In this document: positions 1 through 64,000 of the stretch, in pieces
Layout: every line of letters starts with the position of its first letter
How positions within the stretch are numbered: the first letter of the stretch is position 1
From: an uncultured virus (IMG/VR IMGVR_UViG_3300044642_001197)
Lineage: Duplodnaviria; Heunggongvirae; Uroviricota; Caudoviricetes
DNA: 64,000 nucleotides
IMG/VR virus record: IMGVR_UViG_3300044642_001197
Direction: 5' to 3' (one strand)
Notes under the pieces: model-generated
Told to the model about the DNA's origin: nothing
Databases searched by the model: none
The model's input: the letters and a program-made list of their open reading frames with translations, nothing else
Made by a program: the position numbers and the translations under genes

Positions 1-51
1 CCGCCCCGCCCCTCCCCAATTCGACTAGTTCCGCTGCGACCTTGCCGTGGC

Positions 52-279
52 CTAGAGTGGCATGGGTTTTGTGTGAGGTTTTGAGGAGGGTGCGAGGGCT
101 TCGAGTTCCTCTCGATCAATGAGCGCCTGCCATTGCGCTTTCTGCTCAAGGCAATGAGTGTAGCTGCCGTTGGTTATGTCGGTGAGGCGATTGCCATATT
201 TGATGTCGAGAAACCAGCGCGTTTCGTAAACACCCCGTGAAACTTCGATGCGTTTGGAGGAGAGAATCAGTTCGGGCAT
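52..279 (-). CDS. hypothetical protein
   Basis: 75-aa ORF, co-directional with the early minus-strand genes. Confidence 0.5.
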   Translation of the reverse strand: MPELILSSKRIEVSRGVYETRWFLDIKYGNRLTDITNGSYTHCLEQKAQWQALIDREELEALAPSSKPHTKPMPL

Positions 280-301
280 AGGTGTGGTGAGGGCAATAGA
301 A

Positions 302-331
302 AGGGGCTCCCCCGTGGAAGGAGGAGCCCCT
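302..331 (-). terminator. probable intrinsic terminator hairpin
   Basis: AGGGGCTCC...GGAGCCCCT inverted repeat downstream of the HNH gene, followed by a T-rich tract on the minus strand. Confidence 0.5.
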
Positions 332-352
332 GGGTGTTTGGGTATGCGCGGG

Positions 353-580
353 TTACTTCATACTCCGGTTCTTGGAGCGAGGGATCACGCGCAGGTTGCT
401 GGCGGAATTGTTTGCCGTGTTGCCGTTGACGTGGTGCACGTCTTTGCCGTCGCCTTTCTTCGCGCGCCCGCAGGCGACCATCTTGGCCCGGGCCGTGTTG
501 CGTTCGGCGCGGCGTTTTATCTGTTTGGGTGTGCCGTGATACTCGGCGTATTCTTTCGCGTAGTTCCGTGGTTTAGGCAT
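353..580 (-). CDS. small HNH-motif protein
   Basis: DVHHVNGNTANNSASNLRVI...KNR, an HNH-type motif; basic N-terminus. Confidence 0.7.
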   Translation of the reverse strand: MPKPRNYAKEYAEYHGTPKQIKRRAERNTARAKMVACGRAKKGDGKDVHHVNGNTANNSASNLRVIPRSKNRSMK

Positions 581-600
581 GTGTGGTTGGGGTGGTTAGG

Positions 601-978
601 TCAGTCAACAAGCGGGCTGTTGGAAAAGTGCTTTGTGAACCACCAGCTCGACACCTTCCGATATTCTGGGATAACCGACAGAGCTGCGTGCAGAGCCTTC
701 GGGGAAACCCCGTCACAGCACACAATCCGCCACGCCTCGCAAAACAGGTAGTTTAGGCGCTTCGCTTCTGTTTCGTCACGCCACCAAGCCATACAGGCAC
801 CCGTCTCGTTCATGAAGCCGCGATGGTCGGGGCAGTCGTCCGGCCACGCGAACACCGCGACATCAGACGGAAGAACACCTGAGTCCCATGCGATGACGGC
901 ATTCTTTAAAGGCACATTTTTTTGCGTGCGCGGATTCTCTCTAGACCTGTAGGCATCTATGCTGTTGCTGTTTAACAT
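601..978 (-). CDS. hypothetical protein
   Basis: ORF from MLNSNSID; start uncertain. Confidence 0.5.
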   Translation of the reverse strand: MLNSNSIDAYRSRENPRTQKNVPLKNAVIAWDSGVLPSDVAVFAWPDDCPDHRGFMNETGACMAWWRDETEAKRLNYLFCEAWRIVCCDGVSPKALHAALSVIPEYRKVSSWWFTKHFSNSPLVD

Positions 979-1101
979 TGTGTGTGCTTTTCTTTGTTTG
1001 GAAAGGTCTCTGCGTCCAAGCCGGTCGGCTCGAAAGGCGCGCTTCACAGCTCGTAGGGAGCACGCGCCCGGCAATTTTACCCGCAGAGGTAAATGGGTGG
1101 T

Positions 1102-1386
1102 TTACAGGAGACCGTCTTCGGCCAGTTCTTGGGTCACTCGTTCGTAAACAGATTCCTGGGAATAACCCTCAGGAAGGATCTCTTCCGGGACGAGCGGGTC
1201 GAACGGGTCGAAACAGCGGGGTTGGATTCTCCCGTTGAATTGGAAGTGGTTGTTGAGGAGCGCCGCCGCTTGAGCGGCAGTGCGCCTGTCGTAGCAGGGG
1301 AGTTGATCGGCCTCCCCGAGCCACTGCAGGCCGTCGTAATCATAGAGCCCGAAGCTGAGAGCTTGCATGAGTGGTGTAAGTAACAC
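1102..1386 (-). CDS. hypothetical protein
   Basis: 94-aa acidic ORF in the operon direction. Confidence 0.5.
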   Translation of the reverse strand: MLLTPLMQALSFGLYDYDGLQWLGEADQLPCYDRRTAAQAAALLNNHFQFNGRIQPRCFDPFDPLVPEEILPEGYSQESVYERVTQELAEDGLL

Positions 1387-1415
1387 GCTTCAACCTGTGC
1401 GATCAAAGGCTTTCC

Positions 1416-1652
1416 CTAGGTGGTGAGCCGCATGTAGGCGCTGAACTCGTCTCGGTAGTTGTTGAGGAGGTCGAAGCCTTCTTTGCTCGCGTAAAGCGAG
1501 AGCCGGACCCGCATCCTGTGGGATGGCGGCAAGAGATCCCACACCCTCCACCACTCGCGCGGGACTTCCACGCGGCCCACCACGTGTTTCGGGGACAACT
1601 CGGGGCGGCGGGTAACGACATTCATGAGGGCTGTTTGGAAGTCCAGGCTCAT
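1416..1652 (-). CDS. hypothetical protein
   Basis: ATGA overlap with the upstream gene. Confidence 0.55.
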   Translation of the reverse strand: MSLDFQTALMNVVTRRPELSPKHVVGRVEVPREWWRVWDLLPPSHRMRVRLSLYASKEGFDLLNNYRDEFSAYMRLTT

Positions 1653-1822
1653 ACCTCGTAGGCCCCAATGCGCCCTTTGCCGCAGGTGGTTTGCCTACGT
1701 GGCTTCCAGGGTTGCGCGGCCCGGACCCGGTTCAAGTGGTCGGTGGCGCAGGCGCGGGAGCAGAACATGCGTTTGGGTTTTTTGGGTTCCTGGCAGGTTG
1801 GGCAATAGGTTTCTGGTTTCAT
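1649..1822 (-). CDS. small Zn-finger-like protein
   Basis: CPTC...CSRAC; ATGA-coupled on both sides. Confidence 0.55.
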   Translation of the reverse strand: MKPETYCPTCQEPKKPKRMFCSRACATDHLNRVRAAQPWKPRRQTTCGKGRIGAYEV

Positions 1823-2097
1823 GCGTCGATCTCCTCCTGACACTCGATGCAGATGCAGCCGCCCACTTTTACGGATTCACCTCGGAGAAGTTTCTGGCGG
1901 TCGCTCTCGTCAAGGCCGAACGCAGCGGCTTCAAGGGCGGTGAGTGTCTCGACATCGTCGTGGCGGATGTTGACCCCGGTGTCTGCGGGGATGCCCCCCT
2001 CCTTCAAAGGGTGGATCGTGAATTCGAGCATGGTGTCGGGGTCCGCCGGGAATTCTTTTTGACAAACGCCGCAACGGAATTGGATTTCTTCAATCAT
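1819..2097 (-). CDS. Zn-ribbon-like hypothetical protein
   Basis: CGVC...CIEC pairs. Confidence 0.55.
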   Translation of the reverse strand: MIEEIQFRCGVCQKEFPADPDTMLEFTIHPLKEGGIPADTGVNIRHDDVETLTALEAAAFGLDESDRQKLLRGESVKVGGCICIECQEEIDA

Positions 2098-2205
2098 ATG
2101 AGGTTGGGTTTTTGGGTTGCTTTTATTTGTGGAGCCACCACGCGGCAGCTCCAAGGAAGAGCGCGCAGAGAATCAGCGCGGCTTGTGTGTTGGGTTTCAT
2201 AAATG

Positions 2206-2487
2206 CTACTGGGTGTGATCCCGGGAATTGCCGTCGCCCCAGGCTCCGCCGTAGCTGCGGCCGAAGCCGTTGCCGTAGCCGGAGCCGAGGCCGTATCCTG
2301 AACCGTAGGCGAACATGGCGCCGTCGCCCCAGCCGTCGCCGCCGGAATGGCCGTAACGGCATCCGTCCCCGCGACAACGCTTGTCCCTGCAATCATCCCC
2401 AAGGATGGGGAGTTTGAAGGGGCTGCGCCAGACATACAGGTCTTCGCCCATAAGCCGGGCAAGGGCTTGTTCGTGTGTGATTTTCAT
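2206..2487 (-). CDS. leader + Gly-rich peptide family member (array A)
   Basis: MKITHEQALARLMGEDLYVW then G/Y/D/C-rich body; internal ATG of track ORF 2206..2799. Confidence 0.8.
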   Translation of the reverse strand: MKITHEQALARLMGEDLYVWRSPFKLPILGDDCRDKRCRGDGCRYGHSGGDGWGDGAMFAYGSGYGLGSGYGNGFGRSYGGAWGDGNSRDHTQ

Positions 2488-2723
2488 AATTCGCGGGACG
2501 AACCACTGCCGTCGCGGTTGCCGCAGCCGTAGCCGTAGCCGCTGTTGTAGCCGAAGCCTGCGCCGTAGCCGTCGCCGCAGCCGATGCCGTCGCCGCAGCC
2601 GGCGCCGTAGCCGCAGCCGCTGTAGCCGTCGCCGTAGCCGTCGCCGAACTCGGGCTGGGCGCTCCAGACATACAGGTCTACGCCCATAAGCCGGGCGAGG
2701 GCTTGTTCGTATGAGCGTTTCAT
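2484..2723 (-). CDS. leader + Gly-rich peptide family member (array A)
   Basis: MKRSYEQALARLMGVDLYVW...GSSREL; ATGA overlap. Confidence 0.85.
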   Translation of the reverse strand: MKRSYEQALARLMGVDLYVWSAQPEFGDGYGDGYSGCGYGAGCGDGIGCGDGYGAGFGYNSGYGYGCGNRDGSGSSREL

Positions 2724-3025
2724 AATTCGCGGGAAGAGCCGTCGCCGTCGCTATAGAAGCTATTGCCCTCGACGGTGCTAAAGTCGAAGCCCCCTCCAAG
2801 GCCGTTGCCGGAGACCAACTGATGTGGTGTCACGTATTCTCCGCAGCCGTCACCGTGTCCGTTGCCGTAACCGTAGCCGCCGTGGTCGCAATATACGCCG
2901 ACACCGTAACCATCTCCGATGGCTTCCACAGAACCCCAAGTGTCGCCCCAACCCGGCGAGACTGACCACACGTGGAGGTCTTCGCCCATGAGTCGGGCGA
3001 GGGCTTGCTCGTGTGAGGTGGTCAT
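2720..3025 (-). CDS. leader + Gly-rich peptide family member (array A)
   Basis: MTTSHEQALARLMGEDLHVW...GSSREL; ATGA overlap with the dUTPase. Confidence 0.85.
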   Translation of the reverse strand: MTTSHEQALARLMGEDLHVWSVSPGWGDTWGSVEAIGDGYGVGVYCDHGGYGYGNGHGDGCGEYVTPHQLVSGNGLGGGFDFSTVEGNSFYSDGDGSSREL

Positions 3026-3519
3026 ACGCCGGTGCTGCCGTGACCATTGGCGCCGCGAGGTGTAGGAGGGAACTTACTTACAAGTGTGTAGGCGACTTTT
3101 GGGATGGGCATCACGATGAGCTGCGCGATGTGGTCCCCGAGCTGATACACGCGCCCCGTGCGCGGCAGCTCTCGCATCGAGACTTGGATCTCATCCGAGT
3201 GCCCGGCATCCAAAATCCCCAAGCCATTGGCCAAAAGACACCGGGTGTTGCGGATACTGCTGCGGGCAGCCACAAAGCCTACATGCCCACGGGGGATCAA
3301 CACAGCCACCCCAGTGCCGAACACATGGTCCTCTGGGTCCGCTCCCGGGAGATGGATAACTCGGTCAGCATAGAGGTTAAACCCGGCATCGTCCTCGTAG
3401 GCTTGGATGGGTGGTTTTGCGGTATCGGTCAGAAGACGGAATGGGATTTTCAGGGGCTTAGGTTTGACGAGCAAACCAGTTGTGTTGGCCAGGACGGACA
3501 GAATTTTACGGATGTTCAT
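3022..3519 (-). CDS. dut: trimeric dUTPase-family protein
   Basis: Motifs AGFNL, ARSS, GILDAGH, IAQL and RGANGHGSTG in the canonical order. Confidence 0.85.
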   Translation of the reverse strand: MNIRKILSVLANTTGLLVKPKPLKIPFRLLTDTAKPPIQAYEDDAGFNLYADRVIHLPGADPEDHVFGTGVAVLIPRGHVGFVAARSSIRNTRCLLANGLGILDAGHSDEIQVSMRELPRTGRVYQLGDHIAQLIVMPIPKVAYTLVSKFPPTPRGANGHGSTGV

Positions 3520-3791
3520 TTGTAGGTAAGGTAATTGTTGAGGTCGCGGCGCATGGATTCCTCATCAGAGCTGAGAATGAGGGTGGATACTTCATCGCCG
3601 TAGCGGCTGGGGCAGACGACGCGCCTTGAGAAGATGCGTTTGCTCGACCACCAGAAACATCGGGTGACGAGGAAGCGGTAGATCTGGTGGTGAAACAAAG
3701 CGGCGCAGCTAAAGCCGAGCCCGGCGAGTAGACAGAGAGGGAGATACAAAGAGAGCGGCATGGGTGTAAGTAGGTGTAAGCGGTCCTGCAA
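3516..3791 (-). CDS. hypothetical membrane protein
   Basis: Hydrophobic N-terminal segment; ATGA overlap with dut; start uncertain. Confidence 0.45.
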   Translation of the reverse strand: MQDRLHLLTPMPLSLYLPLCLLAGLGFSCAALFHHQIYRFLVTRCFWWSSKRIFSRRVVCPSRYGDEVSTLILSSDEESMRRDLNNYLTYK

Positions 3792-3809
3792 TAAAGGGAA
3801 GCGGGTTGC

Positions 3810-4940
3810 TTATGTGTTGACGCGGATCACTTCGCCAAACGGCGCGGTCTGGCCGCCGTAGCTTACCCAGAGCACGGGCATGTGGGGATGTGTGCCGGGG
3901 AAGCTCCCGTAAAGGTCGGTGAGAACCACCACACACATCGGGTTGAGGTTGCGTTGGGTAAGCTCCTCGAAGATCGGGGCAAAGCAGGTGCCGCCGCCGC
4001 CTTTGAGTTTCAGGGCGACACGGTCGCCGGGCACAAACTCGGTGACTTCCCGCACTCGGGCGTCACACTGGATGGTCACTAGTTTGCGGGGACGCACAGC
4101 TGCCAACACCTCCTCCGCTTCGGCCAGGAACTGCTGGAGCATGGAGTCGGGGATCGAGCCGCTGGTGTCGATGGCGAAGACGAGTTCACCAGCCGCGTCG
4201 CTTTGGAGATCGGGCAGGTAGAAGTCGGGGAGATACCGGCGATCGGGCTTGAGCCAATCGTAATCGTCCGCAGCGGACTCGGTGACAAACCTGCGCAGGA
4301 GTGTGGTCCACGCAACCTTGGGCTTCACGGCGCCGGAAGCAAGCCGCTCAAGGCAGCCCGGCGCTTTGCCCATCATCTTCGCCGCCTGCGCCGCTTGGAC
4401 CACGGCGACACCCCACTCGGATGCGTTCTGTTTGCCGCTTCCTTTGTTCCCGTCGTCCTTTTTGAACTCGCCGTAGGTGGGTTTGTCGCGGGGGCCGCGT
4501 CTGTCACCTTCAATCTGCTCCGCCTTGAGCACCGTGTAGATTTCTTCCATCCCCATCCCGGCAAACCGGGGGTCACACAAGGCCCCTTCTGGAAGCGGGA
4601 AGGGGGGATTCTCAAACGTGGCGTTGTATTCGTTGAGGAACAGGTTGACGACGTGGTCGGCTGCTTGGTTGCAGAGGTAGAGGTCACGGTGGCCCACGCG
4701 CCAGGGATGCCCGAGCGCGGGGTGCATGACTTCATGGGCGAGGACACCGCGGATGAGTCCATCGGAGAGAGTCTTGGTGAACTCAGAGTTGTAGAGAAGC
4801 ACCGTGCCGTCGGTGCAGAATGTGGGTTGGCTATTGTCCTCGGAGACCTTGAGCCGCAGGAGCAGCGAGGCGAAGAAGGGGTGGGAGAGGATGATCTCAA
4901 CGATTTGTTTTTCGACGCGTTTAAACTGAGTGGAGTCCAT
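3810..4940 (-). CDS. HExxH metallopeptidase-like + VWA domain protein (DUF2201-type)
   Basis: LAHEVMH in the N-terminal part; MIDAS motif DTSGS, GGGGT and LTD in the C-terminal part. Confidence 0.85.
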   Translation of the reverse strand: MDSTQFKRVEKQIVEIILSHPFFASLLLRLKVSEDNSQPTFCTDGTVLLYNSEFTKTLSDGLIRGVLAHEVMHPALGHPWRVGHRDLYLCNQAADHVVNLFLNEYNATFENPPFPLPEGALCDPRFAGMGMEEIYTVLKAEQIEGDRRGPRDKPTYGEFKKDDGNKGSGKQNASEWGVAVVQAAQAAKMMGKAPGCLERLASGAVKPKVAWTTLLRRFVTESAADDYDWLKPDRRYLPDFYLPDLQSDAAGELVFAIDTSGSIPDSMLQQFLAEAEEVLAAVRPRKLVTIQCDARVREVTEFVPGDRVALKLKGGGGTCFAPIFEELTQRNLNPMCVVVLTDLYGSFPGTHPHMPVLWVSYGGQTAPFGEVIRVNT

Positions 4941-4969
4941 GTGAATAGAATGTGAAGAGTTGAAAAATA

Positions 4970-4996
4970 GGGGAGGGGCCGCAGGCACCCCTCCCC
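4970..4996 (-). terminator. hairpin/terminator between the AAA and VWA genes
   Basis: GGGGAGGGG...CCCCTCCCC followed by TATTTTT on the minus strand. Confidence 0.55.
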
Positions 4997-5011
4997 GTGG
5001 GCAACCACGCC

Positions 5012-6028
5012 TCAACCAACCAAAACGTCCTTGTTGCTGATGATCCACTGGATCACAGGTTTCGTGTGCTGAATCTTCGGGCAGCGCCGAACGGCCCACT
5101 GCATGACAAAGACAGCGAAGTCTTTGGGCATCCGGTTCACATACACCATGGCGCGGTCTACGTTGCCGGGCTCGATCTTCGATGCGATGCCCGCCGCGAC
5201 CGCATACATCTCGTCGGGCCGGGCGGGCACGCTGGCCCCTGCCGGATCAAGCAAGATGGCGTCGAGGCTGGGGATGCGGTCGCAGACGCCAAGGAACCCG
5301 GTGAGTTCGACTCCCGCAGCTTGGCCCACAATCCCGGCGAGCAACGCCGCCCGGATGTGGCCAGTGGCGTTGGTGGCCAGCAGCCGCGAGGCGAACTCCC
5401 AACTGCGCGGCGAGGCGAACCCAGAGTGGCCGTCCCAGACAGATGCGTCGAAGTCAGAGAGCAACGCCGGACGGTAGCGCAGGAAGGCGACGATGCGGGG
5501 ATCGACCCCGGATGCACACGCCCAGTTGGTCCAGTCATCGAGGTCGGGCACAAGCGTGATGAGACACACGCGGTTGGCTACCGCGGCGGAGAGTTTCTCC
5601 ACATGCGCCCGGTCTTGCGCGCGGTTGCCCGCCAGCACAATGAAGGTGCCTTCGGGTGCGGAGTAGTCGCCGATCTTGCCTTCGAGCAGGAGCTGCAGGC
5701 TGGCGTTCTGGGTCTGTCGCGCGGCGCAGGAGAACTCGTCGAGGAGCCACACCGTGAAGGGTTCGGTGGGGTAGTCGGCAGGGGGCGCGAAGTCCATGAC
5801 CTTGCGGCCGTTGGCTTCGGTGGTGAGGATGGGGAAGCCGCGCACGTCCACGGGGCTGGCGTAAGCGAGGCGGGTGTCACGGAACGGGCGGCCAAGCGAG
5901 TGGGCGAGTTGGTGGATGATGGTGGACTTGCCCATACCCGGGCTGCTGAGGACGAAGGGTTTGAGGTTGGCCTCGCGGCAGAAGTTGAGGGCGGCGGCGA
6001 GTTCGGTTGGTTTGAGAGTGAGTTCCAT
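5012..6028 (-). CDS. MoxR-like AAA+ ATPase
   Basis: Walker A SSPGMGKS, Walker B WLLDE, AGNR, SPRSWE; adjacent to the VWA gene. Confidence 0.85.
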   Translation of the reverse strand: MELTLKPTELAAALNFCREANLKPFVLSSPGMGKSTIIHQLAHSLGRPFRDTRLAYASPVDVRGFPILTTEANGRKVMDFAPPADYPTEPFTVWLLDEFSCAARQTQNASLQLLLEGKIGDYSAPEGTFIVLAGNRAQDRAHVEKLSAAVANRVCLITLVPDLDDWTNWACASGVDPRIVAFLRYRPALLSDFDASVWDGHSGFASPRSWEFASRLLATNATGHIRAALLAGIVGQAAGVELTGFLGVCDRIPSLDAILLDPAGASVPARPDEMYAVAAGIASKIEPGNVDRAMVYVNRMPKDFAVFVMQWAVRRCPKIQHTKPVIQWIISNKDVLVG

Positions 6029-6076
6029 AATGTGAGGTTGCTGTTGGTTGCTGTTGGTTGCTGTTGGTTGCTGTGG

Positions 6077-6442
6077 TTACTTGGGTTCGAACGCGAAGCT
6101 CATGAGTTCGCGGACATCGGGCTTGAGGCTGTAGAGGTAGCGGGCCAGCAGCTTGCTGGTTTGCTCGGCGCTGTGTCGGGACCGGCCCGCGACGCGCCAA
6201 GCCGGGGAGTATTCCCGGAACTTGTCGGTGCTCCCGAGGATGTGGGTTTCAAGGAAAGCCACGGGGTTGGTGTGGCATTCCTCCACGATGGCTTCTGCCC
6301 GGGCTTTGCCGTAGCCGTGGCGGTTGAGGCAGTAGCCGTGGGCCCCTTGGTAGACGACTGCGTGGTATTTGCCGGAACCTTTGGAGGATTCCTCGGCGAC
6401 GATTTCAAACGGTTCGAGGATGAGTTTGGTGAGGTTTGCCAT
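6077..6442 (-). CDS. hypothetical protein
   Basis: 121-aa ORF in the operon direction. Confidence 0.55.
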   Translation of the reverse strand: MANLTKLILEPFEIVAEESSKGSGKYHAVVYQGAHGYCLNRHGYGKARAEAIVEECHTNPVAFLETHILGSTDKFREYSPAWRVAGRSRHSAEQTSKLLARYLYSLKPDVRELMSFAFEPK

Positions 6443-6473
6443 GGGTGGTGTGGTTGCTGCGGAGTTAAGGGGG

Positions 6474-7319
6474 TTACATCAACCCCATCGAGCGAAGGAT
6501 GTCGTCGGCTGCTTTGGCGGTGTCCGCCCGGAGCGTGTCGTTGTTGCGGATCTGGTCGGGCTCGTGCTGCGCGATGCGTTGGAGACAAGCCACCCGCAGG
6601 GATTCCAGTTCGGAATCGCCGGTGACATTGAGCCCCGGGATCAAGCGGCAGAGTTCGCGCAGACTAGTGATGGTGGAGTCGAAGATGCGGCGGTCGGGGT
6701 CGCCGAACTGTTCGCTTACTTGGGTGAGCCGTTCGGCCAGACGTTTGTATACATCATTGCGCGCGGCTTTGAGTGCCTCTTCTTTGGTCTCCTCCAAGGA
6801 CCGCTGCATGTGTTCGAGGACATCCTGGCCGAGGTTGATCCGGAAGTCCCCGGAATCGGGTAGTGGGAACCAGTTGACTTCGATGCCGAACTTGGCGCGG
6901 ATCTGATCGGGACGCGGGTAGTCGGCAAGGTTGAAGAGGCCGTTGCGGGTGCGCTTGGCCTGCTCGACGTGTTGGGGGAAGTCGAGAGCAAACTGATCGG
7001 CGAGCCGTTCGAAGTCGGCTTTGAGGCGCCGCACACCCAAGGCATATTCCTCGAACAACTCGGAGCTGAGAATGCGGGGTCCGTCGTTGAGCCACGGGAG
7101 GGTGCGGGAATAGTGGAAGGCGCGCAAGGCTGCGGCTGCGGCGGAGACGCCTTTGGTGGCGGCTTCGTCGAGGAGTCGTTTGTTGAATGACCCGGCGTTG
7201 GAGCTGGCGTTGTGTTTGGCCAGGACTTCGCGGGTGACTGTTTTGTCCTTCTTGCTCGCGTCGTATTGGTGGATCGTGAGGTCCACGAGCATTGCTTTGT
7301 TGGATAGGTTGGTTGTCAT
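6474..7319 (-). CDS. DUF3150-like helical protein
   Basis: From MTTNLSNKAML; TLPW...RIL, DYP and LN.TGD.EL motifs recalled from the family found beside phage AAA/VWA pairs. Confidence 0.65.
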   Translation of the reverse strand: MTTNLSNKAMLVDLTIHQYDASKKDKTVTREVLAKHNASSNAGSFNKRLLDEAATKGVSAAAAALRAFHYSRTLPWLNDGPRILSSELFEEYALGVRRLKADFERLADQFALDFPQHVEQAKRTRNGLFNLADYPRPDQIRAKFGIEVNWFPLPDSGDFRINLGQDVLEHMQRSLEETKEEALKAARNDVYKRLAERLTQVSEQFGDPDRRIFDSTITSLRELCRLIPGLNVTGDSELESLRVACLQRIAQHEPDQIRNNDTLRADTAKAADDILRSMGLM

Positions 7320-7359
7320 ATTGTGGTGGTTGTTTTTGTGTCTAGTGGTTGTGTCGCAG

Positions 7360-7605
7360 TTAATTGCTTGGTGTCGGGGAGTAGCCGTCGCCGACGCCGT
7401 TGCCGAAGCTGAGGCCGCCGCCGTCGCCGTTGCCGTCGCTGTCGCCGGTGCCGCAGCCGTAGCCGTTGCCGTTGGTGGTGCCGTAGCCATAGCCGTTGCC
7501 GTTGGTGGTGCCGTAGCGACCGTCGCCGAACTCGGGCTGGGCGCTCCAGACATACAGGTCTTCGCCCAAAAGCCGGGCGATGGCTTGTTCGTGTGAGCTG
7601 TTCAT
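7360..7605 (-). CDS. leader + Gly-rich peptide family member (array B)
   Basis: MNSSHEQAIARLLGEDLYVW. Confidence 0.85.
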   Translation of the reverse strand: MNSSHEQAIARLLGEDLYVWSAQPEFGDGRYGTTNGNGYGYGTTNGNGYGCGTGDSDGNGDGGGLSFGNGVGDGYSPTPSN

Positions 7606-7844
7606 AGTCTGCGGGATTCGCCGTTGCCGTCGATGCCGCCACTGTAGCCGTAGCCGAAACCTTGGCCACTAGGGTAGACGTAGCCGATGCCGTAGGCGAT
7701 GCCATCGCCGGTGCGGTTGCCGTGGCCATAGTTGCAGCCATAGATGGCGCCGTTGGTGCCGCAACCCGATCCGGCATAGGCACTCCAGACCCGCAGGTCT
7801 GCGCCCATAAGCCGGGCGATGGCTTGTTCGTGTGAGGTGGTCAT
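7602..7844 (-). CDS. leader + Gly-rich peptide family member (array B)
   Basis: MTTSHEQAIARLMGADLRVW. Confidence 0.85.
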   Translation of the reverse strand: MTTSHEQAIARLMGADLRVWSAYAGSGCGTNGAIYGCNYGHGNRTGDGIAYGIGYVYPSGQGFGYGYSGGIDGNGESRRL

Positions 7845-8110
7845 GGTTTGCGGGAGCTGCCATTACCCCCCGCTCGGCCGTAGTGTCTGTGGCCGTGGTA
7901 GACGCCGTAGCCGCAGCCGTAGCCGCAGCCGTAGCCGCAGCCGATGCCGTCGCCGTAGCCGGTGCCGTCGTCGTAGGCGGTGTCGCCGCACCCTTCTCCG
8001 TCGGCGGCGTCGAATCCATTGCCGTCACCCCGCCCAGGCTTGGTGTTCCAAACATACAGGTCTACGCCCATGAGCCGGGCAATGGCTTGTTCGTGTGAGG
8101 TGGGGGTCAT
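7841..8110 (-). CDS. leader + Gly-rich peptide family member (array B)
   Basis: MTPTSHEQAIARLMGVDLYVW...GSSRKP. Confidence 0.85.
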   Translation of the reverse strand: MTPTSHEQAIARLMGVDLYVWNTKPGRGDGNGFDAADGEGCGDTAYDDGTGYGDGIGCGYGCGYGCGYGVYHGHRHYGRAGGNGSSRKP

Positions 8111-8337
8111 GATTCGCGGGACGAGCCGTTGCCGTCGCCGTTGCCGATGCCGTGGCCGTCGCCGTAGCCGCAGCCGATGCCGTCGCCGTAGCCGCAGCCG
8201 ATGCCGTCGCCGTAGCCGCAGCCGCTGTAGCCGTCGCCATAGCCGTCGCCGTCGCCGAACCGTGGATAGGAACTCCAGACCCATAGGTCTACGCCCATGA
8301 GCCGGGCGATGGCTTGTTCGTGTGAGGTAGTGTTCAT
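8107..8337 (-). CDS. leader + Gly-rich peptide family member (array B)
   Basis: MNTTSHEQAIARLMGVDLWVW...GSSRES. Confidence 0.85.
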   Translation of the reverse strand: MNTTSHEQAIARLMGVDLWVWSSYPRFGDGDGYGDGYSGCGYGDGIGCGYGDGIGCGYGDGHGIGNGDGNGSSRES

Positions 8338-8585
8338 AATAGGGGTAGTGAATAGCCGTCGTGTTCTCCGCCGAACCCAGGGTAAGGCCCATCGCCACGG
8401 CCTATGCCCGACGCTTCGCCATAGCCGCAACCCAACAACACTGGGGGGGTGTCGCCGCAGGATATGACGCTGCGGCCGATCCCGTTACCGAAACCAACCC
8501 CATCCCCGAACTCGGGCTGGGCGCTCCAGACATACAGGTCTTCGCCCATGAGCCGGGCGAGGGCTTGTTCGTGTGAGGTGTTCAT
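8334..8585 (-). CDS. leader + Gly-rich peptide family member (array B)
   Basis: MNTSHEQALARLMGEDLYVW. Confidence 0.85.
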   Translation of the reverse strand: MNTSHEQALARLMGEDLYVWSAQPEFGDGVGFGNGIGRSVISCGDTPPVLLGCGYGEASGIGRGDGPYPGFGGEHDGYSLPLL

Positions 8586-8881
8586 AGGTCGTTGGATTCG
8601 CCATCGCCGTAGACGTAGCCGAAGCCGCAGCCTTCGCCGTGGCCGAGGCCGTTGCCGTAGCATCGACCGCAACCCAAGCCGCTGCTGCGTTCGTCGTTGA
8701 AGTCGGCGGCGCCGAATCCGTTGCCGGTATTGTAAGCGGAACCAAAGAAGCCGTGGCCGTGGCCGATGCCGTCGTAAGCGTGGCCTTCTTTGCCGTCCCC
8801 TGATCCTGCGCAAACACTCCAGACATACAGGTCTTCGCCCATGAGCCGGGCGATGGCTTGTTCGTGTGAGGTGGTGGTCAT
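8582..8881 (-). CDS. leader + Gly-rich peptide family member (array B)
   Basis: MTTTSHEQAIARLMGEDLYVW. Confidence 0.85.
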   Translation of the reverse strand: MTTTSHEQAIARLMGEDLYVWSVCAGSGDGKEGHAYDGIGHGHGFFGSAYNTGNGFGAADFNDERSSGLGCGRCYGNGLGHGEGCGFGYVYGDGESNDL

Positions 8882-9174
8882 TGTGTTAGGGATTTGCGGG
8901 AGCTGCCATTACCCCCCGCGCGACCGTAGAATAGGCCGCGGCCAGCGCCGAAGCCCTTGCCACCGTCGAGGCTGTAGCCGGCGCCGTCGCCGTAGCCGCT
9001 GCCGTTGCCGTCGTCGTAACTGACGAAACCGAACCCGTCTCCGTCGCCGTAGAGGCCGACGTAGCCATCGCCGGTGCCGTCGGCGTCGCCATCGCAGGAG
9101 CCGTTGTCCGAGTCGGCGCACCAGACCCATAGGTCTTCGCCCATGAGCCGGGCGATGGCTTGTTCTGTGTTCAT
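8878..9174 (-). CDS. leader + Gly-rich peptide family member (array B)
   Basis: MNTEQAIARLMGEDLWVW. Confidence 0.85.
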   Translation of the reverse strand: MNTEQAIARLMGEDLWVWCADSDNGSCDGDADGTGDGYVGLYGDGDGFGFVSYDDGNGSGYGDGAGYSLDGGKGFGAGRGLFYGRAGGNGSSRKSLTQ

Positions 9175-9410
9175 GAGGTGAATGATTCGCCGCCCCCACG
9201 GTGGCAGCCGTAACCGGAGCCGTAGCCGAGGTCTCGGTAGCCGTAGCCGTAGCCGATGCCAACGCCATCGCCCGCGTCAGAAAAGTCGGGGTCGTTGCCG
9301 CCGTCTCCGTGTCTGTCTCCGTATCCGGGGCCGTCCCCCGATCCGGGACGAGGGTTCCAAACATACAGGTCTACGCCCATGAGCCGGGCGACGGCTTGTT
9401 CTGTGTTCAT
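9171..9410 (-). CDS. leader + Gly-rich peptide family member (array B)
   Basis: MNTEQAVARLMGVDLYVW. Confidence 0.85.
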   Translation of the reverse strand: MNTEQAVARLMGVDLYVWNPRPGSGDGPGYGDRHGDGGNDPDFSDAGDGVGIGYGYGYRDLGYGSGYGCHRGGGESFTS

Positions 9411-9643
9411 GGTTTGCGAGAGGCGTCGCCCCCATCGGTGTGCCCGTAGGAGTAGCCGTCGCCGCAACCGTCGCCGCGATAGATCCCCTTGGGGCCGTAG
9501 TCCCCGACGCCCGAGCCGTCCTCGGGGTAATCCCCATACGGAGATCCTTCCCCAAGATCGTCGCTGACCAAGCGGGCAACTTGGTCCGTCCACACATGGA
9601 GGTCTGCGCCCATGAGCTGGGCGATGGCCTGTTCTGTGTTCAT
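9407..9643 (-). CDS. leader + Gly-rich peptide family member (array B)
   Basis: MNTEQAIAQLMGADLHVW. Confidence 0.85.
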   Translation of the reverse strand: MNTEQAIAQLMGADLHVWTDQVARLVSDDLGEGSPYGDYPEDGSGVGDYGPKGIYRGDGCGDGYSYGHTDGGDASRKP

Positions 9644-9942
9644 GGTTTGTTTGATCCTCCGTCACCGTGGCCGTCGCCGTAGTTGTCGATCCCCCAACTT
9701 CCATCGCCGTAGCTGCGAAACCCGTCATCGGGAAAAAAGCCGTCGCCACGACTGCGGTAGTTGCCGTCCCCTGTGCTGTCGCCCTCTTCATCGTCGCCGG
9801 GAGGCGTTGGGCCAAATCCGCAGCCGTCGCCGGTGCCGTAACCATACAAACCGTCGCCGATATTCAGGCCATAACTCGAGCAGGCGTTCCAGACATACAG
9901 GTCTGCGCCCATGAGCTGGGCGATTGTTTGTTGTGAGGTCAT
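9640..9942 (-). CDS. leader + Gly-rich peptide family member (array B)
   Basis: MTSQQTIAQLMGADLYVW. Confidence 0.8.
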   Translation of the reverse strand: MTSQQTIAQLMGADLYVWNACSSYGLNIGDGLYGYGTGDGCGFGPTPPGDDEEGDSTGDGNYRSRGDGFFPDDGFRSYGDGSWGIDNYGDGHGDGGSNKP

Positions 9943-10100
9943 GGTTTTCGCAGGAGTGCTCCGCGCATCGCGCTCCAAAGACTCCGGGTGAACCGGGCCA
10001 ACACCCCCGGGGGCTTGGGTGTTTGAATCCGCCGGACTAACTCCAGCATGGAATGGGGTGGGATACATGGGCGATCGCCTTCGTAACAACGGGGTTTCAT
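9939..10100 (-). CDS. small hypothetical protein (53 aa, not in ORF track)
   Basis: MKPRCYEG...LLRKP; ATGA overlaps on both sides. Confidence 0.5.
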   Translation of the reverse strand: MKPRCYEGDRPCIPPHSMLELVRRIQTPKPPGVLARFTRSLWSAMRGALLRKP

Positions 10101-10372
10101 AGGCCGAGGAATTGGTTGATGGCTTTGTAGGTGGGTTTGATGCCGAGTGCCCGGCAGGCATTGATGACGCCTTGGCCATCTTTGTTTCCAATGCCGCGCT
10201 GGAACGCTGCGACCATGCGCTCGGCAAGCTGCAACGGTGTTACCCTGCGGGAGACGTGCTCGTATCCCGGGTCCGTGGCAAAGAGGTGCGTGTAGGCTTG
10301 TTCCAGGGCTGCTTGGAACTGGTCACAGGGTTGCAGTGTTGCGGATGTGTTCGGCTCGGGCGCGGGCTTCAT
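10097..10372 (-). CDS. hypothetical protein
   Basis: C-terminal part of the track ORF looks protein-like; start uncertain. Confidence 0.5.
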   Translation of the reverse strand: MKPAPEPNTSATLQPCDQFQAALEQAYTHLFATDPGYEHVSRRVTPLQLAERMVAAFQRGIGNKDGQGVINACRALGIKPTYKAINQFLGL

Positions 10373-10715
10373 CGTGTATGGTTTTGTAGGTTTCGGGTGG
10401 GAGGTGGGCGCGGGCAGCTTCAACGAAGCATTGCTGGAAGGGCCGGTTGAGGGCGTCCCGCAGGCGGCTGCGTTGTCTGCTGAGTCCGCCAAGCCGGGCG
10501 TCGATGCGTGCGATGGCGTCGGCGTCTTCGCGGATGAGTTCGACCAACTCGCCCCATTCCCCGGGGGAGCACCCCGTGTCGCGGAGTGTCTCCTGCCGGG
10601 CTTTGAGTTCTTGAAGATCGGTGACGCAAGCGGCGCGTTGACGCTTGAGGTCATCGCGTTCGGCTTCGATCTCGGCGACCTGCGCTTCGAGGACAGAATC
10701 GTCGACGGGGTTCAC
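10323..10715 (-). CDS. coiled-coil hypothetical protein
   Basis: Heptad-like helical sequence; overlaps the JAB stop codon. Confidence 0.6.
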   Translation of the reverse strand: MNPVDDSVLEAQVAEIEAERDDLKRQRAACVTDLQELKARQETLRDTGCSPGEWGELVELIREDADAIARIDARLGGLSRQRSRLRDALNRPFQQCFVEAARAHLPPETYKTIHDEARARAEHIRNTATL

Positions 10716-11737
10716 TGGAGGCCCTCCAAGAAATCGCGCTCCTCCTGATCGGAGGCGGCGCGTTCTTCCAGCTCCGCCATTTCCTCCAGCGCCTCAATGG
10801 CTTCTTCCACGGGGATCCTGTGGTGGATCAGAACATCGAGGATGTCTTCCTGCGCCCCGGCAAGTTCTTTGAGGGCGTCCGCCATGGCCTGATACCCGAT
10901 GCCATACATGCGGAATTGTTCTTCGAGTTCGACGAGGTATTCGCCGCGGGTATCCTCGGCGGGCTCCTGTTCGAGCGGGACATTCCACACGCCGGGGGCC
11001 TGTTCGATGAGGCGGGTATACGGGCTCTGTTTGAGGGGGGTGTATGCGGGGAGGGTGTCGGCAAGCTTGGGCCGGGTCGCTTCAACCCGGACAACATTTT
11101 CCTTCCACCATGAGGGGAACTCGCCGTGCACGGGGGTCGTCAGGCAATGGGCGATGGCTTGGTCCCAGAGGTGTTCGGGCAACACGGCGAGGACTTCCTG
11201 CGGCACCACGTCGAACCAATCCGAGAGAACGGCTTGGTGCATGTGGGTGCGGAAGGATGTGCGCGCGTGGATGGAGTAACGGGCGGACTCCAGATCGCCG
11301 ATGGTGATGTGCAACCCTTCCTTGGTGCGTTCGTCGGCGGAGTCGGTGCCGGACTGGAAGGCGGAAGCGCGGCAATGGTGGTGCACCGTGCCGAACTGTT
11401 CCCAGCCAGCGCCGAGTCGCTGGAAGGTGGGCACAGTCTGCGGATGGTCCGGGAGCAGAGTGATAGTCATGCCATTAAAACCTTTCTGCGGGAGGACCAT
11501 CGCCGCCCAGCGATGGGTGTCGTAGTGGTAGAAGAGGTTAACCACGGTCTCGGACTTGGTGGTCTCTTGGCTCCATTCAAGGAAGGAGAGGACTTCGCGC
11601 CAGAGCGCCAGCGGGATCTTGCCACCGGCCCAGCGATTGGTGGGGGTGCGTTCTTCGAGGCGGAGTTCTTCAACCCCGGTCCAAGGGCCTGCGGTGATTT
11701 GACGGTAGGTTTTGTCTTTGAATGCGATGAGTTCCAT
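10712..11737 (-). CDS. JAB/MPN-family metallo-isopeptidase (prokaryotic Ubl system)
   Basis: Upstream Glu (KSETVV), then GTVHHHCRASAFQSGTD = HxH...S..D, then GLHITIG. Confidence 0.8.
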   Translation of the reverse strand: MELIAFKDKTYRQITAGPWTGVEELRLEERTPTNRWAGGKIPLALWREVLSFLEWSQETTKSETVVNLFYHYDTHRWAAMVLPQKGFNGMTITLLPDHPQTVPTFQRLGAGWEQFGTVHHHCRASAFQSGTDSADERTKEGLHITIGDLESARYSIHARTSFRTHMHQAVLSDWFDVVPQEVLAVLPEHLWDQAIAHCLTTPVHGEFPSWWKENVVRVEATRPKLADTLPAYTPLKQSPYTRLIEQAPGVWNVPLEQEPAEDTRGEYLVELEEQFRMYGIGYQAMADALKELAGAQEDILDVLIHHRIPVEEAIEALEEMAELEERAASDQEERDFLEGLQ

Positions 11738-11755
11738 AAGGGTGGGTGTGTTGGT

Positions 11756-12361
11756 TTAGTCTTCTTGTTCTTCGCGTTCACCGGCAGGGGTGAACTCGGG
11801 GTTGGTTTCGATGAGGCTGCGGAGTGCGGCCTTGAATGTGTTGTAAGACCCGGACACGCTGTGGTCTTCCCAGTGATGGCCGTCGCATTCTTCGTCGCCG
11901 TAGTCTATGTCGCCGTAGTCGATGTCGTTCGGGTATTCACTCTCTGCGGCCTCCTCCAAACGAGCCCGCACCTTGTCCACAAATTCGTCGAACGAATCGG
12001 ATGCGTCGGCGCATTCGAGAAGCTCGTCGTCTGAAAGCTCGATGTTCATGGTGGCGTTTATACTCCGCGTGTAGTTGGTGGAGCCCCGCTCTTCCCCTAA
12101 AAACTCCACATCCCAAGCGAAGCTGGAACGGAAGGGTGAGGCGCATGAGAGCTGCACCTGGGGCGGGGTAGGGGCGACCGATAGAATCCATTGGGCCACG
12201 GATTCGTAGGCGGTCAGTTCATCGGGGACACACTGGCCGAGGCGAGCCCGGATGTGGGCGCGGGTTTCCTCGGCGGTGGGTGCGTATTTGACGAGGGCGG
12301 CGAGGGTTGCGCCGAGGGTTGAGCGTAAGAGCCCAAGGTCGAGTGGAGTTTCTGTGTCCAT
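11756..12361 (-). CDS. acidic hypothetical protein in the Ubl module
   Basis: From MDTETPLDL; D/E-rich C-terminal half. Confidence 0.6.
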   Translation of the reverse strand: MDTETPLDLGLLRSTLGATLAALVKYAPTAEETRAHIRARLGQCVPDELTAYESVAQWILSVAPTPPQVQLSCASPFRSSFAWDVEFLGEERGSTNYTRSINATMNIELSDDELLECADASDSFDEFVDKVRARLEEAAESEYPNDIDYGDIDYGDEECDGHHWEDHSVSGSYNTFKAALRSLIETNPEFTPAGEREEQED

Positions 12362-12366
12362 AGGTT

Positions 12367-13008
12367 TTAGCGATCTGCGAATCGGATGGTGGTGAACTTG
12401 GCGAAGGAGACTTTGTGGTGCACGGGCCAGAACTCGCGCGGGTAGTGGTCTCGTTCCTTGGTGTGATACCAGTAGAGGTGGAGCATCTGGCCGCTGGCCC
12501 AGTCGTTGGCCAGGACAAGCTGCGGGTGGGTTTGCGACGCTGCACCCGTGCAACTCTGTGGCCGGGTGGGATCGTCGGAGGTGTCTGTGAGGATGTCGGG
12601 GTAGAACACCCGGGGATCGTTGAGTGTGCCGCGCCACTCGGGGTCATACCAATAGGCTTCGGCGTCCGTGTATTCGTTGGCACCGAACACGGCGGAGCAC
12701 CGGAAGTTGTCGCAGAGTTCGAGCGTTGCCTTGCGGGCTGCGTGGTTGTCGACCGCGCAGAAGAGGATGTCCCGGCGCCGAGGTTCAAGGCTACCGGGTG
12801 AGAGGTAACTGGTCACAGGGTTGCAGCCGTAGCGGGCGGCGAGAGCCTCGGACTTGAAGCGTCCGATGTCGGACTCTTCAAAGAGTTGGCGATCCAAGTT
12901 CTTGTGTTCGAGTTTGTCGCCGTCGACGAGGGTGAGTTCTTTCTTGAGGCGGACGAGCTTCGGCACCAACCAAGAGCCGACGCCGCCGCAGCCGATTACA
13001 TAGAGCAT
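12367..13008 (-). CDS. ThiF/E1-like adenylyltransferase
   Basis: IGCGGVGS, DGD..E.KNL.RQ, K (FKSEAL), AVDN, candidate catalytic Cys in QSCTG, PQL..AN. Confidence 0.9.
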   Translation of the reverse strand: MLYVIGCGGVGSWLVPKLVRLKKELTLVDGDKLEHKNLDRQLFEESDIGRFKSEALAARYGCNPVTSYLSPGSLEPRRRDILFCAVDNHAARKATLELCDNFRCSAVFGANEYTDAEAYWYDPEWRGTLNDPRVFYPDILTDTSDDPTRPQSCTGAASQTHPQLVLANDWASGQMLHLYWYHTKERDHYPREFWPVHHKVSFAKFTTIRFADR

Positions 13009-13319
13009 AGGTTTTTGTGTAGGGAGTAGGGTTCGGGTTTACGCAGAGCCGCAGTGATGTGAGGGGCGAGTTTCTGAAAGGTTGCGCTGAGTTCGTTGAT
13101 TAACTCGGGCGGGATCTCGACGCGGTGTGGGGAACTCGTGAAGTATGCGTAGATGGCTGCGACGGTCGGCAGCGTGTGCCCACAGTCCCCCCGCGCATAC
13201 GCCGGGGATGCTGCGTCCTGCGCGAGCTTGGCGGCAGAGAGCCGCAGGTTTTCCCTAGGGTCCGGAGGAAGGGGGGCAGTGAATTGGGTTTTGAGGTAGG
13301 TAAAAAGCTCTGTGCTCAT
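12996..13319 (-). CDS. hypothetical protein between E2 and E1
   Basis: ATGA-coupled to E2; overlaps the E1 start. Confidence 0.6.
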   Translation of the reverse strand: MSTELFTYLKTQFTAPLPPDPRENLRLSAAKLAQDAASPAYARGDCGHTLPTVAAIYAYFTSSPHRVEIPPELINELSATFQKLAPHITAALRKPEPYSLHKNLCSM

Positions 13320-14026
13320 AGGATGAAGTTTTCGAGGTAGGGATGGCTAACCATCGTGCAGGTGCCCTTGATGTGGTCGAGCGAGGGGGTGAAGGCCGGG
13401 GCTTCCGGGTCGATGGGGAACCGGAACAGGCGTTCGGCGGCTCCGGCTTGGTCGGTCAAGAGATCCGCATTCCAAGGTGACTCGTGGAAGTGTTCCAGTG
13501 CGCGGGTGAAGGCGGAGAGCAACGTGGGCTCTTCGATCGTGATGCTGCCCATGCACACCCGGGTGTCGTTGTAGACGTTGGGCAGGGGGAGTCGCCAGAA
13601 CCCGGGCGTGTCGGCCAATGTGGCGAAGAGGAAAGTGGATTCGACCTTGTGCCGGGTGCCACCCTCAGGGGGTGCAGACACCGTGCCGAAGATGAGGGTC
13701 GCGCACTCGGGCACGGCCCATGTCCGGGTCATTGTGAGGGTGTCGTTGCGGGACACGAAGGCGGGAACCAGTGTGTCCTCCTGCGCCTTGAATTGTGTGC
13801 GCAGGTTGAGGAAGGGGAGCCGGGTTGCGGTGAACTGTTTACCGTGTCGCGTGGTGACGGACACGCCGTAAGACGTGTCCCCGAGGTGGATCTTCGTAAG
13901 GTTCTTGACCGTGACCCGAGCGTCGGCGGCGACGATGCGCCCGAGGTCGGGGAGTTGGCCGAGGAAAGCGGCGTTGAGTTTGTAAACGCCCTCTGGAGAA
14001 ATGATGTAGTTGTCTTGGATATTCAT
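13316..14026 (-). CDS. prokaryotic E2-like protein (Prok-E2_D / PRTRC-B-like)
   Basis: RLPLPNVYNDTRVCMG (PNV..d..vC.G signature) and F..S.WN.DL. Confidence 0.7.
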   Translation of the reverse strand: MNIQDNYIISPEGVYKLNAAFLGQLPDLGRIVAADARVTVKNLTKIHLGDTSYGVSVTTRHGKQFTATRLPFLNLRTQFKAQEDTLVPAFVSRNDTLTMTRTWAVPECATLIFGTVSAPPEGGTRHKVESTFLFATLADTPGFWRLPLPNVYNDTRVCMGSITIEEPTLLSAFTRALEHFHESPWNADLLTDQAGAAERLFRFPIDPEAPAFTPSLDHIKGTCTMVSHPYLENFIL

Positions 14027-14032
14027 GAGTGC

Positions 14033-14072
14033 AAAGGAAAGGGGCCGCGCCGGTATGGATCGACGCGGCCCC
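14033..14072 (-). terminator. terminator/attenuator between the Ubl and E2 genes
   Basis: 9-bp stem GGGGCCGCG/CGCGGCCCC followed by TTTCCTTT on the minus strand. Confidence 0.6.
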
Positions 14073-14088
14073 GGGTTACTGTGGTGGG

Positions 14089-14637
14089 TTATGCCTTGGT
14101 GCAGGCGACATCGTGCACGGATACAACGTCGCTGTCCCTGAGCGGGATGTTGTTACCCTGTGGCACACCGGCCACGAAGCCTTGGACGTTGGTCCCATAG
14201 CCAAGGGCACCCTTGACCTGCGGATCGGCGAGCAAGGCGCCGATGGTGGTGCCGACGGGGGCAACACGGGAGACCGTGTTGCCAATCCCATACTTCACCA
14301 ATACGGTGAGGGTGGCGGGGGTTGCGAGCTCGGGGGTTGGCGCTGGTGCAGGGGCGGGGGCCGGGGCCGCAGGAGGGGCGACAGGCTCGGGGGTTGGTGC
14401 AGGGGCCGGAGCAGGGGCGGGCTCGGGGGCAACAGGCTCGGGGGCGGGCTCGATGTAGAACGCGAGGTCATAAGTCGCCCCGTCCACCACACTAGTGTAG
14501 ATCCTCCACACCGTGGAGGACGGCAGACCGAGCACCGACAGGAGAGGGGCCGCAAAGTCCCTAAGGGAAACCTCGAGGGTGGTGGGTGCGGGGGCGGGGA
14601 GGGTGAGGGTAACTTGGTTGTATTTGATGGTGATCAT
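14089..14637 (-). CDS. ubiquitin-like (beta-grasp) protein with Pro/Ala linker
   Basis: C-terminal ~72-aa domain with a beta-beta-alpha-beta pattern ending ...LRDSDVVSVHDVACTKA; lies upstream of E2/E1/JAB. Confidence 0.65.
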   Translation of the reverse strand: MITIKYNQVTLTLPAPAPTTLEVSLRDFAAPLLSVLGLPSSTVWRIYTSVVDGATYDLAFYIEPAPEPVAPEPAPAPAPAPTPEPVAPPAAPAPAPAPAPTPELATPATLTVLVKYGIGNTVSRVAPVGTTIGALLADPQVKGALGYGTNVQGFVAGVPQGNNIPLRDSDVVSVHDVACTKA

Positions 14638-14771
14638 GGCTGTTTTTGGTTGGGCTCGGTTTTGTGGTTGCGACCAAGGCATTGCCCGGATGCCGAGGCC
14701 GTGGTGAGGAGGCGTCTTTGCCCCCACGTCAGGGGTTCACCGATGAGGCAAACCCCTGAGGTGTGGGCAAC

Positions 14772-15308
14772 TTACTGCAACCCGGCAAACATGGGCCACT
14801 TGTCTAAGGTGACATCCATGAGGTGATTGAGTGCGTGATACGGGGCGATCACGTTGCCGGTCTTATCGAGCATGGTCTCAGCGGTGGGGCCTTCCAAGGC
14901 GATCTGTCCCAGGCCGCGCGTGGTGCCCCATACGCGGATGTTTCGGGCGTGGTGGATAACCACCATGTTGTCGGCGATTGATACGAGCCCGATGTAGACG
15001 AAGCCGTTGTCGAGGAGTGCGATTTTGATGCTAGGTGCCATATGTTTTAGTAGTTGTTTAGTAGTTTTGTTGCTTGTGTCTGAGGGAGAGTGTATGGGCG
15101 TGCAAGGAAGGCCGGTGCCTTTCCAGTGGTCGTAGTGTGCGGGGTAGCCGTCGCCGTCGGCGTTGCATTGGTAGTAATACCCATCACCCCAACCTTCCCC
15201 GCTGCGAAAGCCGCAATAGCAGCCGCCGCCCAGCTCAGGCTTGGCACTCCAGACGTGGAGGGCTTCACCCATGAGTCGGGCGATGGCTTGTTCGTGTGAG
15301 GTGGTCAT
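14772..15308 (-). CDS. leader + Gly-rich peptide in frame with a small beta-barrel (DUF6948/Sm-like) domain
   Basis: MTTSHEQAIARLMGEALHVW...; second ATG at 15041 starts MAPSIKIALLDNGFVYIG...RVWGTTRGLGQIALEGP. Confidence 0.7.
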   Translation of the reverse strand: MTTSHEQAIARLMGEALHVWSAKPELGGGCYCGFRSGEGWGDGYYYQCNADGDGYPAHYDHWKGTGLPCTPIHSPSDTSNKTTKQLLKHMAPSIKIALLDNGFVYIGLVSIADNMVVIHHARNIRVWGTTRGLGQIALEGPTAETMLDKTGNVIAPYHALNHLMDVTLDKWPMFAGLQ

Positions 15309-15559
15309 AGTCCGTGGGATGCGCCGTTGCCGCCGCTGTAGCCCGAGTTGATTCCGCAGCCGCAGCCGTAGCCGTTGCCGTTGCCTGTGCCTGTGCCGCA
15401 GCCGTGGCGGTGGCTGGAGCCGTATCCGGTGCCATAGCCGGGGCCGTGGCCGTTGCCACGATTGGTCCCCTTGGGGCCGTTACCCCGGCCCGGCTTGGCA
15501 TTCCAGACGTGGAAGTCCTCGCCCATGAGCCGGGCGAGGGCTTGTTCGTGTGAGGTCAT
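15305..15559 (-). CDS. leader + Gly-rich peptide family member (array C)
   Basis: MTSHEQALARLMGEDFHVW. Confidence 0.85.
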   Translation of the reverse strand: MTSHEQALARLMGEDFHVWNAKPGRGNGPKGTNRGNGHGPGYGTGYGSSHRHGCGTGTGNGNGYGCGCGINSGYSGGNGASHGL

Positions 15560-15789
15560 ATCCCGTGGGAGTAGCCGTTGCCGTAGATGAAGATGAAGCT
15601 GCGGTCGAAGCCGATGCCTTTGCCGTTGCTGTAGCCGCAGCCGATGCCGTCGCCGTGGCCGATGCTGCTGTAGCCGTCGCCATAGCCGGCGCCCGTGGGG
15701 TAGCCGTGGCCGTTACCTTGTTCTGGGTGGGCATTCCAAACTTTGAGGTCTTCGCCCATGAGTCGGGCAATGGCTTGTTCTGTGTTCAT
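15556..15789 (-). CDS. leader + Gly-rich peptide family member (array C)
   Basis: MNTEQAIARLMGEDLKVW. Confidence 0.85.
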   Translation of the reverse strand: MNTEQAIARLMGEDLKVWNAHPEQGNGHGYPTGAGYGDGYSSIGHGDGIGCGYSNGKGIGFDRSFIFIYGNGYSHGI

Positions 15790-15864
15790 TTTGTGTGTGG
15801 CGGGGAGGCAAAGCGCCGCCAAGTTCGGCGGCGGAACCTAGCGGCGCTTCACCCTAGCGCAAGG

Positions 15865-16089
15865 TTAAAGCAACCCGACGCTAACTTTTTTTGAGCCCCG
15901 CATCACCGTGACCACGGCAAACTTGGCCCGTTTCTTGGGCTTCTGGAATGACCAGTCACGGTCAAAGAACCGGTCGGCCTTGGCGATTGACGCCGCCCCG
16001 GCGACTGCCCTCAAGTTAGAGAGCTTGGTTTGGGGGCCGACGGGGGACAGGGGGCGAGGTTTGCGGGCGGTGGTGCGTTCGAAGAGCAT
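15865..16089 (-). CDS. small basic hypothetical protein
   Basis: 74-aa ORF preceded by an A/C-rich leader like other early genes. Confidence 0.45.
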   Translation of the reverse strand: MLFERTTARKPRPLSPVGPQTKLSNLRAVAGAASIAKADRFFDRDWSFQKPKKRAKFAVVTVMRGSKKVSVGLL

Positions 16090-16581
16090 GGCGATGGTTG
16101 GTTTAGTGGTTGCTTGGTTGCAGTGTTATGCTTCAACCCGGGCAAGTTCGGGAGTGAGGAGCGGGGCTTCTTGGTCCAGCTCCGAAAGGAAGCGGTAAAG
16201 CTCCATGCGCAGAGCTTGGCGCTCCCGGCGATTGGCTTTGGCTTTAGTGGTCTTGGTTGCTTTTGTGGTCTTGGTTGCGTTGGTCATAGGAAAAGGCGGT
16301 AGATGAGGGCCGCGTGGAGGGCCCAAAGGGTCACGGGCATGACCCGGTTGAGAATTTCAAGGGGGCGAGGCGAGAATTCTATTTGACTCGGCACCCTGTA
16401 ACAGGGCAGCGTGTGGCCAGCCGAAAGGCACTGACGACACGCTGATTTAACAGCAAAGGCGCAAGGGAAACCTTGCGCCTTCTTTTTTGCATTCATGGGG
16501 TGGTGCTATGTTAGCGGGTCCATGGCCAGCGATCTGGCTTCGGGGTGGGTTTGTATTGAGTCATAGGGTTGCTTGGTTGGT

Positions 16582-16688
16582 TTGTTACAGGGGCGCTTGG
16601 TGTTCGGGTTACAGGGGTGCCTTGTCACAGGGTTACAGGGGTGCCTTGTCACAGGGTTACAGGGGTGCCTTGTCACAGGGTTACAGGG
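16582..16688. repeat. 24-bp tandem repeat, about 4.5 copies
   Basis: GGGTTACAGGGGTGCCTTGTCACA exact at 16606, 16630 and 16654; degenerate copy at 16582, partial copy at 16678. Confidence 0.9.
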
Positions 16689-16690
16689 TA

Positions 16691-16719
16691 TGGACAAGCC
16701 CCGTCCTTACTGCTACAGT
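16691..16719 (+). promoter_or_regulatory. sigma70-like promoter, probably giving a leaderless mRNA
   Basis: TGGACA-N17-TACAGT with ATG at 16726. Confidence 0.45.
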
Positions 16720-16725
16720 TTGCCC

Positions 16726-17196
16726 ATGGGTGGACGAAAAGGAACCTCCGGTTGGACAAAGCCTCTCAACGTCGACAAGGAAGCCATTCGGGTTTTCTTG
16801 GCGGAGGGAGGATCGAGTGTCGAAGCGGCCGCAAAATTTGGCGTAGCCGCACCGACAATCCGCGTTTGGTCTTCAAAATATGGTTGGGCCAAAGAGCGGC
16901 AGGCCATTGCAAGGATTCGCAAAGAAGCCGCCAAAGTGGCCGCCACAGAGAAGATTACTCAGTTGGCGGAATCCTGGGCGGAGAAGGGCGAGCGTCACAG
17001 GGAAACCGTGTTTTCCATCGCGGAAAAGGCTTTACAGAATGCCAAGTTACAGGGTCCCAAGACTTGGCGAGATGCCGATATCGTCGACCGGATGGCGCGA
17101 AGGGCCGCCGGTTTGGACAATGGCGAAGGGTCCTCGCCCTTCATCAACATCGGCATCCTGGGACAGACGGACGCGAAGCCCTTCTCAGAAGGGTAG
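16726..17196 (+). CDS. HTH protein, candidate terminase small subunit
   Basis: SVEAAAKFGVAAPTIRVWSSKYGW HTH, then a helical region and a short C-terminal strand (FINIGIL). Confidence 0.55.
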   Translation: MGGRKGTSGWTKPLNVDKEAIRVFLAEGGSSVEAAAKFGVAAPTIRVWSSKYGWAKERQAIARIRKEAAKVAATEKITQLAESWAEKGERHRETVFSIAEKALQNAKLQGPKTWRDADIVDRMARRAAGLDNGEGSSPFINIGILGQTDAKPFSEG

Positions 17197-17670
17197 CCAA
17201 GAGACCGTGTGCCACGCCTTGTGGTAGAAGGTAGGTTTCCCGCCCTCCGGGGTGCGGGAAACGTTGTGCGATGCGAATAGGGGCATGCACACAGCCAAAT
17301 CCACCTTCTGTGGTGCGGTGGTTTCCTTTCCCTGCCACCCCTTGTGCCATCTTGCAGGAAGGGGTGGAAACCCAGCCTTTGCACGTCTCTGGATAAAGGG
17401 GATGCTAACCCCAGCCACAACGGCCGCCCCCAAGGCGAGAAGCGGGGTAGGGAACACCCCAAACACAGCCCGGGCTCCGTGTTCCCGGGCTCCGTGTTCC
17501 CGGGCGAGGGCCCGGATCGACTCCGCCACGTCGGCGGCGTTGTCGTCGATGTTGATTGCCCCAAGGGCCATGCCCTCAGGGATTCCGACAATCTGCCACC
17601 CCATCCGGGCGGCATCGTCGATTTGTTCGGGGGTTGGAGTGTGGCGTGAGAACCAAATTGCATTTTCCAT
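17185..17670 (-). CDS. hypothetical protein
   Basis: From MENAIWFSRH; contains a REHGA duplication. Confidence 0.55.
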   Translation of the reverse strand: MENAIWFSRHTPTPEQIDDAARMGWQIVGIPEGMALGAINIDDNAADVAESIRALAREHGAREHGARAVFGVFPTPLLALGAAVVAGVSIPFIQRRAKAGFPPLPARWHKGWQGKETTAPQKVDLAVCMPLFASHNVSRTPEGGKPTFYHKAWHTVSWLPF

Positions 17671-17714
17671 ACTGGCAAAGCGGGCATTCCACCCGCACGC
17701 CCTTGGAATGAAAG

Positions 17715-17753
17715 AAAAAACCCGCATCTCAAGGGTGAAGATGCGGGTTTTTT
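17715..17753. terminator. bidirectional terminator-like hairpin
   Basis: AAAAAACCCGCATCT...AGATGCGGGTTTTTT. Confidence 0.7.
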
Positions 17754-17825
17754 GTCATGAAGCCGTCCTTACTTTCGACGGCTTCTCTGTGAACCTACGG
17801 GTTTGTGACCCGTAGAAGCTGAGAA

Positions 17826-18314
17826 CTACAGGCTCTTGATTGCGTCAAGAGCGGGGGACGCGGCGACCGCTTCCAAGGCGGCGAGGCGCGCCTTTAGAGC
17901 TTCATTTTCCGCCCGGAGGCGGTCCGCTTCTTTCTCCGCCTTGGAAGCCTTGGCGGACGTTTCCTTGGCGGGTTTCTCCCAAACTACCGCCGTCCGCTTC
18001 GCCCTGTCTTGCGCTACGTTGGCAATCTCCCCCGTCTGAGCGTGTCTCATTGCCATGAGGGCGCCGACTCGGAGAATCGAGACGGCAATCGAGCTTTCGC
18101 TCGACATCTGTTCACGGGCAAGCTGGCCTAGTTTCCTCGCCGACAGGGTAGGATTCAACGCCCGGAGGGCGGTTTTGATTTCAGCAAAGCTCCGCCCTGA
18201 AAGGGCATAGTCATGCCCGATTTCTTCCCCGGATTTGTTAAAGGCGACCGTGCCGGAAACCTGTGTATTCTGGACGGTGGAGAGAACAATTTCAGAGTTT
18301 TCTTGTGTGGTCAT
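17826..18314 (-). CDS. hypothetical protein with a coiled-coil C-terminus
   Basis: From MTTQENSEIV. Confidence 0.6.
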   Translation of the reverse strand: MTTQENSEIVLSTVQNTQVSGTVAFNKSGEEIGHDYALSGRSFAEIKTALRALNPTLSARKLGQLAREQMSSESSIAVSILRVGALMAMRHAQTGEIANVAQDRAKRTAVVWEKPAKETSAKASKAEKEADRLRAENEALKARLAALEAVAASPALDAIKSL

Positions 18315-19538
18315 ATCTGTGTTTTTTTTCTTGCTAGGGATTGCCCCCCTAAGGCGGAAGGCCGGATTCATTCAGGCCTTCTGTGTAGGGGGGGCAGGGG
18401 TTGACGTTGACTCAACGCAATGATTCCCCCGCCCCCGCTAGCTTGAAAAATTCCCGTGGAATTTACGGGATTAGGTGTTTTTGTTCGCGGGGAGTCTCTC
18501 CCCGTATTTCCCTTTTTCTTATGCTCCCTTTCCTTGGCGAGCACGTAGCACAGACAGACTTTCCGTGACGTGACGTTCCCCGGGCTTTTTTCGGTCAAGG
18601 ATACCGTGCCAAGCTGGGGTCATTCACAAGGCACCCGCTTGGCATGTTGAGCGGTGCCGTGTCTGTCTGCTAACCTTTCAAAGAACATGCGAGCGGTTTG
18701 CCCCGTCTCGACAACCATTCCCCCTCACCCTTAGTCAGGCCGATGGAGAGCCCGGCCTTTGCCTTAGATTGGACGCCCGCGCGGTTTCTTTCCCCCGCGC
18801 GCCCATGCCCACCCCCGGTGGGGGCGCGCCCGCGCGTTACGCGCGAGGGGCGGCGTTTAATACCCCTCGAAAAATTTTTTTGCCCAAAAAACCCGGGGTC
18901 TGGGCGCAGGACGGCTTACTGGGCCGGCTCAGGAAGCCCTGACGCCGCTCACAGGCTGCCCCAGGATTGCGTTTGATGCGTTTCTGGGGTCTGGACCGCG
19001 GAAAAAGGGTCTCAGAGGCCGTGGCGGGGGCGAATAACACGCCGAACGGCGCTGTAACGGCTCGGAAGGCGGGGGGAGCAGGGCCGGGAGCCTGGGGCGA
19101 GGGATCATCCCGAAACAGATTTCGGGATCACAGGGCGGCCCGCCCCTATGGCGAAGGGCCAGGGGTTCCCCCGGACGATCTCAAACCCGAGAAAACGCCC
19201 CAAAAATCGCATCCCCACTTCTATAAGTGGGGAGTGGGGTCGGGATGGAGATGCACCCCAATCTCGCGAACCTTTACCAGCAAATGATCCGATGATGATT
19301 AGTGGGGAAAGTGGGGTTATTTAAAGTAGTGTAGTAAAGTAATATATATATAGGGATTCGGGCGGTCTCCCGCCGCCGCGGCGCCGCCGCCACGCTCCGG
19401 GTAGGGTTGGAAACCAAACCCCACTTCCCCACTTCCCAACTTTTGCTTTTGTAAATCGCACAAAATCAACGCTTTAGAAAAAGGGGGGTTCAGGGGAGGG
19501 GGATTTTCGACCCCAAAACCCCCCTTTCTCTCAAAAAC

Positions 19539-19574
19539 GAGAACGGGACCCCGGTCGCCCGGAATCCCGTTCTC
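19539..19574 (-). terminator. terminator downstream of the primase-helicase
   Basis: GAGAACGGGA...TCCCGTTCTC then GTTTTT on the minus strand. Confidence 0.6.
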
Positions 19575-19613
19575 AGAAACCCTGTTTCCTGTAGTATGAA
19601 CTAGCCTAACCCT

Positions 19614-21734
19614 TTACGCTGCACCCACGTCCAAGTCGATGTGGTAGCTCGACATCCCATCAATGAGCGCCACCTTCACCAATGGAGCGTAAGCCTTTTG
19701 CCTGAATAGTTTTCGGAGTTCGCGACCGAACGACACCGGCGAATAACCCTTCAAAAGTGCGTCCGCCGACACCACCGTCGCCCGAATCGCACCCATCAGT
19801 CCCGTGGCCGTGTATTTCACCACCCGGTCACCCGTAGCCACCGCCCTTTCGCCCTCTCTCCACAGCTCCAGGATCTCCCGCATCGTCGCCGAGGCCCCGC
19901 TCTCCTTCGCCGCGTGAGACATATCCGGGTGTTTATAGGCCACCACCCCGAACCTCGCCGATCCCCTGACCTCCGCCGGGGGCACCCATTGCCTTAGCCA
20001 CGCCAAAAAGAACGGCAGCTCGTCGGCCACCATTGCCTCCTGTTCGTGGTTCGGGAGGAATTTCGGCCTCCACGAGCCGAACTTGAACATCAGGATCTTG
20101 TCCGAGAAGGTATTGTCCAAGGGCGGCAGGATCGCCATGGAATCCGGGTCCGTGTTACAGGTCAGCACGATCCGCCCGCGCCAGGGTAACTCCACCGAGT
20201 CGCGGAACTTCGGGTGATACGACACCGTGGGGTTCGCCACGTGCCGTTTGAGGGTCTCACCGAACCGGCGCCAATCGGCCTGAGTCGCCGTGGAAGTCCC
20301 GTCGTCGATTCGCCAGATCGCATTTTCCGCCGCCTGCTTGTTAAAATCCGTCTTCCCCTGCAGCAAACTACTCGCGTCCACAGAACCTCCGAGCGCCGCG
20401 CCAATGATACACCGGCTCAGAAACGTCTTCCCTTGCCCTGGCTCCCCGGCGATCGCCATCATTTGCCCCTGCTGGAGTTGTTTTGCCCGAGCCGACTCCC
20501 AGAGTCGCTTGAACCAAGCAAGGAAGTAATCCAGTTGCGAGAACCCGTTGTAAGGGGAATCGTCGAAGATATTCGCCAGGAACTCCCGAATCCACGGAAA
20601 CCGGTCCGGGTCCGCCACGTCGGCCTCCGCCATCGCCTCCTTGCGCCCGATGTTGAGGGTTCGCTCCCCGTTAATGTCCACCAGTTCCTGGGTTTCAAAC
20701 AAGAGGGGCGCCGCCATGCCCACCGATCGGGACGCCTGGACCGCGCAGAGCACCATCTCCGCTTGCGACGCGTGCGATTTCTGGGTCGCCTTGTTACTCA
20801 CCCCCAGAACTTTGAGGTGCATGATCGAATCTTCCTTGGTCCGGGGAATCCACGACCCATCCACATCCCACCAATACACCTTGCCGTCATACCAGAGGTT
20901 GTCCACGAACGCGCCGATGTGTGCCGCCTCCCACTTTTGCACGAACCCTTTGCCCAGAATATCGCCCCACGGCAAAAATCCGGCCTCGGCTCGGGACGAA
21001 TAACACACCATCCCCAAGTCCCCGACCTGACAACCCACCCGGGTAACCCCATCGTTGACCCAGAACAGCGGGCCCCGGGCGCCCACCTCAAACTTCCCCG
21101 GCCACCGCCCCGGGAATTGCCGCTCAACCTCCGCCGCGACCTCCTCGATCGGGATCGACGCGCCCTCGAACTTCACCGTCTTGGCGCACGCGGCCTGCAG
21201 CACCCACAAACCAGCCAAGTCGCTCGGTAACGGGGCACCCATCGGTTGCCAATCCGTGCCCGCTTCCCAGAGTTGCTTGAGTTCAAAGGACGCGTCATCG
21301 AGCCCCGGCAACAGGGCCTTGAGCTTCAACTCTTTTGAAGCGACCCGCATAAACCTCTCCGCAAGCTGCTTGTTGTCGCACAGGATGGGTTCGTCCAGTT
21401 CCCAGATCAACCGGGCCCCGCCGGAGAACGTCCGGGTGGTCCAGGTCGGCGGCAATGGGGCGTTGGTTGCCACGTCCAGGAGCATCTGGTCGGTGATCGC
21501 CGCGTCGTAGTCCACCACCAACCCGTGCAAGAGCTTGGCCGGGTTGGCTTCGCTGACACGCAGGGACGGGATCAACCCCTCGACGGCGCTGTAGAATGTG
21601 TGTTGGGTGGCGGGGTCCGCGCACCATTTGCGGAACGCCTCCTTGTCCTTGAACACCGGCCGGGTCACCGCCAACGGGCAGTTGGACCGGGTGGTCTGTT
21701 GGGACGCCAAGTTTGGTAGAACGAAAATCTGCAT
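19614..21734 (-). CDS. primase-helicase (AEP/PrimPol-like N-terminus, P-loop helicase C-terminus)
   Basis: VVDYD and TFSGG in the N-terminal part; Walker A GEPGQGKT, WRIDD, TCN. Confidence 0.75.
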   Translation of the reverse strand: MQIFVLPNLASQQTTRSNCPLAVTRPVFKDKEAFRKWCADPATQHTFYSAVEGLIPSLRVSEANPAKLLHGLVVDYDAAITDQMLLDVATNAPLPPTWTTRTFSGGARLIWELDEPILCDNKQLAERFMRVASKELKLKALLPGLDDASFELKQLWEAGTDWQPMGAPLPSDLAGLWVLQAACAKTVKFEGASIPIEEVAAEVERQFPGRWPGKFEVGARGPLFWVNDGVTRVGCQVGDLGMVCYSSRAEAGFLPWGDILGKGFVQKWEAAHIGAFVDNLWYDGKVYWWDVDGSWIPRTKEDSIMHLKVLGVSNKATQKSHASQAEMVLCAVQASRSVGMAAPLLFETQELVDINGERTLNIGRKEAMAEADVADPDRFPWIREFLANIFDDSPYNGFSQLDYFLAWFKRLWESARAKQLQQGQMMAIAGEPGQGKTFLSRCIIGAALGGSVDASSLLQGKTDFNKQAAENAIWRIDDGTSTATQADWRRFGETLKRHVANPTVSYHPKFRDSVELPWRGRIVLTCNTDPDSMAILPPLDNTFSDKILMFKFGSWRPKFLPNHEQEAMVADELPFFLAWLRQWVPPAEVRGSARFGVVAYKHPDMSHAAKESGASATMREILELWREGERAVATGDRVVKYTATGLMGAIRATVVSADALLKGYSPVSFGRELRKLFRQKAYAPLVKVALIDGMSSYHIDLDVGAA

Positions 21735-21765
21735 CGGCTAATTTTGTGTAGGGGTGGCTGCGGGG

Positions 21766-24700
21766 TTATTTCGTGTAGACTTTGCAAACATGCGCCTCGG
21801 CGGCCTGTGGCAGCGTGGGCATCCATGCGGGAGGCGTGCTCATGATTTTTTCGATGGCGGTGCGAGCGGCCTCCGCCGTCGCCTCGTCGACGAGGCACAC
21901 CGCTTCATCGTGCGCGTGCAGGATCAGCGGGAAACCGGCGGCTTCCAGCCGCAGCGCGCAGTCGCCAAACACATCGCGGGCAACGGCTTGGCAGCAGTTG
22001 TGGGCTATGAGAACCGGCATCCCAGGCCCGCCGCGGACAGCGAATTGATGCCGCGGGCCACAATTCACTAAGTCGTAAACCGGTTGGTAACGTCGATCGG
22101 AGTGCCCAGCACTTGCTCCCAACTCAACCCCCGTTGCAGTCGGTAACCGATGGTGGAGCGGGGGATACCCATCTTGGCAGCCAGCTCCCGCCAGTTCTCT
22201 GGGAGCCCCCATCGGACAACCCAGTTGTTCCTTTTGTTCCTGCAGTTCGTTCGGCGGGATACCCAGCGGCAATTCTGAGCTGAGTAGCCCAGCTCGTTGT
22301 TCGCCCGGTCCAAGTCCAACCCCGGAAGGTATGAAGGACCCATATCGCGCCAAAACGCGTCGAACGAGAGCCACTCCGGCGCGACTCGAATGCCACGCCC
22401 CCCGTAGTTCTTGTAAGCCTTGTGGGTGGGGTTGTTGCAGCGGGCCAGCATACTGCTCCACACGGCGAACGCCGGGTGCCGAGACATCCCATGGGTAGTT
22501 CGCTTTTGTCTCAGGTTGGCGCGGGCCAGTGGGCACTGCCTTCGACAATATGTTTGCCTTCCCCGACGGAGATCCGCTGCTGAGACCGTTGTTTGCGAAC
22601 CACAAGCGCAGCGAACCAACCACAACCTTTTGCAACCGTTTGAACCGGCTGGGGACAACACCCTCAGGTTCCCGAACGTCTGACCGGATATATTTATTGG
22701 AGTAACCATGGTGTAGTCTTGTTAACTTGTCCAAGTGGTTAATGCAACCCGCTTCAACCCAAGAAACACCGTCTGATCCTAGGAATTTATGGTCCGCCGT
22801 GGCGCGCACACCCCCCACGTCCACGGTGGGGTGCTTACCTTTATACACAAGCCCATCGTGTTGCACCCACTCCGCGCCGTCCCACACTACGTCGTCGTCT
22901 TTGATGCGATTCATCGGAATCCAACCTCTCGGGGTCAACACCTCTGTATCCCCGGACAGGCAGTTCTCCGTGAGCACGCCCCCGTGGTAGGAGACCCGCA
23001 TCAGCTTGCCCATGCGCGGCGTCTCCGCGCTCAGGCCACCGTGGTTCTTTGGATTCCTGTAACGCAGCACCCGGCCACTGGGCAGCTCAAGGGTAAATTC
23101 CTTGGAGCCGCAGCTCTTCCGGAACAACTCCTCCAGCATCGCCCAGAGCCCGGTCACCGCGTCGTTGCTTTCCCGGTATCCGCGCACCTGCGCCTCGGAG
23201 TTGACCCAGTAGGCCTTCTCCTTGGGCGGCATCTTCTGGAATTGCTCGGTGAGCACGCGCCCGTCGCGGAGCCGCTTGGTGAGGTTCTGCTGGAACCCGC
23301 GGATCTGGCCCGCCGTGACCGGGGCACCGAACACCGCTTCGTAGGTCTTCGCCGGGAGCATCTGCTTGGCGAACGTGACAAATTTCAACCAGCCGCAACC
23401 ATAGGACAGCCCGAGCACACGGGCCTTTGCCAACCGGCGCAGCTCGCCATCGACATCCTTGAGCGGGCGCGGGTCGTTGTAACCCATCGTCGACCTTGCG
23501 TGTGCCTCGTACATATCCACGCCCGTGCGCAGGGTATTGAGCGTCGGGCCGTCCCCGGCCAGCACCGCCATGACGCGCGGTTCGATGTTTGCAAGGTCAC
23601 AGACCACCAGCAACTTGCCTTCCGGCGCCACGATCCGCTTACGCAGGTCCACGTAACCCGCGACCCCCTGCGGGAGCGCCTCCTTTTTCTTCACCGCCGT
23701 CTTGGCGGCTTCAATCACATCCGGGTGCTCAATCACCCCGCCACCGCTAAAAAACGTCGCGTCCCTTGGTAGGTTTTGGCAGTTACCAGTAACGTGGATT
23801 CGGTCGTGGTAACGGACTAGGAACATTCCCGACGGCACCTGCGGGCAGAATACTTTTCCGCAGTAGGAAACCTCTCGGACATCACGCTCCGGGGTGATGT
23901 GGCTTTGTGAGCCTGCCTCCTTGAAATACACATCCCACCGGTGCTTGTAGAGGTTGAGTGAAACTGTTAGCCCGTGTAGGTGCGCGAGGGTTACGACCCA
24001 TTCGGCCTGCTCACGTTCAGCGGAGTAGAAGATAGTCGCGCCGCTATTCTGGTGGGTTGAGCCGTCCCAGTGTTGGAGTTCGTCGAGCACCACCAACGCC
24101 TGCCTGTGGGAGAGATCCATTACCCACGTTGAAAAACCCTTGGTCATCCATTCGGGCCGGTCGGCCGACTTCACGTAGTAGTGAGTGACCCCATTCGGCG
24201 AGACCGTTTCAGAATACGGGCAACGGATTTCAGCCAGAAGGGCCCGAAGTCTCTCTATTTTACGCATCTTCTTGAAACCGAAAGACACGCGCCCCTTCTG
24301 GTTAATGCTACCATCAGCCGCCAGCGCGACAAGAAACGCCAGTTCCGCGTCGCTTCGCTCCATACCACATTCATCGAAGACGCCGCTCGTCGGAATCCGG
24401 CTCAGCCGGGAACCAACCAAAGACCTCGCAGGACGCTCCGCGAGCTGGTCCTTGCTGTTGAAGTGCACCACACGGTGGTCGGGGGTTGCCTTGATCCGAA
24501 CTCTCGCGTTGTCCACGACGATCATCGTTCCGCTGTGCTGGTGGGATACTTTTCCGGCGCGGACGAACGATAATCGACCGGTGGGTTCCCATTGCATGAT
24601 GGGCGAGAGTTTTTCGTCCCATACATCAATTCGAACCCACCCATCCGGGGTCAGAACCTCGTGATCCCCAGTGACGCAGTTAAATCCCTCGGCGCCGCTC

Positions 24701-25620
24701 CACCGTCCGGTGTGCGCCCCGTGGTATTTCAGCGAGTAAGGCATCCACCCGTCCTCTTTGGTGCGGCGTTGCACGGTGCGGAATTTCTGCAGCATCGTGT
24801 TGATCCGCCGGTAGTGGCCCATGGCCGCTGCGAACGGTAGCCGCGACCCGTGTTCCTCCAACCACGCGTCGAACTCCTCAGAATCCTTGGCCAGGGATTT
24901 CGGGGGTTCCACCCCGTGTTTCCGGCACTCGGCGGCCATCGCCTTGGGACTGAGCACCTTTGCGTCGTCGCCCTCCGCCCACGGAATCCGTTTCCGGCAT
25001 TCCCAGAGCTGCAGCTCCAGTAGTCGCACATCCTCATCCACACCCGCCTTGTCGATGGGCAGCCCCTTCCAGCACATCTCCCGGGTGTGGGTCGAGAGTT
25101 TGCGCTCCCACTCCGGCCATTTCGAGCCGTGCTCGCGCCAGATCCGCAGACACAGCTCCGAGTCCTTGAGCGCGTAATCCTGCACCTCCTTGCGGAACTC
25201 CGGGGTCATCGACTCCCAGGACTTGCCTTTCATGCCGTCCCGCACGTCCTTGGAAATCTCCAGGCTAAAGAGCGACGCGCAGGCGTTCTTCAAGCTGCGC
25301 GGCAGCCCGAGATACACCACGAGGTCCGCCGTGTCGTACCACTCCGCAGGGGCCACATGCCCGGCGATCACTCCGAGTTCTTGGAGCCGCAAAGTCACAG
25401 CTTGGTCGAACGTCGCGTTGTGCGACACCCACACCTGACCGTGGATGCAGTCCCAATCAAAATCTTTTGGGGAACCCACGAACGAGTTCCCATCGTCCCC
25501 GACGATCGACACCATGTAGGCGTCAAATTCCGGGTGATGCGTGTAACCCCAGTTCCCAAGGTCCACGATCGAGTAGTCCTTGGAGTAGTAGGTTTCAAAA
25601 TCGACGGCGTAAGTCTTCAT
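21766..25620 (-). CDS. family A DNA polymerase with two inteins
   Basis: Exonuclease motifs DFET, HNATFD, YALKD; HTGRWS; motif A DLANIEPR; motif B R..AK...LGLSYG; motif C HDE. Confidence 0.92.
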   Translation of the reverse strand: MKTYAVDFETYYSKDYSIVDLGNWGYTHHPEFDAYMVSIVGDDGNSFVGSPKDFDWDCIHGQVWVSHNATFDQAVTLRLQELGVIAGHVAPAEWYDTADLVVYLGLPRSLKNACASLFSLEISKDVRDGMKGKSWESMTPEFRKEVQDYALKDSELCLRIWREHGSKWPEWERKLSTHTREMCWKGLPIDKAGVDEDVRLLELQLWECRKRIPWAEGDDAKVLSPKAMAAECRKHGVEPPKSLAKDSEEFDAWLEEHGSRLPFAAAMGHYRRINTMLQKFRTVQRRTKEDGWMPYSLKYHGAHTGRWSGAEGFNCVTGDHEVLTPDGWVRIDVWDEKLSPIMQWEPTGRLSFVRAGKVSHQHSGTMIVVDNARVRIKATPDHRVVHFNSKDQLAERPARSLVGSRLSRIPTSGVFDECGMERSDAELAFLVALAADGSINQKGRVSFGFKKMRKIERLRALLAEIRCPYSETVSPNGVTHYYVKSADRPEWMTKGFSTWVMDLSHRQALVVLDELQHWDGSTHQNSGATIFYSAEREQAEWVVTLAHLHGLTVSLNLYKHRWDVYFKEAGSQSHITPERDVREVSYCGKVFCPQVPSGMFLVRYHDRIHVTGNCQNLPRDATFFSGGGVIEHPDVIEAAKTAVKKKEALPQGVAGYVDLRKRIVAPEGKLLVVCDLANIEPRVMAVLAGDGPTLNTLRTGVDMYEAHARSTMGYNDPRPLKDVDGELRRLAKARVLGLSYGCGWLKFVTFAKQMLPAKTYEAVFGAPVTAGQIRGFQQNLTKRLRDGRVLTEQFQKMPPKEKAYWVNSEAQVRGYRESNDAVTGLWAMLEELFRKSCGSKEFTLELPSGRVLRYRNPKNHGGLSAETPRMGKLMRVSYHGGVLTENCLSGDTEVLTPRGWIPMNRIKDDDVVWDGAEWVQHDGLVYKGKHPTVDVGGVRATADHKFLGSDGVSWVEAGCINHLDKLTRLHHGYSNKYIRSDVREPEGVVPSRFKRLQKVVVGSLRLWFANNGLSSGSPSGKANILSKAVPTGPRQPETKANYPWDVSAPGVRRVEQYAGPLQQPHPQGLQELRGAWHSSRAGVALVRRVLARYGSFIPSGVGLGPGEQRAGLLSSELPLGIPPNELQEQKEQLGCPMGAPRELAGAGCQDGYPPLHHRLPTATGVELGASAGHSDRRYQPVYDLVNCGPRHQFAVRGGPGMPVLIAHNCCQAVARDVFGDCALRLEAAGFPLILHAHDEAVCLVDEATAEAARTAIEKIMSTPPAWMPTLPQAAEAHVCKVYTK
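21997..22962 (-). mobile_element. intein 2 of the DNA polymerase (322 aa)
   Basis: TEN|CLSGDTEVLT...TADH...VYDL...IAHN|CCQAVARD. Confidence 0.88.
22068..22709 (-). CDS. HNH homing endonuclease nested out of frame inside intein 2
   Basis: GQTFGNL.V, W..RCACG, HGMS, W.SM..RC, YGGRGI, LDR.NN..GY...NCRW...N..N. Confidence 0.85.
   Translation of the reverse strand: MVTPINISGQTFGNLRVLSPAGSNGCKRLWLVRCACGSQTTVSAADLRRGRQTYCRRQCPLARANLRQKRTTHGMSRHPAFAVWSSMLARCNNPTHKAYKNYGGRGIRVAPEWLSFDAFWRDMGPSYLPGLDLDRANNELGYSAQNCRWVSRRTNCRNKRNNWVVRWGLPENWRELAAKMGIPRSTIGYRLQRGLSWEQVLGTPIDVTNRFTT
23782..24678 (-). mobile_element. intein 1 of the DNA polymerase with LAGLIDADG domain (299 aa)
   Basis: GFN|CVTGDHEVLT...TPDH...LAADGS...HWDGS...VTGN|CQNLPR. 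Confidence 0.88.
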
Positions 25621-25754
25621 TTGAAAGAAAAGAGGGGGCGGGCAGTAATCAACAAGGTCAGCCCGAGCGGCCTACGCCCGTGGAGCCCTCACGACTCCGA
25701 GACCCGTCCGGAGGCTTCCTCCGGCTCTACGCTACCCGCCCCCAAATTTTTACT

Positions 25755-26123
25755 TTATGCGGGCCAAACTCCCTCGTGGCAGAGCGCCCCGATGAGCCCG
25801 TAGTTTGAAAGATCCATCCACGTATCCCTCACTGACTCGTGGTTAGGTTTGCCGGGCGATTTGCTGAGGTTTTTCAACCGCTCAATCTTGTCGCTCGCGC
25901 GCACCAACACGCCATACTCACCAAAGGCGCTGATGTTGCCGCTGCCGTAGTCCAACTGCTTGCTGTCTAGCAACTTCACGTTTTGGACTGCCAGATTTAA
26001 CGCAGCCTTGCCCATCTTTGTGCGCAGGCCTAACGCCTCGGCCAGACGCGCCAAAGCGGCGTCGGTTTTGGTGGGGTCCTGCAGATCAAAAACAAATTGT
26101 TCGCTCATGGGTGGTTTAGTCAA
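25755..26123 (-). CDS. nucleotide-modification-associated domain protein (DUF1599/Nmad1-like)
   Basis: K..DYG.....G...R..DK..RL.NL...ES..DT..DL.NY pattern. Confidence 0.7.
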   Translation of the reverse strand: MTKPPMSEQFVFDLQDPTKTDAALARLAEALGLRTKMGKAALNLAVQNVKLLDSKQLDYGSGNISAFGEYGVLVRASDKIERLKNLSKSPGKPNHESVRDTWMDLSNYGLIGALCHEGVWPA

Positions 26124-26124
26124 C

Positions 26125-26856
26125 TTACTTCAACCCTGCGAAAAAAGAAGACGCTTCCGCGCTGTTGCGCCCGGCATATTTCAGGATCGGTGAATACCAG
26201 GAGTTCTTCGTGTTTTTCTTGAGTTCGGTGGACAGCATGAACCGCCCCGTGTGCAGGCCCTCCCTCAACAGGGTGGTCCGCGCCGTAATCAGCGTGCGCC
26301 CGGCCGAAGTGAACGCGCTTCCTTTTAGTGTCCACATCGCACAGCCATACATCTTGCCTTCGTGCTCAAACGGGAAGAGGGGTTCGAGTTCTTCCGGGCA
26401 CTCGTCGGGTTTGACGATGGCCACCTGCACATGGGCCACCTCCGTGTAGTAATTGTCGTCACCCCATTGCAGGGAGCCGCCGGAAAGCCGCACGTCTTCT
26501 GCTTTTTCAAACACCAGCGCGGTTTCCTCGCTCCCGTAGGGGAGATCCTGCTGGTAGACTTTCTTGAGCCGCAGCGGCACAATTTCCACGGGAGTTTTAC
26601 CGGTTGTGAGCACTACCTCTTTGTTGAAGAGGATGCTGCCGGGGGTGAAGAGGTTGCTCAAGTCGCCCACTTTTTGGACGATGTTGACGCGGGGCAACCG
26701 GATGTCGGAGCGGACGATTTCACCCTCCAGGTCGGTTTCCTCAAGGGGGACTGCCAGAGCTTTGGATTCAATGATTGCGGGAGTTTGAGTCACAACGGTT
26801 TGTTCCCCAGTGGTTTCAGCTTTTGCGAGTGCGTCTTTGAATGAATGTGTAGCCAT
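26125..26856 (-). CDS. putative ssDNA-binding/recombination protein
   Basis: SDIRLPRVNIVQ motif; position between the nuclease and the polymerase. Confidence 0.5.
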   Translation of the reverse strand: MATHSFKDALAKAETTGEQTVVTQTPAIIESKALAVPLEETDLEGEIVRSDIRLPRVNIVQKVGDLSNLFTPGSILFNKEVVLTTGKTPVEIVPLRLKKVYQQDLPYGSEETALVFEKAEDVRLSGGSLQWGDDNYYTEVAHVQVAIVKPDECPEELEPLFPFEHEGKMYGCAMWTLKGSAFTSAGRTLITARTTLLREGLHTGRFMLSTELKKNTKNSWYSPILKYAGRNSAEASSFFAGLK

Positions 26857-26863
26857 AGTGTTG

Positions 26864-29347
26864 TTAGTTTTTTACTGCGCGCAGGTAGGTGCTACTGCCT
26901 TCCTCCTTTAGGACACCTGCATCCCTCAGAAGGTTTTCGAGCATCTGCTTGGATCGGCCTTTCTTGCCTTTCTCCGCAGTCGCCGCGAAATTCTTTTCCA
27001 GCTCGGTGATCGAGATCCGGCTCACCGAAGCCATAAAATTCTCCGCCGTCATGACGTGTTTGACCGCCTCCCAAGCTCCGAAAGCACTGGTCACCGAGCG
27101 CGGGGCGCTCCGTTCGGTTTTCTCGTAGCCTGGGATATCCACCCCTTCGTAAAGAGCCAGCCGCAACGCTTCGTCGCGCAGTTTGACGGCCCACTTCTCC
27201 ATGATCGACGCCTTGGTCAGCAGCCTCCCAATCGTGGCCGGGTCTTTCATGTCTAGCCCGAGGCTTTCTGCGGTGCCCTCGGCGTTCTCCGCCAGCCTCT
27301 CTGTGGCCGCGATCGTGAGCGCCACAGAAGCCAGCGCCGGGCAGGAACCCTTCTTGCCGCAGAACTCGCAGCCTTTCGGGGTCGCGTTGAAAATCTCCTT
27401 GGCCTCGGCGCGGGCGATGATCGTCGAGATCCGCAGCTTGACGCGTTCGTAGTCGGCGCCTCGCGAAAACACGTGGCGGCTCACCTCATCCCGGCGGGGG
27501 AGAAGCAAGTGCCCCTCGATCGTGTCCACCTGCGGGAACCGATCCCAGACCCCCAGCATGTAGGCCCAGAGCTGCGCGTTGATCTCCGCATCGGGCACCG
27601 ACCGGCGCCCCGTCTTGTAGTCCACCACGTCAGCGTGGGAACCCCGGATGCCGATCCAGTCCACCGTGCCGTATTGGTCCAGCACGTTGAGCCGCTGCTC
27701 CTTGAGCACGATTGTTCCCGGTTGTTTCAACCCCTCCGTGTAGTTGAGGCACATCTCCGCCACCAAGTAATCCTCCCCGTCGAGCTTGGTGAGATCCTCC
27801 ATCTCGATGCACTCATGAATCCGCGTGCCTCGGTCCGCTGCGGACGTGTCTTTCTCCGGGTCCTCGTCGTTCTCCCAGTTGGGGCAGATCTCCCGGTAAG
27901 TCAGCGAACTCGGGGAATACCGTGCGTGTGCCCGGGCGGCGTGATCCACCTCAGCGGAGGCGGGCTCCGGGGTTGGTGCGGGTTGCGGCGGGTTGCTTAA
28001 ACCCGAGCACAAAGAAGGCGGTTCGACGGGCATGTTTTGTTTTTCAACGCTGTCTTCCGGCGCCGCGGCTGTCAACCCACCGCCTTCGTTGATCGTTTCG
28101 ATGTTCTTCATTTTCTCTCTCAGAGCTTTTTCTACAGTTTCCTCGATCGTTCCCGCCGCGAACAAAATGCGTTGCAGCGACGGGGTTTTGCCTCCGGCGC
28201 GGTGCACTCGGCCCACGACCTGCAGCAGTTCTTTTGCGTTCCAGCTTGGTGAAATCAGCGCCGCTCGCGGGTGCCCGCCATGCACGTCGTGTAGGCTTAC
28301 CCCCACGCCGCCTGCGGCGATGTTGCACACGATGACCCGGGAGGTGTTGTCCTGGAACTCCCGGATCGCCTGAGAGCGTTCCCCGGGGAGTTGGCCTCCA
28401 TGCACCTTGCACCGCGTCTGCATCCGCTCGCAGATCGCGTGCAGGGTCGCGTCGAAGTTCACAAACAGCGCCACGCTCCGGCCTTCCCGCAGCAAATCTT
28501 CCGCCGTGTCCACCATCGTCGGCACTTTGAGCAGTTCCACCTGTTGGCGGGCCCGGAGCTGGGCGATGAGAGCCTTCGCAGCCGGGTTGGTGGAATCGTC
28601 GGCCATCTCCTCCTTGAGGGCTTCCACCTCGGCCTCCATCTCGGCGTAGAGCTTGGGGATGTCCTCGTTGCCGAAATCCAGCGGGGTGGTGATGATCTGG
28701 GTCTCGGTGAAGTGCTCCGACAAATCCTCGTGGGTGAGACGACTGCCTCGGCCTTCCCCGAAGATGGTCGCGTGGATTTTCGCCAGCGCCTCCTTGGCCC
28801 CCTTGAACTCCATAGCGCCCCAAGGGTTGGGCTTGCACCCGTGCCGTTTGAGCCATGTGTAAAAGTCCGTCAGGTTATGCAGCCCCAGCACGAAGCCCAG
28901 GGCGCGCATCTCGGTGGGGTCCTCCGCGGCGGTGGCCGACAACGCGAGGTTCACAAAGGGCTTCGCCGCGACCAGCATCTTGCCGTTCTGCGAAGTCATC
29001 CCCATGCACTTCTGGACTTCGTCCCAGATCAACAACGTGTTCTCCGGGATCGACCACGCCCATTTGCGCTGCGTAAACCGCCCGAGCGGCGTGTTCCCGG
29101 CGCGCAACTTTTCGTAGTTCACCACCGTGGCCTCCACCTCGTGGGCGGTCAGCTCGGCCTTCCACGCAGGCACCAACGCCTTCGGGCAGATCACCACCAC
29201 GGGCAGCTCCAGCTCCAGGGCAATGTGAACGCCCACAAGCGTTTTGCCGCATCCGGTCTCGCTTGCGTCCAGAGCCGCGCGGCGTTGTTTGAGCGACGCG
29301 ACCAGAGTATTCGCGTGACGCCGTTGGACAGGGTAGAGTTGCTTCAC
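26864..29347 (-). CDS. SF2 (SNF2-like) helicase fused to a Cas4-like PD-(D/E)XK nuclease
   Basis: TGCGKT, DEVQ, SAT, Q..GRVHR; then SPSS...C, GT.IH, GTVD, DYKTG, QL..Y, CEFC.....CP. Confidence 0.85.
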   Translation of the reverse strand: MKQLYPVQRRHANTLVASLKQRRAALDASETGCGKTLVGVHIALELELPVVVICPKALVPAWKAELTAHEVEATVVNYEKLRAGNTPLGRFTQRKWAWSIPENTLLIWDEVQKCMGMTSQNGKMLVAAKPFVNLALSATAAEDPTEMRALGFVLGLHNLTDFYTWLKRHGCKPNPWGAMEFKGAKEALAKIHATIFGEGRGSRLTHEDLSEHFTETQIITTPLDFGNEDIPKLYAEMEAEVEALKEEMADDSTNPAAKALIAQLRARQQVELLKVPTMVDTAEDLLREGRSVALFVNFDATLHAICERMQTRCKVHGGQLPGERSQAIREFQDNTSRVIVCNIAAGGVGVSLHDVHGGHPRAALISPSWNAKELLQVVGRVHRAGGKTPSLQRILFAAGTIEETVEKALREKMKNIETINEGGGLTAAAPEDSVEKQNMPVEPPSLCSGLSNPPQPAPTPEPASAEVDHAARAHARYSPSSLTYREICPNWENDEDPEKDTSAADRGTRIHECIEMEDLTKLDGEDYLVAEMCLNYTEGLKQPGTIVLKEQRLNVLDQYGTVDWIGIRGSHADVVDYKTGRRSVPDAEINAQLWAYMLGVWDRFPQVDTIEGHLLLPRRDEVSRHVFSRGADYERVKLRISTIIARAEAKEIFNATPKGCEFCGKKGSCPALASVALTIAATERLAENAEGTAESLGLDMKDPATIGRLLTKASIMEKWAVKLRDEALRLALYEGVDIPGYEKTERSAPRSVTSAFGAWEAVKHVMTAENFMASVSRISITELEKNFAATAEKGKKGRSKQMLENLLRDAGVLKEEGSSTYLRAVKN

Positions 29348-29808
29348 AGCAGCCCTTTCCTAGCCGCCTCACAAATCAGCAGCGCATCCGCCGTGGCCAA
29401 CGTCACCTTGAGGTGCGGGTTGAGCTGTTCGGCCATGTTCTTGAGCTTGTTTTTCCACTCGGTCTTGGACATCCCGCGGCTGCTCCCAAGCCCTAGGGCT
29501 TTCTGCCATTTCTGCGGCGGCACAAGCACCAGCCGGATCTGTTTGGCCACAATCACGCCCCGCAGAAACCCCCACGAACTCGCATACGCAGCCATCGAGG
29601 AGGAGGGCATGTTGGTGCCTGCAAACTTCACGATGTCCTCCAAGTAAGCGGTGGTCTCGCCCAAATTTGCCACGTCCTCGATTACTTCGAGCAACCCGCG
29701 ATCGGTGGGTGGGAGGTTTTGCGCGGTGGTGTTTTTCGTCTCCCCCCAGTAGATGGCGACGCCGCCGTTTTTTCCCGGGTCAAAAGCGATGATGTTCCCG
29801 TCGCTCAT
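29344..29808 (-). CDS. RuvC-like Holliday junction resolvase
   Basis: AFDPGKNGG, YLE, PQKWQK, ADALLI. Confidence 0.75.
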   Translation of the reverse strand: MSDGNIIAFDPGKNGGVAIYWGETKNTTAQNLPPTDRGLLEVIEDVANLGETTAYLEDIVKFAGTNMPSSSMAAYASSWGFLRGVIVAKQIRLVLVPPQKWQKALGLGSSRGMSKTEWKNKLKNMAEQLNPHLKVTLATADALLICEAARKGLL

Positions 29809-30128
29809 TGCGCGCCCTCCACGGTTATTACAACCCTGTGCTGACACCCGCCATACCGCACAAGCTTGAGGTCCAGCTCGTCCTCCAGGACGAAATAGAG
29901 AGCGGGCGCCGCCCCTGGCTTGACCCTATCAAAACGCGGCGATTTTGCGACGTAGCGTATTGCCTGCTTGTCGTACATGCAGGTAGCCGAAATGACTACC
30001 ATCCCGCTAAGAAGTTTAGCGACCTGAGCTAGCCGCAAATTGATAACTGACCACGGAATGTAAAACAGGCCGTCGTTATATTCTTTGCGGGTTTGGTGAT
30101 CGTAATTCGAGAATAGGTCCAGGTTCAT
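29805..30128 (-). CDS. hypothetical protein
   Basis: ATGA-coupled on both sides. Confidence 0.55.
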   Translation of the reverse strand: MNLDLFSNYDHQTRKEYNDGLFYIPWSVINLRLAQVAKLLSGMVVISATCMYDKQAIRYVAKSPRFDRVKPGAAPALYFVLEDELDLKLVRYGGCQHRVVITVEGAQ

Positions 30129-30475
30129 TGCGCGCCCCCTTGGGTGCGTGCGGGTTGCTTCAACCTTGCGCGCTGGCGCGCTCTCCGCGCCGCGGGGCTG
30201 CCTCCGTCGGTGAGCCATTGCTGGAGATCCTGTTCCCGGAACCTCAGCATCCCGCCCACTTTCGAGTAGGGTAGGGGGTTGCGCTTCTGGCGCATATAGT
30301 TGGCGATGCTCCGCATACTGGTTCCCAAGCGGCTTGCCACACCGGCCACGTCGTAGATCGCCTCGGTGTCGTTCTCGGGGAGATGGGTTACGTCATCGAG
30401 TTCGAGTTGCACCCGGCCCTCCGGCAGCACCGAGACCCGGAATGCACGGGCCTCAAGGATTACTTTTGTGTGCAT
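30125..30475 (-). CDS. excisionase-like HTH protein
   Basis: YDVAGVASRLGTSMRSI...LPYSKVGGMLRFREQDLQQW. Confidence 0.75.
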   Translation of the reverse strand: MHTKVILEARAFRVSVLPEGRVQLELDDVTHLPENDTEAIYDVAGVASRLGTSMRSIANYMRQKRNPLPYSKVGGMLRFREQDLQQWLTDGGSPAARRARQRARLKQPARTQGGAQ

Positions 30476-30609
30476 AGCGTCAGGGTGGCGCGGCGGATGA
30501 TTTCGGAGAGGGACACGCCTTCTTTACGGGCGATTTTTTTGAGGTCGCCCAAGACATCATTTGGGAGAGCGACAGTGAGGCGTTTGCGCGGGGTGGCGGT
30601 GTTCTGCAT
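30460..30609 (-). CDS. CopG/ribbon-helix-helix protein (49 aa, not in ORF track)
   Basis: KRLTVALPNDVLGDLKKIARKEGVSLSEIIRRA. Confidence 0.75.
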   Translation of the reverse strand: MQNTATPRKRLTVALPNDVLGDLKKIARKEGVSLSEIIRRATLTLCTQK

Positions 30610-30743
30610 TGAATAGGTGTGGGTGTGTTTCTGTTAGTTACTTCAACCTAGTAGCCTAATAGCCTAATAGGCTGTTGGTTTTTCTGGCCCCGTTCCGGGG
30701 CGGAGATTGTTTTCTGACCGGTCCGGCGTCTGGGTTAGACGCG

Positions 30744-30968
30744 TTATTCGGGCTGCTTCCGGTTTTTCCGGGGTTTCCGCTTGGGTTTCTGAGTAAACTG
30801 CACGTCGCTGCCGTCTTTGTGCGCGGCCACGTATTTATACGTCGCCTCGCGGATCAGCGAGGCAATCGAGCAGTGCGTGCGCGCCGCCAAATCCTGCAGA
30901 GTTTTTTCGACTTCGAAGTCCTCCAGGTAGGAGACCCGAGTCCGGTCGTCGGCTTTTTGATTAGGCAT
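30744..30968 (-). CDS. ribbon-helix-helix-like regulator
   Basis: RTRVSYL...LQDLAARTHCSIASLIREA, with a basic tail. Confidence 0.65.
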   Translation of the reverse strand: MPNQKADDRTRVSYLEDFEVEKTLQDLAARTHCSIASLIREATYKYVAAHKDGSDVQFTQKPKRKPRKNRKQPE

Positions 30969-31006
30969 AGGTTTGCTGTTTGGTGTATGCAACCTAGCGC
31001 AAGTTT

Positions 31007-32185
31007 TCAGCGTTTTGCAATAGAAAACCACTTTTTTGCCGAACTTTCTGTCACCAGCGCCTTGTAGGACCTTTGCACTTCGCTGGGCGAGTTTCCGCAT
31101 TGCTCGGCCACGGCGTCCGCGTTGCGCTCCAGAGCCATGGCATAGGAGATGTAGGAGTGCCGAAGCCCGTTGTGCACCCATTCCACGCCCGCGTCCTGCG
31201 CCGCCTTGTTGGTCTTGAGATAGGGTTTTGTCGTGGCCAGGATCTTGCCTGTCCGGCCTTTGAATGGCAGCAGCCATGTCATCAGGTTCGGGCGGATCAT
31301 CGCCGTCCGGCGCCGCTGCTTTTTGGTGATCTTCTTGTTGAGCACGATGAGCCCCTCGTCCCAGTCGATGCTCTCCCACCGTAACCGGCCCAATTCCGCC
31401 GAGCGCACCCCGGCAAACGCGCCGATCGCCAAGAACGGCTGAATCTCCGGGTCCGCGGCGTTGAGCAGTTTCTCGAACGGCTCCGGCTCAAAGACGCCCG
31501 GCTCCGCGTCGCCCTTGGCTGAGAACTTCTCCGTCTTGTGCATCACCGTGTTGGCGTCCTCGGGCACAAGGTGACGGTCGCGGGCCCAATTCCAGAGCGA
31601 GATCAAAGTGAGCCGGTGATTGTGCTTGGTGCGGCTCGATGAACCCACACCGGCCAAGTATTGGTTGAGCTGGTCTACTGTGATCGTGTGGAGGGGCTGG
31701 TGGAACGATTCGCGGAACCGGTTCATGTGGGAACGCAGCGTCTCGATGTGGCGCCGGTGCTCCTCGGGCACCTTGCCCTCGGCATCCCGCACCTTGGCCA
31801 GCTTGGCCTCGTAGTATTGTTTTGCCACCTCGTCGGCCCGCGCCGACTGCACCTGCATTTTCTTGTTGTGGGCCAGATAGAAATCCACCGCATCCATGAG
31901 CGGCACCCCCTCCAGTTTCTCCTCGCACGAACGCCAGTAGAGGAACAGCGCCGTGGGGGTTTCCGAGCGTTCCACCCGGCCCTGACGGTAATCCTCAAGG
32001 ATCTCCTCCGCGCGGGTCTGGGCGTCCACAAAGTCCGAGAAGCTCTCGCGCTTGCGTTTGCCGCCCGCCTTCCACGCCACGACATGGGTGATCCAGTTCT
32101 CGCGGTTCACGCATCGGTAGATTTTGACCTCTCCGAATTTGGATTTCAGGTGCATTGGAAAAACCTTCTCTTTGATCTTAGGCAT
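31007..32185 (-). CDS. int: tyrosine recombinase / integrase
   Basis: GVRSAEL (R), K, HNGLRHS (HxxR), CGNS, RSY (Y); start uncertain. Confidence 0.9.
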   Translation of the reverse strand: MPKIKEKVFPMHLKSKFGEVKIYRCVNRENWITHVVAWKAGGKRKRESFSDFVDAQTRAEEILEDYRQGRVERSETPTALFLYWRSCEEKLEGVPLMDAVDFYLAHNKKMQVQSARADEVAKQYYEAKLAKVRDAEGKVPEEHRRHIETLRSHMNRFRESFHQPLHTITVDQLNQYLAGVGSSSRTKHNHRLTLISLWNWARDRHLVPEDANTVMHKTEKFSAKGDAEPGVFEPEPFEKLLNAADPEIQPFLAIGAFAGVRSAELGRLRWESIDWDEGLIVLNKKITKKQRRRTAMIRPNLMTWLLPFKGRTGKILATTKPYLKTNKAAQDAGVEWVHNGLRHSYISYAMALERNADAVAEQCGNSPSEVQRSYKALVTESSAKKWFSIAKR

Positions 32186-32353
32186 GGCGGCTTTTGTGGG
32201 TTCTGTAAGGACAGATAAGGACACTTTTTTCCCTTAAAACAAGCAAAAGGTTGCATAAGTTTATGCGGGTTGAAGCGAAACCGGTATGCAAAATCAGCCC
32301 GCAAGTGGCTTATTCACAGGGATTTCCAGAGAATTGCGTGTGTACGCAAAAAA

Positions 32354-32378
32354 GCGGAGCCTACGGGACTCGAACCCG
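32354..32378 (-). other. attP core: 3' end of a tRNA (Asp-like)
   Basis: Minus strand reads CGGGTTCGAGTCCCGTAGGCTCCGC = T-arm plus acceptor 3' strand; no 5' half present; next to the integrase. Confidence 0.75.
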
Positions 32379-32487
32379 TTCGGGTTTTACAATTTACTCT
32401 AGGCGTTGTGCAAGGTTACTTCACGTAAAGACGGAATAAGGACAGTTTTTAGTGGAAAAAAGTGAGCAGTAGGTTTATGCAACCTGC

Positions 32488-35277
32488 GTGGCTCAAATTC
32501 GGAAATACGGTAAGCTGTGGGCGAATGGGATGACCGAGCTGGACATCGAGCTCTATTGCTTTCGGGAGGGGCTCTCGCCAGAAAACCAAGGACTCGGGAA
32601 GGCCGAACACTTCAAAAACGTGGTCCACAAGCTCTGGGGCCCTTCGAATCAATACAAGAAGTTCGTTTTCCACCCCTGGGCCGACGCGATGCTCGACGCC
32701 GCTTGCGAGTCTAAATACCTCGCCGTGGCGGGTTGTGCGTCGTCCGGGAAATGTTTGGCCCCGCATGTGCCCGTGTTGATGTTTGACGGGTCGGTGAAAC
32801 GGAACGACGAGGTCCGGGTCGGGGATCAACTGATGGGGCCCGACTCCAAACCGCGCACGGTTTTACGGGCGAACTCGGGGCGGTCGAATATGGTCCGGAT
32901 CGTCCCGGAAAAAGGCGAGCCGTGGGAATGTAACGATGACCACGTTCTCACCCTCAAGAGGGCTTGGTCCGGCGAATCGTCACAAGGGCGCGTCGGGGAG
33001 TTGGTGGACATCTCCGTCAAGGATTACCTCGCCAAAGGGCCCGCGTTTAAGGCGCGGTTTAAGTTGGTTTGCACTGGGGTGGAATTTCCAGAGCAGCCTG
33101 TGGAGTTTGATCCTCGGGTTTATGGCATTTGGCTTGGGGACGGGAGCACGAGCCGACCTATGTTCACGATTTCGATCGCGCACGACCCGTTGGTGGCTCA
33201 TTACGTCACGGAGAAGTTCACCGCGCTGGGTTATCGGGTGTCCACCAAGACTTACAGCAGCTCGTCTGCCGAGACGCTTTCAGTCCGTCAGCCCGGGACC
33301 AAGGGCAACGCGTTCTTGGATTTTGTGCGGCGCTCCTCCGGGATTCGCCAGGGGGACCCCACGAAGTTGGGAGAAAAACGGATTCTTCGGGAGTATTTAA
33401 TCAACAGTCGCCGGGTGCGAACGGAGTTGCTCGCCGGGATCATCGACACGGATGGTTACGCTGCCGGCACGTATTTTGAGGTGTCCTGCGCCCTGCCGGG
33501 TCTGACCGAGGACATCGCGTTTCTGGCCCGGTCCCTGGGGTTCCGGGTGGTGGTGAAGCCGCGCACGACCCGGGCCAACGGGAAGGAGTTTCCGTCTTTT
33601 CGGATCAACATTGCCGGGGACGTGACTCAGATCCCCACGCTTCGGAAGAAGTGCACGCTTAAACGGAAGCGGCACAACTCCGATTGCACTTCTTTCTCCA
33701 TTAAGCAGCTCGGGGAGGGGGACTGGTATGGGTTTACCTTGGACGGGGACGGCCGGTTTTTGCTTGGGGATTTCACCGTCACCCACAACTCGGATTTCTT
33801 TGCGATGTGGGCTCTGGTGAATTGGCTCTGCGCGCCCAAGCAGACGATGGTCATGGTTACCTCGACCACGCTCAAGGAATCCAGGCGCCGTATCTGGGGG
33901 TCGATCCGGGACTATTTTCAGGCGGTGCCTCGGCTTCCCGGGAAGGTGGTCGATTCGATGGGGCATATCCGCCTCGATGACGGTGGGACCGGCAAATACT
34001 CCGACAAATGCGGCGTCATCCTGGTGCCCTGCGAGAAGAGCAAGGAGAAGGCGGCGGTGGGAAAATTGATCGGGACCAAGAACGAACGGGTCATCTTGAT
34101 CGCGGATGAGTTGAGTGAACTGGTGGAGTCGATTTTGGAGGTGGCGTTGCCCGGTGGTAACTTGACCTCCAACGAATACTTTCAGTTGGTGGGGATGAGT
34201 AACCCCAAGTCCTACTACGACCCGTTTGGCAAGCTCGCCACTCCCAAAAACGGCTGGGAGAGCATCACCGTGGAGGACACGGAATGGGAGACGCTTTACG
34301 GGAAAGCCTTGCACTTCGACGCGCTCAAGAGCCCGAACGTGGTGTCGGGAGAGGTGCGCTACAAGTTCCTCCCCACGCAGAAGAAAATCGACGAGGCGTT
34401 GATGGACAGCGACGCCAACAGCGCGCGGTTCTACCGAATGATGCGCGGGTTCTGGTGTCCGGAGGGGGCGGAGGACAAGGTGTATTCCGAGTCGGAGATC
34501 CTGAAATTCGGGGCCATGTCGCGGGTGACTTGGGCCTCCGAGGGGACGCGGGTGGCGGCGCTGGACCCGGCGTTCACCAACGGGGGCGACCGGTCGGTGT
34601 TGTATTTCGGGACCTACGGGCAGAACGTGGACGGCCTGCCGGCGTTGTGTTTGGACCGGGCCGTCACACTCAACGAGGATGTGACCAACAAGACGGAGCC
34701 CCGCTCCTACCAGATCGCCCGCAAGTTCCGGGAGTTGTGCGAGGCGGAGGGGGTGGCTCCGCAGAACGCGGCGTTTGACGCTACCGGGGCAGGCATCGCC
34801 TTCGGGGACATTGTGCGGGTGGTGTGGAGCGATCGGGTGTTGAAGATCTTTTTCGGGGGCGCGGCCAGCACCCGACCGACGAGCCTGGGCGATCCCACGC
34901 CTGCCAACGAGCGGTATGTGAACCGGGTCTCGGAGATCTGGTTTTCGGGCAAGGAATTGATCCGGGGCAGGCAGCTCGGGGGAGTCACTCCGGAGCTGGT
35001 CAAGGAGTTGTGCGCGCGAAAATACACGACCCGCAAATCGGGCGTGTTGCGGATGTTGGTGGAGCCGAAGGAAGTAATGAAGGCGCACTACGGCATGAGC
35101 CCGGACCTCGCGGACGCGGCGATGATGTTGGTGGACCTGTGCAAACAACGGTTCGGGTTTGGCGCGGATGCGGCTTCTCAGCGCCCGGCGCTGGGGTCAG
35201 AGCAGCGGCCATGGCGCGCCATTTCCGAGCGGTTCCGGGCTGCGAAACGCGGGCGGCGCAACCTTGCGTTCAAATAG
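32488..35277 (+). CDS. terL: terminase large subunit with intein
   Basis: Walker A GCASSGK|S split by the intein; Walker B LIADE; SNP; RNase-H-like LDPA, DATG, SPDLADA. Confidence 0.9.
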   Translation: MAQIRKYGKLWANGMTELDIELYCFREGLSPENQGLGKAEHFKNVVHKLWGPSNQYKKFVFHPWADAMLDAACESKYLAVAGCASSGKCLAPHVPVLMFDGSVKRNDEVRVGDQLMGPDSKPRTVLRANSGRSNMVRIVPEKGEPWECNDDHVLTLKRAWSGESSQGRVGELVDISVKDYLAKGPAFKARFKLVCTGVEFPEQPVEFDPRVYGIWLGDGSTSRPMFTISIAHDPLVAHYVTEKFTALGYRVSTKTYSSSSAETLSVRQPGTKGNAFLDFVRRSSGIRQGDPTKLGEKRILREYLINSRRVRTELLAGIIDTDGYAAGTYFEVSCALPGLTEDIAFLARSLGFRVVVKPRTTRANGKEFPSFRINIAGDVTQIPTLRKKCTLKRKRHNSDCTSFSIKQLGEGDWYGFTLDGDGRFLLGDFTVTHNSDFFAMWALVNWLCAPKQTMVMVTSTTLKESRRRIWGSIRDYFQAVPRLPGKVVDSMGHIRLDDGGTGKYSDKCGVILVPCEKSKEKAAVGKLIGTKNERVILIADELSELVESILEVALPGGNLTSNEYFQLVGMSNPKSYYDPFGKLATPKNGWESITVEDTEWETLYGKALHFDALKSPNVVSGEVRYKFLPTQKKIDEALMDSDANSARFYRMMRGFWCPEGAEDKVYSESEILKFGAMSRVTWASEGTRVAALDPAFTNGGDRSVLYFGTYGQNVDGLPALCLDRAVTLNEDVTNKTEPRSYQIARKFRELCEAEGVAPQNAAFDATGAGIAFGDIVRVVWSDRVLKIFFGGAASTRPTSLGDPTPANERYVNRVSEIWFSGKELIRGRQLGGVTPELVKELCARKYTTRKSGVLRMLVEPKEVMKAHYGMSPDLADAAMMLVDLCKQRFGFGADAASQRPALGSEQRPWRAISERFRAAKRGRRNLAFK
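32752..33789 (+). mobile_element. intein with LAGLIDADG endonuclease in TerL (346 aa)
   Basis: GK|CLAPHVPVLMFDG...WLGDG...LAGIIDTDG...VTHN|S. Confidence 0.92.
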
Positions 35278-35318
35278 GGTGTTGCGTAACGACAGAAAAT
35301 CTGTCCTTACTGGTTCAC

Positions 35319-36191
35319 ATGCTCTTAGTTCTACCCGTTTCGAAGGCCGACTATCTGCTCGTGCCGAAGCTCGCCGCTGTGTTTGCCAAGCTCGGAGGAT
35401 TGTCCGAGCAAGACGCGTTGGTGGTCACCATTCCCGAGAACGTCAAGCTGGCGGAGGAATACGCCCGGCTTTTGACTCCCACCTTTCGAAAGGTGGACGT
35501 TCATCTACTGCAGGGGCAGTGCCCTGAGGGGTGGCCCCAAGCGTGCAATTTCTACTTTGCTCGCACGGCGCAATATCTGGAGTTCGAGCGGAAGATCGAG
35601 GAGCCGTGGTATTACTTCGAGGCGGACACCCTGCCACTCAAAGCCGGGTGGTTGGAGAAACTGGCCACCGAATACAATCTCGCGGGCAAGCCTTTCATGG
35701 GATGTTTGCAGGAGACCTATCGGAGTCTGCCCGACAGCAATGATGTAGTGGTGGACGGGGCCCACATGGTGGGGACCGGGATTTACCCTCCGCGCCTTTC
35801 GCAGTATTCGGTTTTGTATCGGTTCGCAGGCGCCGAGCCTTGGGATGTGTTGTGCCAGTGGGAAATTGCCCCACATCTGCACGCCACCAAGCTCATTCAG
35901 CATAACTGGGGCACGGTGAACTACACTCTGCAGAAAGACGGTAGCGTGACGTGTGAGGATCGGGAGGTTAATCGGTGGGGGATCAAACACGACAAACCCT
36001 TGAGCCCTGATGTGGTGTTGCTCCACGGCGTGAAAGACAGCTCGTTGGCGGATCTTGTTTTGGCGGATTTCTCCGTTGTGGCCCAGCCTGAGAAACCCGC
36101 GCCCGAGAAACCCGCCCCCACCGCTGAGAAGGCACCCAAACCCACAGGGGCGGTGTCCGCACTCGCCGCTTTGTCTCGGGCCACCGCTTAA
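35319..36191 (+). CDS. putative glycosyltransferase (GT-A-like)
   Basis: GWP..CN, YFEAD (DxD-like), PWD, LHGVKD. Confidence 0.5.
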   Translation: MLLVLPVSKADYLLVPKLAAVFAKLGGLSEQDALVVTIPENVKLAEEYARLLTPTFRKVDVHLLQGQCPEGWPQACNFYFARTAQYLEFERKIEEPWYYFEADTLPLKAGWLEKLATEYNLAGKPFMGCLQETYRSLPDSNDVVVDGAHMVGTGIYPPRLSQYSVLYRFAGAEPWDVLCQWEIAPHLHATKLIQHNWGTVNYTLQKDGSVTCEDREVNRWGIKHDKPLSPDVVLLHGVKDSSLADLVLADFSVVAQPEKPAPEKPAPTAEKAPKPTGAVSALAALSRATA

Positions 36192-36194
36192 ACC

Positions 36195-38477
36195 ATGCAT
36201 TCCAACGAGCAGCTCCTGGAGAACATTTCCCCGGACGGGGGAGTGCCACAATGCCGGATCAAAGATCCTCAGGCAGCGAAGGCGCTGTTCGATCGCCTTT
36301 ATGAGGCGGACAAGATTCGGCGCAAGAACCGCGCATCCGCCCAGGCCATGCTTGACGGGGTGCCGCCTTACGACGAGGCGGAGCTTGCCGCCACCGGTCA
36401 ATCGGAGGTGGCCAACATCAACTTCGGCGAAGGCGAGCAGTTGCTTGAGGAGGCGATGGCCGGATACGTCGATTTGCTCTCCTCGGTGGAACGCCTTGTG
36501 GCCCTGCGCACGACTTACGGGGACAAGAGCCAACGCTACGAATGGGAGCAGATCATCGCCGAGGAGATCACCCGGATGCTGCGAGCGTGGCCCCGTTACA
36601 CGTCGAGCTTCCTTTTGCTGGCCAATTACTTTGTGGGGCAAGGGGTAGGCGTGGTTTACCACGAGGACGAGATCGACTGGCGGTGGCGGGTGACCGGGCT
36701 CGGGGATTTCTTGATCCCCAACCACACATACGCATGTGAGGAAGAAATCGAGGTTGCGATCTGCCGGAGATCCTACCAAGTCCATCAGCTCTACGCCTTT
36801 ATTCGGGATGAACAAGCTGCCGCCGAAGCAGGCTGGTGCGTGGAGGAGGTTAGGAAGGCGATCCTGGAGGCGACGTCAACCAACGCGTCGATAAACTCAG
36901 GGTTCGCCGATTGGGAGGCGCTCCAGGCCGAGTTCAAGAACAACGACCTCATGCTGGGGTATGCCGCAAGTGCCGAGGTGCGGGTCCTACATATTTGGAA
37001 CCGGGAGTTCGACGGGAGCATCAGCCACACGTTGACGATGGAGGACGGCTCCAACGAGAAATTTTTGTGCTACCGAAAGAGCCCGTTCACGGATGTGGCT
37101 CAGGCGTTTACGATCTTCACCTACGGGATCGGGACCAACGGCTACTACCATTCGATCCGGGGGCTTGCCCACAAGGTGTTCCCGCATGTGGAAGCCACCA
37201 ACCGGCTGCGGGGGAGGTTTTTTGACGGGTCGATGCTGGCGTCCTCGATGCTCATTCAGCCCGAGAACGAGGAGGCGCTGCAGGACATCGCGATGTTCTA
37301 CTACGGGCCGTATGCCGTGGTTCCGCCCGGGGCGAAAGTTGTCGAGCGCGCGACCGCCAATTTTGCGCAGTCGGTTGTGCCGATGCTCAACGACCTCACC
37401 CAGTTGATCCAGGATAAGACGGGGTCGTATCGCCAAAGTTCCAGCGCACGCACCGGGCTCGCCAAGACGAAGTTTGAGGTGCAGGTGGACGCGGCCAACG
37501 GGGCCCGGCTTTCCGCAGCGTCCCTGAATCTTTTTTACGATCCGCTCCAGAGGCATCTGCGCGAAGTCGTGCGGCGGATCACTCGCCGAGGGTATCTGCC
37601 TGCCGAACCCGGCGGGCGCGAGGTGCTGCAGTTCCGGAAGCGGTGTTTGGCCCGAGGGGTGCCCGAGGAAGCCATCTACCGGGTGGACCTCGACACGGTT
37701 GTGGCGGTCCGGGCCGTGGGGTCCGGGTCCGAGGTCGCTCGGTTGGCGGCGTTTGAGGAGTTCATCCAGCTCATGTCGTCCTTCGACGACGCGGGTCGGC
37801 GCAACGTGCTCCGGGACCGTGTGGCCGCGCGCGTTGGCTACGATCAGGTGGACCGTTACGTGCCGCCGATCGACGCGGACGCAAGACCGATGCACGATCA
37901 GAAGATCGCCGAGCTGGAAAACAACTCGATGCGGGCGGGGTATCCCATCGAGGCGTTCCCGAACGAGAACCACCTGATCCACGCCCGCACTCACGCTGCG
38001 TTGATTCAGGAATACATCGGCGCGCTCGACCAGGGGCAGATGCCTTTGGAAACCGCAGCGCCTTCGTTGGTCAACCTCGTCAACCACCAGACCCAGCATG
38101 TGGAGCGGTTGGGCGAGGACGGAGCGATGGCCGAAGAAGCCGCCATGTTGCGCAAGCAACTGCAGGAGACGGCTGAGTTCACATTCAACGGGATGGAAAA
38201 GTTGCGTAAGCAACAACAGCAGCAACAGGCGGAAGCCGCCCAGCAGCCGCCCCAGCAACAGCCGACCGCCGAGGGCGGGCAGCCTCCGAAGGAGGACGGT
38301 GAATTTGCCGCCAAGATCCAGAGGCAAGCGGCGGAAACCCAAGCCAAGATCGAGATGATGAGGCAGCTCTTTAGCGTCAAGCAATCCCTCAAGATTGCGG
38401 AGTTCCGGCAGAAAGCGGCGTTGGCCGACGCGCAGCAAGCCGCCCGGATGAGCCGCGAAAACAATTTCGGGTTATGA
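36195..38477 (+). CDS. portal protein
   Basis: 760 aa, follows the terminase, helical with a Q-rich C-terminus. Confidence 0.7.
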   Translation: MHSNEQLLENISPDGGVPQCRIKDPQAAKALFDRLYEADKIRRKNRASAQAMLDGVPPYDEAELAATGQSEVANINFGEGEQLLEEAMAGYVDLLSSVERLVALRTTYGDKSQRYEWEQIIAEEITRMLRAWPRYTSSFLLLANYFVGQGVGVVYHEDEIDWRWRVTGLGDFLIPNHTYACEEEIEVAICRRSYQVHQLYAFIRDEQAAAEAGWCVEEVRKAILEATSTNASINSGFADWEALQAEFKNNDLMLGYAASAEVRVLHIWNREFDGSISHTLTMEDGSNEKFLCYRKSPFTDVAQAFTIFTYGIGTNGYYHSIRGLAHKVFPHVEATNRLRGRFFDGSMLASSMLIQPENEEALQDIAMFYYGPYAVVPPGAKVVERATANFAQSVVPMLNDLTQLIQDKTGSYRQSSSARTGLAKTKFEVQVDAANGARLSAASLNLFYDPLQRHLREVVRRITRRGYLPAEPGGREVLQFRKRCLARGVPEEAIYRVDLDTVVAVRAVGSGSEVARLAAFEEFIQLMSSFDDAGRRNVLRDRVAARVGYDQVDRYVPPIDADARPMHDQKIAELENNSMRAGYPIEAFPNENHLIHARTHAALIQEYIGALDQGQMPLETAAPSLVNLVNHQTQHVERLGEDGAMAEEAAMLRKQLQETAEFTFNGMEKLRKQQQQQQAEAAQQPPQQQPTAEGGQPPKEDGEFAAKIQRQAAETQAKIEMMRQLFSVKQSLKIAEFRQKAALADAQQAARMSRENNFGL

Positions 38478-38770
38478 TGACACTCACCCAGTGGAATGCG
38501 CGGGAGGATCTCCAGTCGGAACTGGCCAAGGTGCTCGAAACCCCCGCGCTCCGGACCGCTCTGGAGGTGTTGATCCATGCCGGGCTGCCCGGGCCGATCG
38601 GCATTCCGTCCAACGGATCACCACTTGAACACGGCGCTCTGCTGAACGCACGCCGGGAAGGCTACTACGAGTTCTACCGGCTTTTGCACAAACTCACCAC
38701 CAAGCCCGCGCCGATGAAATCCGCGCCCCAGGCTTGGCAAGGAAAACACGTTCTCGACCCTAACGACTGA
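38474..38770 (+). CDS. small head-module protein
   Basis: Between portal and scaffold; overlaps the portal stop codon. Confidence 0.6.
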   Translation: MMTLTQWNAREDLQSELAKVLETPALRTALEVLIHAGLPGPIGIPSNGSPLEHGALLNARREGYYEFYRLLHKLTTKPAPMKSAPQAWQGKHVLDPND

Positions 38771-38772
38771 CC

Positions 38773-39948
38773 ATGACCCAAACAACTCCCGCCGAATCCG
38801 CCCCGCAAACTTCGCCCGCCCCGCAGGCCGCCCCGCAGGCCGCCCCCTCAACTCCCACCCAATCGAGCGGGGACAGCGGGAATTGGATGGACTCTCTGGA
38901 CAAAGCGTTTGCCGCGTTGGAGCAGGCCGAACCCGAGAAAGTTCCCAAAAAGGGAACCGACGAAGTTCCCAAAAAGGGAACGGACCCTAAAGCCGAGGCC
39001 AAGACTGAGGCCAAAGCCGAGACACCAACCGAGCCCAAAACGGAGGCGAAAACCGACGGGGAAGACCCCGAGGTGAAAAGCATGACGCCAGCGGCGGGTG
39101 CCCGGTTCAAGGAGTTGAAGGGGGAAGTGAAGGAGTGGAAGGCGAAAGTGGCCGAGCTGGAACGCAAAATCGCCGAAGCCAAGCCCGCCGCGCCCGATCT
39201 CGACGCACTCCCCGAAGTGCAGGCGCTCAAGGCCCGTTTGGATGAGCAGGAACGCGAACTGGCTTTGACCCGCGTGGAGGCCACCCAGGAATATAAGCAG
39301 TCGGTGCTGGAGCCACTCAACCAAGTGTTGGGACTGGCGGGAGGGTTGGCTGAGAAATACCAAGTGGACGGCGACGCGTTGAACCGCGCATTGGCCGAGA
39401 CCGACGTGGACAAACAAAGCGACCAACTCCAAGACCTCGCCGTTGGGTTCTCCGAGCGGGATCGGATCAACCTTTATCGGTTGGCGGACGACATCGGCGT
39501 GATTCTCCGGCGCCGGGAGGACATCCAGGCCAACGCCAAATCGGCTTACGAAACCCGGCAGCAGAAGGAGGCGGCGGAAAAAGCCGCGCAGGACGGCACC
39601 CTCAAACAGAGCCGGGACGCGGCTTTGGGGGAGGTGTATAAGGTCATCGAGTCGAAGGTGGCGCTGCTTTCGGACAAAACCATTTCCGAGGATGTGAAGG
39701 CGCGTGTGGCCAAGACCGACATTTTCAACGCGTCTCCGGACGTGCAGGCTTACGCGGCCTATTCGGGGGCGCTCCTGCCCCATGTGCTCAAGGCCAACAA
39801 AGCGCAGGAGGCCCGGATCGCGGAGTTGGAGAAGGTCATCACCGGGTTCCGGAACACCGTGCCGAGGGCCGGGGGCGGCAAACTGGAGGCGTCGGAAGTG
39901 GCCGGGGACGTGGGCTTTCTTGAAGCCGTCGAGAAAAACTGGGGGTAG
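38773..39948 (+). CDS. capsid scaffolding protein
   Basis: Disordered K/E/P-rich N-terminus and coiled coils; precedes the MCP. Confidence 0.65.
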   Translation: MTQTTPAESAPQTSPAPQAAPQAAPSTPTQSSGDSGNWMDSLDKAFAALEQAEPEKVPKKGTDEVPKKGTDPKAEAKTEAKAETPTEPKTEAKTDGEDPEVKSMTPAAGARFKELKGEVKEWKAKVAELERKIAEAKPAAPDLDALPEVQALKARLDEQERELALTRVEATQEYKQSVLEPLNQVLGLAGGLAEKYQVDGDALNRALAETDVDKQSDQLQDLAVGFSERDRINLYRLADDIGVILRRREDIQANAKSAYETRQQKEAAEKAAQDGTLKQSRDAALGEVYKVIESKVALLSDKTISEDVKARVAKTDIFNASPDVQAYAAYSGALLPHVLKANKAQEARIAELEKVITGFRNTVPRAGGGKLEASEVAGDVGFLEAVEKNWG

Positions 39949-40201
39949 GCGGAAGGGTATTGACAAGGCGTGTCACTACGTGGGAGATTGACCGCGCAGA
40001 TTCGAGCCTGTTTTGCTCGAAGGGTTCGCTTGGACCATAAAACCATTCTACGTCGTTTCAGTTAGAAGAGCATAAATCCTCGGGCATCCCCGAGGGCCGT
40101 CCCTGGCTCGGGATCAGGCGCGAAAGAACACCCGCACGAGCACGGCGCAGTCGCGCCGGGGTTTAAGCGGATCGCATCAACCTTTTCCCAAATCCCACCG
40201 T

Positions 40202-41362
40202 ATGCCCTACGACGTAGATCAACTTCTCATCAATGAATCCGGCCGCATCGGCCCGGACATCTACCGCAAGACCCTCAACACCTCGCCCTGGCTCAAGCTG
40301 GTCAAACAAGACACTTGGCCCGACGAGATGGGGGATGCCATCTCCGTGCTCACCTACGAGCGGTCGCTTTACGCCAACCCGCTTTCGTGGAACACGGTGA
40401 CCTACAACACCGGCACCGGGAACAACTGCGTGCCGGAAGCTCAGGTCATCAACTTCGCGCAGACCCTGCGCACCTACAACCTCAAGCAGACCGCGCTGGA
40501 GTCCCCTCCGATCTGCGTCAACGACCTGCGGTTCACCATGAAACGCAAGGAGCAGCTCTCCAACGTCTTCTCCATCCTCCAGGAAAACACTTCTTGGGCG
40601 TGGCAGGAACGGTATCGTGATGAATACACGCGTCTTGCGGAGCACAAGATGGTGGCTTTCGGCAGCGGCCTGCCCGAAAGCTCCGCGTCCTTCCCGCTCA
40701 CCGCGCCCAACAGCCGTCTTACCCAAGGCATTCTGGATAGGGTGTATATGAAGCTGGTCCGCGACGGCGCTGGGAACAACCCCATGGGGCGCCAGAATGG
40801 CAAGCCTGAGTTCACGATTATCTGTTCGCCCGAAACGAGCGACGCCCTTCTGCGGGACGACGCGAATGTGCGCAACGATTATCGATGGAACCCCAGCAAG
40901 GTAAATGAGCTGTTGGCACCGCTCGGCGTAGAGCGCAGCTACCGTGGTTACTACCACTTGATCGACCTCATGCCTCCGCGCTGGGACTTCGTTTCCGGCA
41001 CCTGGGTGCGGCGTTACCCTTACGCGAGTGTCGCCGCCACCCAAGGCAACAAGTTCGACGTTTCGCCTGATTACGAGAACGCCGCCTTTGAGGACACGAT
41101 CGTGTTCCATCAGGACGTGTTCACCTCGTTGATTCCGGCGCCGATCACTTCGCCTGGAGGCAACACCAAGTTCGATCCGGTGAGTTACCGGGGCGAATTC
41201 AAGTGGAAGAACATCCTCGATAAGGAAACCAACCCCGACGGCCTCATTGGTTATTTCCGGGGCGTGCTCTCCAGCGGGTCCAAACCCGTCCGGCCCGAGT
41301 GGGGCTACGTCATTCGGCATCGCCGCTGTGATGTTGCTCTGGGCCTCGTGAACTGCAGCTAG
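40202..41362 (+). CDS. major capsid protein
   Basis: 386 aa, follows the scaffold, strong codon bias, followed by a terminator. Confidence 0.75.
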   Translation: MPYDVDQLLINESGRIGPDIYRKTLNTSPWLKLVKQDTWPDEMGDAISVLTYERSLYANPLSWNTVTYNTGTGNNCVPEAQVINFAQTLRTYNLKQTALESPPICVNDLRFTMKRKEQLSNVFSILQENTSWAWQERYRDEYTRLAEHKMVAFGSGLPESSASFPLTAPNSRLTQGILDRVYMKLVRDGAGNNPMGRQNGKPEFTIICSPETSDALLRDDANVRNDYRWNPSKVNELLAPLGVERSYRGYYHLIDLMPPRWDFVSGTWVRRYPYASVAATQGNKFDVSPDYENAAFEDTIVFHQDVFTSLIPAPITSPGGNTKFDPVSYRGEFKWKNILDKETNPDGLIGYFRGVLSSGSKPVRPEWGYVIRHRRCDVALGLVNCS

Positions 41363-41383
41363 GCCACGGCCAACTAGGTATTG

Positions 41384-41417
41384 AAAAGGGGGCCGGGTGA
41401 TCTCGGCCCCCTTTTTC
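41384..41417 (+). terminator. intrinsic terminator after the MCP
   Basis: AAAAGGGGGCCG...CGGCCCCCTTTTT. Confidence 0.85.
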
Positions 41418-41426
41418 TAGAAACAT

Positions 41427-41657
41427 ATGGAAAAACGATTTTCTAAGAAGGTGACGAACCCGGCTACCGGACGGACCAAAACGGTGCGTTACGGGCAGGC
41501 GGGCGGAAAGATCGGTCCGATCGGGTCGGCCCGGGCGGACGCGTATTGCGCGCGCAGCAACAAGATCAAAGGCGACTGGCGCAAAGACCGAAACTCACCT
41601 AACTCGCTTTCCCGCCGCAAATGGGCGTGCCAGGGGGCGAAGAGCGTCAAGAAATAA
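41427..41657 (+). CDS. small basic phage protein
   Basis: YGQ.G...AYCARS...W.C pattern. Confidence 0.65.
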   Translation: MEKRFSKKVTNPATGRTKTVRYGQAGGKIGPIGSARADAYCARSNKIKGDWRKDRNSPNSLSRRKWACQGAKSVKK

Positions 41658-41664
41658 CAACACT

Positions 41665-42009
41665 ATGAACGTAAACGACATGCTTGGTGGTGCGGACGAA
41701 AAACCCATGGCCGGGGGAGCGCCCAAAGGGAAAGGCATCTCGATGCCGAAACCGGAAGGACTCGAAGTGCCCGAGGGTTTGCCGCCCGGCGAAACTTTTG
41801 AGGTCATGGCCTCTGTGAAAATGGGTCCCGCTGGAATGCTCGTCATTGACGCGCTTGACGGCGTGCCTGTGAGCGACAAAGCCGAGGAGGCAGCCGAGGA
41901 ACCTGAGGACATGGAGGAGGAATACGACTCCATGGAGGAGGAGTCCGGTGAGGACAAAGCGCCCGGCTTTTTGATGGCGATCGAGAAAGGCATGAAGCCG
42001 AAGAAGTAA
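41665..42009 (+). CDS. acidic hypothetical protein
   Basis: 114-aa ORF in the late operon. Confidence 0.6.
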   Translation: MNVNDMLGGADEKPMAGGAPKGKGISMPKPEGLEVPEGLPPGETFEVMASVKMGPAGMLVIDALDGVPVSDKAEEAAEEPEDMEEEYDSMEEESGEDKAPGFLMAIEKGMKPKK

Positions 42010-42015
42010 GACATC

Positions 42016-42348
42016 ATGGCTGCAGGGACCTACAATCTCGCCATCGAACAGGGGGCGACTTTCAGCCTGCAGATCACATTGCAAGCTCCTGGGAGCGGCG
42101 TGTTTTCGCTGGTGGGATATACCATCCGCGCGCAAATACGCCGCTCCCGTTCTCATTCCAAGGCCACGGATCTGACGGTCACGGTCGCCGCGCCCGCCAC
42201 CGGGGTGTTTGTGCTTGGGTTATCGGCGGCGAAAACCGCCGCGTTGGATTTTCAAACAGGCGTCTGGGATTTGGAGATTACCTCGGGGGGTGTGGTAACC
42301 CGGGTGCTCCAAGGAACGGTGGAAGTGAGCCCGGAGGTGACCCGCTAA
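42016..42348 (+). CDS. beta-sandwich tail-fibre adaptor-like protein
   Basis: YNL.IEQGATF...WDLEI...RVLQG.V.VSPEVT. Confidence 0.65.
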
Positions 42349-42349
42349 T

Positions 42350-44671
42350 ATGTCGTTGGACGTCACAGTGACCCCCGGTGGAGCGATCGCCGCGCAGGTA
42401 GCCGTGGGGCAGAACGTGGTGGCGCAGGTCAACCAGGTGTCGGCGATTGTTGCCCCGGTGGTTGCCCAAGGCACCGTTGTGGCGTCGGTGGGTCCTGGGC
42501 AAGAGTTTGTGGCTCAGGCTATGGGCGGCGGGCCTCAAGGGCCTCCTGGGCCCACGGGGCCTCAAGGCCCGCAGGGAGCAACGGGTCCACAAGGACCTCA
42601 AGGGGCTACCGGTGCCACAGGCCCTCAAGGTCCGCAAGGAACCACAGGAGCGACCGGCCCGCAGGGACCGCAGGGAGACCAAGGCCCACAAGGTGTTGCG
42701 GGTCCGCCGGGGGATACCGGGCCGCAAGGACCCCAAGGGGATGCTGGAGCGACCGGCCCGCAGGGGGCGCTTGGGCCGCAGGGGGATACTGGCGCGACCG
42801 GGCCTCAAGGAGCAACCGGACCGCAAGGCCCTCAAGGTGACACAGGCCCTCAAGGCCCCCAAGGGGTGGTGGGTCCTGCTGGACCACAAGGCCCTCAAGG
42901 GCTCCAGGGCGCGACCGGAGCCACGGGCCCACAAGGCCCACAAGGCCCACAAGGCCCTCAAGGTCCCCAAGGTCCGCAAGGCGCTGGCGCGGATTTGACT
43001 TCGCCCGGGCCCATCGGCGGCACGACTCCGGGGGCGGCTTCGTTCACCACGTTGGCAGTCAGCGGCGGGGCCACACTTTCAGGGGCGACGTTGGGGACCA
43101 CCGCAGGCTCCTCGTCGCTCGCTCTTTCCGTCCCGGTCAACACGGGGAACATCAGCAGGCTCGAAGTGGCGTTCCTGCGTTACAACAACGGCACCGATTG
43201 GCAGACGGCCACCACCCGACTGCAGCAGGTGGTGGATTTTACGACGATGTCCTACATCGACTTCAATCCGCCCGGAGAACCGTGGGGTCTTGCGATCGGC
43301 GTAGGCAACGGCACGACCTCTCCGCAGGAGGTGCTGCGGTTCCGATATGGCGGCGCGGACTTGATACGCCCTTACACCGGGTTTTCTTACGATTCCTACG
43401 CCTCGCAGCACGTCGCCTTCACAAAGAAGGCCGGGGGGTATAGCTACTATTTCCGCAAATCGGACACTGGGGCCTCCGACGGGCCGAACCTCACCACTCT
43501 CTTTGAAATACACGACAATGGCGACACTGTAACTTCTGGGGTCGCTTATTCCCCACTCAGTCGTGTCACCAACAATTACGCGCAAACGCAGTTGCTCACC
43601 GACCAAGGACGGGGTTGGCGGCTTATCACCGAGTCCCACGGCAACACGTTTGGGGACCTTGTCCTCCAAGGAACCGTCGACAATTACATAACGTCTTTTG
43701 TCACTCCTCTAACGCTGAAAACAAACGGCGACGTTGAGATGTCGGGCAGCGTCATCACCGGCCAGCGGCTGGAAATCAACAAATTCGCCACGGCGGATTC
43801 CGTTGGCTACATCGACATTTGCGCGCAGCCCGGCTCCGACGCTGACGCGCGCATTTGGCGAGACGGCGGGGCGAACGGCGGTTTCAGCATCCAAAACGGG
43901 GGCAACGGGAACCTTGGCTTTTACACGGGCGGCGCCGCAGGGCAGCCGTGGACGGCGAACAAAGGGTTCCACATCAACGGCTCAAACGGGACGTTGTATC
44001 TCACCAACGGGCTGGCGTTGGAGAACAGTCAGGCGCTCCATTTCCGCGACACGGGGGGTTCCTACCCCTACATGCTCACCCAGGCCGACAACAACTGGGT
44101 TTTCTACGGCTCCGGCAGCACGGGCGCCCCGCGCCCCATCATGTCGTGCATTATGCGCAGCGACACCGAGCCGTTTCGGTTTTATGTGCCGCTAGAGGTG
44201 GAGGGCAACCCAGTCGGGGGGCCCGGGTCTATTGTCAAGACCGTGTCTGCAGAGTCGACAACGTTTGCCACGATGACTGCGGTTATCCCTGCGGATGACA
44301 CAATCCCTCAAAACACCGAGGGAACACTAGTCCTTTCAGCACCGATTTCCACTACCGCAGACTTTCGCATTATACGGGTGAGGGTATCCCTCTACGGTTC
44401 GGTTAACGTCGCCGGTGCGACTATAACAGCCGCTGTGTGTTTCAATCAGTCCCACGCACAACATGCGTTCGCTACCGCCGTTCCGGCGGCCAATTATGCG
44501 GTGAGCATGCATAGTGAGTGCCAATTATCCGTCGGCGTAGCGGGAACGTACACTGTTTTTGTCCGCATCGGGCCCAGTTCAGGGACATTGAGCCTGAACG
44601 GTTTGAATGGAACGCGGCGTTATGGAGGGGTTGCCAGATGTTCACTCGTTTTAGAGGAGCTCGGAGCATGA
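42350..44671 (+). CDS. collagen-repeat tail fibre
   Basis: Long GPQ/GAT Gly-X-Y run (~42535-42985) followed by beta-rich domains. Confidence 0.8.
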
Positions 44672-45063
44672 CGATTCAACACGCACACCACGCAAATCCG
44701 GGCGGCACCACCGTCATCGTAAAGACCGACGCCGCCGGGGATGTTTTAATCGACCTGCAATCCCCCGAAGCGGCGGGCCCGTGGGCCGAGGTTTTCACCC
44801 AGTGGCTCGCCGAAGGCAACACCCCCGACGCCTACAATACCCCACCCAACCCCGAAGCCCTTCGCGCCGAGCTTTACGGCAAGTTCCTCACCCTCCCGGC
44901 CCAAGTGCGCGGGATGTTCCTCCCCCAGTGGGCGGCGGTGAATGCAGCCTTTGATTACAACGATGTGGAGGCGGCCGTGGCGTGTATCGAGATGGTAACT
45001 GTCCCACCCGAACTCGAAACCTTCAAATCCGAACTCTTAGAGATCCTGAGCCGAGCTTTATGA
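44668..45063 (+). CDS. tail fibre assembly-like protein
   Basis: ATGA-coupled to the fibre; WLAEGNTP motif. Confidence 0.55.
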
Positions 45064-45305
45064 ACTACTTGAACGACCCCAATTCGCTCGCCCAACTCAC
45101 CCCTTCGTTGATTTTGGCCGTCTTCGTAGTCGCGTTTTGGAAGCGGGATGAGAAGCGTGATATTGCGCGCGACAAACGCATCTCGGCTCTGGAGGCCAAA
45201 CAGGACGAACACGCCGAGCAATATCGGGAGTTGGCCGAGCGTGTGGCCGACGTGGTCGGGCAAACCAAACAAGTCATGGAGAAGGTTCTGGAGAAACTTC
45301 AATGA
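45060..45305 (+). CDS. holin-like membrane protein
   Basis: One TM segment then a charged coiled coil. Confidence 0.45.
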   Translation: MNYLNDPNSLAQLTPSLILAVFVVAFWKRDEKRDIARDKRISALEAKQDEHAEQYRELAERVADVVGQTKQVMEKVLEKLQ

Positions 45306-45471
45306 CCCGACTCGAATTGCTGGGTGTTAAAATCGTATCGGTTTCGGAGTCCCGGTGTGTCATCGCCCTGGAGACCCACCCCAGCATCCCCGTGGAGTTG
45401 ACCGTGACTCCGCGGCAACTGGTGGCGCTTCTCGCGGAGATGCGCGGCCGATTGGAGGCGCTCGCATCGGC

Positions 45472-46209
45472 ATGAAGCGCATCCTCGCCGTCGGCTGTTC
45501 CCACGGGATTCACGCGGACCCCAAGGCGCTGGCGGCGGTGCTCAAGTTCAAACGCGAGTTCCGGCCCCACACCGTGGTGCACCTGGGGGATTTTGTGGAC
45601 ACCACCGCGTTTCGCGGCGGATGCGCGGGCACCTCGGACGAGATGGAGCCTGTGGAGCCCGACATCGACGGGGGCCTCGATTTCCTCAAGCGTCTGGGGG
45701 AAGGCCTCAGCAGGGGTGGGTTGGTTGTGTTGGAGGGAAACCACGAGCACCGGTTGTATGACATGGCCAAAAGCCCGTCGGCTGTGAAAGCGCATTGCGC
45801 CGGGGAGATCATTCGTCGGATCGAAACCCGGGTGGCGTTGTCCAAGGGGGTTCTGTATCCGTGGCGCGGGGTGTTCGGCGGGGTGCGCTTGGGCAACTTT
45901 CAATTTTTTCACGGCTCGGTGTTTGGTGAAAACGCCACTCGGGATATGGCTGAGATGCACGGCAACGTCGTGCACGCGCACACGCATCGCCCAGCACTCG
46001 CCACCGGGCGCCGGGACGATTTTCCGATCGGCATTGGGGTGGGCACGTTGACCCGCCGGGCCGAAGCCGGCTACGCCAAGGCTCGCCGGGCCACACTGGG
46101 TTGGGGCCAAGGGTTTGTGTGGGGAGAATACAACGATCGCACAGCACATCTACAATTATGCCTCGGCCCAAACGACCAGAACGAAAGCAGCGAGTGGATG
46201 CTGCCCTAA
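45472..46209 (+). CDS. calcineurin-like metallophosphoesterase
   Basis: CSHG, GDFVD, GNHE, FHG, HTH motifs. Confidence 0.8.
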   Translation: MKRILAVGCSHGIHADPKALAAVLKFKREFRPHTVVHLGDFVDTTAFRGGCAGTSDEMEPVEPDIDGGLDFLKRLGEGLSRGGLVVLEGNHEHRLYDMAKSPSAVKAHCAGEIIRRIETRVALSKGVLYPWRGVFGGVRLGNFQFFHGSVFGENATRDMAEMHGNVVHAHTHRPALATGRRDDFPIGIGVGTLTRRAEAGYAKARRATLGWGQGFVWGEYNDRTAHLQLCLGPNDQNESSEWMLP

Positions 46210-46436
46210 AGCCCAAAGACCCCAGTTTGGCGAAGCTCGTGCAGAGCCTTTCGCGCGACCCCGATCCTGTTCCGCCCGGGTATAGAACGGCGGTGGATTG
46301 GGCGCGCCAATGGGGGAAGAGTCTTGCACATACGTCGGAGCTGCTGCGCCGGGGCGTCGCTCAAGGTTCAGTGGAGGCGGTTCAACTCCGGATTCCCCAT
46401 TGCCGATTCGCGGTCAACCATTACCGGATCTTGTAG
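46158..46436 (+). CDS. small winged-HTH-like protein
   Basis: VPPGYRTAVDWARQWGKS...HY. Confidence 0.5.
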   Translation: MPRPKRPERKQRVDAALKPKDPSLAKLVQSLSRDPDPVPPGYRTAVDWARQWGKSLAHTSELLRRGVAQGSVEAVQLRIPHCRFAVNHYRIL

Positions 46437-46469
46437 TGGGCCTTCTACGGGTGTATGTAACCTAGCGCC

Positions 46470-48551
46470 ATGGCCGCGTCCTTAAACCCAGCACCGCTTC
46501 GCAAGCGGATCATCAGCTACCCGACTCCGGATGTGACCGATCGGGTAGTGAAGGAGCTACACAACGCGACGCAGGCCAATTACGAGGTGCCGCCCTACGG
46601 CACACCACATCCGACTCCGGGGCTCTACCCGGATCATGTGCTTGCCTACGTCACCCCGGCGGATGATACGGGTTTTGCAAGTTGGTTCTACGTCAATGAG
46701 CGGGCCAATCAGGACGCCTACAATTACGTGGCCGACTACCCGCATGGGGTGACGGAGTTCCCACGCTACACTCGTACCTATGTGTTGTTGCAGGACGGGC
46801 TGGTGGAGCCCGCGCTCGGCACCCCCGACTCGATGTTCCCCGGGTTCGTGTTGGTGGACCACCGGAACGTGGCGTTGGGGGATCAGGTCCTTGAGGCGCT
46901 GTTTGTTGGGGTCCAGAGGTTTTTCGAAAAGTTGCCCGGGCCGTGGGTGCCGTTCACTCGCTACGACGACGACTTGGGCCCCGTGCAAGGGCGGCGTCGG
47001 GCGGTGGTCAATACAGGCCAACTTGCCACGTTGACAGCTACCGGGAAGGTGAGCTACGAGGCCCGGGAGGGTTCGGCTTATGTGTCTTGGGAGGTGGAGG
47101 AAAGCTGGAGCAACGGTTCGGGCGGGGCGGGCAACCCGAGTTACCCCGTCGGGGTTCGCGATTTTTACGACGACGATCTAGGACCAGTTCAAGAGGTGAC
47201 CCAGTTGGTTTTGGCCGCCGGTTCGGAGGTCGGGTCCGCGTCGGCCACACACAATACGAGCTTCACCCCATACAATGAGTTCCTGCTTAAACGCGTTCAC
47301 AGAACGTGGTCAATGCCGGGGCCGGTTGCCACGCGGGATTTTTATGACGAAGAACGCGGCGCTGTGCAGGAAACCCGCCAGGTTATAGCGTCCACCGGAA
47401 CCGAGACGGGTTCTGTGACGGGCGGCAGCGTCCACACGTCCACCGTGTTCGAGCCTATCAACACGTTTCTTCTGCGTCGTGTGGTGCGGACATTCGCGTT
47501 GCCGGGGCCGGTGCTGGTGAGTGAATCGGTGATGGAGGACGGGGGTTTGGCGACCGTCACCAAGACGCTCAAGTCGCCCGGGTCAATTACCGAGGGGGAG
47601 ACGTTGTCAGGGTCGGTGTTGCGCCGGGCGGAGCGCCAAGTTATTGACGCCGTGCTTGCGCGGGAGGTGGTGACCGAGCGTGCGGTGCCTGGGGTGGAGT
47701 TGACCACCAAAACCGCCATGGACGGGGCTTTTGGCGCTGTGGGGACCGAGATTCGGCGCCTCCAACCCAAGACCGCGGCATTGCCCGCCGAAAGTCATTT
47801 GGTGCTGGGGGCGAAACTCACCCAGGTCAGCCAGGAGACGGCTGAACTGGTGGTGCGATCGGTCCCGGCGCAGCCGGTGGTATACGATTTTCAGACCGAG
47901 GAGGAGACGCGGAGGCTGATTATGACCTCGCATGAAGTGGTGGCGACAGCCACTCCCGCGAACGTGGTAGTCCCGGCGGTTGGCACCGAGGTTCGTTACA
48001 AAGCGTTGACCGAGAAACGCTCCATGAAAAGTGTGACGGTGTTCAACCCCAATGCGAGTGGAGGGTTTGGTGGGGTTCCTGCGAGTCGCGTGGAGTATAT
48101 CGAGGTGGCCTACGACTACCCTTCTCTCTTGTTGGGGTTGTCGTTTTCTTCGTTGGAGGCCTTCGACGGGGAGTTTCGGATTGGCTACAACACAAATGTG
48201 CGCGCCGGTTTTCGGCGTAAGGTGAGGGGCACCGTGACGATTTCCTACCACACGTCGGAGCCTCCATTGGATGAAGCCACGGTGATCGAACCCGTCAACA
48301 TCAACGCCAAAGGTCTTTTTTACAGCGTCAACGTGCCCAATGTGATCTGCAACGCATTCACCCCGTGGCAGTTTAGCACCGGCACAAACAACCCTAAGTG
48401 GCCGTTTTACGTTGAGACCATTCCCATCCCGGTGTCCACCCCCACGTTGAGTGGATACAACGCGCTGACGGAGATTGTGGTGGGGAGTAAGGTGCAGCTC
48501 TGGAAGTTTGGGCTTTGGCGCAAAGAAACCGTCCGCATCCCGGCGCTCTAA
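46470..48551 (+). CDS. putative virion structural (tail) protein
   Basis: 693 aa, beta-rich, with internal repeats. Confidence 0.6.
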   Translation: MAASLNPAPLRKRIISYPTPDVTDRVVKELHNATQANYEVPPYGTPHPTPGLYPDHVLAYVTPADDTGFASWFYVNERANQDAYNYVADYPHGVTEFPRYTRTYVLLQDGLVEPALGTPDSMFPGFVLVDHRNVALGDQVLEALFVGVQRFFEKLPGPWVPFTRYDDDLGPVQGRRRAVVNTGQLATLTATGKVSYEAREGSAYVSWEVEESWSNGSGGAGNPSYPVGVRDFYDDDLGPVQEVTQLVLAAGSEVGSASATHNTSFTPYNEFLLKRVHRTWSMPGPVATRDFYDEERGAVQETRQVIASTGTETGSVTGGSVHTSTVFEPINTFLLRRVVRTFALPGPVLVSESVMEDGGLATVTKTLKSPGSITEGETLSGSVLRRAERQVIDAVLAREVVTERAVPGVELTTKTAMDGAFGAVGTEIRRLQPKTAALPAESHLVLGAKLTQVSQETAELVVRSVPAQPVVYDFQTEEETRRLIMTSHEVVATATPANVVVPAVGTEVRYKALTEKRSMKSVTVFNPNASGGFGGVPASRVEYIEVAYDYPSLLLGLSFSSLEAFDGEFRIGYNTNVRAGFRRKVRGTVTISYHTSEPPLDEATVIEPVNINAKGLFYSVNVPNVICNAFTPWQFSTGTNNPKWPFYVETIPIPVSTPTLSGYNALTEIVVGSKVQLWKFGLWRKETVRIPAL

Positions 48552-48553
48552 CC

Positions 48554-49162
48554 ATGGACGAGGAGATCGACTACCGGAGAGCGTTTGCGGAAGCCCAGGC
48601 GGAAGCGCGGCAGCGGGTGTCAAACTTAGTGCCCGCGATCCCGATCCGGTCGGCAGATTCTCTCGGAACCCCATACAACGAGTGGTTGGTGGCCCCTACG
48701 GTTCCAGGCGTGGATGGGGGCGGCAGTTCCGCGCCCCAGGAGAAGCACCCCTTCCAGATACGCATAGTGGGGAATCGAATCCAAATATCCCCTGGCACCA
48801 TCAACCAGCTTTTGCCTCAAGGGTATGTGGGGGATCTCCCTCTCCAAGGCGCGGGCACCGCAATTGTGGCGCTGAGATGCACGACGAACGGGGCGCAGGT
48901 AAATTTGGCGGAGTTTGTGCGGTTGGACACTGCGCCTGCGGCACCGTTGGAGACACTCGGGGCTGCGCCGACGCAGTTTTATGTGGTGCTTGGGACGGTC
49001 GCCAGCAGTGGCGCGGTGCAGCAGGTGGTCTATTCGAACCTCGCAGCCCGAATCACGATCGCCAAGCAGGTGGAGAAACCTTCGGTCCCTGTGGGCACAT
49101 CCCCGTGGAACAATTTCTACACATGGCTCGTGTTTGAGACGAATCAGTTTTTTGTGGTCTGA
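48554..49162 (+). CDS. putative virion protein
   Basis: From MDEEIDY; GGG..HPFQ motif. Confidence 0.55.
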   Translation: MDEEIDYRRAFAEAQAEARQRVSNLVPAIPIRSADSLGTPYNEWLVAPTVPGVDGGGSSAPQEKHPFQIRIVGNRIQISPGTINQLLPQGYVGDLPLQGAGTAIVALRCTTNGAQVNLAEFVRLDTAPAAPLETLGAAPTQFYVVLGTVASSGAVQQVVYSNLAARITIAKQVEKPSVPVGTSPWNNFYTWLVFETNQFFVV

Positions 49163-49165
49163 TGT

Positions 49166-50890
49166 ATGGTGTTCACCGCGTACATCCCAGTCATTTACGA
49201 CGGCGACGAGCAAGTAGTCACTAGGGGGCACAGTTACAGTAATACTAACGGCGTCACCGTCACTTTCCAGAACAGTTTCGAAACAGGCACGTCGATATCG
49301 TCAGGGTCCGGAAGCAGTTTTTATAGATCTTGGGTGGGCGGGTTTTTAAATGAGGAGAATGGTTTTTTCGCCCAAGAGGGGACGCGGCGGTTCACCACTT
49401 TTGAAAGCTCCAGCACTCGCACCCGCACCTCCACATTCCGTGGGGCGTATACGGTTGGCCGAACCGAAGCGTTGTCTCGGGGGGTATACTCAACGAGCAT
49501 AAAATTCGAAACCACCACCTTTTCGCAGTCTTACTCGGGGTTAGATAAAACCGTTGGTTATGTGGCATCCACCACAGTAAGCTATACCACTTTTGTTTCA
49601 CCGGGGGTTCCGGCATCGCGCACAGCGCGAACAACGACCACTTCGACCGTGAGCTACCCGCATTCGCGTTTCGTCAGCTTCCATACGGCGCTATTTGCCG
49701 CTGACTGGCGCGCGGCGGTTTGGCTCCGGCTCAACACACAAACCGGGCGCGCGGGCGTGTTCGTGGGGAGCGAAGCGACCGATGTTTTTGTTGGCGACTA
49801 CACTCTGATAACGGAACCTTTTTACGAAACGACATCCCACAGTAGTGTGGTTGCGCTGGTGTTAGATCAGGGATTGATTAGTTGGTCATCTTTTCAAAAC
49901 GAGCGTATTCCGGCGTACGCTTTTACTGCGGATTCGATTGATTGGACTACGACTTACGACGTTGGGACAGGGATAACCCCGGGCTCATGGGTCACTACCT
50001 TTTCCGAAGAGCGGGCGGTTCCGATCTTCCGCGAGTTCACCGTCGGGGGCGACGCGGATACAGAGACACACGTCGGGCATTTCGACGGGCACACAGGGAC
50101 GACCACGGAGAGCCTGCCCTGGGGCACAACGCGCCTTGTGTTAGAGCCAGTCGCGCTGGCACCCGGAGTGTCCGCCGTCCGCCAGTATATCCACACAACA
50201 ACGACCCAGCGACGGGTGACACTGCGTGATTATGTCACAACCATGTCTACGTCGACAGCGAGCAGCAACACTACTCGTTTTTCATCAGTAGCCGCGGGAA
50301 GCACCCGCTTCCTGTATCAGCGCACGAGGTTTGGGCAGGTGAACGCCTTCAATGTTGACGACACGCCCCCCGTTGTTCTGAACCGTGTGAACTTGGGCGG
50401 CGTACAAGCCCCAGATATGCGTATTGGGGATGGGGCGAGATACCTTCAAGCCACATTCTCCCCAGCCCCAGACCAGTATGCGTTTGCGGAAAGACCCGCA
50501 GTGATTGCGCCGTTACTCGATACCGATAGCCCGACCGCTGTTACTGTGGGCCCCCCTGCGACGGAAACGGCGTTCAAATGGGGCACCGTGTCTGTTGGGA
50601 TTGACGACAAACCGGCCGTGTGGGGTGCCACCGCGATTACGCCAGTGGGGGTTTACCTGACCGCGACATACAACGACGTTTCGGAGCGCGGCCCGACCTC
50701 TATGGGCAGCACCTACTACGACCCCTCTGGCCAGACAGTCACTGTGTTGACGGGAGCGCGCACAGTCTGGGAGCGAGTGGGTTACCGCGAGTGGGTGACG
50801 TTTACCGGCACATCAGGCGTTGACGTTGGGCTCGACAGATTGACGACTTTTTCGCCCCGCTACTACAACAACACCGCAGAATTTTTCTAG
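49166..50890 (+). CDS. Thr/Ser-rich putative virion protein
   Basis: 574 aa, very T/S-rich, visibly lower GC than the flanks. Confidence 0.6.
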   Translation: MVFTAYIPVIYDGDEQVVTRGHSYSNTNGVTVTFQNSFETGTSISSGSGSSFYRSWVGGFLNEENGFFAQEGTRRFTTFESSSTRTRTSTFRGAYTVGRTEALSRGVYSTSIKFETTTFSQSYSGLDKTVGYVASTTVSYTTFVSPGVPASRTARTTTTSTVSYPHSRFVSFHTALFAADWRAAVWLRLNTQTGRAGVFVGSEATDVFVGDYTLITEPFYETTSHSSVVALVLDQGLISWSSFQNERIPAYAFTADSIDWTTTYDVGTGITPGSWVTTFSEERAVPIFREFTVGGDADTETHVGHFDGHTGTTTESLPWGTTRLVLEPVALAPGVSAVRQYIHTTTTQRRVTLRDYVTTMSTSTASSNTTRFSSVAAGSTRFLYQRTRFGQVNAFNVDDTPPVVLNRVNLGGVQAPDMRIGDGARYLQATFSPAPDQYAFAERPAVIAPLLDTDSPTAVTVGPPATETAFKWGTVSVGIDDKPAVWGATAITPVGVYLTATYNDVSERGPTSMGSTYYDPSGQTVTVLTGARTVWERVGYREWVTFTGTSGVDVGLDRLTTFSPRYYNNTAEFF

Positions 50891-51937
50891 ATGACGCTCG
50901 CCATTTGCACCTACGCCACGAAGTCCTACCTGCACGCGTGGCCCCTCTGTCTGCGGGGCATCGCGGCCGCGGCGGCCCACCGCCGGGAGGCCCATTTTAT
51001 CTTCGCCACGGACGACAGCCCGGAGTCCCGCGACGCCGAGGAACTCGCCCGCCGGGAACTGCCCGAGGGTTGGAAGATCACGACCCTGCGCCTGCCGATC
51101 GCCGATGACACGAGCCAGAGTTACAAGGAGGCGGCCCAGATGCGGATCGCCGCGCTCCAAGGAGCCGCGTTCGCCTTCGCCAAATCCAAGGTGCGGGCGG
51201 ATCTGTGTTGGTCGGTGGAGAGCGACACCATCCCCACCGCCGAATCCCTGCGGGTGCTGGAATGGACCTTGGCCATGCCCACGGCGGACGGTTCGCCCTA
51301 CTACGATGTGGCGGCGGCGACTTACCCCAACGGGCTTTTCCTCGGAGGCTTCGGAACGCCGCAGAACCCGATTGCCGAGGATTTCCTGCCCGCCGAACGC
51401 AAGCTGCGCCCCCGGCTCAAGCTGTGCCTCGAACGGTGCGAGGAACGGCTCAAAACGGCGACGGATTTCAAGACGGGGGAGAAGGAGGGGAAACGGTTGG
51501 CCCGGTTGCGGGACCGGGTGAAGAAATCGCCGCCCGACGGGAATGTCTGGGAGGTGACGGCCAAACACGGCTGGCGGCGCCGGGGATGGATGGAGTTCGC
51601 GTATCCTGGGATCGGGCGCGGTGCGATTGTCCCGTCCGATTGGTGCGGACTGGGCTGCACGCTTTTGAGCAAACGGGCCTTGGCCCTGGCGGATTTCAAT
51701 GGCTACGACGGGCGGGGGACTCAGGATTTGTTCCTGTGCTGGAAACGCTGGTATCCGGCGGGGCTGCGGATCTCCTGCGTGCCGCATGTGGCGTGTGACC
51801 ACATCAAACGCCGGGGGGACCAGATCGAACACATGATCGCCGGGCACGCGACCGACGGGGAGTTTCGCGGGCATTTGCGGATGGAAACCCGGGTCTTGCC
51901 TCTGTTGCCGGGTGTAAGTAACCTGCCCAAACCATGA
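50891..51937 (+). CDS. putative glycosyltransferase (GT-A fold)
   Basis: WSVESD (DxD-like), CGLGCTLLS, TQDLF, CDH. Confidence 0.6.
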   Translation: MTLAICTYATKSYLHAWPLCLRGIAAAAAHRREAHFIFATDDSPESRDAEELARRELPEGWKITTLRLPIADDTSQSYKEAAQMRIAALQGAAFAFAKSKVRADLCWSVESDTIPTAESLRVLEWTLAMPTADGSPYYDVAAATYPNGLFLGGFGTPQNPIAEDFLPAERKLRPRLKLCLERCEERLKTATDFKTGEKEGKRLARLRDRVKKSPPDGNVWEVTAKHGWRRRGWMEFAYPGIGRGAIVPSDWCGLGCTLLSKRALALADFNGYDGRGTQDLFLCWKRWYPAGLRISCVPHVACDHIKRRGDQIEHMIAGHATDGEFRGHLRMETRVLPLLPGVSNLPKP

Positions 51938-52857
51938 ACCGACTCCTACTCTCCGAGGCCCGCGACGCGCTGATGACCGTGGTCTCGTATGGAGGGGTCT
52001 CCGAACAGTTCTTTGTGCCGCAGCTAAACCAAGTGCAGGAGCGGCTCTTCACGTTGGGGCGCTGGCCGGGGATGCAGGAGGTGCTCGATTTCCCGACTCA
52101 GAACGGTTACATCACTTTGCCGCGCCGGTGCGAGTCGGTGCTCGGGGCGCAGGTGGCGGAAGCGCCCGCGCATATCTTCGGCAGGCACCACGAGTTTACG
52201 GTGGGTGGGCCGGGGCCTTACCCGGAGGGGATGTTGCACAGGCTCCTTGCCGACATGGGCGGCGGGTATTGCACGGCGTTGGATCTACCGCAGCCCTCCA
52301 GGCTCAAGGTTTTGTCCACATCAGTGGAGGACACGGCACCGATTGACTTGAGCGACGCGGACCTATCGGGGGCGATTTTTTCGCCCGATGCCCGGGAGGC
52401 CGTGGCGCCGGGGAGCACTTCGGTGCGGACGTTCAACTCGGTGAGTTTTGTCGTCAAGCCCGTGACGGTTGGGATCGTGTCGCTTTACGCCGTACACCCG
52501 AGCACGTTGGCGGAGACGTTGGTGGCGGTGTATGAACCGGGGGAGACGACCCCTTCCTACCGGCGCTACAAGGTTACGGGTGCGGAGACCTCGGATTCAG
52601 TGCGAGTCCTGTGCAAACGGCAGTTTGTGCCCGTGGCCGCTGCGAACGACGAGGTGTTCCCCGGCAACATTGGCGCCCTGAAACACGGGCTCCTGGCGCT
52701 CAACTACGAGGACCAGGGCGACGTGGAACGTGCCCGGGCAAGCTGGGCGATGGCTTTGGAGCTGCTCCAGGGGGCGCTCAAACAGGAGCGCGGCGGCGAG
52801 GTGACCGTGGCGCGCAGGAGCGGGTTCGGCGTGGGGAAGATCCGGATGCGGCTCTAG
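51934..52857 (+). CDS. putative tail adaptor/tubular protein
   Basis: LNQVQERL...ITLP; size and position in the late operon. Confidence 0.45.
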   Translation: MNRLLLSEARDALMTVVSYGGVSEQFFVPQLNQVQERLFTLGRWPGMQEVLDFPTQNGYITLPRRCESVLGAQVAEAPAHIFGRHHEFTVGGPGPYPEGMLHRLLADMGGGYCTALDLPQPSRLKVLSTSVEDTAPIDLSDADLSGAIFSPDAREAVAPGSTSVRTFNSVSFVVKPVTVGIVSLYAVHPSTLAETLVAVYEPGETTPSYRRYKVTGAETSDSVRVLCKRQFVPVAAANDEVFPGNIGALKHGLLALNYEDQGDVERARASWAMALELLQGALKQERGGEVTVARRSGFGVGKIRMRL

Positions 52858-52900
52858 TGACTGGGTCCGACTAAACAGGGGGGTTACCCTTGCGCTGGTG

Positions 52901-53284
52901 CTAAGGCATCATCCTAAGCAAGGCGGACCTAGCGATTTCTTGGGCTTTTGCTAATTGAACAGCCTTGTCCTCGCGCCAGCCCTTGATGTTTGCGTGGTAT
53001 AAAGGATTGTCGTCCCGATCAATGGACAGTTCTTGGCCGTAAACGACTTGCGCTTTCACGTCGGCTCTGCCGTAGAGCTTTGGCTCACCGAATCGTTTGG
53101 ACATGGCGATGCGGCCGGACTCCCATATCTCGTTTTCTGGAACCCCTTCAATACACGTCACGGAGAGCGCCACATGAGGGTGCGGAACAAAAGCCGCCGC
53201 GCCGACTCGTTTAGTTGATTCGGTGAACCACTTCGAGAAACACAACATCCTCGCTATGCTTTCGTCGGGGGAAACATTGGCCAT
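52901..53284 (-). CDS. hypothetical protein, possible ADP-ribosyltransferase-fold toxin
   Basis: E.IAR...AF...LSV...HANI pattern; last gene of the inverted cassette. Confidence 0.4.
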   Translation of the reverse strand: MANVSPDESIARMLCFSKWFTESTKRVGAAAFVPHPHVALSVTCIEGVPENEIWESGRIAMSKRFGEPKLYGRADVKAQVVYGQELSIDRDDNPLYHANIKGWREDKAVQLAKAQEIARSALLRMMP

Positions 53285-53293
53285 AGCGCGGGG

Positions 53294-53767
53294 CTACCCC
53301 AAAACCGATGCGATCAGGCTGAATATTGGCGAGCCAAGGACATCCACCAAAGGGAAAGAGCCAAAAGCCTTTGCGTTGCCGTTGATTGCCGCGTAGTGGA
53401 CCTTACCGTGCTCGTCTACAGCGACGGTGACGGTTCGATAATGAGACTGCGCCCACTCGAATGTGATGTCCCCTGCTACGGTAGCGGACACTTGGGGGGC
53501 AGGAAACTGGGGCGGTAGCGCCTCTGCAAATTGCCGAGCATTTCTTGCGGTTTGGTGGTGCAAAGGAATCGCATGATAACCGTCCCAGTCTGGGTGGGAG
53601 CATTCACGAAGTATTTCATCTATGGCTATTCGGCTTTTGTTCCACACATCCCCCTGACTGTAAGAACTTCTAAGCCCCTCCCGCACGCGTTCGAGTTGCA
53701 GGTAAATAGCTTGTCCTTGGGGGCTTGCGGAAGAATCCAAGTAGGACGATGGATGTGCTGGAATCAT
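53294..53767 (-). CDS. hypothetical protein (middle gene of the cassette)
   Basis: PDWDGY.A.P and G.I.FEW motifs; ATGA-coupled. Confidence 0.65.
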   Translation of the reverse strand: MIPAHPSSYLDSSASPQGQAIYLQLERVREGLRSSYSQGDVWNKSRIAIDEILRECSHPDWDGYHAIPLHHQTARNARQFAEALPPQFPAPQVSATVAGDITFEWAQSHYRTVTVAVDEHGKVHYAAINGNAKAFGSFPLVDVLGSPIFSLIASVLG

Positions 53768-54507
53768 TGGAAAAGTTCAATGGCTTTGTTTGTTAAGCTA
53801 GCGAAAAAAAGACGATTCTTCAAACTTCGCATTTTTTCCCACAGGTGGGGCACATCGTTTTCCAACGCAGGCTCCCCAAGCGCAAACACGTCGATGTCCA
53901 GCAAGATCGGAAAGCTATTTGAGTTTAGGATCGGCTGTGTTGCCAAAACCCATTTGGCTTCGAGTTGCGTGTCTTTGCAGCGGATCACGCTTTGGGCGAT
54001 AAATGCCCCTCGTTCGATCTCTCCTATTGGAGGAGCCGGTAAAGTGGCGGTCAAGTAATCTTCCAATTTGACCATGCCTCCGGAATACGGGAGCAAAATT
54101 TGATTGATGTAGCGCAGCGCGACTCGCGTTCGCCGAGGCTTGAACAACTGGTCGTAAACTCCCCATGCGGTATTGGCGGTGTTTGAGGCGTTCCCCCATT
54201 TCCGATACGGGCTTAAACAATTGTATGTGAAGCCGTCATTCCGAAACTGGAGCAATTCTGTGCGATCGTGCGTCAAAAAACGACACCCGACGGCCTGTTG
54301 CTTGGTTCGGGTGGTTTTAGGACCATCCTCCGTTGCGCCAACAACGATCTCGAACTCTTCCATCGGCTCAATAATCGGAAAACGCTCCTTAAAATGCTGG
54401 TGGGCGGCAGCTAGCGCGTCGACCGGCACAGGCTTAGGGAACACCACGCGCACATCAAAAATAGCCTCCACGATGGGGGAGCTTCGCAACTCGGGAAATT
54501 CACTCAT
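53764..54507 (-). CDS. TIGR04255-like protein
   Basis: PIVEAIFDVR, Y..W, RVALRYIN.I, LLDID. Confidence 0.7.
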   Translation of the reverse strand: MSEFPELRSSPIVEAIFDVRVVFPKPVPVDALAAAHQHFKERFPIIEPMEEFEIVVGATEDGPKTTRTKQQAVGCRFLTHDRTELLQFRNDGFTYNCLSPYRKWGNASNTANTAWGVYDQLFKPRRTRVALRYINQILLPYSGGMVKLEDYLTATLPAPPIGEIERGAFIAQSVIRCKDTQLEAKWVLATQPILNSNSFPILLDIDVFALGEPALENDVPHLWEKMRSLKNRLFFASLTNKAIELFQ

Positions 54508-54607
54508 ATCGAGTCCGGATACAAATACGTTCGCCCTGTGGTAGGCAACCCGGTTGTGGCCCTAGCGGGCTCGGGGGTGCCTGCATTCAACGGCATCGGA
54601 TGCGGCT

Positions 54608-55513
54608 CTAGGGGCCGAAGCTGGACCGACCGGGTTGAATCCCGGCGTCCCGGAACGTTTGGTTCACGGAGTTGAGGCGGCTCCTCTGGTATTCCACCTC
54701 CCGTTGTGTGGCGTTGAGGCGGCGTTCTAGTGTCTGCGCTCTCTGCTCAGAGGCCACTACTTGCTGCCGCATGGCGCGAATCTCGTTCACTACTTCTTGG
54801 GTGCGCGCGGCTTCTGCGCGGCGGGCTTCTTCTTCCAAGATTCGTTTTTTCCGCTGGTCAAGGTCAGCTCGTTGTTTTTCTGTCTCCGCGTTAATGCCGT
54901 CGAAGTAATCTCCGGCCAACTTAATCGACTCCGCGCTCACTTTCGCACTACTCAAGCGGGCCAAGTAAATTTTCTGAAAAGAACTGTCCCTTTTGGCCTC
55001 CGGGAAATCGCGGTTGATTTTTTCGATTGCAGCGTTCAGCTCTCTGGCGTCAGTAGCCGGAACTCCATCAAGTATCTTTATGGCAGCATCAGTATGGACA
55101 CCTTGTTCCTGCATTCGTAGGACCGCTTTGGCGAAGGCCAGCTCGTCGTCCTCTGCCAATGTCCTGGTTTCTCCGAGTTGTTCCAGACGAGCCACTCTTT
55201 CCAGCCGGAATCGTTTTGATTCGGCGTCAGCCTTCTGTGGGTCGACCTCACTTAGGCGGGCGACGTAGAACGATTGGACGCTTGGGTAGCTCCAAGCGTT
55301 CGGGCAGACTGTTGCAATTCTGCGGAGCGTTCCGGCGAGCGACGTAGCGGCTTTGAAGTTTACTTGCCCGAGTAAATAGAGGGCTTTCTGCTCGTCTGTC
55401 CATTTTACGTCGGGGGACTGACTGAGGGACCCCGCATAAGGCGTCTGTGCGTACCCCAAAGGAGTGCCGCATAAACACAAAGCCAGCAGCATGACAGCGA
55501 ATCGCGTTTTCAT
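54608..55513 (-). CDS. secreted helical protein (moron)
   Basis: Signal peptide MKTRFAVMLLALCLCGTPLGYA-Q; coiled-coil C-terminus. Confidence 0.65.
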   Translation of the reverse strand: MKTRFAVMLLALCLCGTPLGYAQTPYAGSLSQSPDVKWTDEQKALYLLGQVNFKAATSLAGTLRRIATVCPNAWSYPSVQSFYVARLSEVDPQKADAESKRFRLERVARLEQLGETRTLAEDDELAFAKAVLRMQEQGVHTDAAIKILDGVPATDARELNAAIEKINRDFPEAKRDSSFQKIYLARLSSAKVSAESIKLAGDYFDGINAETEKQRADLDQRKKRILEEEARRAEAARTQEVVNEIRAMRQQVVASEQRAQTLERRLNATQREVEYQRSRLNSVNQTFRDAGIQPGRSSFGP

Positions 55514-55594
55514 GTGGTGCTACGTCAACACAGGTGCGCGCTGGATTCAAGCATTGCTGTTTTTCTGGGGTTTATGTAGGTTGATGCGATCCGT

Positions 55595-56590
55595 ATGGCG
55601 AACAACCCAAACGCAGCCCTAGAGTTGGAGGAAGATGACGAGCTGAATGGGGGGTGGCCCCGCGCAATAGCCGAGTCGATGGGGGTTCCGCCCGGTGCTA
55701 GTAACTCCTCAGCAACGAACATTGCGGCACCTGCAGTGGTGAGTTCTTCGCCTTCGCCTTCGCCTTCGCCTTCGCCTTCGCCTTCGCCTTCGCCTTCGCC
55801 TTCGCCTTCGCCTTCGCCATCGCTTTCCGGCGCAAAATTTATTGAGAGCTACGTAAAAACTCCGTTCGACCATCGCGGGTTTCGTCAGGCCGGTGCGGCG
55901 ACTGAATACGACCCGAGCAAGGACCAGATGGCCCGCAGCGTGGTGGGCGGATTGGTTGTTCCGCGGCAAGTGGGGCCCCCTATTCAGATCGACCCGAAAT
56001 ACGGGGGTGGTGTGGGCACGGTTACGAATCCTTTTCCGAGCACGATGGGGGCCGGGGCTCCCTCTTCTACTTTTGCCACCCCGCCGATTAGGCAACCTTT
56101 CGCCGCTGCTCCTGCAACCGCTGCTCCTGCGACCCCGGCGGCCCCACCCAAGGACAGAGCGGAGGCTTTTTTGGAATACGCACGGCGTCCGATTGGGTCC
56201 AACATGGGAACGTCAGGGGGGACACTCAGTCGTCCAGACCAAGAGGTTCAGCGAGAAGCGGATCGGCTACGCGCCACGGAACGCGCCCAGTTACGTTTCA
56301 CCCAAGCCGATGCTCGACAAGCAGGGGTGCGAGGGGGCATCTCCCGCAAGGCGTTCGGGATTGGGGGCGGCAGCCCTCAGGATTATGTGGTCGAAGCCGG
56401 GAGAAGTCTTCGCAGGCGCGCCATGGAACAAGACTTGACCAAAAGCAACCGCGACGACGTGCTGGGGTTGTTGGCTCAGCGCGATCAACTCGACGCGCGC
56501 ATTCGGGATGAAGACGCTAGGAATATTCGGGAGCGTGAAGAGTTTGTAGGCAAATCGAAAGGGGCCCGGCCGGGCTCGGTCAGAAAGTAA
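55595..56590 (+). CDS. putative internal virion/ejection protein with (SP)12 tract
   Basis: Low-complexity ORF after the tail genes. Confidence 0.55.
   Translation: MANNPNAALELEEDDELNGGWPRAIAESMGVPPGASNSSATNIAAPAVVSSSPSPSPSPSPSPSPSPSPSPSPSPSLSGAKFIESYVKTPFDHRGFRQAGAATEYDPSKDQMARSVVGGLVVPRQVGPPIQIDPKYGGGVGTVTNPFPSTMGAGAPSSTFATPPIRQPFAAAPATAAPATPAAPPKDRAEAFLEYARRPIGSNMGTSGGTLSRPDQEVQREADRLRATERAQLRFTQADARQAGVRGGISRKAFGIGGGSPQDYVVEAGRSLRRRAMEQDLTKSNRDDVLGLLAQRDQLDARIRDEDARNIREREEFVGKSKGARPGSVRK
55748..55819. repeat. hexanucleotide microsatellite (TCGCCT)x11 plus one variant
   Basis: Directly visible. Confidence 0.95.
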
Positions 56591-56592
56591 AT

Positions 56593-58467
56593 ATGTCCAC
56601 CCTGGAAGATTCATTTAGCGAGCTGGGCGGGAACTTTCAGCAGCCCAGGCGGGCCTATCGTTTCCCAGATAACAACTCCCACCCGCTTTCTTCTTTCACC
56701 CGGAGAGGCGTGGCGCCCAGAGAGCCGGAGGGGGAGATTTCCGATCGTTACATGGACTTGTTGGCCCAGAAAGTGAAGATCGCTGAGGCGCGCACCGCCG
56801 GACTAGCGAAGATGCGGGATTTGAGCGCCGCAGAACTGGAATCCGTGCAGAGGAACCAGACCCTTGAGGATTCGACCAACGCATTCGAGCTGTTGCGTGC
56901 GGCGAACCCGAAAGACCCGAGCTTCGAAGCCACGGCTGTAGAGATCCACAAGAACTACCCCCGGGCGATGCTCGACCAGGAGTTCAAGAACGCGTTCGAC
57001 TACATGCAAGGCGTATTCACTGGCACAGTGAAGGCCGATCAGCAGTTGAAACGGAACGAACAAACCCAACAGAACATGTTGGACCGGCAGGAGATTTCCT
57101 CCCAGACGCAGGCGGTGGATAAGCTGGGGCCGCAGTATACGGACCTGCTCCGGCAGGAGATGGATCAGCTTGGGCCCGACGCGTCGGCGGCGAACAAACG
57201 CCAAGTGATCCAAAAGATTCAGCAAAAGGCGGCGATCGACGACACGGACCGCAAATTGGCGGCGGCAGGGTTGGAGTGGGAGGCTCGCCGCTCTGGCGAC
57301 AGAGGCCGGGACCAGTTGTTCGACCAGAACACCGGGGCCTACGATTTCAAAAAAGCGCAGCAGTGGCTGGACGACGAGGCCATCACAAAAAACCAGCTCA
57401 ACGCGGCGAATGAGATTTTGAAGGAAGCGGCGAAGAACAAAGATGACCCGAACTGGCTCGCGCAAAACGCCGAAGCGTTCCAGGCCGCGACAGACATTCG
57501 CAATCGCGTGATGAGCAAACGGAGCCGGGAATCCGTGGACCCCGCGTTTGAGGCCGTGGCGGGGCCGACACGGCTACTGGAACGGTTGAACGCTGAATAC
57601 GAAGAGTTGAAGAAGGCTGGGAACGAAAAAGGCATGGAGTTGAAGCTGGCGGAGATCAAGGAGGCGGCGGCCATTCGTCGGCAGGCGGCTGAGGCGCATC
57701 CCGGGTTTAACATTAGCACCGTGCCTGTGGGTAATGAGACCCCGACGCAGGCTCAAAACCGAGCGAAAGACACGCTGCGGGCAATGGCCCTGTGGCCCGT
57801 TGACGAACCCATCATTCTCAACGGAAAGCTGGAAACATGGACGAAAGGAAAGCTAAAAGCACTTTTGGCCGGTCCTCAAACAGCTTCGACCAAAGAGCCG
57901 GTGGCCGGGTCGACATCTGCCAATCAGTTGCCAAACAACTCCACGCCTTTGCCGGGCGCCGCCCCCAAGGGGCAAGCGTCCGAAACGACGGTGCCCCAAA
58001 CTGAGGCGCAACCGGTGGAGCCACTTGGCGAGGACGCTCAACGTATCCTGGAACAGACGAGTGTTCCTAGTGATGGTGTGTGGGCGAAAATGGTAGAAAA
58101 GGTGGAAGGCGGGGAGAAAGGATCTCCCGCTCAAGAAGCTGTGTGGGGGTGGATGCGGAGCAACGCCAAATACGCGGAGGCTCAAGAGCGGAACACCAAG
58201 CTAGTTGAACTCTACCAAGCAGAAAAAGCCGCAAACGGCGGGTCTTTGCCACCTGAAAAGGAGAAAGCCTACGAACAAGCGCAGCTTGAAATTATGGCTG
58301 ATTTCGACCCGGCAACAAACCACTGGGGCCGCGACGGGGTCCTTGGGTTCCGCCCGGCATTCAGCCCAAAAGAGCGGGAGCAGTTCGTAAAAATGCGTGA
58401 ACGCGGGCTGGCGTTGCGCCGCGCTCGGCAAGAGGCGATATCCAACAAACTTACGGCCCAGCAGTAA
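56593..58467 (+). CDS. putative internal virion/ejection protein
   Basis: 624 aa, helical and A/Q/E/K-rich. Confidence 0.55.
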   Translation: MSTLEDSFSELGGNFQQPRRAYRFPDNNSHPLSSFTRRGVAPREPEGEISDRYMDLLAQKVKIAEARTAGLAKMRDLSAAELESVQRNQTLEDSTNAFELLRAANPKDPSFEATAVEIHKNYPRAMLDQEFKNAFDYMQGVFTGTVKADQQLKRNEQTQQNMLDRQEISSQTQAVDKLGPQYTDLLRQEMDQLGPDASAANKRQVIQKIQQKAAIDDTDRKLAAAGLEWEARRSGDRGRDQLFDQNTGAYDFKKAQQWLDDEAITKNQLNAANEILKEAAKNKDDPNWLAQNAEAFQAATDIRNRVMSKRSRESVDPAFEAVAGPTRLLERLNAEYEELKKAGNEKGMELKLAEIKEAAAIRRQAAEAHPGFNISTVPVGNETPTQAQNRAKDTLRAMALWPVDEPIILNGKLETWTKGKLKALLAGPQTASTKEPVAGSTSANQLPNNSTPLPGAAPKGQASETTVPQTEAQPVEPLGEDAQRILEQTSVPSDGVWAKMVEKVEGGEKGSPAQEAVWGWMRSNAKYAEAQERNTKLVELYQAEKAANGGSLPPEKEKAYEQAQLEIMADFDPATNHWGRDGVLGFRPAFSPKEREQFVKMRERGLALRRARQEAISNKLTAQQ

Positions 58468-58533
58468 GGACAAAAAGGCTGTCAATAAAACCTTTCCTGT
58501 GGTTTAAGTAACCCGCATCAACCTTCTTCGCCG

Positions 58534-60963
58534 ATGCCCACCTATTTTCTTGAGAACAACACCCCCGTCCAAGGGGATTCAGACAACCGGTTGCTCCACA
58601 AAATCGCGGGGGCTCTTGAGGACGGGGTCACAACCACGAACATCACGACCAAATATCGTGAGAGCTTCGAGACCTACAACCCCAACACACCCGGCTCGCC
58701 CTGGATCCAAGTCCTCGGAAACGGCGACATCGTGCAGGCCGAAGGCAACGCGCTGGCGTGCAGCCACCTGACCATTTCCAAAAGCCCGCTTTTTGCGGGG
58801 ACCGAGACGGTCATTGAAAACCTGGAACGGTTTGCGATGCCGCTCGAGGTGTCGATCGGCGCGCATATGTCGCAGCGGACGATCGGGCAGGAGTTCGCGG
58901 TGGAGATCGTGTCGCTCGACGCGTTGCCCGCACAACCCGACATTGAAATCTCCAGCATTTCTCAGGCGATCAGCACGCTCACCGTTGTCACCACAACTCC
59001 GCACGGACTTGTTCCCGGGAAACGCATCGGAATCACGGGCTGCTCCAACCCGCTCGCCAATTATCCCGCGCTTGTAATCGCCACGATTCCGACGCCCACC
59101 AGTTTCACCGCCACGGCTGGCCCCGGCGGGACGATCCCTTCGCAAACAATCGCCAACCCGGCGGGCGCAAAAGGCTCGGTGTATTTCCGCCCCGCGCTGG
59201 GATACGCGAAGGACGGAACCAGCCTCATTTTCGAGAACACCACGGCGACCAACGCCAGCGGTTACATCCGCAGCGATGCGGGAGACTCGCTGCCCAGCGG
59301 CACCGCAGCGGGCAACCACTCGGCAGCGATCCTGACCACCGCGAGCGTGCAGGCAATCAACGCGACCGGCGCCTACGCATTCCAACCGACCAACGAATAC
59401 AGGCTCACCCTCATGGCCGACCGCGTCCAGTGGGCAGCCACGCCGGTGGACTCCACCGCCGGGTGGACCTCGTTTGTCAACCGCACCCAGGTGGTGCCCA
59501 ACAACTCGAAGCCCTACAAGTTCCGGCTCCGAGCGGCCAACAACAAGGCGTTGACGGTGCCGAGCGCGCAGATTGTTTCCGCAGTCAAGAGCGGCACCAC
59601 CACGGCCACGATTACCACCGATGTTCCGCATAATCTGGTAACGGGCGACCCGGTGGTTCAATACGGCATTCGTGACCAAGCGGCGGCGAGTTTCCCGAAT
59701 ATCATTACGGCCACAGCAGTCACGGTAACTGGACCAAACACCTACACCATCACTGTCGGCACGGCTTCCACCGTTACCAGCTACGGCGGTTATGTTGCCA
59801 AAGTTCAAGGCGGGAATCTCATGTCGGCGCTCGGCGCGCTAACGATGGCCGCGCAGTCCGCCACCATTGTTTCCGGCGTGTTGACGCTCGTAGGGAGCGC
59901 CGCGTGGTCCGGCATCCTCATCGGTGAGTTCGCCGAGCTTGTCGGCATTCGTGACGCGGCTACCGGCGCCAGCCTTGGCATTGACGGTGCGTGGCGTGTG
60001 CGCGACATCGCAACCACAAACCTTGTTCTTGAATACGTCGGCGGCGACACCGTTCCCGCCACGCTGAACACGACCAACTGCGGCGGCGGCATCATCAAGC
60101 GCACGGACCTCAGAATCTCTTTCCTCCGCGTGTTCGACTTCGAGCGCGAGCGCGTGGAGATGATGTCGCGGCCTTCTGGCGACATTGCCAACTCTGTGGG
60201 GGTCTCGGTCAACAACACGCCCTCCGTTGCGCAATCGGGCTCATGGACATTCGGTTTGTCGGCAGCGCAGACGCTCGCAAGCGTCACGGCGGCAAACCTC
60301 GGGATTCCCGGCACCAACGCCGACGTTTTTTCCTCGGCTCTCACCGCCACCGCGACAACGGCGGCTTTCACTCCCTCGTTTGGTTGCGCCTACGAGGTCA
60401 ACATTCCTGTCACAGCGGTAACCGGCACAAACCCAACTCTAGACGTTACCATTGAGGAATCCGACGACGGCGGCACCAATTGGTTCCGCGTTTACGATTT
60501 GCCCCGCATCACCGCGGCCGGCATCTATCGCAGCCCGAAACTCCCTCTGACCGGGAACCGTGTGCGCTACGTGCAGACCGTGGGCGGAACGAATCCGAGT
60601 TTCACGCGAGCCATCAACCGCCTCCAATGCTCCGACATGGCTGACCCGGTGCGGCAGAACGTGGACCGCAGCGTTGTGTTGACCACGCTGAACAGCACCA
60701 CCCCGAGCCTCAACGCGCAGAACTGCCGCAACGCGCAGATCATAGTGAATATCGGGGCCGCCACCACGGCACCGGCGCTCCAGCTTGAGGGCTCGGACGA
60801 CAACGGCGCGACATGGTATGCACTCGGCTCGCCGCTCACGGCGGTCGCAAGCTCCACGGTTCGGGCCACCGTCAACGACGTGCAGGCCCAGCTCCTCCGG
60901 GCTCGCGTGAGCACAGCGGGAAGCGCCGTCACCGCTGGCTACGTGACCGTGAAAGGATTCTAA
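58534..60963 (+). CDS. tail fibre/spike-like protein
   Basis: T/A/G-rich beta protein; two T..T..PH(G/N)LV.G repeats and two E.SDD.G..W repeats. Confidence 0.65.
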   Translation: MPTYFLENNTPVQGDSDNRLLHKIAGALEDGVTTTNITTKYRESFETYNPNTPGSPWIQVLGNGDIVQAEGNALACSHLTISKSPLFAGTETVIENLERFAMPLEVSIGAHMSQRTIGQEFAVEIVSLDALPAQPDIEISSISQAISTLTVVTTTPHGLVPGKRIGITGCSNPLANYPALVIATIPTPTSFTATAGPGGTIPSQTIANPAGAKGSVYFRPALGYAKDGTSLIFENTTATNASGYIRSDAGDSLPSGTAAGNHSAAILTTASVQAINATGAYAFQPTNEYRLTLMADRVQWAATPVDSTAGWTSFVNRTQVVPNNSKPYKFRLRAANNKALTVPSAQIVSAVKSGTTTATITTDVPHNLVTGDPVVQYGIRDQAAASFPNIITATAVTVTGPNTYTITVGTASTVTSYGGYVAKVQGGNLMSALGALTMAAQSATIVSGVLTLVGSAAWSGILIGEFAELVGIRDAATGASLGIDGAWRVRDIATTNLVLEYVGGDTVPATLNTTNCGGGIIKRTDLRISFLRVFDFERERVEMMSRPSGDIANSVGVSVNNTPSVAQSGSWTFGLSAAQTLASVTAANLGIPGTNADVFSSALTATATTAAFTPSFGCAYEVNIPVTAVTGTNPTLDVTIEESDDGGTNWFRVYDLPRITAAGIYRSPKLPLTGNRVRYVQTVGGTNPSFTRAINRLQCSDMADPVRQNVDRSVVLTTLNSTTPSLNAQNCRNAQIIVNIGAATTAPALQLEGSDDNGATWYALGSPLTAVASSTVRATVNDVQAQLLRARVSTAGSAVTAGYVTVKGF

Positions 60964-60966
60964 ACC

Positions 60967-61197
60967 ATGCCGCAACTCACGATTACCGACATCTTCGCCA
61001 CCGACGCGGACGGAATGCGGACTGTGACCGGTTCGTGCAACGGCGTTGTCCGCAGAATCTCCGTCCCCATTTTGGAGTTGGAGCGGTTGACGTTTGAGGC
61101 AGCGCAGGCGCGGTTCATCGAAGAGTTCCGCAAGCTCCTGGCATTGGACCCCAAGCCTTACCCGCTCCCGTTCACCGAGATCACGGTGGAGTTATGA
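60967..61197 (+). CDS. hypothetical protein
   Basis: 76 aa, coupled to the next gene. Confidence 0.55.
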   Translation: MPQLTITDIFATDADGMRTVTGSCNGVVRRISVPILELERLTFEAAQARFIEEFRKLLALDPKPYPLPFTEITVEL

Positions 61198-61643
61198 ACT
61201 GGGTGGGCTTCGCATCGAGCGCGATTGTGCGGGAATTGCCGCGCCACGAGATCGTTGGCCGAGGGTTGCCCCTGCGGTGGTGGGGCGAGTTCCAGCGGGA
61301 CCTTACCTGCCGCTCCATCATTGCGGGCCGTTTTCTTGTGCCCGACGGATTTCTTACTGACGGCGCATCTGTGCCGCGCCCTGTCTGGGCGCTGCTCGAC
61401 GCGTCCGACCCGGACATCCTGTACCCTGCGTTCGCCCACGACTACCTATACGCCGTGCGGGGGGAGCTTCTGGACAGAACGCTTTCAAGGGAGGAGTGCG
61501 ACGCGGTGCTCAAAGAGCAGATGGAAGCGGTGGGCGCGCCCCGGTGGAAGATCGCCGCCGTGTATCGGGCGATCCGGATCGGTGGCGGGCCTGCATGGAA
61601 CAACGCGGCGCATTCAGCCGCCAAATTGCAAACGACTTTATGA
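61194..61643 (+). CDS. DUF1353-like protein
   Basis: VPDGFLTDGASVPR, HDYLY, Y.A.R..G. Confidence 0.8.
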   Translation: MNWVGFASSAIVRELPRHEIVGRGLPLRWWGEFQRDLTCRSIIAGRFLVPDGFLTDGASVPRPVWALLDASDPDILYPAFAHDYLYAVRGELLDRTLSREECDAVLKEQMEAVGAPRWKIAAVYRAIRIGGGPAWNNAAHSAAKLQTTL

Positions 61644-62140
61644 GCAACCCGCGTTCTCTCATTGCCGACATCGCAGCGAAACACATCGGGCTGCGTGAGA
61701 CCACGCCCAACCGTTTCGAGGGGATCGACAAGTTTTGGGCTGCCACCACCTACCCCGACGGCGGCAAAAACCGCGAACCGTGGTGTTCTGCGTTCACAAG
61801 TTACTGCGTGCAGGAAGCCGACCGGCAAAGCGCCGCAATCCGTTTGCGCGTCCCGCCGCGTTTCGCCGCCGTGCGCGACTGGCTCCCGTGGGCGACGAAG
61901 GCCGGGTGCATCGTGTTCTCCGGCACATCGACGGCATACACTCCAGAGCGCGGGGACATCGTTGTCTTTCGCCTGCCGCTGTCACACATCGGCGTTGTCT
62001 CCGGTATCGCTGGGCGCGGCATCGTGGCAACCATCGAGGGCAACACCAACGCCGCAGGCTCCCGCGAGGGAGACGGCTGTTACGAGAAATTCCGCAGTCT
62101 CTCCATCTGCGGGTCGTTTATTCGAATCCCGACGCTCTAG
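61640..62140 (+). CDS. CHAP-domain endolysin/amidase
   Basis: PWCSAF, GDIVVF, SHIGVV, TIEGNT. Confidence 0.85.
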   Translation: MSNPRSLIADIAAKHIGLRETTPNRFEGIDKFWAATTYPDGGKNREPWCSAFTSYCVQEADRQSAAIRLRVPPRFAAVRDWLPWATKAGCIVFSGTSTAYTPERGDIVVFRLPLSHIGVVSGIAGRGIVATIEGNTNAAGSREGDGCYEKFRSLSICGSFIRIPTL

Positions 62141-62211
62141 GAGCGGCCGTGGGCTAATCCCGCCGCTCAAAAGAGCTGACGTAAAGACGGCGTTCTGTCA
62201 TTACTCGGGGC

Positions 62212-64000
62212 ATGTTCTCCGAAGTAGAAGAAGACCCGGAATTGCTGGAAAGCCTTCGTAACCTCAGGAAGTTCGTTGACGGGTTAGAGCCGGCGCCGAA
62301 ACCAGCACCCTCTCTGGGGGATATACCGGAGTCCGAGCTTTCAGATGACCAGAAGCGTCTCGCGCATTTTAACGCGTGGTTGAAGGAACACGGGGATGAG
62401 GACGAAATCGCGCACGCGCGGGCAAAAGCCCCCGTGGACCGCTCGTATCTGAGCGCGGTTCGCCAGGGTTTGGATCAGCCGCTCGAAGGGATTGGGACCA
62501 CGCTGCAACTTTTTGGCGCGGATACCTTGGGCGGGATGCTCAAGGGGATGGTGGACGCGCCGGTCAATTATGAATCGGCCAGCGACAGGTTCATCCACCC
62601 GCAACCCGGCGACACGACCGTGGGCGGGTTTGGTATCGGTTCGCTCCCCCGGGCTGTGGTGGAGCAGGCCGGACAGTTGGCGGGCTCGGTTTTGTCGCGG
62701 GTGGCGGGTGGAGCTGCGGGAGCTGCAATCGGCGGCGCGTTGGGCGCGCCTGCGGCCGGTGTTGGCGCGGCTCCGGGGGCGATTACCGGAGGCGCCGTCG
62801 GCGCGTTTGCCGGTCCGTTTTTGTTTGGCGCCATGCAGATCGCGGGGCCGACGGCGCTGGAGCGTGCGAAAAAGAACGGCCGCTCCAAGGCGAATTTGGA
62901 GGACATTTCTTGGGGGCTCGCCACGGCGGCGGCGTCCGGAGCTTTGGACTCGTTGGGAACCAACTTGCCGGGCGGCAAGAGCGTGATTGGTTCGGTGCTC
63001 TCGAAGTATTTCCCGAAGGCGGGCGCGTTGCTGGAGTCGATGGCGAAGAAGCCTGTCCAGAACGCTGCGGTGGATATTTTGGGCGAAGGTCTCACCGAGA
63101 CCTCGCAGTCAGGCATCGAGCAGTATGGTGCGTCGGCCAACACGCCGGAGGGCGCCCAAGTCGATTTCAAACAAGCGGTGGGCGAAGGGTTGATGGGGGC
63201 GGGCACCGGGCTCGCGCATACCCTGGGGCAATCCGCCTACGAAAAGTGGAAGAAGAACCAGGACGCGCTGCAGGGGGTTCAAGCGGATCTCGTTCAGAAC
63301 GGGGCTGTGCAGACGGCTGAGGAATTGGCCAAGATCCAGGAGCAGCGATTGGCGGAAGCTCTTGCACAAGCAGACGCGTTGCTTGCCGAGGATGAGAAGG
63401 CACCCGGCGATCCGCCTTCCGGGGCTACGGATGTGTTCCCAGTGAACGCACCCAAGCCTCCTGCACCGCCCACGGGGCCCGCCGCCACACCGGCACCTCC
63501 TACGGCTTCTGTAACGCCGCCGGAGACCGCACCGCCCGAGCCTGTGACTCCTGAGCCTGTGACTCCTGAGCCTGTGACTCCTGAGCCTGTGACTCCTGAG
63601 CCTGTGACTCCTGAGCCTGTGACTCCTGAGCCTGTGACTCCTGAGCCTGTGACTCCTGAGCCTGTGACTCCCGAGGTTGTGACCCCTGAGCCTGTGGCCC
63701 CTGAGCCTGTGACCCCTGAGCCTGCACCCACCGAGGTTGCGCCCACCGAGGTTGCGCCCACCGATGTCGTGACTCCAGAGGTTGTAACTCCGCAACCTAC
63801 GCCCCAGAAGCCTTTGAGCAAGAAGGCCCAGCTCGCGGCAGAGCGCGCGGCCAAAAAAGCGGAAGCTGAAAGGGAGAAAGAACTTATCGCGGCAGGGCGC
63901 GCTTACGCAAAAAAAGAGCTTATTGAAGAGGTATTGGACTCCGGGCGAATTCCCCATGTATCGGTAGTGCAGCGGAGGACTGGGGACAAGAATTTCAACG
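62212..64000 (+). CDS. large internal virion protein, truncated by the window end
   Basis: Frame read from MFSEVEEDPELL; Gly/Ala hydrophobic stretch and PVTPE repeats in the same frame; absent from the track, consistent with no stop before the window end. Confidence 0.65.
   Translation, partial: MFSEVEEDPELLESLRNLRKFVDGLEPAPKPAPSLGDIPESELSDDQKRLAHFNAWLKEHGDEDEIAHARAKAPVDRSYLSAVRQGLDQPLEGIGTTLQLFGADTLGGMLKGMVDAPVNYESASDRFIHPQPGDTTVGGFGIGSLPRAVVEQAGQLAGSVLSRVAGGAAGAAIGGALGAPAAGVGAAPGAITGGAVGAFAGPFLFGAMQIAGPTALERAKKNGRSKANLEDISWGLATAAASGALDSLGTNLPGGKSVIGSVLSKYFPKAGALLESMAKKPVQNAAVDILGEGLTETSQSGIEQYGASANTPEGAQVDFKQAVGEGLMGAGTGLAHTLGQSAYEKWKKNQDALQGVQADLVQNGAVQTAEELAKIQEQRLAEALAQADALLAEDEKAPGDPPSGATDVFPVNAPKPPAPPTGPAATPAPPTASVTPPETAPPEPVTPEPVTPEPVTPEPVTPEPVTPEPVTPEPVTPEPVTPEPVTPEVVTPEPVAPEPVTPEPAPTEVAPTEVAPTDVVTPEVVTPQPTPQKPLSKKAQLAAERAAKKAEAEREKELIAAGRAYAKKELIEEVLDSGRIPHVSVVQRRTGDKNFN
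63541..63792. repeat. 15-bp tandem repeat encoding (PVTPE)n
   Basis: CCTGTGACTCCTGAG x8 exact, then about 9 degenerate copies. Confidence 0.95.

Follow-up and report, generated by a model that had tools for sequence, protein, structure and literature searches.

The window analysed here, 64,000 nucleotides from an uncultured virus of the Caudoviricetes (IMG/VR IMGVR_UViG_3300044642_001197), encodes what is probably a self-contained ubiquitin-like (Ubl) protein-conjugation set of a temperate phage, distantly related to the PRTRC/class-6d cassettes as a rearranged sister. Six densely packed minus-strand genes spanning 10712-14637 encode, in transcription order, Ubl, an E2-like protein, X, a ThiF-type E1, Y and a JAB peptidase, confirming the Ubl-E2-X-E1-Y-JAB module of the first-pass annotation with ORF boundaries at or near those first assigned. 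By ORF coordinates, E2 and X overlap by 4 nt and X and E1 by 13 nt, with gaps of 5 nt between E1 and Y and 18 nt between Y and JAB; these tight junctions suggest translational coupling. The cassette is located within a long co-directional phage operon, in a window that also encodes a terminase with an intein, an integrase, PolA, a helicase-nuclease, a resolvase and a collagen-like tail fibre.

Viral contigs of IMG/VR and contigs from MAGs, mostly of Verrucomicrobiota, show the same six-gene order, and its repetition in unrelated contigs indicates that the cassette is more than a chance arrangement. Nineteen related loci were compared, seven of them interrupted by contig ends. BLASTP detected Ubl, E2, E1 and JAB in the window's order in 7 of the 19 (L001, L002, L003, L006, L007, L009 and L016) and E2, E1 and JAB in L004; four others look partial (L014, L017, L018 and L019). 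The cassette's neighbours differ widely between these loci and include a PD-(D/E)XK nuclease, WGR and ATP-dependent ligase, a beta-clamp-like protein and helicases.

The Ubl gene (14089..14637, minus strand) encodes 182 aa, has four homologues, and its start is fixed at 14637 because homologues begin at the same Met. The product comprises an N-terminal domain of ~63 aa, a Pro/Ala-rich linker and a C-terminal domain (residues ~106-182). The N-terminal domain is an addition of the window's clade, absent from other clades, and its fold is uncertain (AF2 pLDDT only 50-59). The C-terminal domain was modelled at pLDDT 72-81 and, among the best 50 VIA-align rows, matched ubiquitin, SUMO, ISG15 and MoaD at Z 8.3-9.9, with rmsd of 1.9-3.5 Å over 65-76 residues in 49 rows and of 6.7 Å over 81 residues in the remaining one; 66 chains scored Z>=8. 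The C-terminal domain thus has the beta-grasp fold, on which the first-pass annotation had staked its Ubl assignment. The protein ends in ...VHDVACTKA, a terminal [T/K]-K-A that is conserved in the family at the exact position of ubiquitin's end, and three relatives carry a short extension beyond K-A or K-G. This Lys-Ala terminus, in place of Gly-Gly, counts against a conjugation reading.

Between the Ubl stop and the E2 start lie 62 nt that contain a GC-rich stem-loop (14041..14072, minus strand), identified by terminator scan and folding (-28.9 kcal/mol, z -3.65); 11 of its 12 bp are G-C, and a weak U-tract comes after it. Stem-loops follow the Ubl gene in seven of eight folded intergenic stretches, the window's included, the eighth being just 28 nt long; the hairpins at the equivalent position in L001, L005, L007, L009, L013 and L015 are unrelated in sequence. 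We propose that this element is a partial terminator or an mRNA-stabilising hairpin that keeps Ubl above enzyme levels.

The E2-like protein (236 aa; 13316..14026, minus strand), recognised by the motif LPLPN-x7-C-x-G, belongs to a family of 957 representatives (E<=1e-3) in which LPxN-x7-C-x-G is invariant. The PNV...VCMG motif annotated at first corresponds to N150 and C158, both invariant in all 49 aligned family members, as are W103, P147 and G160; the same alignment contains no invariant His after the catalytic Cys. Pfam Prok-E2_D was matched at 16.9 bits, short of its cut-off of 25, and 10 of the 49 members match it at E<=0.01, while hhalign aligned the N...C.G motifs of the E2-like protein and PRTRC_B (E 0.0024). 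The AF2 model (pLDDT 92.2) is weakly positive for a UBC fold, with E2 enzymes making up 18 of the best 50 VIA-align rows at Z 4.3-5.1; values of about 5 fall in what the tool itself treats as a grey zone. An actin-capping protein heads the list, and Foldseek returned zero PDB matches at E<=0.001. The E2 assignment first made has in its favour an invariant active-site motif that aligns with that of PRTRC protein B, and a UBC fold that is tentative.

The ThiF-type E1 (213 aa; 12367..13008, minus strand) consists of one adenylation domain, exceeding the Pfam ThiF cut-off (60.6 against 28.1 bits) and scoring 44.4 bits against PRTRC_ThiF (cut-off 144.75). The previously noted GCGGVG lies at residues 6-11, and all adenylation residues checked (this motif, D29/D31, N37, R40, Q41, K52 and D87/N88) are invariant in 12 sequences. 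The candidate Cys is C153, in a G/S-C-T-G motif, and is kept in 11 of the 12. PADLOC matched only the nucleotide-binding (Rossmann) stretch, residues 3-60, to CBASS Cap2 models, and ThiS adenylyltransferases are among the best NCBIfam matches. The JAB/JAMM metallopeptidase (341 aa; 10712..11737, minus strand) has an intact E...HxH-x7-S-xx-D site, the annotated HxH...S..D being borne out by E63, H119, H121, S129 and D132, invariant in all eight sequences. It also carries an N-terminal extension with invariant F52, W55 and W77 and a long C-terminal one. Its scores against Pfam Prok-JAB (15.5 bits, cut-off 25) and PRTRC_A (19.7 bits, cut-off 101.8) are low, and hhalign aligned its active site with that of PRTRC_A (E 6.5e-4).

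The remaining two genes have no family match in Pfam, NCBIfam, PHROG or PADLOC. X (107 aa; 12996..13319, minus strand) shares bases with the end of E2 on one side and the beginning of E1 on the other; small ORFs occupy its position in 12 other loci at 17-23% identity, with M1 the sole invariant residue. The acidic Y (201 aa, pI 4.16; 11756..12361, minus strand) matches the ORF at the same position in L001, L006, L009, L015 and L018 (BLASTP, E 2e-10 to 2e-6), and across 11 aligned sequences G93 and Y97 are invariant and an acidic D-Y-D-Y stretch is present; the Atlas gave no usable match. By these alignments Y is a conserved cassette member and X a positional member only; neither yielded a fold assignment, and the 'E3/adaptor' label first given to both is a guess.

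The nearest known system is PRTRC (ParB-Related, ThiF-Related Cassette; NCBIfam TIGR03734-03742), the counterpart of operon class 6d in Iyer, Burroughs and Aravind 2006 (PMC1779556); the papers found call its function unstudied (PMC13366799). Both have stand-alone Ubl, E2-like, ThiF-type E1 and JAB genes with fast-evolving helpers on mobile elements, an E2 without His ahead of Pro-Asn, and alignable E2 N-x7-C-x-G motifs and JAMM sites. The Ubl end also agrees (x-K-[G/A]; ...A-K-G and a short tail in canonical PRTRC protein C), and PRTRC's are the only named cassette models matched by E1, JAB and E2. However, all PRTRC and Pfam models except generic ThiF score far under their cut-offs, the order Ubl-E2-X-E1-Y-JAB departs from the ParB-E-C-F-B-A-ThiF of a Paraburkholderia plasmid, and profile searches found no ParB, PRTRC_E, alpha-hel2 (PRTRC_F) or DUF2016 domain in the window's cassette, which is for these reasons better regarded as a variant outside PRTRC proper. 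Further differences are X and Y, which have no PRTRC counterpart, the extra Ubl N-terminal domain of the window's clade, and the His after the catalytic Cys that Iyer's table gives for 6d (PMC1779556), of which this E2-like family has no invariant equivalent.

Phage-borne PRTRC-type cassettes are already on record, in B. gladioli prophage AB2 (PMC13366799), in a P. vulgatus prophage (preprint 10.64898/2026.10.01.756045), and in Ralstonia phage YO105_4 (ON170183.1) and Vibrio phage D69 (OZ195729.1); like the window, all of these carry Ubl/E2/JAB/E1 sets. YO105_4 encodes PRTRC_E, Prok_Ub, alpha-hel2, Prok-E2_D, DUF2016+JAB and ThiF, and D69 an E2_D-like protein (20.5 bits), a JAB (35.5 bits) and a ThiF-like gene. 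The reading of the window's module as a phage-carried PRTRC-type Ubl, E2, E1 and JAB set is supported. The known phage cassettes are canonical or near-canonical PRTRC, with their genes ordered E2-JAB-E1. By tblastn, neither E2 nor JAB of the window matched any of 50,697 phage records; for its E1, identity is at most 28% in the three records that span 86% of the protein, and hits limited to the N-terminal 41-47% reach up to about 37%.

Prophages carry defence systems, and the window's integrase means that this phage can be a prophage, so the cassette might instead provide a Bil-like anti-phage defence in which a structural protein of a superinfecting phage receives Ubl, with JAB as a check. Bil (type I and type II/6C), Bub (6E) and CBASS type II Cap2/Cap3 are also bacterial E1/E2/peptidase/Ubl conjugation systems (Chambers preprint 10.1101/2023.09.26.559546; PMC11601596). 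Bil has the order Ubl-E2-DUB-E1, opening like the cassette with Ubl-E2, and uses Cys thioesters, and JAB enzymes process or remove Ubl. The Bil E1 is multidomain (IAD + AAD + CYS domain; 10.1101/2023.09.26.559546), unlike the single domain of the window's; Bub uses Ser/Tyr oxyesters and a serine protease, in contrast to the invariant-Cys E2 and JAB here; and Cap2 is an E1-E2 fusion acting on a CD-NTase, which the cassette lacks. The single-domain E1, the confinement of the PADLOC match to part of it, the position within a phage operon, and the replication and recombination genes, not known defence ones, that adjoin the cassette in relatives all argue against defence, which is unlikely. A ThiS/MoaD-type sulfur carrier, in which E1-adenylated Ubl would become a thiocarboxylate donating sulfur to a cofactor or to Cys/Gly-rich peptides, would agree with the ThiS adenylyltransferases matched by E1 and with MoaD among the Ubl structural matches (rows 7 and 49). 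It is nevertheless highly improbable, as the cassette always includes an invariant-Cys E2-like protein and an intact-site JAB, neither the window nor the related loci showed a rhodanese, cysteine desulfurase or cofactor-synthesis gene beside it, and Ubl ends in Lys-Ala, whereas ThiS and MoaD end in Gly-Gly.

The first-pass annotation also suggested that the cassette may share a pathway with the 16 leader peptides, which are Gly/Tyr/Asp/Cys-rich and would serve as Ubl substrates or exchangeable specificity adaptors. Its count is correct, comprising three genes in 2206-3025, ten in array B (7360..9942, minus strand) and three in array C (14772..15789, minus strand), and so are its array positions: upstream, 134 nt separate array C from the Ubl start, and array B lies ~0.77 kb past the JAB stop, beyond one or two small ORFs (10323-10715, about 10097-10372). 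The shared strand and single apparent transcription direction favour such a pathway, as do the extra Ubl N-terminal domain peculiar to the window's clade and the metagenomic origin of the closest relatives both for a peptide (P0157, 94% identical across the 78% of the 40-residue query region that aligned) and for the cassette (P0001, whose E2 is 90% identical). Against this, leader-type peptides occur in none of the 19 related loci, the cassette has none of the window's other genes as a recurrent neighbour, the leader pattern has no match in viral contigs and one, out of context, in metagenome contigs, and six of the 16 peptides are Lys-free and three more have one Lys. The peptides are therefore unsupported as substrates or adaptors, and the single pathway is very unlikely; given their absence from related loci, the varying neighbours and the Lys-free members, module and peptides appear independently distributed in the loci compared, the contigs of the closest relatives, where examined, being too short to judge. 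Both arrays are best treated as neighbours whose membership in the cassette is not supported, linked to it by adjacency within the window alone.

For the preferred reading, a conjugation set related to PRTRC, the working of the cassette may be envisaged as follows. The Ubl gene would be transcribed in excess as the downstream hairpin attenuates read-through into the enzyme genes, and the single-domain E1, presumably a homodimer like ThiF/MoeB, would adenylate the free C-terminal Ala182 of Ubl. E1 Cys153 may hold Ubl, which would be handed to Cys158 of the E2-like protein, where Asn150, eight residues upstream, would stand where the UBC motif HPN has its Asn, and would then be joined to an amino group of the target protein; this direction of transfer, like each chemical step, is inferred. 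The JAB peptidase would take the tag off and, in relatives with 1-6 Ubl residues past Lys-Ala/Gly, would trim the precursor too, with Y, and perhaps X, acting as cassette-specific helpers. C-terminal clamp-docking-like motifs occur in only 2 of 108 cassette protein tails, and a replication-linked target is a case of guilt by association. Because the cassette adjoins replication and recombination genes in the window and its relatives, a tentative best guess is that the conjugation target may be a DNA replication or recombination protein of the element or its host.

The six genes of the cassette lie head to tail on the minus strand (10712-14637) and encode, in transcription order, a ubiquitin-like protein (Ubl, 14089-14637), an E2-like protein (13316-14026), protein X (12996-13319), an E1 of 213 amino acids (12367-13008), protein Y (11756-12361) and a JAB protein (10712-11737), X and Y being proteins without an assigned function. 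The E2 and X genes overlap by 4 nt and the X and E1 genes by 13 nt, spacers of 5 nt and 18 nt separate E1 from Y and Y from JAB, and the sole sizeable gap, of 62 nt, lies between Ubl and E2. The set appears to be an intact ubiquitin-like conjugation cassette whose predicted chemistry is read from conserved residues and, as judged from sequence comparison, it is a new, widespread and uncatalogued phage-borne variant of the kind represented by PRTRC (ParB-Related, ThiF-Related Cassette) and by class 6d, an operon class of Iyer, Burroughs and Aravind.

The E1, a single-domain protein, is the only member of the cassette above a curated threshold, matching Pfam ThiF (PF00899) at 60.6 bits (cut-off 28.1). 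When it is aligned with 11 relatives, the G-x-G-x-x-G motif, D29/D31, N37, R40, Q41, K52 and D87/N88 are invariant, and Cys153, within a G/S-C-T-G motif, is present in 11 of the 12 sequences. The role of each of these adenylation residues is established for ThiF and MoeB. The NCBIfam PRTRC_ThiF model was matched at 44.4 bits (cut-off 144.75), and a search of the phage collection with the E1 recovered distant ThiF genes in 51 records.

The putative assignment of the E2-like protein draws on an invariant N-x7-C-x-G motif, on matches to E2 family D and on its place in the operon. Residues 143-187 match Pfam Prok-E2_D at 16.9 bits (cut-off 25), and no NCBIfam model was matched at E<=0.1. A word-based search found five relatives, a single-protein query found none in IMG/VR, and tblastn of the E2-like and JAB proteins against 50,697 phage records gave no match; a profile made from the five relatives and run against 1.84 billion representatives (50% clustering) returned 957 proteins at E<=1e-3, 198 of them at E<=1e-30. 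From the 150 profile matches shown, 48 were picked by hand down the list and aligned with the window's protein, and across these 49 sequences W103, P147, N150, C158 and G160, and no other column, are invariant. The candidate catalytic cysteine C158 is thus accompanied in 49 of 49 sequences by N150 eight residues upstream, and canonical E2s share the same Asn-Cys spacing. Prok-E2_D was matched at E<=0.01 by ten of the 49 (best 6.6e-5).

An AlphaFold2 model of the E2-like protein built from that alignment reached a pLDDT of 92.2, and its resemblance to the UBC fold is suggestive only, because a Foldseek search of the PDB returned nothing at E<=0.001, the 18 E2 enzymes among the 50 VIA-align matches listed score Z 4.3-5.1 (112-134 aligned residues, spanning residues about 40-225), and the top match is an actin-capping protein at Z 5.3, values below Z 8 being ones that can reflect a common arrangement. 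Sequence searches of the PDB with the E2 profiles, and with a JAB profile, gave nothing meaningful. Uncharacterised proteins of uncultured Caudovirales in BFVD resemble the E2-like model (best E 6.9e-9, TM 0.61).

The metal site of the JAB protein, E...H-x-H-x7-S-x2-D, is complete: E63, H119, H121, S129 and D132 are invariant in all eight aligned sequences, and under the established JAMM consensus these five residues make up the whole site. Pfam Prok-JAB was matched at 15.5 bits (cut-off 25) and NCBIfam PRTRC_A at 19.7 bits (cut-off 101.8), and Pfam gave no match to DUF2016 in this protein. Protein Y has significant BLASTP matches in five of the related loci described below, and across 11 aligned sequences its G93 and Y97 are invariant and an acidic stretch reads D-Y-D-Y; the ESM Atlas offered no usable match for it, every structure hit having TM<0.5. 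At the position of X a small ORF is constant between E2 and E1, with a sequence that is barely conserved.

The first-pass annotation had called the product of 14089-14637 Ubl-like, and the predicted model, although poor as a whole, contains the beta-grasp fold expected of such a protein. Its pLDDT is 63 overall and no more than 72-81 over residues 109-176, and residues 106-182 match ubiquitin, SUMO, ISG15, MoaD and others at Z 8.3-9.9, with an rmsd of 1.9-3.5 A over 65-76 residues in 49 of the 50 matches listed and 66 chains at Z>=8. The structural alignment reaches the last residue both of the Ubl and of the ubiquitin, SUMO and ISG15 chains. The C-terminus itself reads ...C-T-K-A, without Gly-Gly, and the family consensus is ...T-K-A. 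A search with the Ubl found four relatives of similar length; most members of the family are single-domain proteins of 73-92 amino acids ending in ...E-T-A-A-N-T-K-A, and the window's clade ends in ...V-H-D-x-A-C-[T/K]-K-A and carries an extra N-terminal domain, for which the ESM Atlas gave no usable match. In three relatives the Ubl extends 1-6 residues past K-A or K-G, the type of locus L001 having six extra. Since a lysine precedes the last residue of the Ubl, trypsin would be expected to leave a single alanine on a modified lysine.

The gap between the Ubl and E2 genes of the window contains, at 14041-14072, a 12-bp GC-rich stem-loop followed by a weak U-tract. Eight such stretches were folded, the window's included, and a hairpin of unrelated sequence was found at the same site in L001, L005, L007, L009, L013 and L015; the corresponding stretch of L011, of 28 nt only, gave none. 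This recurrence suggests a conserved attenuator or stabiliser that would hold the Ubl in excess over the enzymes.

[quoted passage not shown] PRTRC corresponds to this class, since the proteins of a canonical PRTRC locus on a Paraburkholderia plasmid, ordered ParB-E-C-F-B-A-ThiF, match Prok_Ub, alpha-hel2, Prok-E2_D (171 bits) and DUF2016 with Prok-JAB. The window's cassette resembles class 6d in that its Ubl, JAB, E1-like and E2-like genes are separate and its E2 motif reads L-P-N, without His. It differs in having no match to alpha-hel2 and no invariant His C-terminal to the E2 Cys among the 49 sequences, whereas class 6d has an absolutely conserved His at that side.

Among named cassette models, the window's cassette touches those of PRTRC alone, all far below cut-off. 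Against 48 proteins of its relatives they gave matches, again below cut-off, for six of six E1, four of seven JAB and one of 14 E2 proteins, the last to TIGR03737/PRTRC_B at 19.4 bits (cut-off 131.45), and none for nine Ubl, six X and six Y proteins. The window's Ubl matches neither Prok_Ub nor TIGR03738, which the canonical protein C matches at 85.5 bits, and hhalign of this Ubl against PRTRC_C aligned nothing (E 0.21). Profile-sequence comparison gave E 0.0024 (probability 12%) for the E2 active-site stretch against PRTRC B and E 6.5e-4 (probability 27%) for the JAMM stretch against PRTRC A. Protein C ends in ...A-G-A-K-G-G-D-A or in ...G-T-K-G plus a tail, matching the x-K-[A/G] end of the window's type. 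Gene order differs (Ubl-E2-X-E1-Y-JAB against ParB-E-C-F-B-A-ThiF), and, unlike PRTRC, the cassette has X and Y and lacks ParB, E, F and DUF2016: no ParB, protein E or protein F (alpha-hel2) was found by Pfam and NCBIfam among the eight proteins of 10097-14637, nor by Pfam among 31 long ORFs across the rest of the window. Of the earlier view that E1, E2, JAB and Ubl form a PRTRC-type set, the membership of the 6d/PRTRC kind therefore stands; identity with PRTRC itself, with its cut-offs, its gene order and its ParB, E, F and DUF2016, does not.

The other characterised classes of conjugation system fit the window's cassette worse than 6d/PRTRC does. Cap2 is an E1-E2 fusion; of the window's E1, only residues 3-60 match the Cap2 'E1-E2' models of PADLOC-DB v2.0.0 (2023, a release that may lack Bil models) at up to 33.8 bits, and the other five cassette proteins match nothing in the same release. 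The E1 of Bil is multidomain (10.1101/2023.09.26.559546), in contrast to the single-domain E1 of the window, and Bub forms Ser/Tyr oxyesters and includes a serine protease (PMC11601596).

A phage-borne PRTRC-type kit is as such not new. The genome of Ralstonia phage YO105_4 (ON170183.1) carries, at 1365-5759 and without annotation in the record, a complete canonical set consisting of E, Prok_Ub, alpha-hel2, Prok-E2_D, DUF2016 with JAB, and ThiF, and Vibrio phage D69 encodes a JAB together with proteins resembling E2_D and ThiF. Prophage AB2 of B. gladioli carries PRTRC, which a 2026 paper terms a partitioning cassette of unstudied function (PMC13366799), and a 2026 preprint describes protein B of the PRTRC in a P. 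vulgatus prophage as a recurrent-mutation hotspot beside a diversity-generating retroelement (10.64898/2026.10.01.756045).

Related loci were recovered by pattern scans with E2 alignments, which gave four IMG/VR contigs (45-70 kb) and 15 contigs of GTDB genomes, and every ORF of these 19 loci was searched with the window's proteins by BLASTP for recurrence of the cassette. Of the 15 GTDB contigs, 12 bear a title naming Verrucomicrobiota or one of its members, a proportion that describes one subclade rather than the host of the window because the GTDB query alignment was restricted to that subclade. Ubl, E2, E1 and JAB occur in the window's order in seven of the 19 loci (L001, L002, L003, L006, L007, L009 and L016), E2, E1 and JAB were matched in L004, and a contig end interrupts the cassette in another seven (L005, L008, L010, L011, L012, L013 and L015). 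The remaining four look partial or degenerate: in L014 the E2 gene is followed by unrelated genes on the opposite strand, L017 retains E2, X and a fragment of JAB and lacks E1, the JAB of L018 is shortened, and L019 has a 66-residue E2 match within a primase-like ORF. These four suggest decay of the cassette in some genomes.

Genes for a WGR-domain ATP-dependent ligase and for DUF3150 and DUF1257 proteins come after the cassette, or after what is left of it, in two Verrucomicrobiota loci, L007 (11262-15722) and L017 (4120-9234); L007 additionally has a beta-clamp-like protein and L017 a Cdc48-like AAA ATPase. Docking to the clamp was considered and given up for this cassette family, as a loose clamp-docking pattern occurs in two of 108 C-terminal tails of cassette proteins and in none of the window's.

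The window has the appearance of a temperate phage or prophage from an uncultured lineage, and its long ORFs, scanned with Pfam and PHROG, include a large terminase interrupted by an intein (Hint/homing-endonuclease, 32488-35277), a tyrosine integrase (31007-32224), a family-A DNA polymerase of 1284 amino acids (21766-25620), a DUF5906 primase/helicase-like protein, a helicase fused to a DUF2800/PD-(D/E)XK nuclease, a resolvase, a collagen-like tail fibre and, by a weak match, a tape-measure protein. No tRNA genes were found in the window, megablast of positions 10000-16000 against the 50,697 phage records gave no match, and tblastn of the helicase-nuclease gave distant phage matches alone (28-30% identity). 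Residues about 406-637 of the DNA polymerase are an inserted stretch matching PhoH-like and ribonucleotide-reductase PHROGs, which may be a second intein. At the 5' end of a plus-strand gene for a DNA-binding protein (16573-17196), a 24-nt unit is repeated perfectly in tandem (3.5 copies, 16606-16688); this repeat, situated between the cassette operon and the genes for replication, is a candidate iteron- or operator-like site.

The cassette is flanked by 16 minus-strand genes for leader peptides, three in array A (2206-3025), ten in array B (7360-9942) and three in array C (14772-15789), which share the near-identical leader ...H-E-Q-A-I-A-R-L-M-G-E-D-L-Y-V-W and have cores rich in Gly, Tyr, Asp and Cys. 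The peptides are 76-101 amino acids long, plus one of 178, and successive genes overlap by about 20-30 nt. In the last gene of array C (14772-15308) the Gly-rich core runs without a stop into a C-terminal domain of roughly 100 amino acids that is absent from the other leader peptides. Between array A and array B, and likewise on the minus strand, 3810-6028 encodes a MoxR-like AAA ATPase (phrog_1297) and a DUF2201 metallopeptidase/VWA protein (phrog_1314), which have no counterpart adjoining the cassette in the other loci.

The first-pass annotation had suggested that the 16 peptides may be substrates or specificity adaptors of the cassette. Under such a reading the Ubl would be ligated to the peptides, or the peptides would serve as interchangeable target adaptors, and the extra N-terminal Ubl domain of the window's clade would meet the shared leader. 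If true, this would for the first time connect ubiquitin-like conjugation with a viral multi-copy peptide library. The evidence lends it no support: a leader HMM gave no match in any of the 19 cassette loci (best E 0.19-0.49), no other gene of the window clusters with genes of those loci, and lysine is absent from six of the 16 peptides. A degenerate leader DNA pattern had no matches in IMG/VR viral contigs and one in metagenome contigs, inside an unrelated frame; a leader with V-N-L, as in P0157, would escape this pattern. A protein search of 5.8 billion clusters returned two leader-peptide relatives only, the metagenome proteins P0157 and P0158. With no leader in the 19 loci, few relatives and lysine-free peptides, the link between cassette and peptides therefore comes down to adjacency in one phage. 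A link confined to the window's own clade, with its extra N-terminal Ubl domain, is conceivable, but we regard an action of the cassette on or with the peptides as very improbable.

Literature searches outside subscription journals found no experimental test of PRTRC or class 6d and no description of this particular cassette family. To our knowledge, bacterial Ubl conjugation has been shown to work solely for CBASS type II, Bil and Bub, all of which are read as defence. To these the cassette adds a compact, intact-looking and widespread sister family of PRTRC on phages and other mobile elements, which comprises 957 representative E2-like proteins and is captured by no Pfam or NCBIfam model at cut-off. 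With its very small E1 and a Ubl that in most members needs no processing, it offers a convenient test case and, if its target is a replication or host protein, would reveal a use to which mobile elements put such kits.

Follow-up and report, generated by a model that had tools for sequence, protein, structure and literature searches.

A putative HNH-like nuclease gene nested out of frame within a DNA polymerase intein of an uncultured phage

How can one stretch of DNA serve a DNA polymerase and a nuclease in two frames of the same strand? The question is raised by the 64,000 nucleotides from an uncultured virus that were analysed here (IMG/VR IMGVR_UViG_3300044642_001197; hereafter the window), in which the centre of the second of two polymerase inteins overlaps a complete ORF that is shifted by one base. 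In this study, which was based on family searches, structure models and a survey of related loci, we consider it very likely that intein 2 is a class 1 intein with a separate +1 nuclease gene in place of its endonuclease domain, that the linker read in the polymerase frame is spliced out, and that the nuclease is internally initiated and probably acts in homing.

Anatomy of the intein and the nested gene

The 1284-aa ORF matched the Pfam family DNA_pol_A (E 1.4e-12) and was alignable with 31 homologues. The features of the locus are collected in Table 1.

Table 1. Features of the polymerase locus, in window positions (a slash marks a splice junction)
Feature	Position	Strand	Description
Family A DNA polymerase gene	21766..25620	-	1284 aa, single open frame across two inteins
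Intein 1 (context, outside the overlap)	23782..24678	-	polymerase residues 315-613, in-frame endonuclease-like centre
Intein 2	21997..22962	-	322 codons in polymerase frame; site ...GGVLTEN/C...HN/CCQAVARD
Hint N-terminal part	22729..22962	-	intein residues 1-78: blocks A and B, C1, TADH
Read-through linker	22099..22710	-	intein residues about 85-288, polymerase frame; ~205 codons
Hint C-terminal part	21997..22095	-	intein residues 290-322, VYDLVNCGP...IAHN; pLDDT 93-95
Nested nuclease gene	22068..22709	-	+1 frame, 213 codons, ATG to TAG
Putative translation initiation region	22710..22729	-	20 nt, G-poor, A/C-rich, no Shine-Dalgarno word
14-nt repeated word GGGTTGCATTAACC	22737-22750	-	ends 28 nt before nested ATG; putative operator motif

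The boundaries and splice motifs (C1, TADH, HN/C) that an earlier sequence-only reading had given for intein 2 proved to be exact. Its first codon is TGC (22962-22960), after ...TEN, and its last is AAC (21999-21997), before CCQ; C1, T55-A-D-H58, H321, N322 and the +1 Cys all lie on columns that are invariant among 27 related inteins. The N-terminal nucleophile of class 1 inteins is represented by a C1 column that is invariant in both the 27- and the 32-sequence alignments, and the TxxH of block B by the invariant T55 and H58 (alignment A4, 27 inteins). At the C-terminal end, the His-Asn pair followed by Cys is formed by H321 and N322 (A4) and by N1208 and C1209 (alignment A2), again on invariant columns, and the C-terminal Hint part holds further invariant residues, i.e., V295, D297, N300, G302, P303 and F307 (A4).

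In the structure model of the intein, the Hint halves (residues 1-78 and 290-322) are ordered with a pLDDT above 90 overall (>90 for residues 1-70, 72 for residues 71-80), and residues 85-288 fall below 50. Nearly all of the rows that Foldseek returned for this model were inteins or related Hint-type domains (gp41-1 with E 2e-3 and prob 1.00), and profile matches to PDB entries included NEQ068 (E 3.4e-6), PI-MtuI and the Spl DnaX mini-intein, with E values ranging to 1e-4. The model therefore assigns a Hint fold to intein 2. Family searches with the polymerase-frame reading gave only weak PHROG and NCBIfam matches (E 0.0015-0.009), all within the first 71 residues; the curated NCBIfam intein model scored E 0.009, which is under its own cut-off. 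Intein 1 matched TIGR01445 intein_Nterm with E 5.9e-7 (residues 315-385). The conserved residues, together with the need for an intact polymerase, suggest that intein 2 is splicing-competent.

The central part of the intein, which had been described as about 210 featureless codons, comes to about 205 codons. Read in the polymerase frame, these match neither Pfam nor PHROG families, and their GC content by codon position (0.69/0.52/0.55) is unlike that of coding sequence. In that frame, no Pfam family was matched by intein 2 over the DNA of the nested ORF. The family search of both frames, proposed earlier as a check, separated them clearly, as the nested ORF matched phrog_374 'HNH endonuclease' with E 2.5e-52 and phrog_3377 with E 7.2e-45. 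It has a GC3 of 0.69, typical of coding sequence, and a TAA lies in its frame four codons before the ATG (stop to stop 22068..22721).

An arrangement of this kind might be mimicked by two compensating indels in the assembly that conceal a conventional intein whose HNH domain is in frame. Such frameshifts, which had been set beforehand as the refuting test, were not found: contigs from three other lake metagenome studies cover 21700-22736 and 22850-23184 at at least 99% with 0 gaps and span the nested ORF and both of its ends, the segment 22737-22849 being covered only by a run that is possibly the window's own source. Moreover, 79 of 80 independent viral loci share the out-of-frame layout, as do cultured phages with finished genomes, and the nuclease frame has stops just before its start codon and before block F. 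An open 'wrong' frame would have to be a coincidence (P about 0.002) that was repeated 65 times. We give an assembly artefact next to no credence.

This anatomy suggests how the locus may work. The usual endonuclease domain would have been replaced by a same-strand nuclease gene that lies between blocks B and F, one base off frame. Ribosomes translating the polymerase would pass through it in the wrong frame and produce about 205 residues of disordered linker; the Hint halves would then fold together and excise this linker with the rest of the intein, which would leave an intact polymerase. The 213-aa nuclease would be made separately by internal initiation at the ATG at 22709, behind an A/C-rich leader without a Shine-Dalgarno word. 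It would probably cleave intein-less polymerase alleles near TEN/CCQ and, because the intein-less allele would be cut, repair would copy in the intein together with the nuclease.

Selection in two frames and the related loci

The claim that about 640 nt must stay free of stops in two frames held up well when the nuclease amino acids were kept fixed and the codons were redrawn in 20000 trials. With the codon usage of the window, the polymerase frame was open in 0.2% of the trials (mean 5.5 stops), and this share fell to 0.015% (mean 7.9 stops) when the usage of the gene itself was applied, whereas the actual nested sequence has no stop in the polymerase frame and four in the third frame. The polymerase frame is likewise free of stops in 65 of the 67 distinct complete nuclease genes, for which a mean of 6.35 stops was expected in that frame (median probability of an open frame 0.001) and 11.6 were observed in the third; the remaining two lie in 'fractured' polymerase genes with split inteins. 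Four free-standing nuclease homologues have 10-14 stops in the corresponding frame.

The comparison of selection between the frames, which had also been proposed, gave an equally clear result. Among the relatives, amino-acid identity reached 0.48 for the nuclease frame but only 0.26 for the polymerase frame, close to the 0.27 of the third frame. Differences at nuclease codon positions 1/2/3 occurred at rates of 0.017/0.022/0.089 in close pairs and 0.42/0.37/0.605 in all pairs. Because substitutions cluster at nuclease third positions and the polymerase frame is free of stops, selection acts on the nuclease as a protein and on the polymerase frame only for openness; as judged from these alignments, purifying selection on the one frame and selection against stops in the other extend across a large phage family. 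The polymerase frame would be constrained only against stops because protein splicing discards the linker product. The proposal of a mini-intein-like Hint domain around a junk read-through, with the nuclease in another frame, is thus supported by the Hint model and by the finding that only the nuclease frame is constrained.

The relatives were found by an alignment-based scan of IMG/VR; tblastn confirmed 434 stretches, and 80 of these were retained. A single-sequence polymerase scan of viral contigs found no relative, and the polymerase region had no DNA match among 50,697 phage records. The nuclease ORF is present in 79 of these 80 loci, 78 times at +1, once at +2 and never in the polymerase frame. 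Intein-less alleles are under-sampled in this set because the loci were chosen by an intein motif. Among the cultured phages, matching nesting and statistics were seen in APSE-1 (P45/P46), Caulobacter phage RLK and Shewanella phage SFCi1, and in the records of the last two the nested nuclease is left out of the annotation. Gene callers that bar nested same-strand genes overlook it.

The relatives also include forms other than the contiguous overlap. In L017 and L018, an IntN of 84 aa ends in a stop and is followed by the nuclease behind an AGGAGG-ATG start, with the ATG of IntC overlapping the TGA of the nuclease. These two polymerase genes are fractured, and that of the window is continuous. 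In L032, only the last ~50 codons of the nuclease are kept. Three longer proteins (423-515 aa) contain the nuclease in frame; no polymerase or intein domain was found in them, a blank that counts as weak evidence. Because free-standing homologues and fractured forms exist, invasion of the intein by a free-standing nuclease gene is a plausible direction of this history. The identity of the nuclease correlates with that of the extein (r 0.61), and much of the spread may therefore have been vertical rather than by recent homing; in some pairs, the nuclease is far more alike than the extein, e.g., 0.67 versus 0.28 in L013/L063.

The nested nuclease and its start

The predicted nuclease (pLDDT 86) is divided into a Cys-rich beta domain at the N-terminus, a core at about residues 73-162 that resembles the beta-beta-alpha-Me fold, and a C-terminal helix-turn-helix, the matches for which (residues 172-205) are weak. 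Its top structural match among 48161 chains was the HNH restriction enzyme PacI, with Z 6.5 and an rmsd of 2.3 A over 76 residues (model 73-162), a Z that the tool itself rates as common. A Foldseek search of the model returned nothing at E <=0.001, and phmmer against PDB sequences nothing at E <=1. The label of a 'complete HNH' endonuclease, given in the sequence-only reading, is therefore only partly borne out: the 213-aa ORF has its own ATG and TAG and belongs with phrog_374, but none of 59 family members matched the Pfam HNH models at E <=0.05, NCBIfam gave no match for the nested nuclease, and the HNH naming comes from the PHROG families only. Moreover, in the profile alignment with I-HmuI (E 0.036), the HNH motif's D-H pairs with (D/E)134-R135, and the position of the first His, which we take to be the general base, is Arg in all 59 members, so that the canonical catalytic His is absent. 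Y142, N146 and N158 are invariant in the same 59 members. PacI is reported to cleave DNA without a His general base.

In view of this substitution, the nested protein may be kept for a job other than homing, e.g., for cutting the intein-less polymerase genes of rivals in co-infection or for DNA binding only. Nuclease-mediated competition between phages is a known idea, the protein has a C-terminal helix-turn-helix, its mean identity exceeds that of the extein flanks (0.49 versus 0.34), and it is found in nearly all of the sampled intein copies. However, the last point is weakened by sampling by the intein motif, which under-represents intein-less alleles, and the Arg is less telling with PacI as the top structural match. 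A close relative without intein 2 does exist (P0002, 67% identical across the alignable part), and the APSE polymerase intein shows differential loss, as for a selfish element, in the part of the study by Rouil et al. 2020 (PMC7313666) drawn on here. We regard a non-homing job as quite unlikely, and homing remains the preferred role.

The copy in the window could also be a decaying relic, a mini-intein in the making in which the intein still splices and the nuclease is no longer made or active. At position 110, a Cys shared by 57 of 59 relatives is replaced by Ala, so that the copy could be impaired; the spacing in the N-terminal Cys cluster is unusual as well. No SD-like word precedes its start, and decay is known in the family from L032. 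Against this stand an ORF that is intact across 213 codons with the GC3 of a coding sequence, all 23 of the 23 family-invariant residues, strong purifying selection across the family and a leader that resembles real gene starts of the phage. A relic is, in our view, very unlikely.

The leader itself deserves some attention. An SD-like word is found at only 3 of 25 gene starts in the window. By composition, the nested-gene leader scores 4.2, which places it among the highest 2.2% of 1443 ATGs and ranks it first among the 61 ATGs that the polymerase gene has on its sense strand. The nested leader thus resembles the phage's other gene leaders, and its role in initiation is putative. The RNA around the start (22680-22780) shows no unusual folding (z -0.63), the 17 nt immediately before the ATG occur only once in the window, and a scan of 21500-23500 for sigma-70-type promoters gave no sites. 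The upstream copy of an operator-like motif that had been pointed out earlier was located as the word GGGTTGCATTAACC (Table 1). At up to two mismatches it has eight copies in the window against 0.34 expected, a figure that is biased because the word was picked by a k-mer scan of that very site. Its copies lie in mixed contexts, some being intergenic and one within the coding sequence of intein 1.

Internal initiation would be dispensable if programmed ribosomal frameshifting yielded the nuclease fused to the N-extein and the Hint N-part. A +1 slip would enter the nuclease frame because that frame is +1 to the polymerase in 78 of 79 loci, but the remaining locus uses the other frame (+2). In every locus, a stop lies 0-47 codons before the chosen start (four in the window), the start codon heads the homology in 67 of 67 genes, and an SD-like word, which is absent at the window start, is found at 56 of the 68 listed related nuclease starts. 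The fractured forms also give the nuclease its own strong AGGAGG-ATG start. Frameshifting is extremely unlikely, and internal initiation at the nested ATG is the reading that we follow.

Known systems and what the finding means

Work by Gorbalenya from 1998 is cited in texts on out-of-frame intein endonucleases. The closest known systems are the non-canonical inteins of two preprints (Gosselin, Arsenault and Gogarten, bioRxiv 10.1101/2025.01.02.630785; Phillips et al., bioRxiv 10.64898/2026.09.14.751524). As described there, they have an endonuclease ORF between the splicing blocks but out of frame, an open extein frame, a structureless in-frame reading and purifying selection on the endonuclease frame, and their proposed origin is a free-standing gene that invaded a mini-intein. 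The window agrees with them in having an ORF between blocks B and F, an open extein frame and selection on the nuclease frame. The described cases comprise a gene for an endonuclease VII-like protein in 'frame 3', actinophage proteins with an antisense LAGLIDADG or VSR-like gene, and cyanobacterial dnaX with a LAGLIDADG gene, and such arrangements are termed rare there. In contrast, the window combines a family A DNA polymerase as host gene with a PHROG 374 HNH-like protein in which Arg replaces the first His; the frame is usually +1 (+2 in one relative), and the family is large (434 confirmed IMG/VR stretches). The present case thus adds a large and old family to these recently described (2025-2026 preprints) out-of-frame intein nucleases.

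In the Hamiltonella phage APSE-1 (NC_000935.1), the intein family and site region are the same, the nuclease is 44% identical over 98% of the query and lies in the +1 frame of the polymerase CDS, and RefSeq labels the nested CDS 'HNH endonuclease'. It differs in that the annotated start of P46 (locus 2711) is later than the start indicated by homology (GTG at 2483). In the searched literature on APSE, the 1999 description of APSE-1 aside, P46 was nowhere stated to be the intein's own out-of-frame endonuclease.

Fractured genes, in the portions of Dassa et al. 2009 (PMC2677866) drawn on here, carry a free-standing endonuclease gene at the intein's canonical endonuclease position, and L017 and L018 show exactly the fractured form with 3' overlaps that is reported there. 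The host gene in the window, however, is unbroken, and the endonucleases in those portions are GIY-YIG or Vsr-like rather than HNH-like. Splicing in the window would be in cis because the polymerase frame continues through the nuclease gene. ShiLan-type insertions in phage DNA methylases (Arsenault et al. 2025, PMC11855218) likewise place an HNH gene on the same strand but out of frame, with a start and a stop of its own, in an open host frame, and internal initiation without a detectable ribosome binding site was proposed there. As ShiLan has no splicing domain in that account, the junk peptide remains in the host protein, whereas in the window a complete Hint domain flanks the insert and could remove it.

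A bolder reading, which we consider unlikely, is that the out-of-frame state is a stable, selected architecture rather than a passing stage toward an in-frame domain or a split gene, and that the nuclease is a distinct Arg-for-His type of the beta-beta-alpha-Me fold. It is consistent with a nuclease that is out of frame in 79 of 79 carriers and with a linker that is stop-free at an extein identity of about 34%. If it were true, the decoupling of nuclease dose and timing from polymerase synthesis would itself be under selection, and the nuclease might serve the phage, e.g., against intein-less rivals in co-infection.

The locus shows that a same-strand overlap of about 640 nt in two frames can persist over a very long time under two distinct forms of selection. 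The relatives also provide a large natural series within one gene family, from an overlap in either alternative frame, through fractured split-intein forms, to a mini-intein with a nuclease remnant, which is informative about the acquisition and loss of endonucleases by inteins and about the origin of split inteins. The cultured carriers, i.e., Caulobacter vibrioides phages, Shewanella phage SFCi1 and APSE, make internal initiation, splicing around a junk linker of 200 residues and the activity of a His-less HNH-like protein testable.

The nested gene and its start

The family A DNA polymerase gene of the window contains two inteins, and the second of these, intein 2 (322 codons), carries a complete ORF in another frame of the same strand. 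The sequence-only reading had placed intein 2 at 21997..22962, which matches exactly the codon boundaries that we found, and the nuclease ORF that it described, shifted by one nucleotide and having its own ATG and stop codon, is present as claimed. A TAA that lies four codons upstream of the nested ATG closes the nuclease frame. A polymerase codon begins at base 3 of each nuclease codon, and the nuclease frame is therefore +1 with respect to the polymerase, the polymerase frame being +2 relative to the nuclease.

Features of the window, of the nuclease and of the variant loci (L handles are related loci; a slash marks an intein junction)
Feature	Position	Strand	Remarks
Family A DNA polymerase gene	21766-25620	minus	1284 codons; Pfam DNA_pol_A E 1.4e-12
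Intein 2, first codon TGC	22962-22960	minus	directly after ...GGVLTEN
Intein 2, last codon AAC	21999-21997	minus	directly before CCQAVARD
Nested ORF, 213 codons	ATG at 22709 to TAG at 22070-22068	minus	same strand as polymerase; ORF list
Intein 1	23782-24678	minus
GGGTTGCWTNAACC-like words, 8 copies	6471, 15863, 22737, 24300, 27990, 29823, 30152, 32472		GGTT...AACC inverted-repeat frame
Nuclease N-terminal beta domain			predicted model; invariant C34, C36, C59
Nuclease core	residues 73-162		predicted model
Nuclease C-terminal helix-turn-helix			predicted model; weak Pfam HTH matches in several members
Fractured polymerase genes	L017:3010-3975, L018:3010-3975		N-terminal ORF stops 84 residues into intein
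Mini-intein, 151 residues	L032:3217-3669		last ~50 nuclease codons survive, +1 frame
Related intein at second polymerase site (motif B, ...LG/C...HN/C...)	L051:1232-4030, L082, L030:403-4152		related nuclease, +2 frame

When the amino acids of the nuclease were fixed and its synonymous codons redrawn in 20000 trials, the polymerase frame was open in 0.2% of the trials under the codon usage of the window (mean of 5.5 stops) and in 0.015% under that of the nuclease gene itself (mean of 7.9 stops); the real gene has no stops in the polymerase frame and four in the third frame. Two compensating assembly frameshifts, a possibility that the sequence-only reading had raised, were not found and are ruled out because contigs from three lake-water metagenomes of other studies cover 21700-22736 and 22850-23184 at an identity of at least 99% with no gaps, thereby spanning the full length of the nested ORF along with its two ends. 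Everything is also covered, at a depth of 161, by a fourth run, from which the window itself may derive.

A Shine-Dalgarno (SD) word was found at 3 of 25 gene starts in the window, where the leaders are G-poor and A/C-rich (14% G vs. a background of 30%) with recurring CTACAC-like words; such SD-poor leaders hint that the host starts translation independently of SD pairing. The 20-nt leader of the nested ATG is of the same kind, and its composition score of 4.2 ranks within the top 2.2% of the window's 1443 ATGs and first among the 61 sense-strand ATGs of the polymerase gene. In the relatives, an SD-like word is present at 56 of the 68 listed starts and is often formed by the codons of the conserved block B (...DHEVLT), the nuclease ORF starting immediately behind this block. 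Based on the leader composition and these SD-like words, internal initiation at the nested ATG is plausible. In L007, L010, L012 and L014, the SD-like GAGG lies within a short inverted repeat at 15-25 nt before the nested start (for example, GAGGTATCCTC and AGGGAGGTAGTCTCCCT), a putative hairpin that may mask the nuclease's ribosome binding site. The motif copy that had been claimed at 22737 is present as a 14-nt word (22737-22750) that is over-represented in the window, with eight copies vs. 0.34 expected for a word chosen from this same site. Its contexts are mixed, two or three copies being likely intergenic (15863, 32472, 29823) and one lying within the DNA that codes for intein 1, and nothing in the contexts of the eight window copies ties the word to regulation of the nested gene.

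Products of the two frames

The nested ORF matched the PHROG 'HNH endonuclease' families phrog_374 (E 2.5e-52) and phrog_3377 (E 7.2e-45), while a Pfam search with the polymerase-frame reading of intein 2 matched no family; that reading gave weak matches only, every one inside its first 71 residues. By codon position, the GC content of the nuclease frame (0.52/0.55/0.69) resembles that of coding sequence, and that of the same bases in the polymerase frame (0.69/0.52/0.55) does not; the values for the exteins are 0.63/0.44/0.82. An AlphaFold model of intein 2 that was built with 27 related sequences has a pLDDT above 90 at residues 1-78 and 290-322 and below 50 at residues 85-288. The Foldseek rows for this model are nearly all inteins or related Hint-type domains, with gp41-1, MchDnaB-1, Spl DnaX and Ssp DnaB at the top (probability 1.00, E from 2e-3), and the profile of the intein alignment matched the solved inteins NEQ068 (E 3.4e-6) and PI-MtuI (E 2.8e-5). 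Columns C1, T55, H58, H321 and N322 are invariant, as is the +1 Cys in 32 polymerases. Taken together, the splice columns, Hint matches, predicted model and frame statistics identify intein 2 as a class 1 intein with a centre that is junk when read in the polymerase frame. The earlier description of intact splice motifs around a featureless centre was thus borne out.

Among ten pairs that were less than 10% diverged, the differences at nuclease codon positions 1/2/3 amounted to 0.017/0.022/0.089, and among all pairs to 0.42/0.37/0.605. Over the same columns, amino-acid identity was 0.48 for the nuclease frame, as against 0.26 for the polymerase frame and 0.27 for the third frame, which is never open. 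These comparisons indicate that the nuclease protein is conserved and that the polymerase-frame peptide is not, being required only to remain stop-free. An unconserved but stop-free linker is expected if, as we propose, ribosomes would have to read through the nuclease gene in the polymerase frame to the C-terminal Hint part and the extein, after which protein splicing would throw the linker peptide away.

The model of the nuclease is confident (pLDDT 86), and its top match among 48,161 solved chains was the HNH restriction enzyme PacI (Z 6.5, rmsd 2.3 A over 76 residues), a modest structural match; the profile match to I-HmuI (E 0.036) is modest as well. Foldseek with this model gave nothing clear, and the Pfam HNH models matched none of the 59 nuclease members. 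The conserved motif is L-(D/E)-R-x-(D/N)-N-x3-Y-x3-N-C-x-W...N-x-R, with an invariant Arg at the position where I-HmuI carries its His. PacI reportedly begins cleavage with a tyrosine, and Tyr142 of the nuclease is invariant. Because of the modest matches, the lack of a Pfam HNH match, the Arg in place of His and the invariant Tyr142, the predicted protein is best called HNH-like. In the window's copy, residue 110 (22380-22382) is Ala vs. Cys in 57 of the 59 relatives and the N-terminal cluster reads CxxxC instead of the usual CxC, by which its metal site may be weakened.

Related viral loci and cultured phages

Many polymerases that turned up in a protein search (25-45% identity) have an intein at the same position, and even the polymerase-frame 'junk' can be aligned among them, being the shadow of the conserved nuclease, which is read in another frame. 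Scanning IMG/VR with an alignment gave 557 pattern matches, 434 of which were confirmed using tblastn, and the three forward frames of the best 80 of these 434 loci were searched with the window's nuclease. A discrete nuclease ORF was found in 79 of these best 80, the sole exception being L082, a copy of L051 that is cut by the contig end. The nuclease is +1 to the polymerase frame in 78 loci, +2 in one (L051) and in frame in none. After omission of the partial matches L019, L032 and L051, of L058 with its one ambiguous base and of duplicates, 67 distinct complete genes including the window's entered the stop test. The polymerase frame has no stop in 65 of the 67, and synonymous resampling under the codon usage of each gene predicts a mean of 6.35 stops; the probability of an open frame has a median of 0.001 and a maximum of 0.125, and the third frame has a mean of 11.6 observed stops. 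In four homologues that are free-standing (L004 and additional copies in L036, L054 and L059), the corresponding frame is interrupted by 10-14 stops. L001-L003, which were first found by the nuclease alone, have the same polymerase-intein arrangement.

Among 50,697 phage records, the best tblastn matches fall under CDSs annotated as 'DNA polymerase' and belong to APSE-1 to APSE-7 (44% identity), Shewanella phage SFCi1 and Caulobacter phages GB2A, RW, RLK and KcrB. The frames were checked in one record per group (APSE-1, RLK and SFCi1); each of these records has the nuclease at +1 and a polymerase frame free of stops vs. 3.6-7.2 expected. The APSE-1 record already displays the nested CDS P46, named 'HNH endonuclease' in RefSeq, inside P45, with an annotated start that lies later than homology suggests, and the deposited genomes of RLK (L086) and SFCi1 (L087) have the nested nuclease gene without any annotation.

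Variants, mobility and known cases

The two exceptions in the stop test, L017 and L018, have five and four stops in the polymerase frame, and their N-exteins are only 58% identical. One N-terminal polymerase ORF is terminated by TAG and the other by TAA; in both loci, the nuclease starts from a strong AGGAGG-ATG, and a 29-residue IntC follows, its ATG overlapping the nuclease TGA. At the penultimate position, both inteins carry Ser instead of His. The two loci have the fractured-gene form that is described in the available part of Dassa et al. 2009 (PMC2677866), the gene here being HNH-like. The mini-intein of L032, one of the scan loci closest to the window by polymerase identity (51% in the best segment), is a deletion derivative, and L030 has two inteins with an out-of-frame nuclease in each.

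The insertion point of the intein family in L005-L084 occupies at least four registers inside one five-residue stretch of the polymerase motif (...xEN/CxQA, ...GGKL/CENxT, ...YGGK/CVENx and ...TENL/CQAA), and between lineages it has apparently shifted by 1-4 codons. Intein 1 of the window sits after ...GAHTGRWSGAEGFN with a +1 Cys, and the homologous intein in the polymerases P0002, P0006 and P0013 lies 11 residues earlier (...GAH/C...N/TGRWSG, +1 Thr; alignment A1 of the polymerases), a further case of related inteins at shifted insertion points. In P0002, which is 67% identical over the aligned part, intein 1 is present and intein 2 is missing. In APSE phages, the intein has been lost differentially, according to the accessible text of Rouil et al. 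2020 (PMC7313666). Nuclease and extein identities correlate (r 0.61), the L013/L063 pair is discordant (extein 0.28, nuclease 0.67), and mean identity is higher for the nuclease (0.49) than for the 220 flanking extein residues (0.34), which fits a mixture of vertical descent and transfer.

Similar arrangements have been described. Actinophage inteins have endonucleases that are antisense or, in one case, an endonuclease VII-like gene in 'frame 3'; the available text of this 2025 preprint calls such endonucleases 'rare' and the frame-3 case new (bioRxiv 10.1101/2025.01.02.630785). A cyanobacterial dnaX intein has an out-of-frame endonuclease with LAGLIDADG motifs in a preprint whose accessible part credits the first proposal to Gorbalenya 1998 (bioRxiv 10.64898/2026.09.14.751524), and ShiLan, as far as the available text goes, has an out-of-frame HNH within a methylase with no intein at all (PMC11855218). 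Among the texts that full-text searches turned up, none was found to describe the family A polymerase intein and this nuclease as an overlap of this kind. The sequence-only reading, that intein 2 hides an out-of-frame nuclease, was essentially right, and the arrangement is real. The window's intein 2 is a new member of a kind that was recognised only recently, and so is the family to which it belongs, which is large, old and experimentally accessible.
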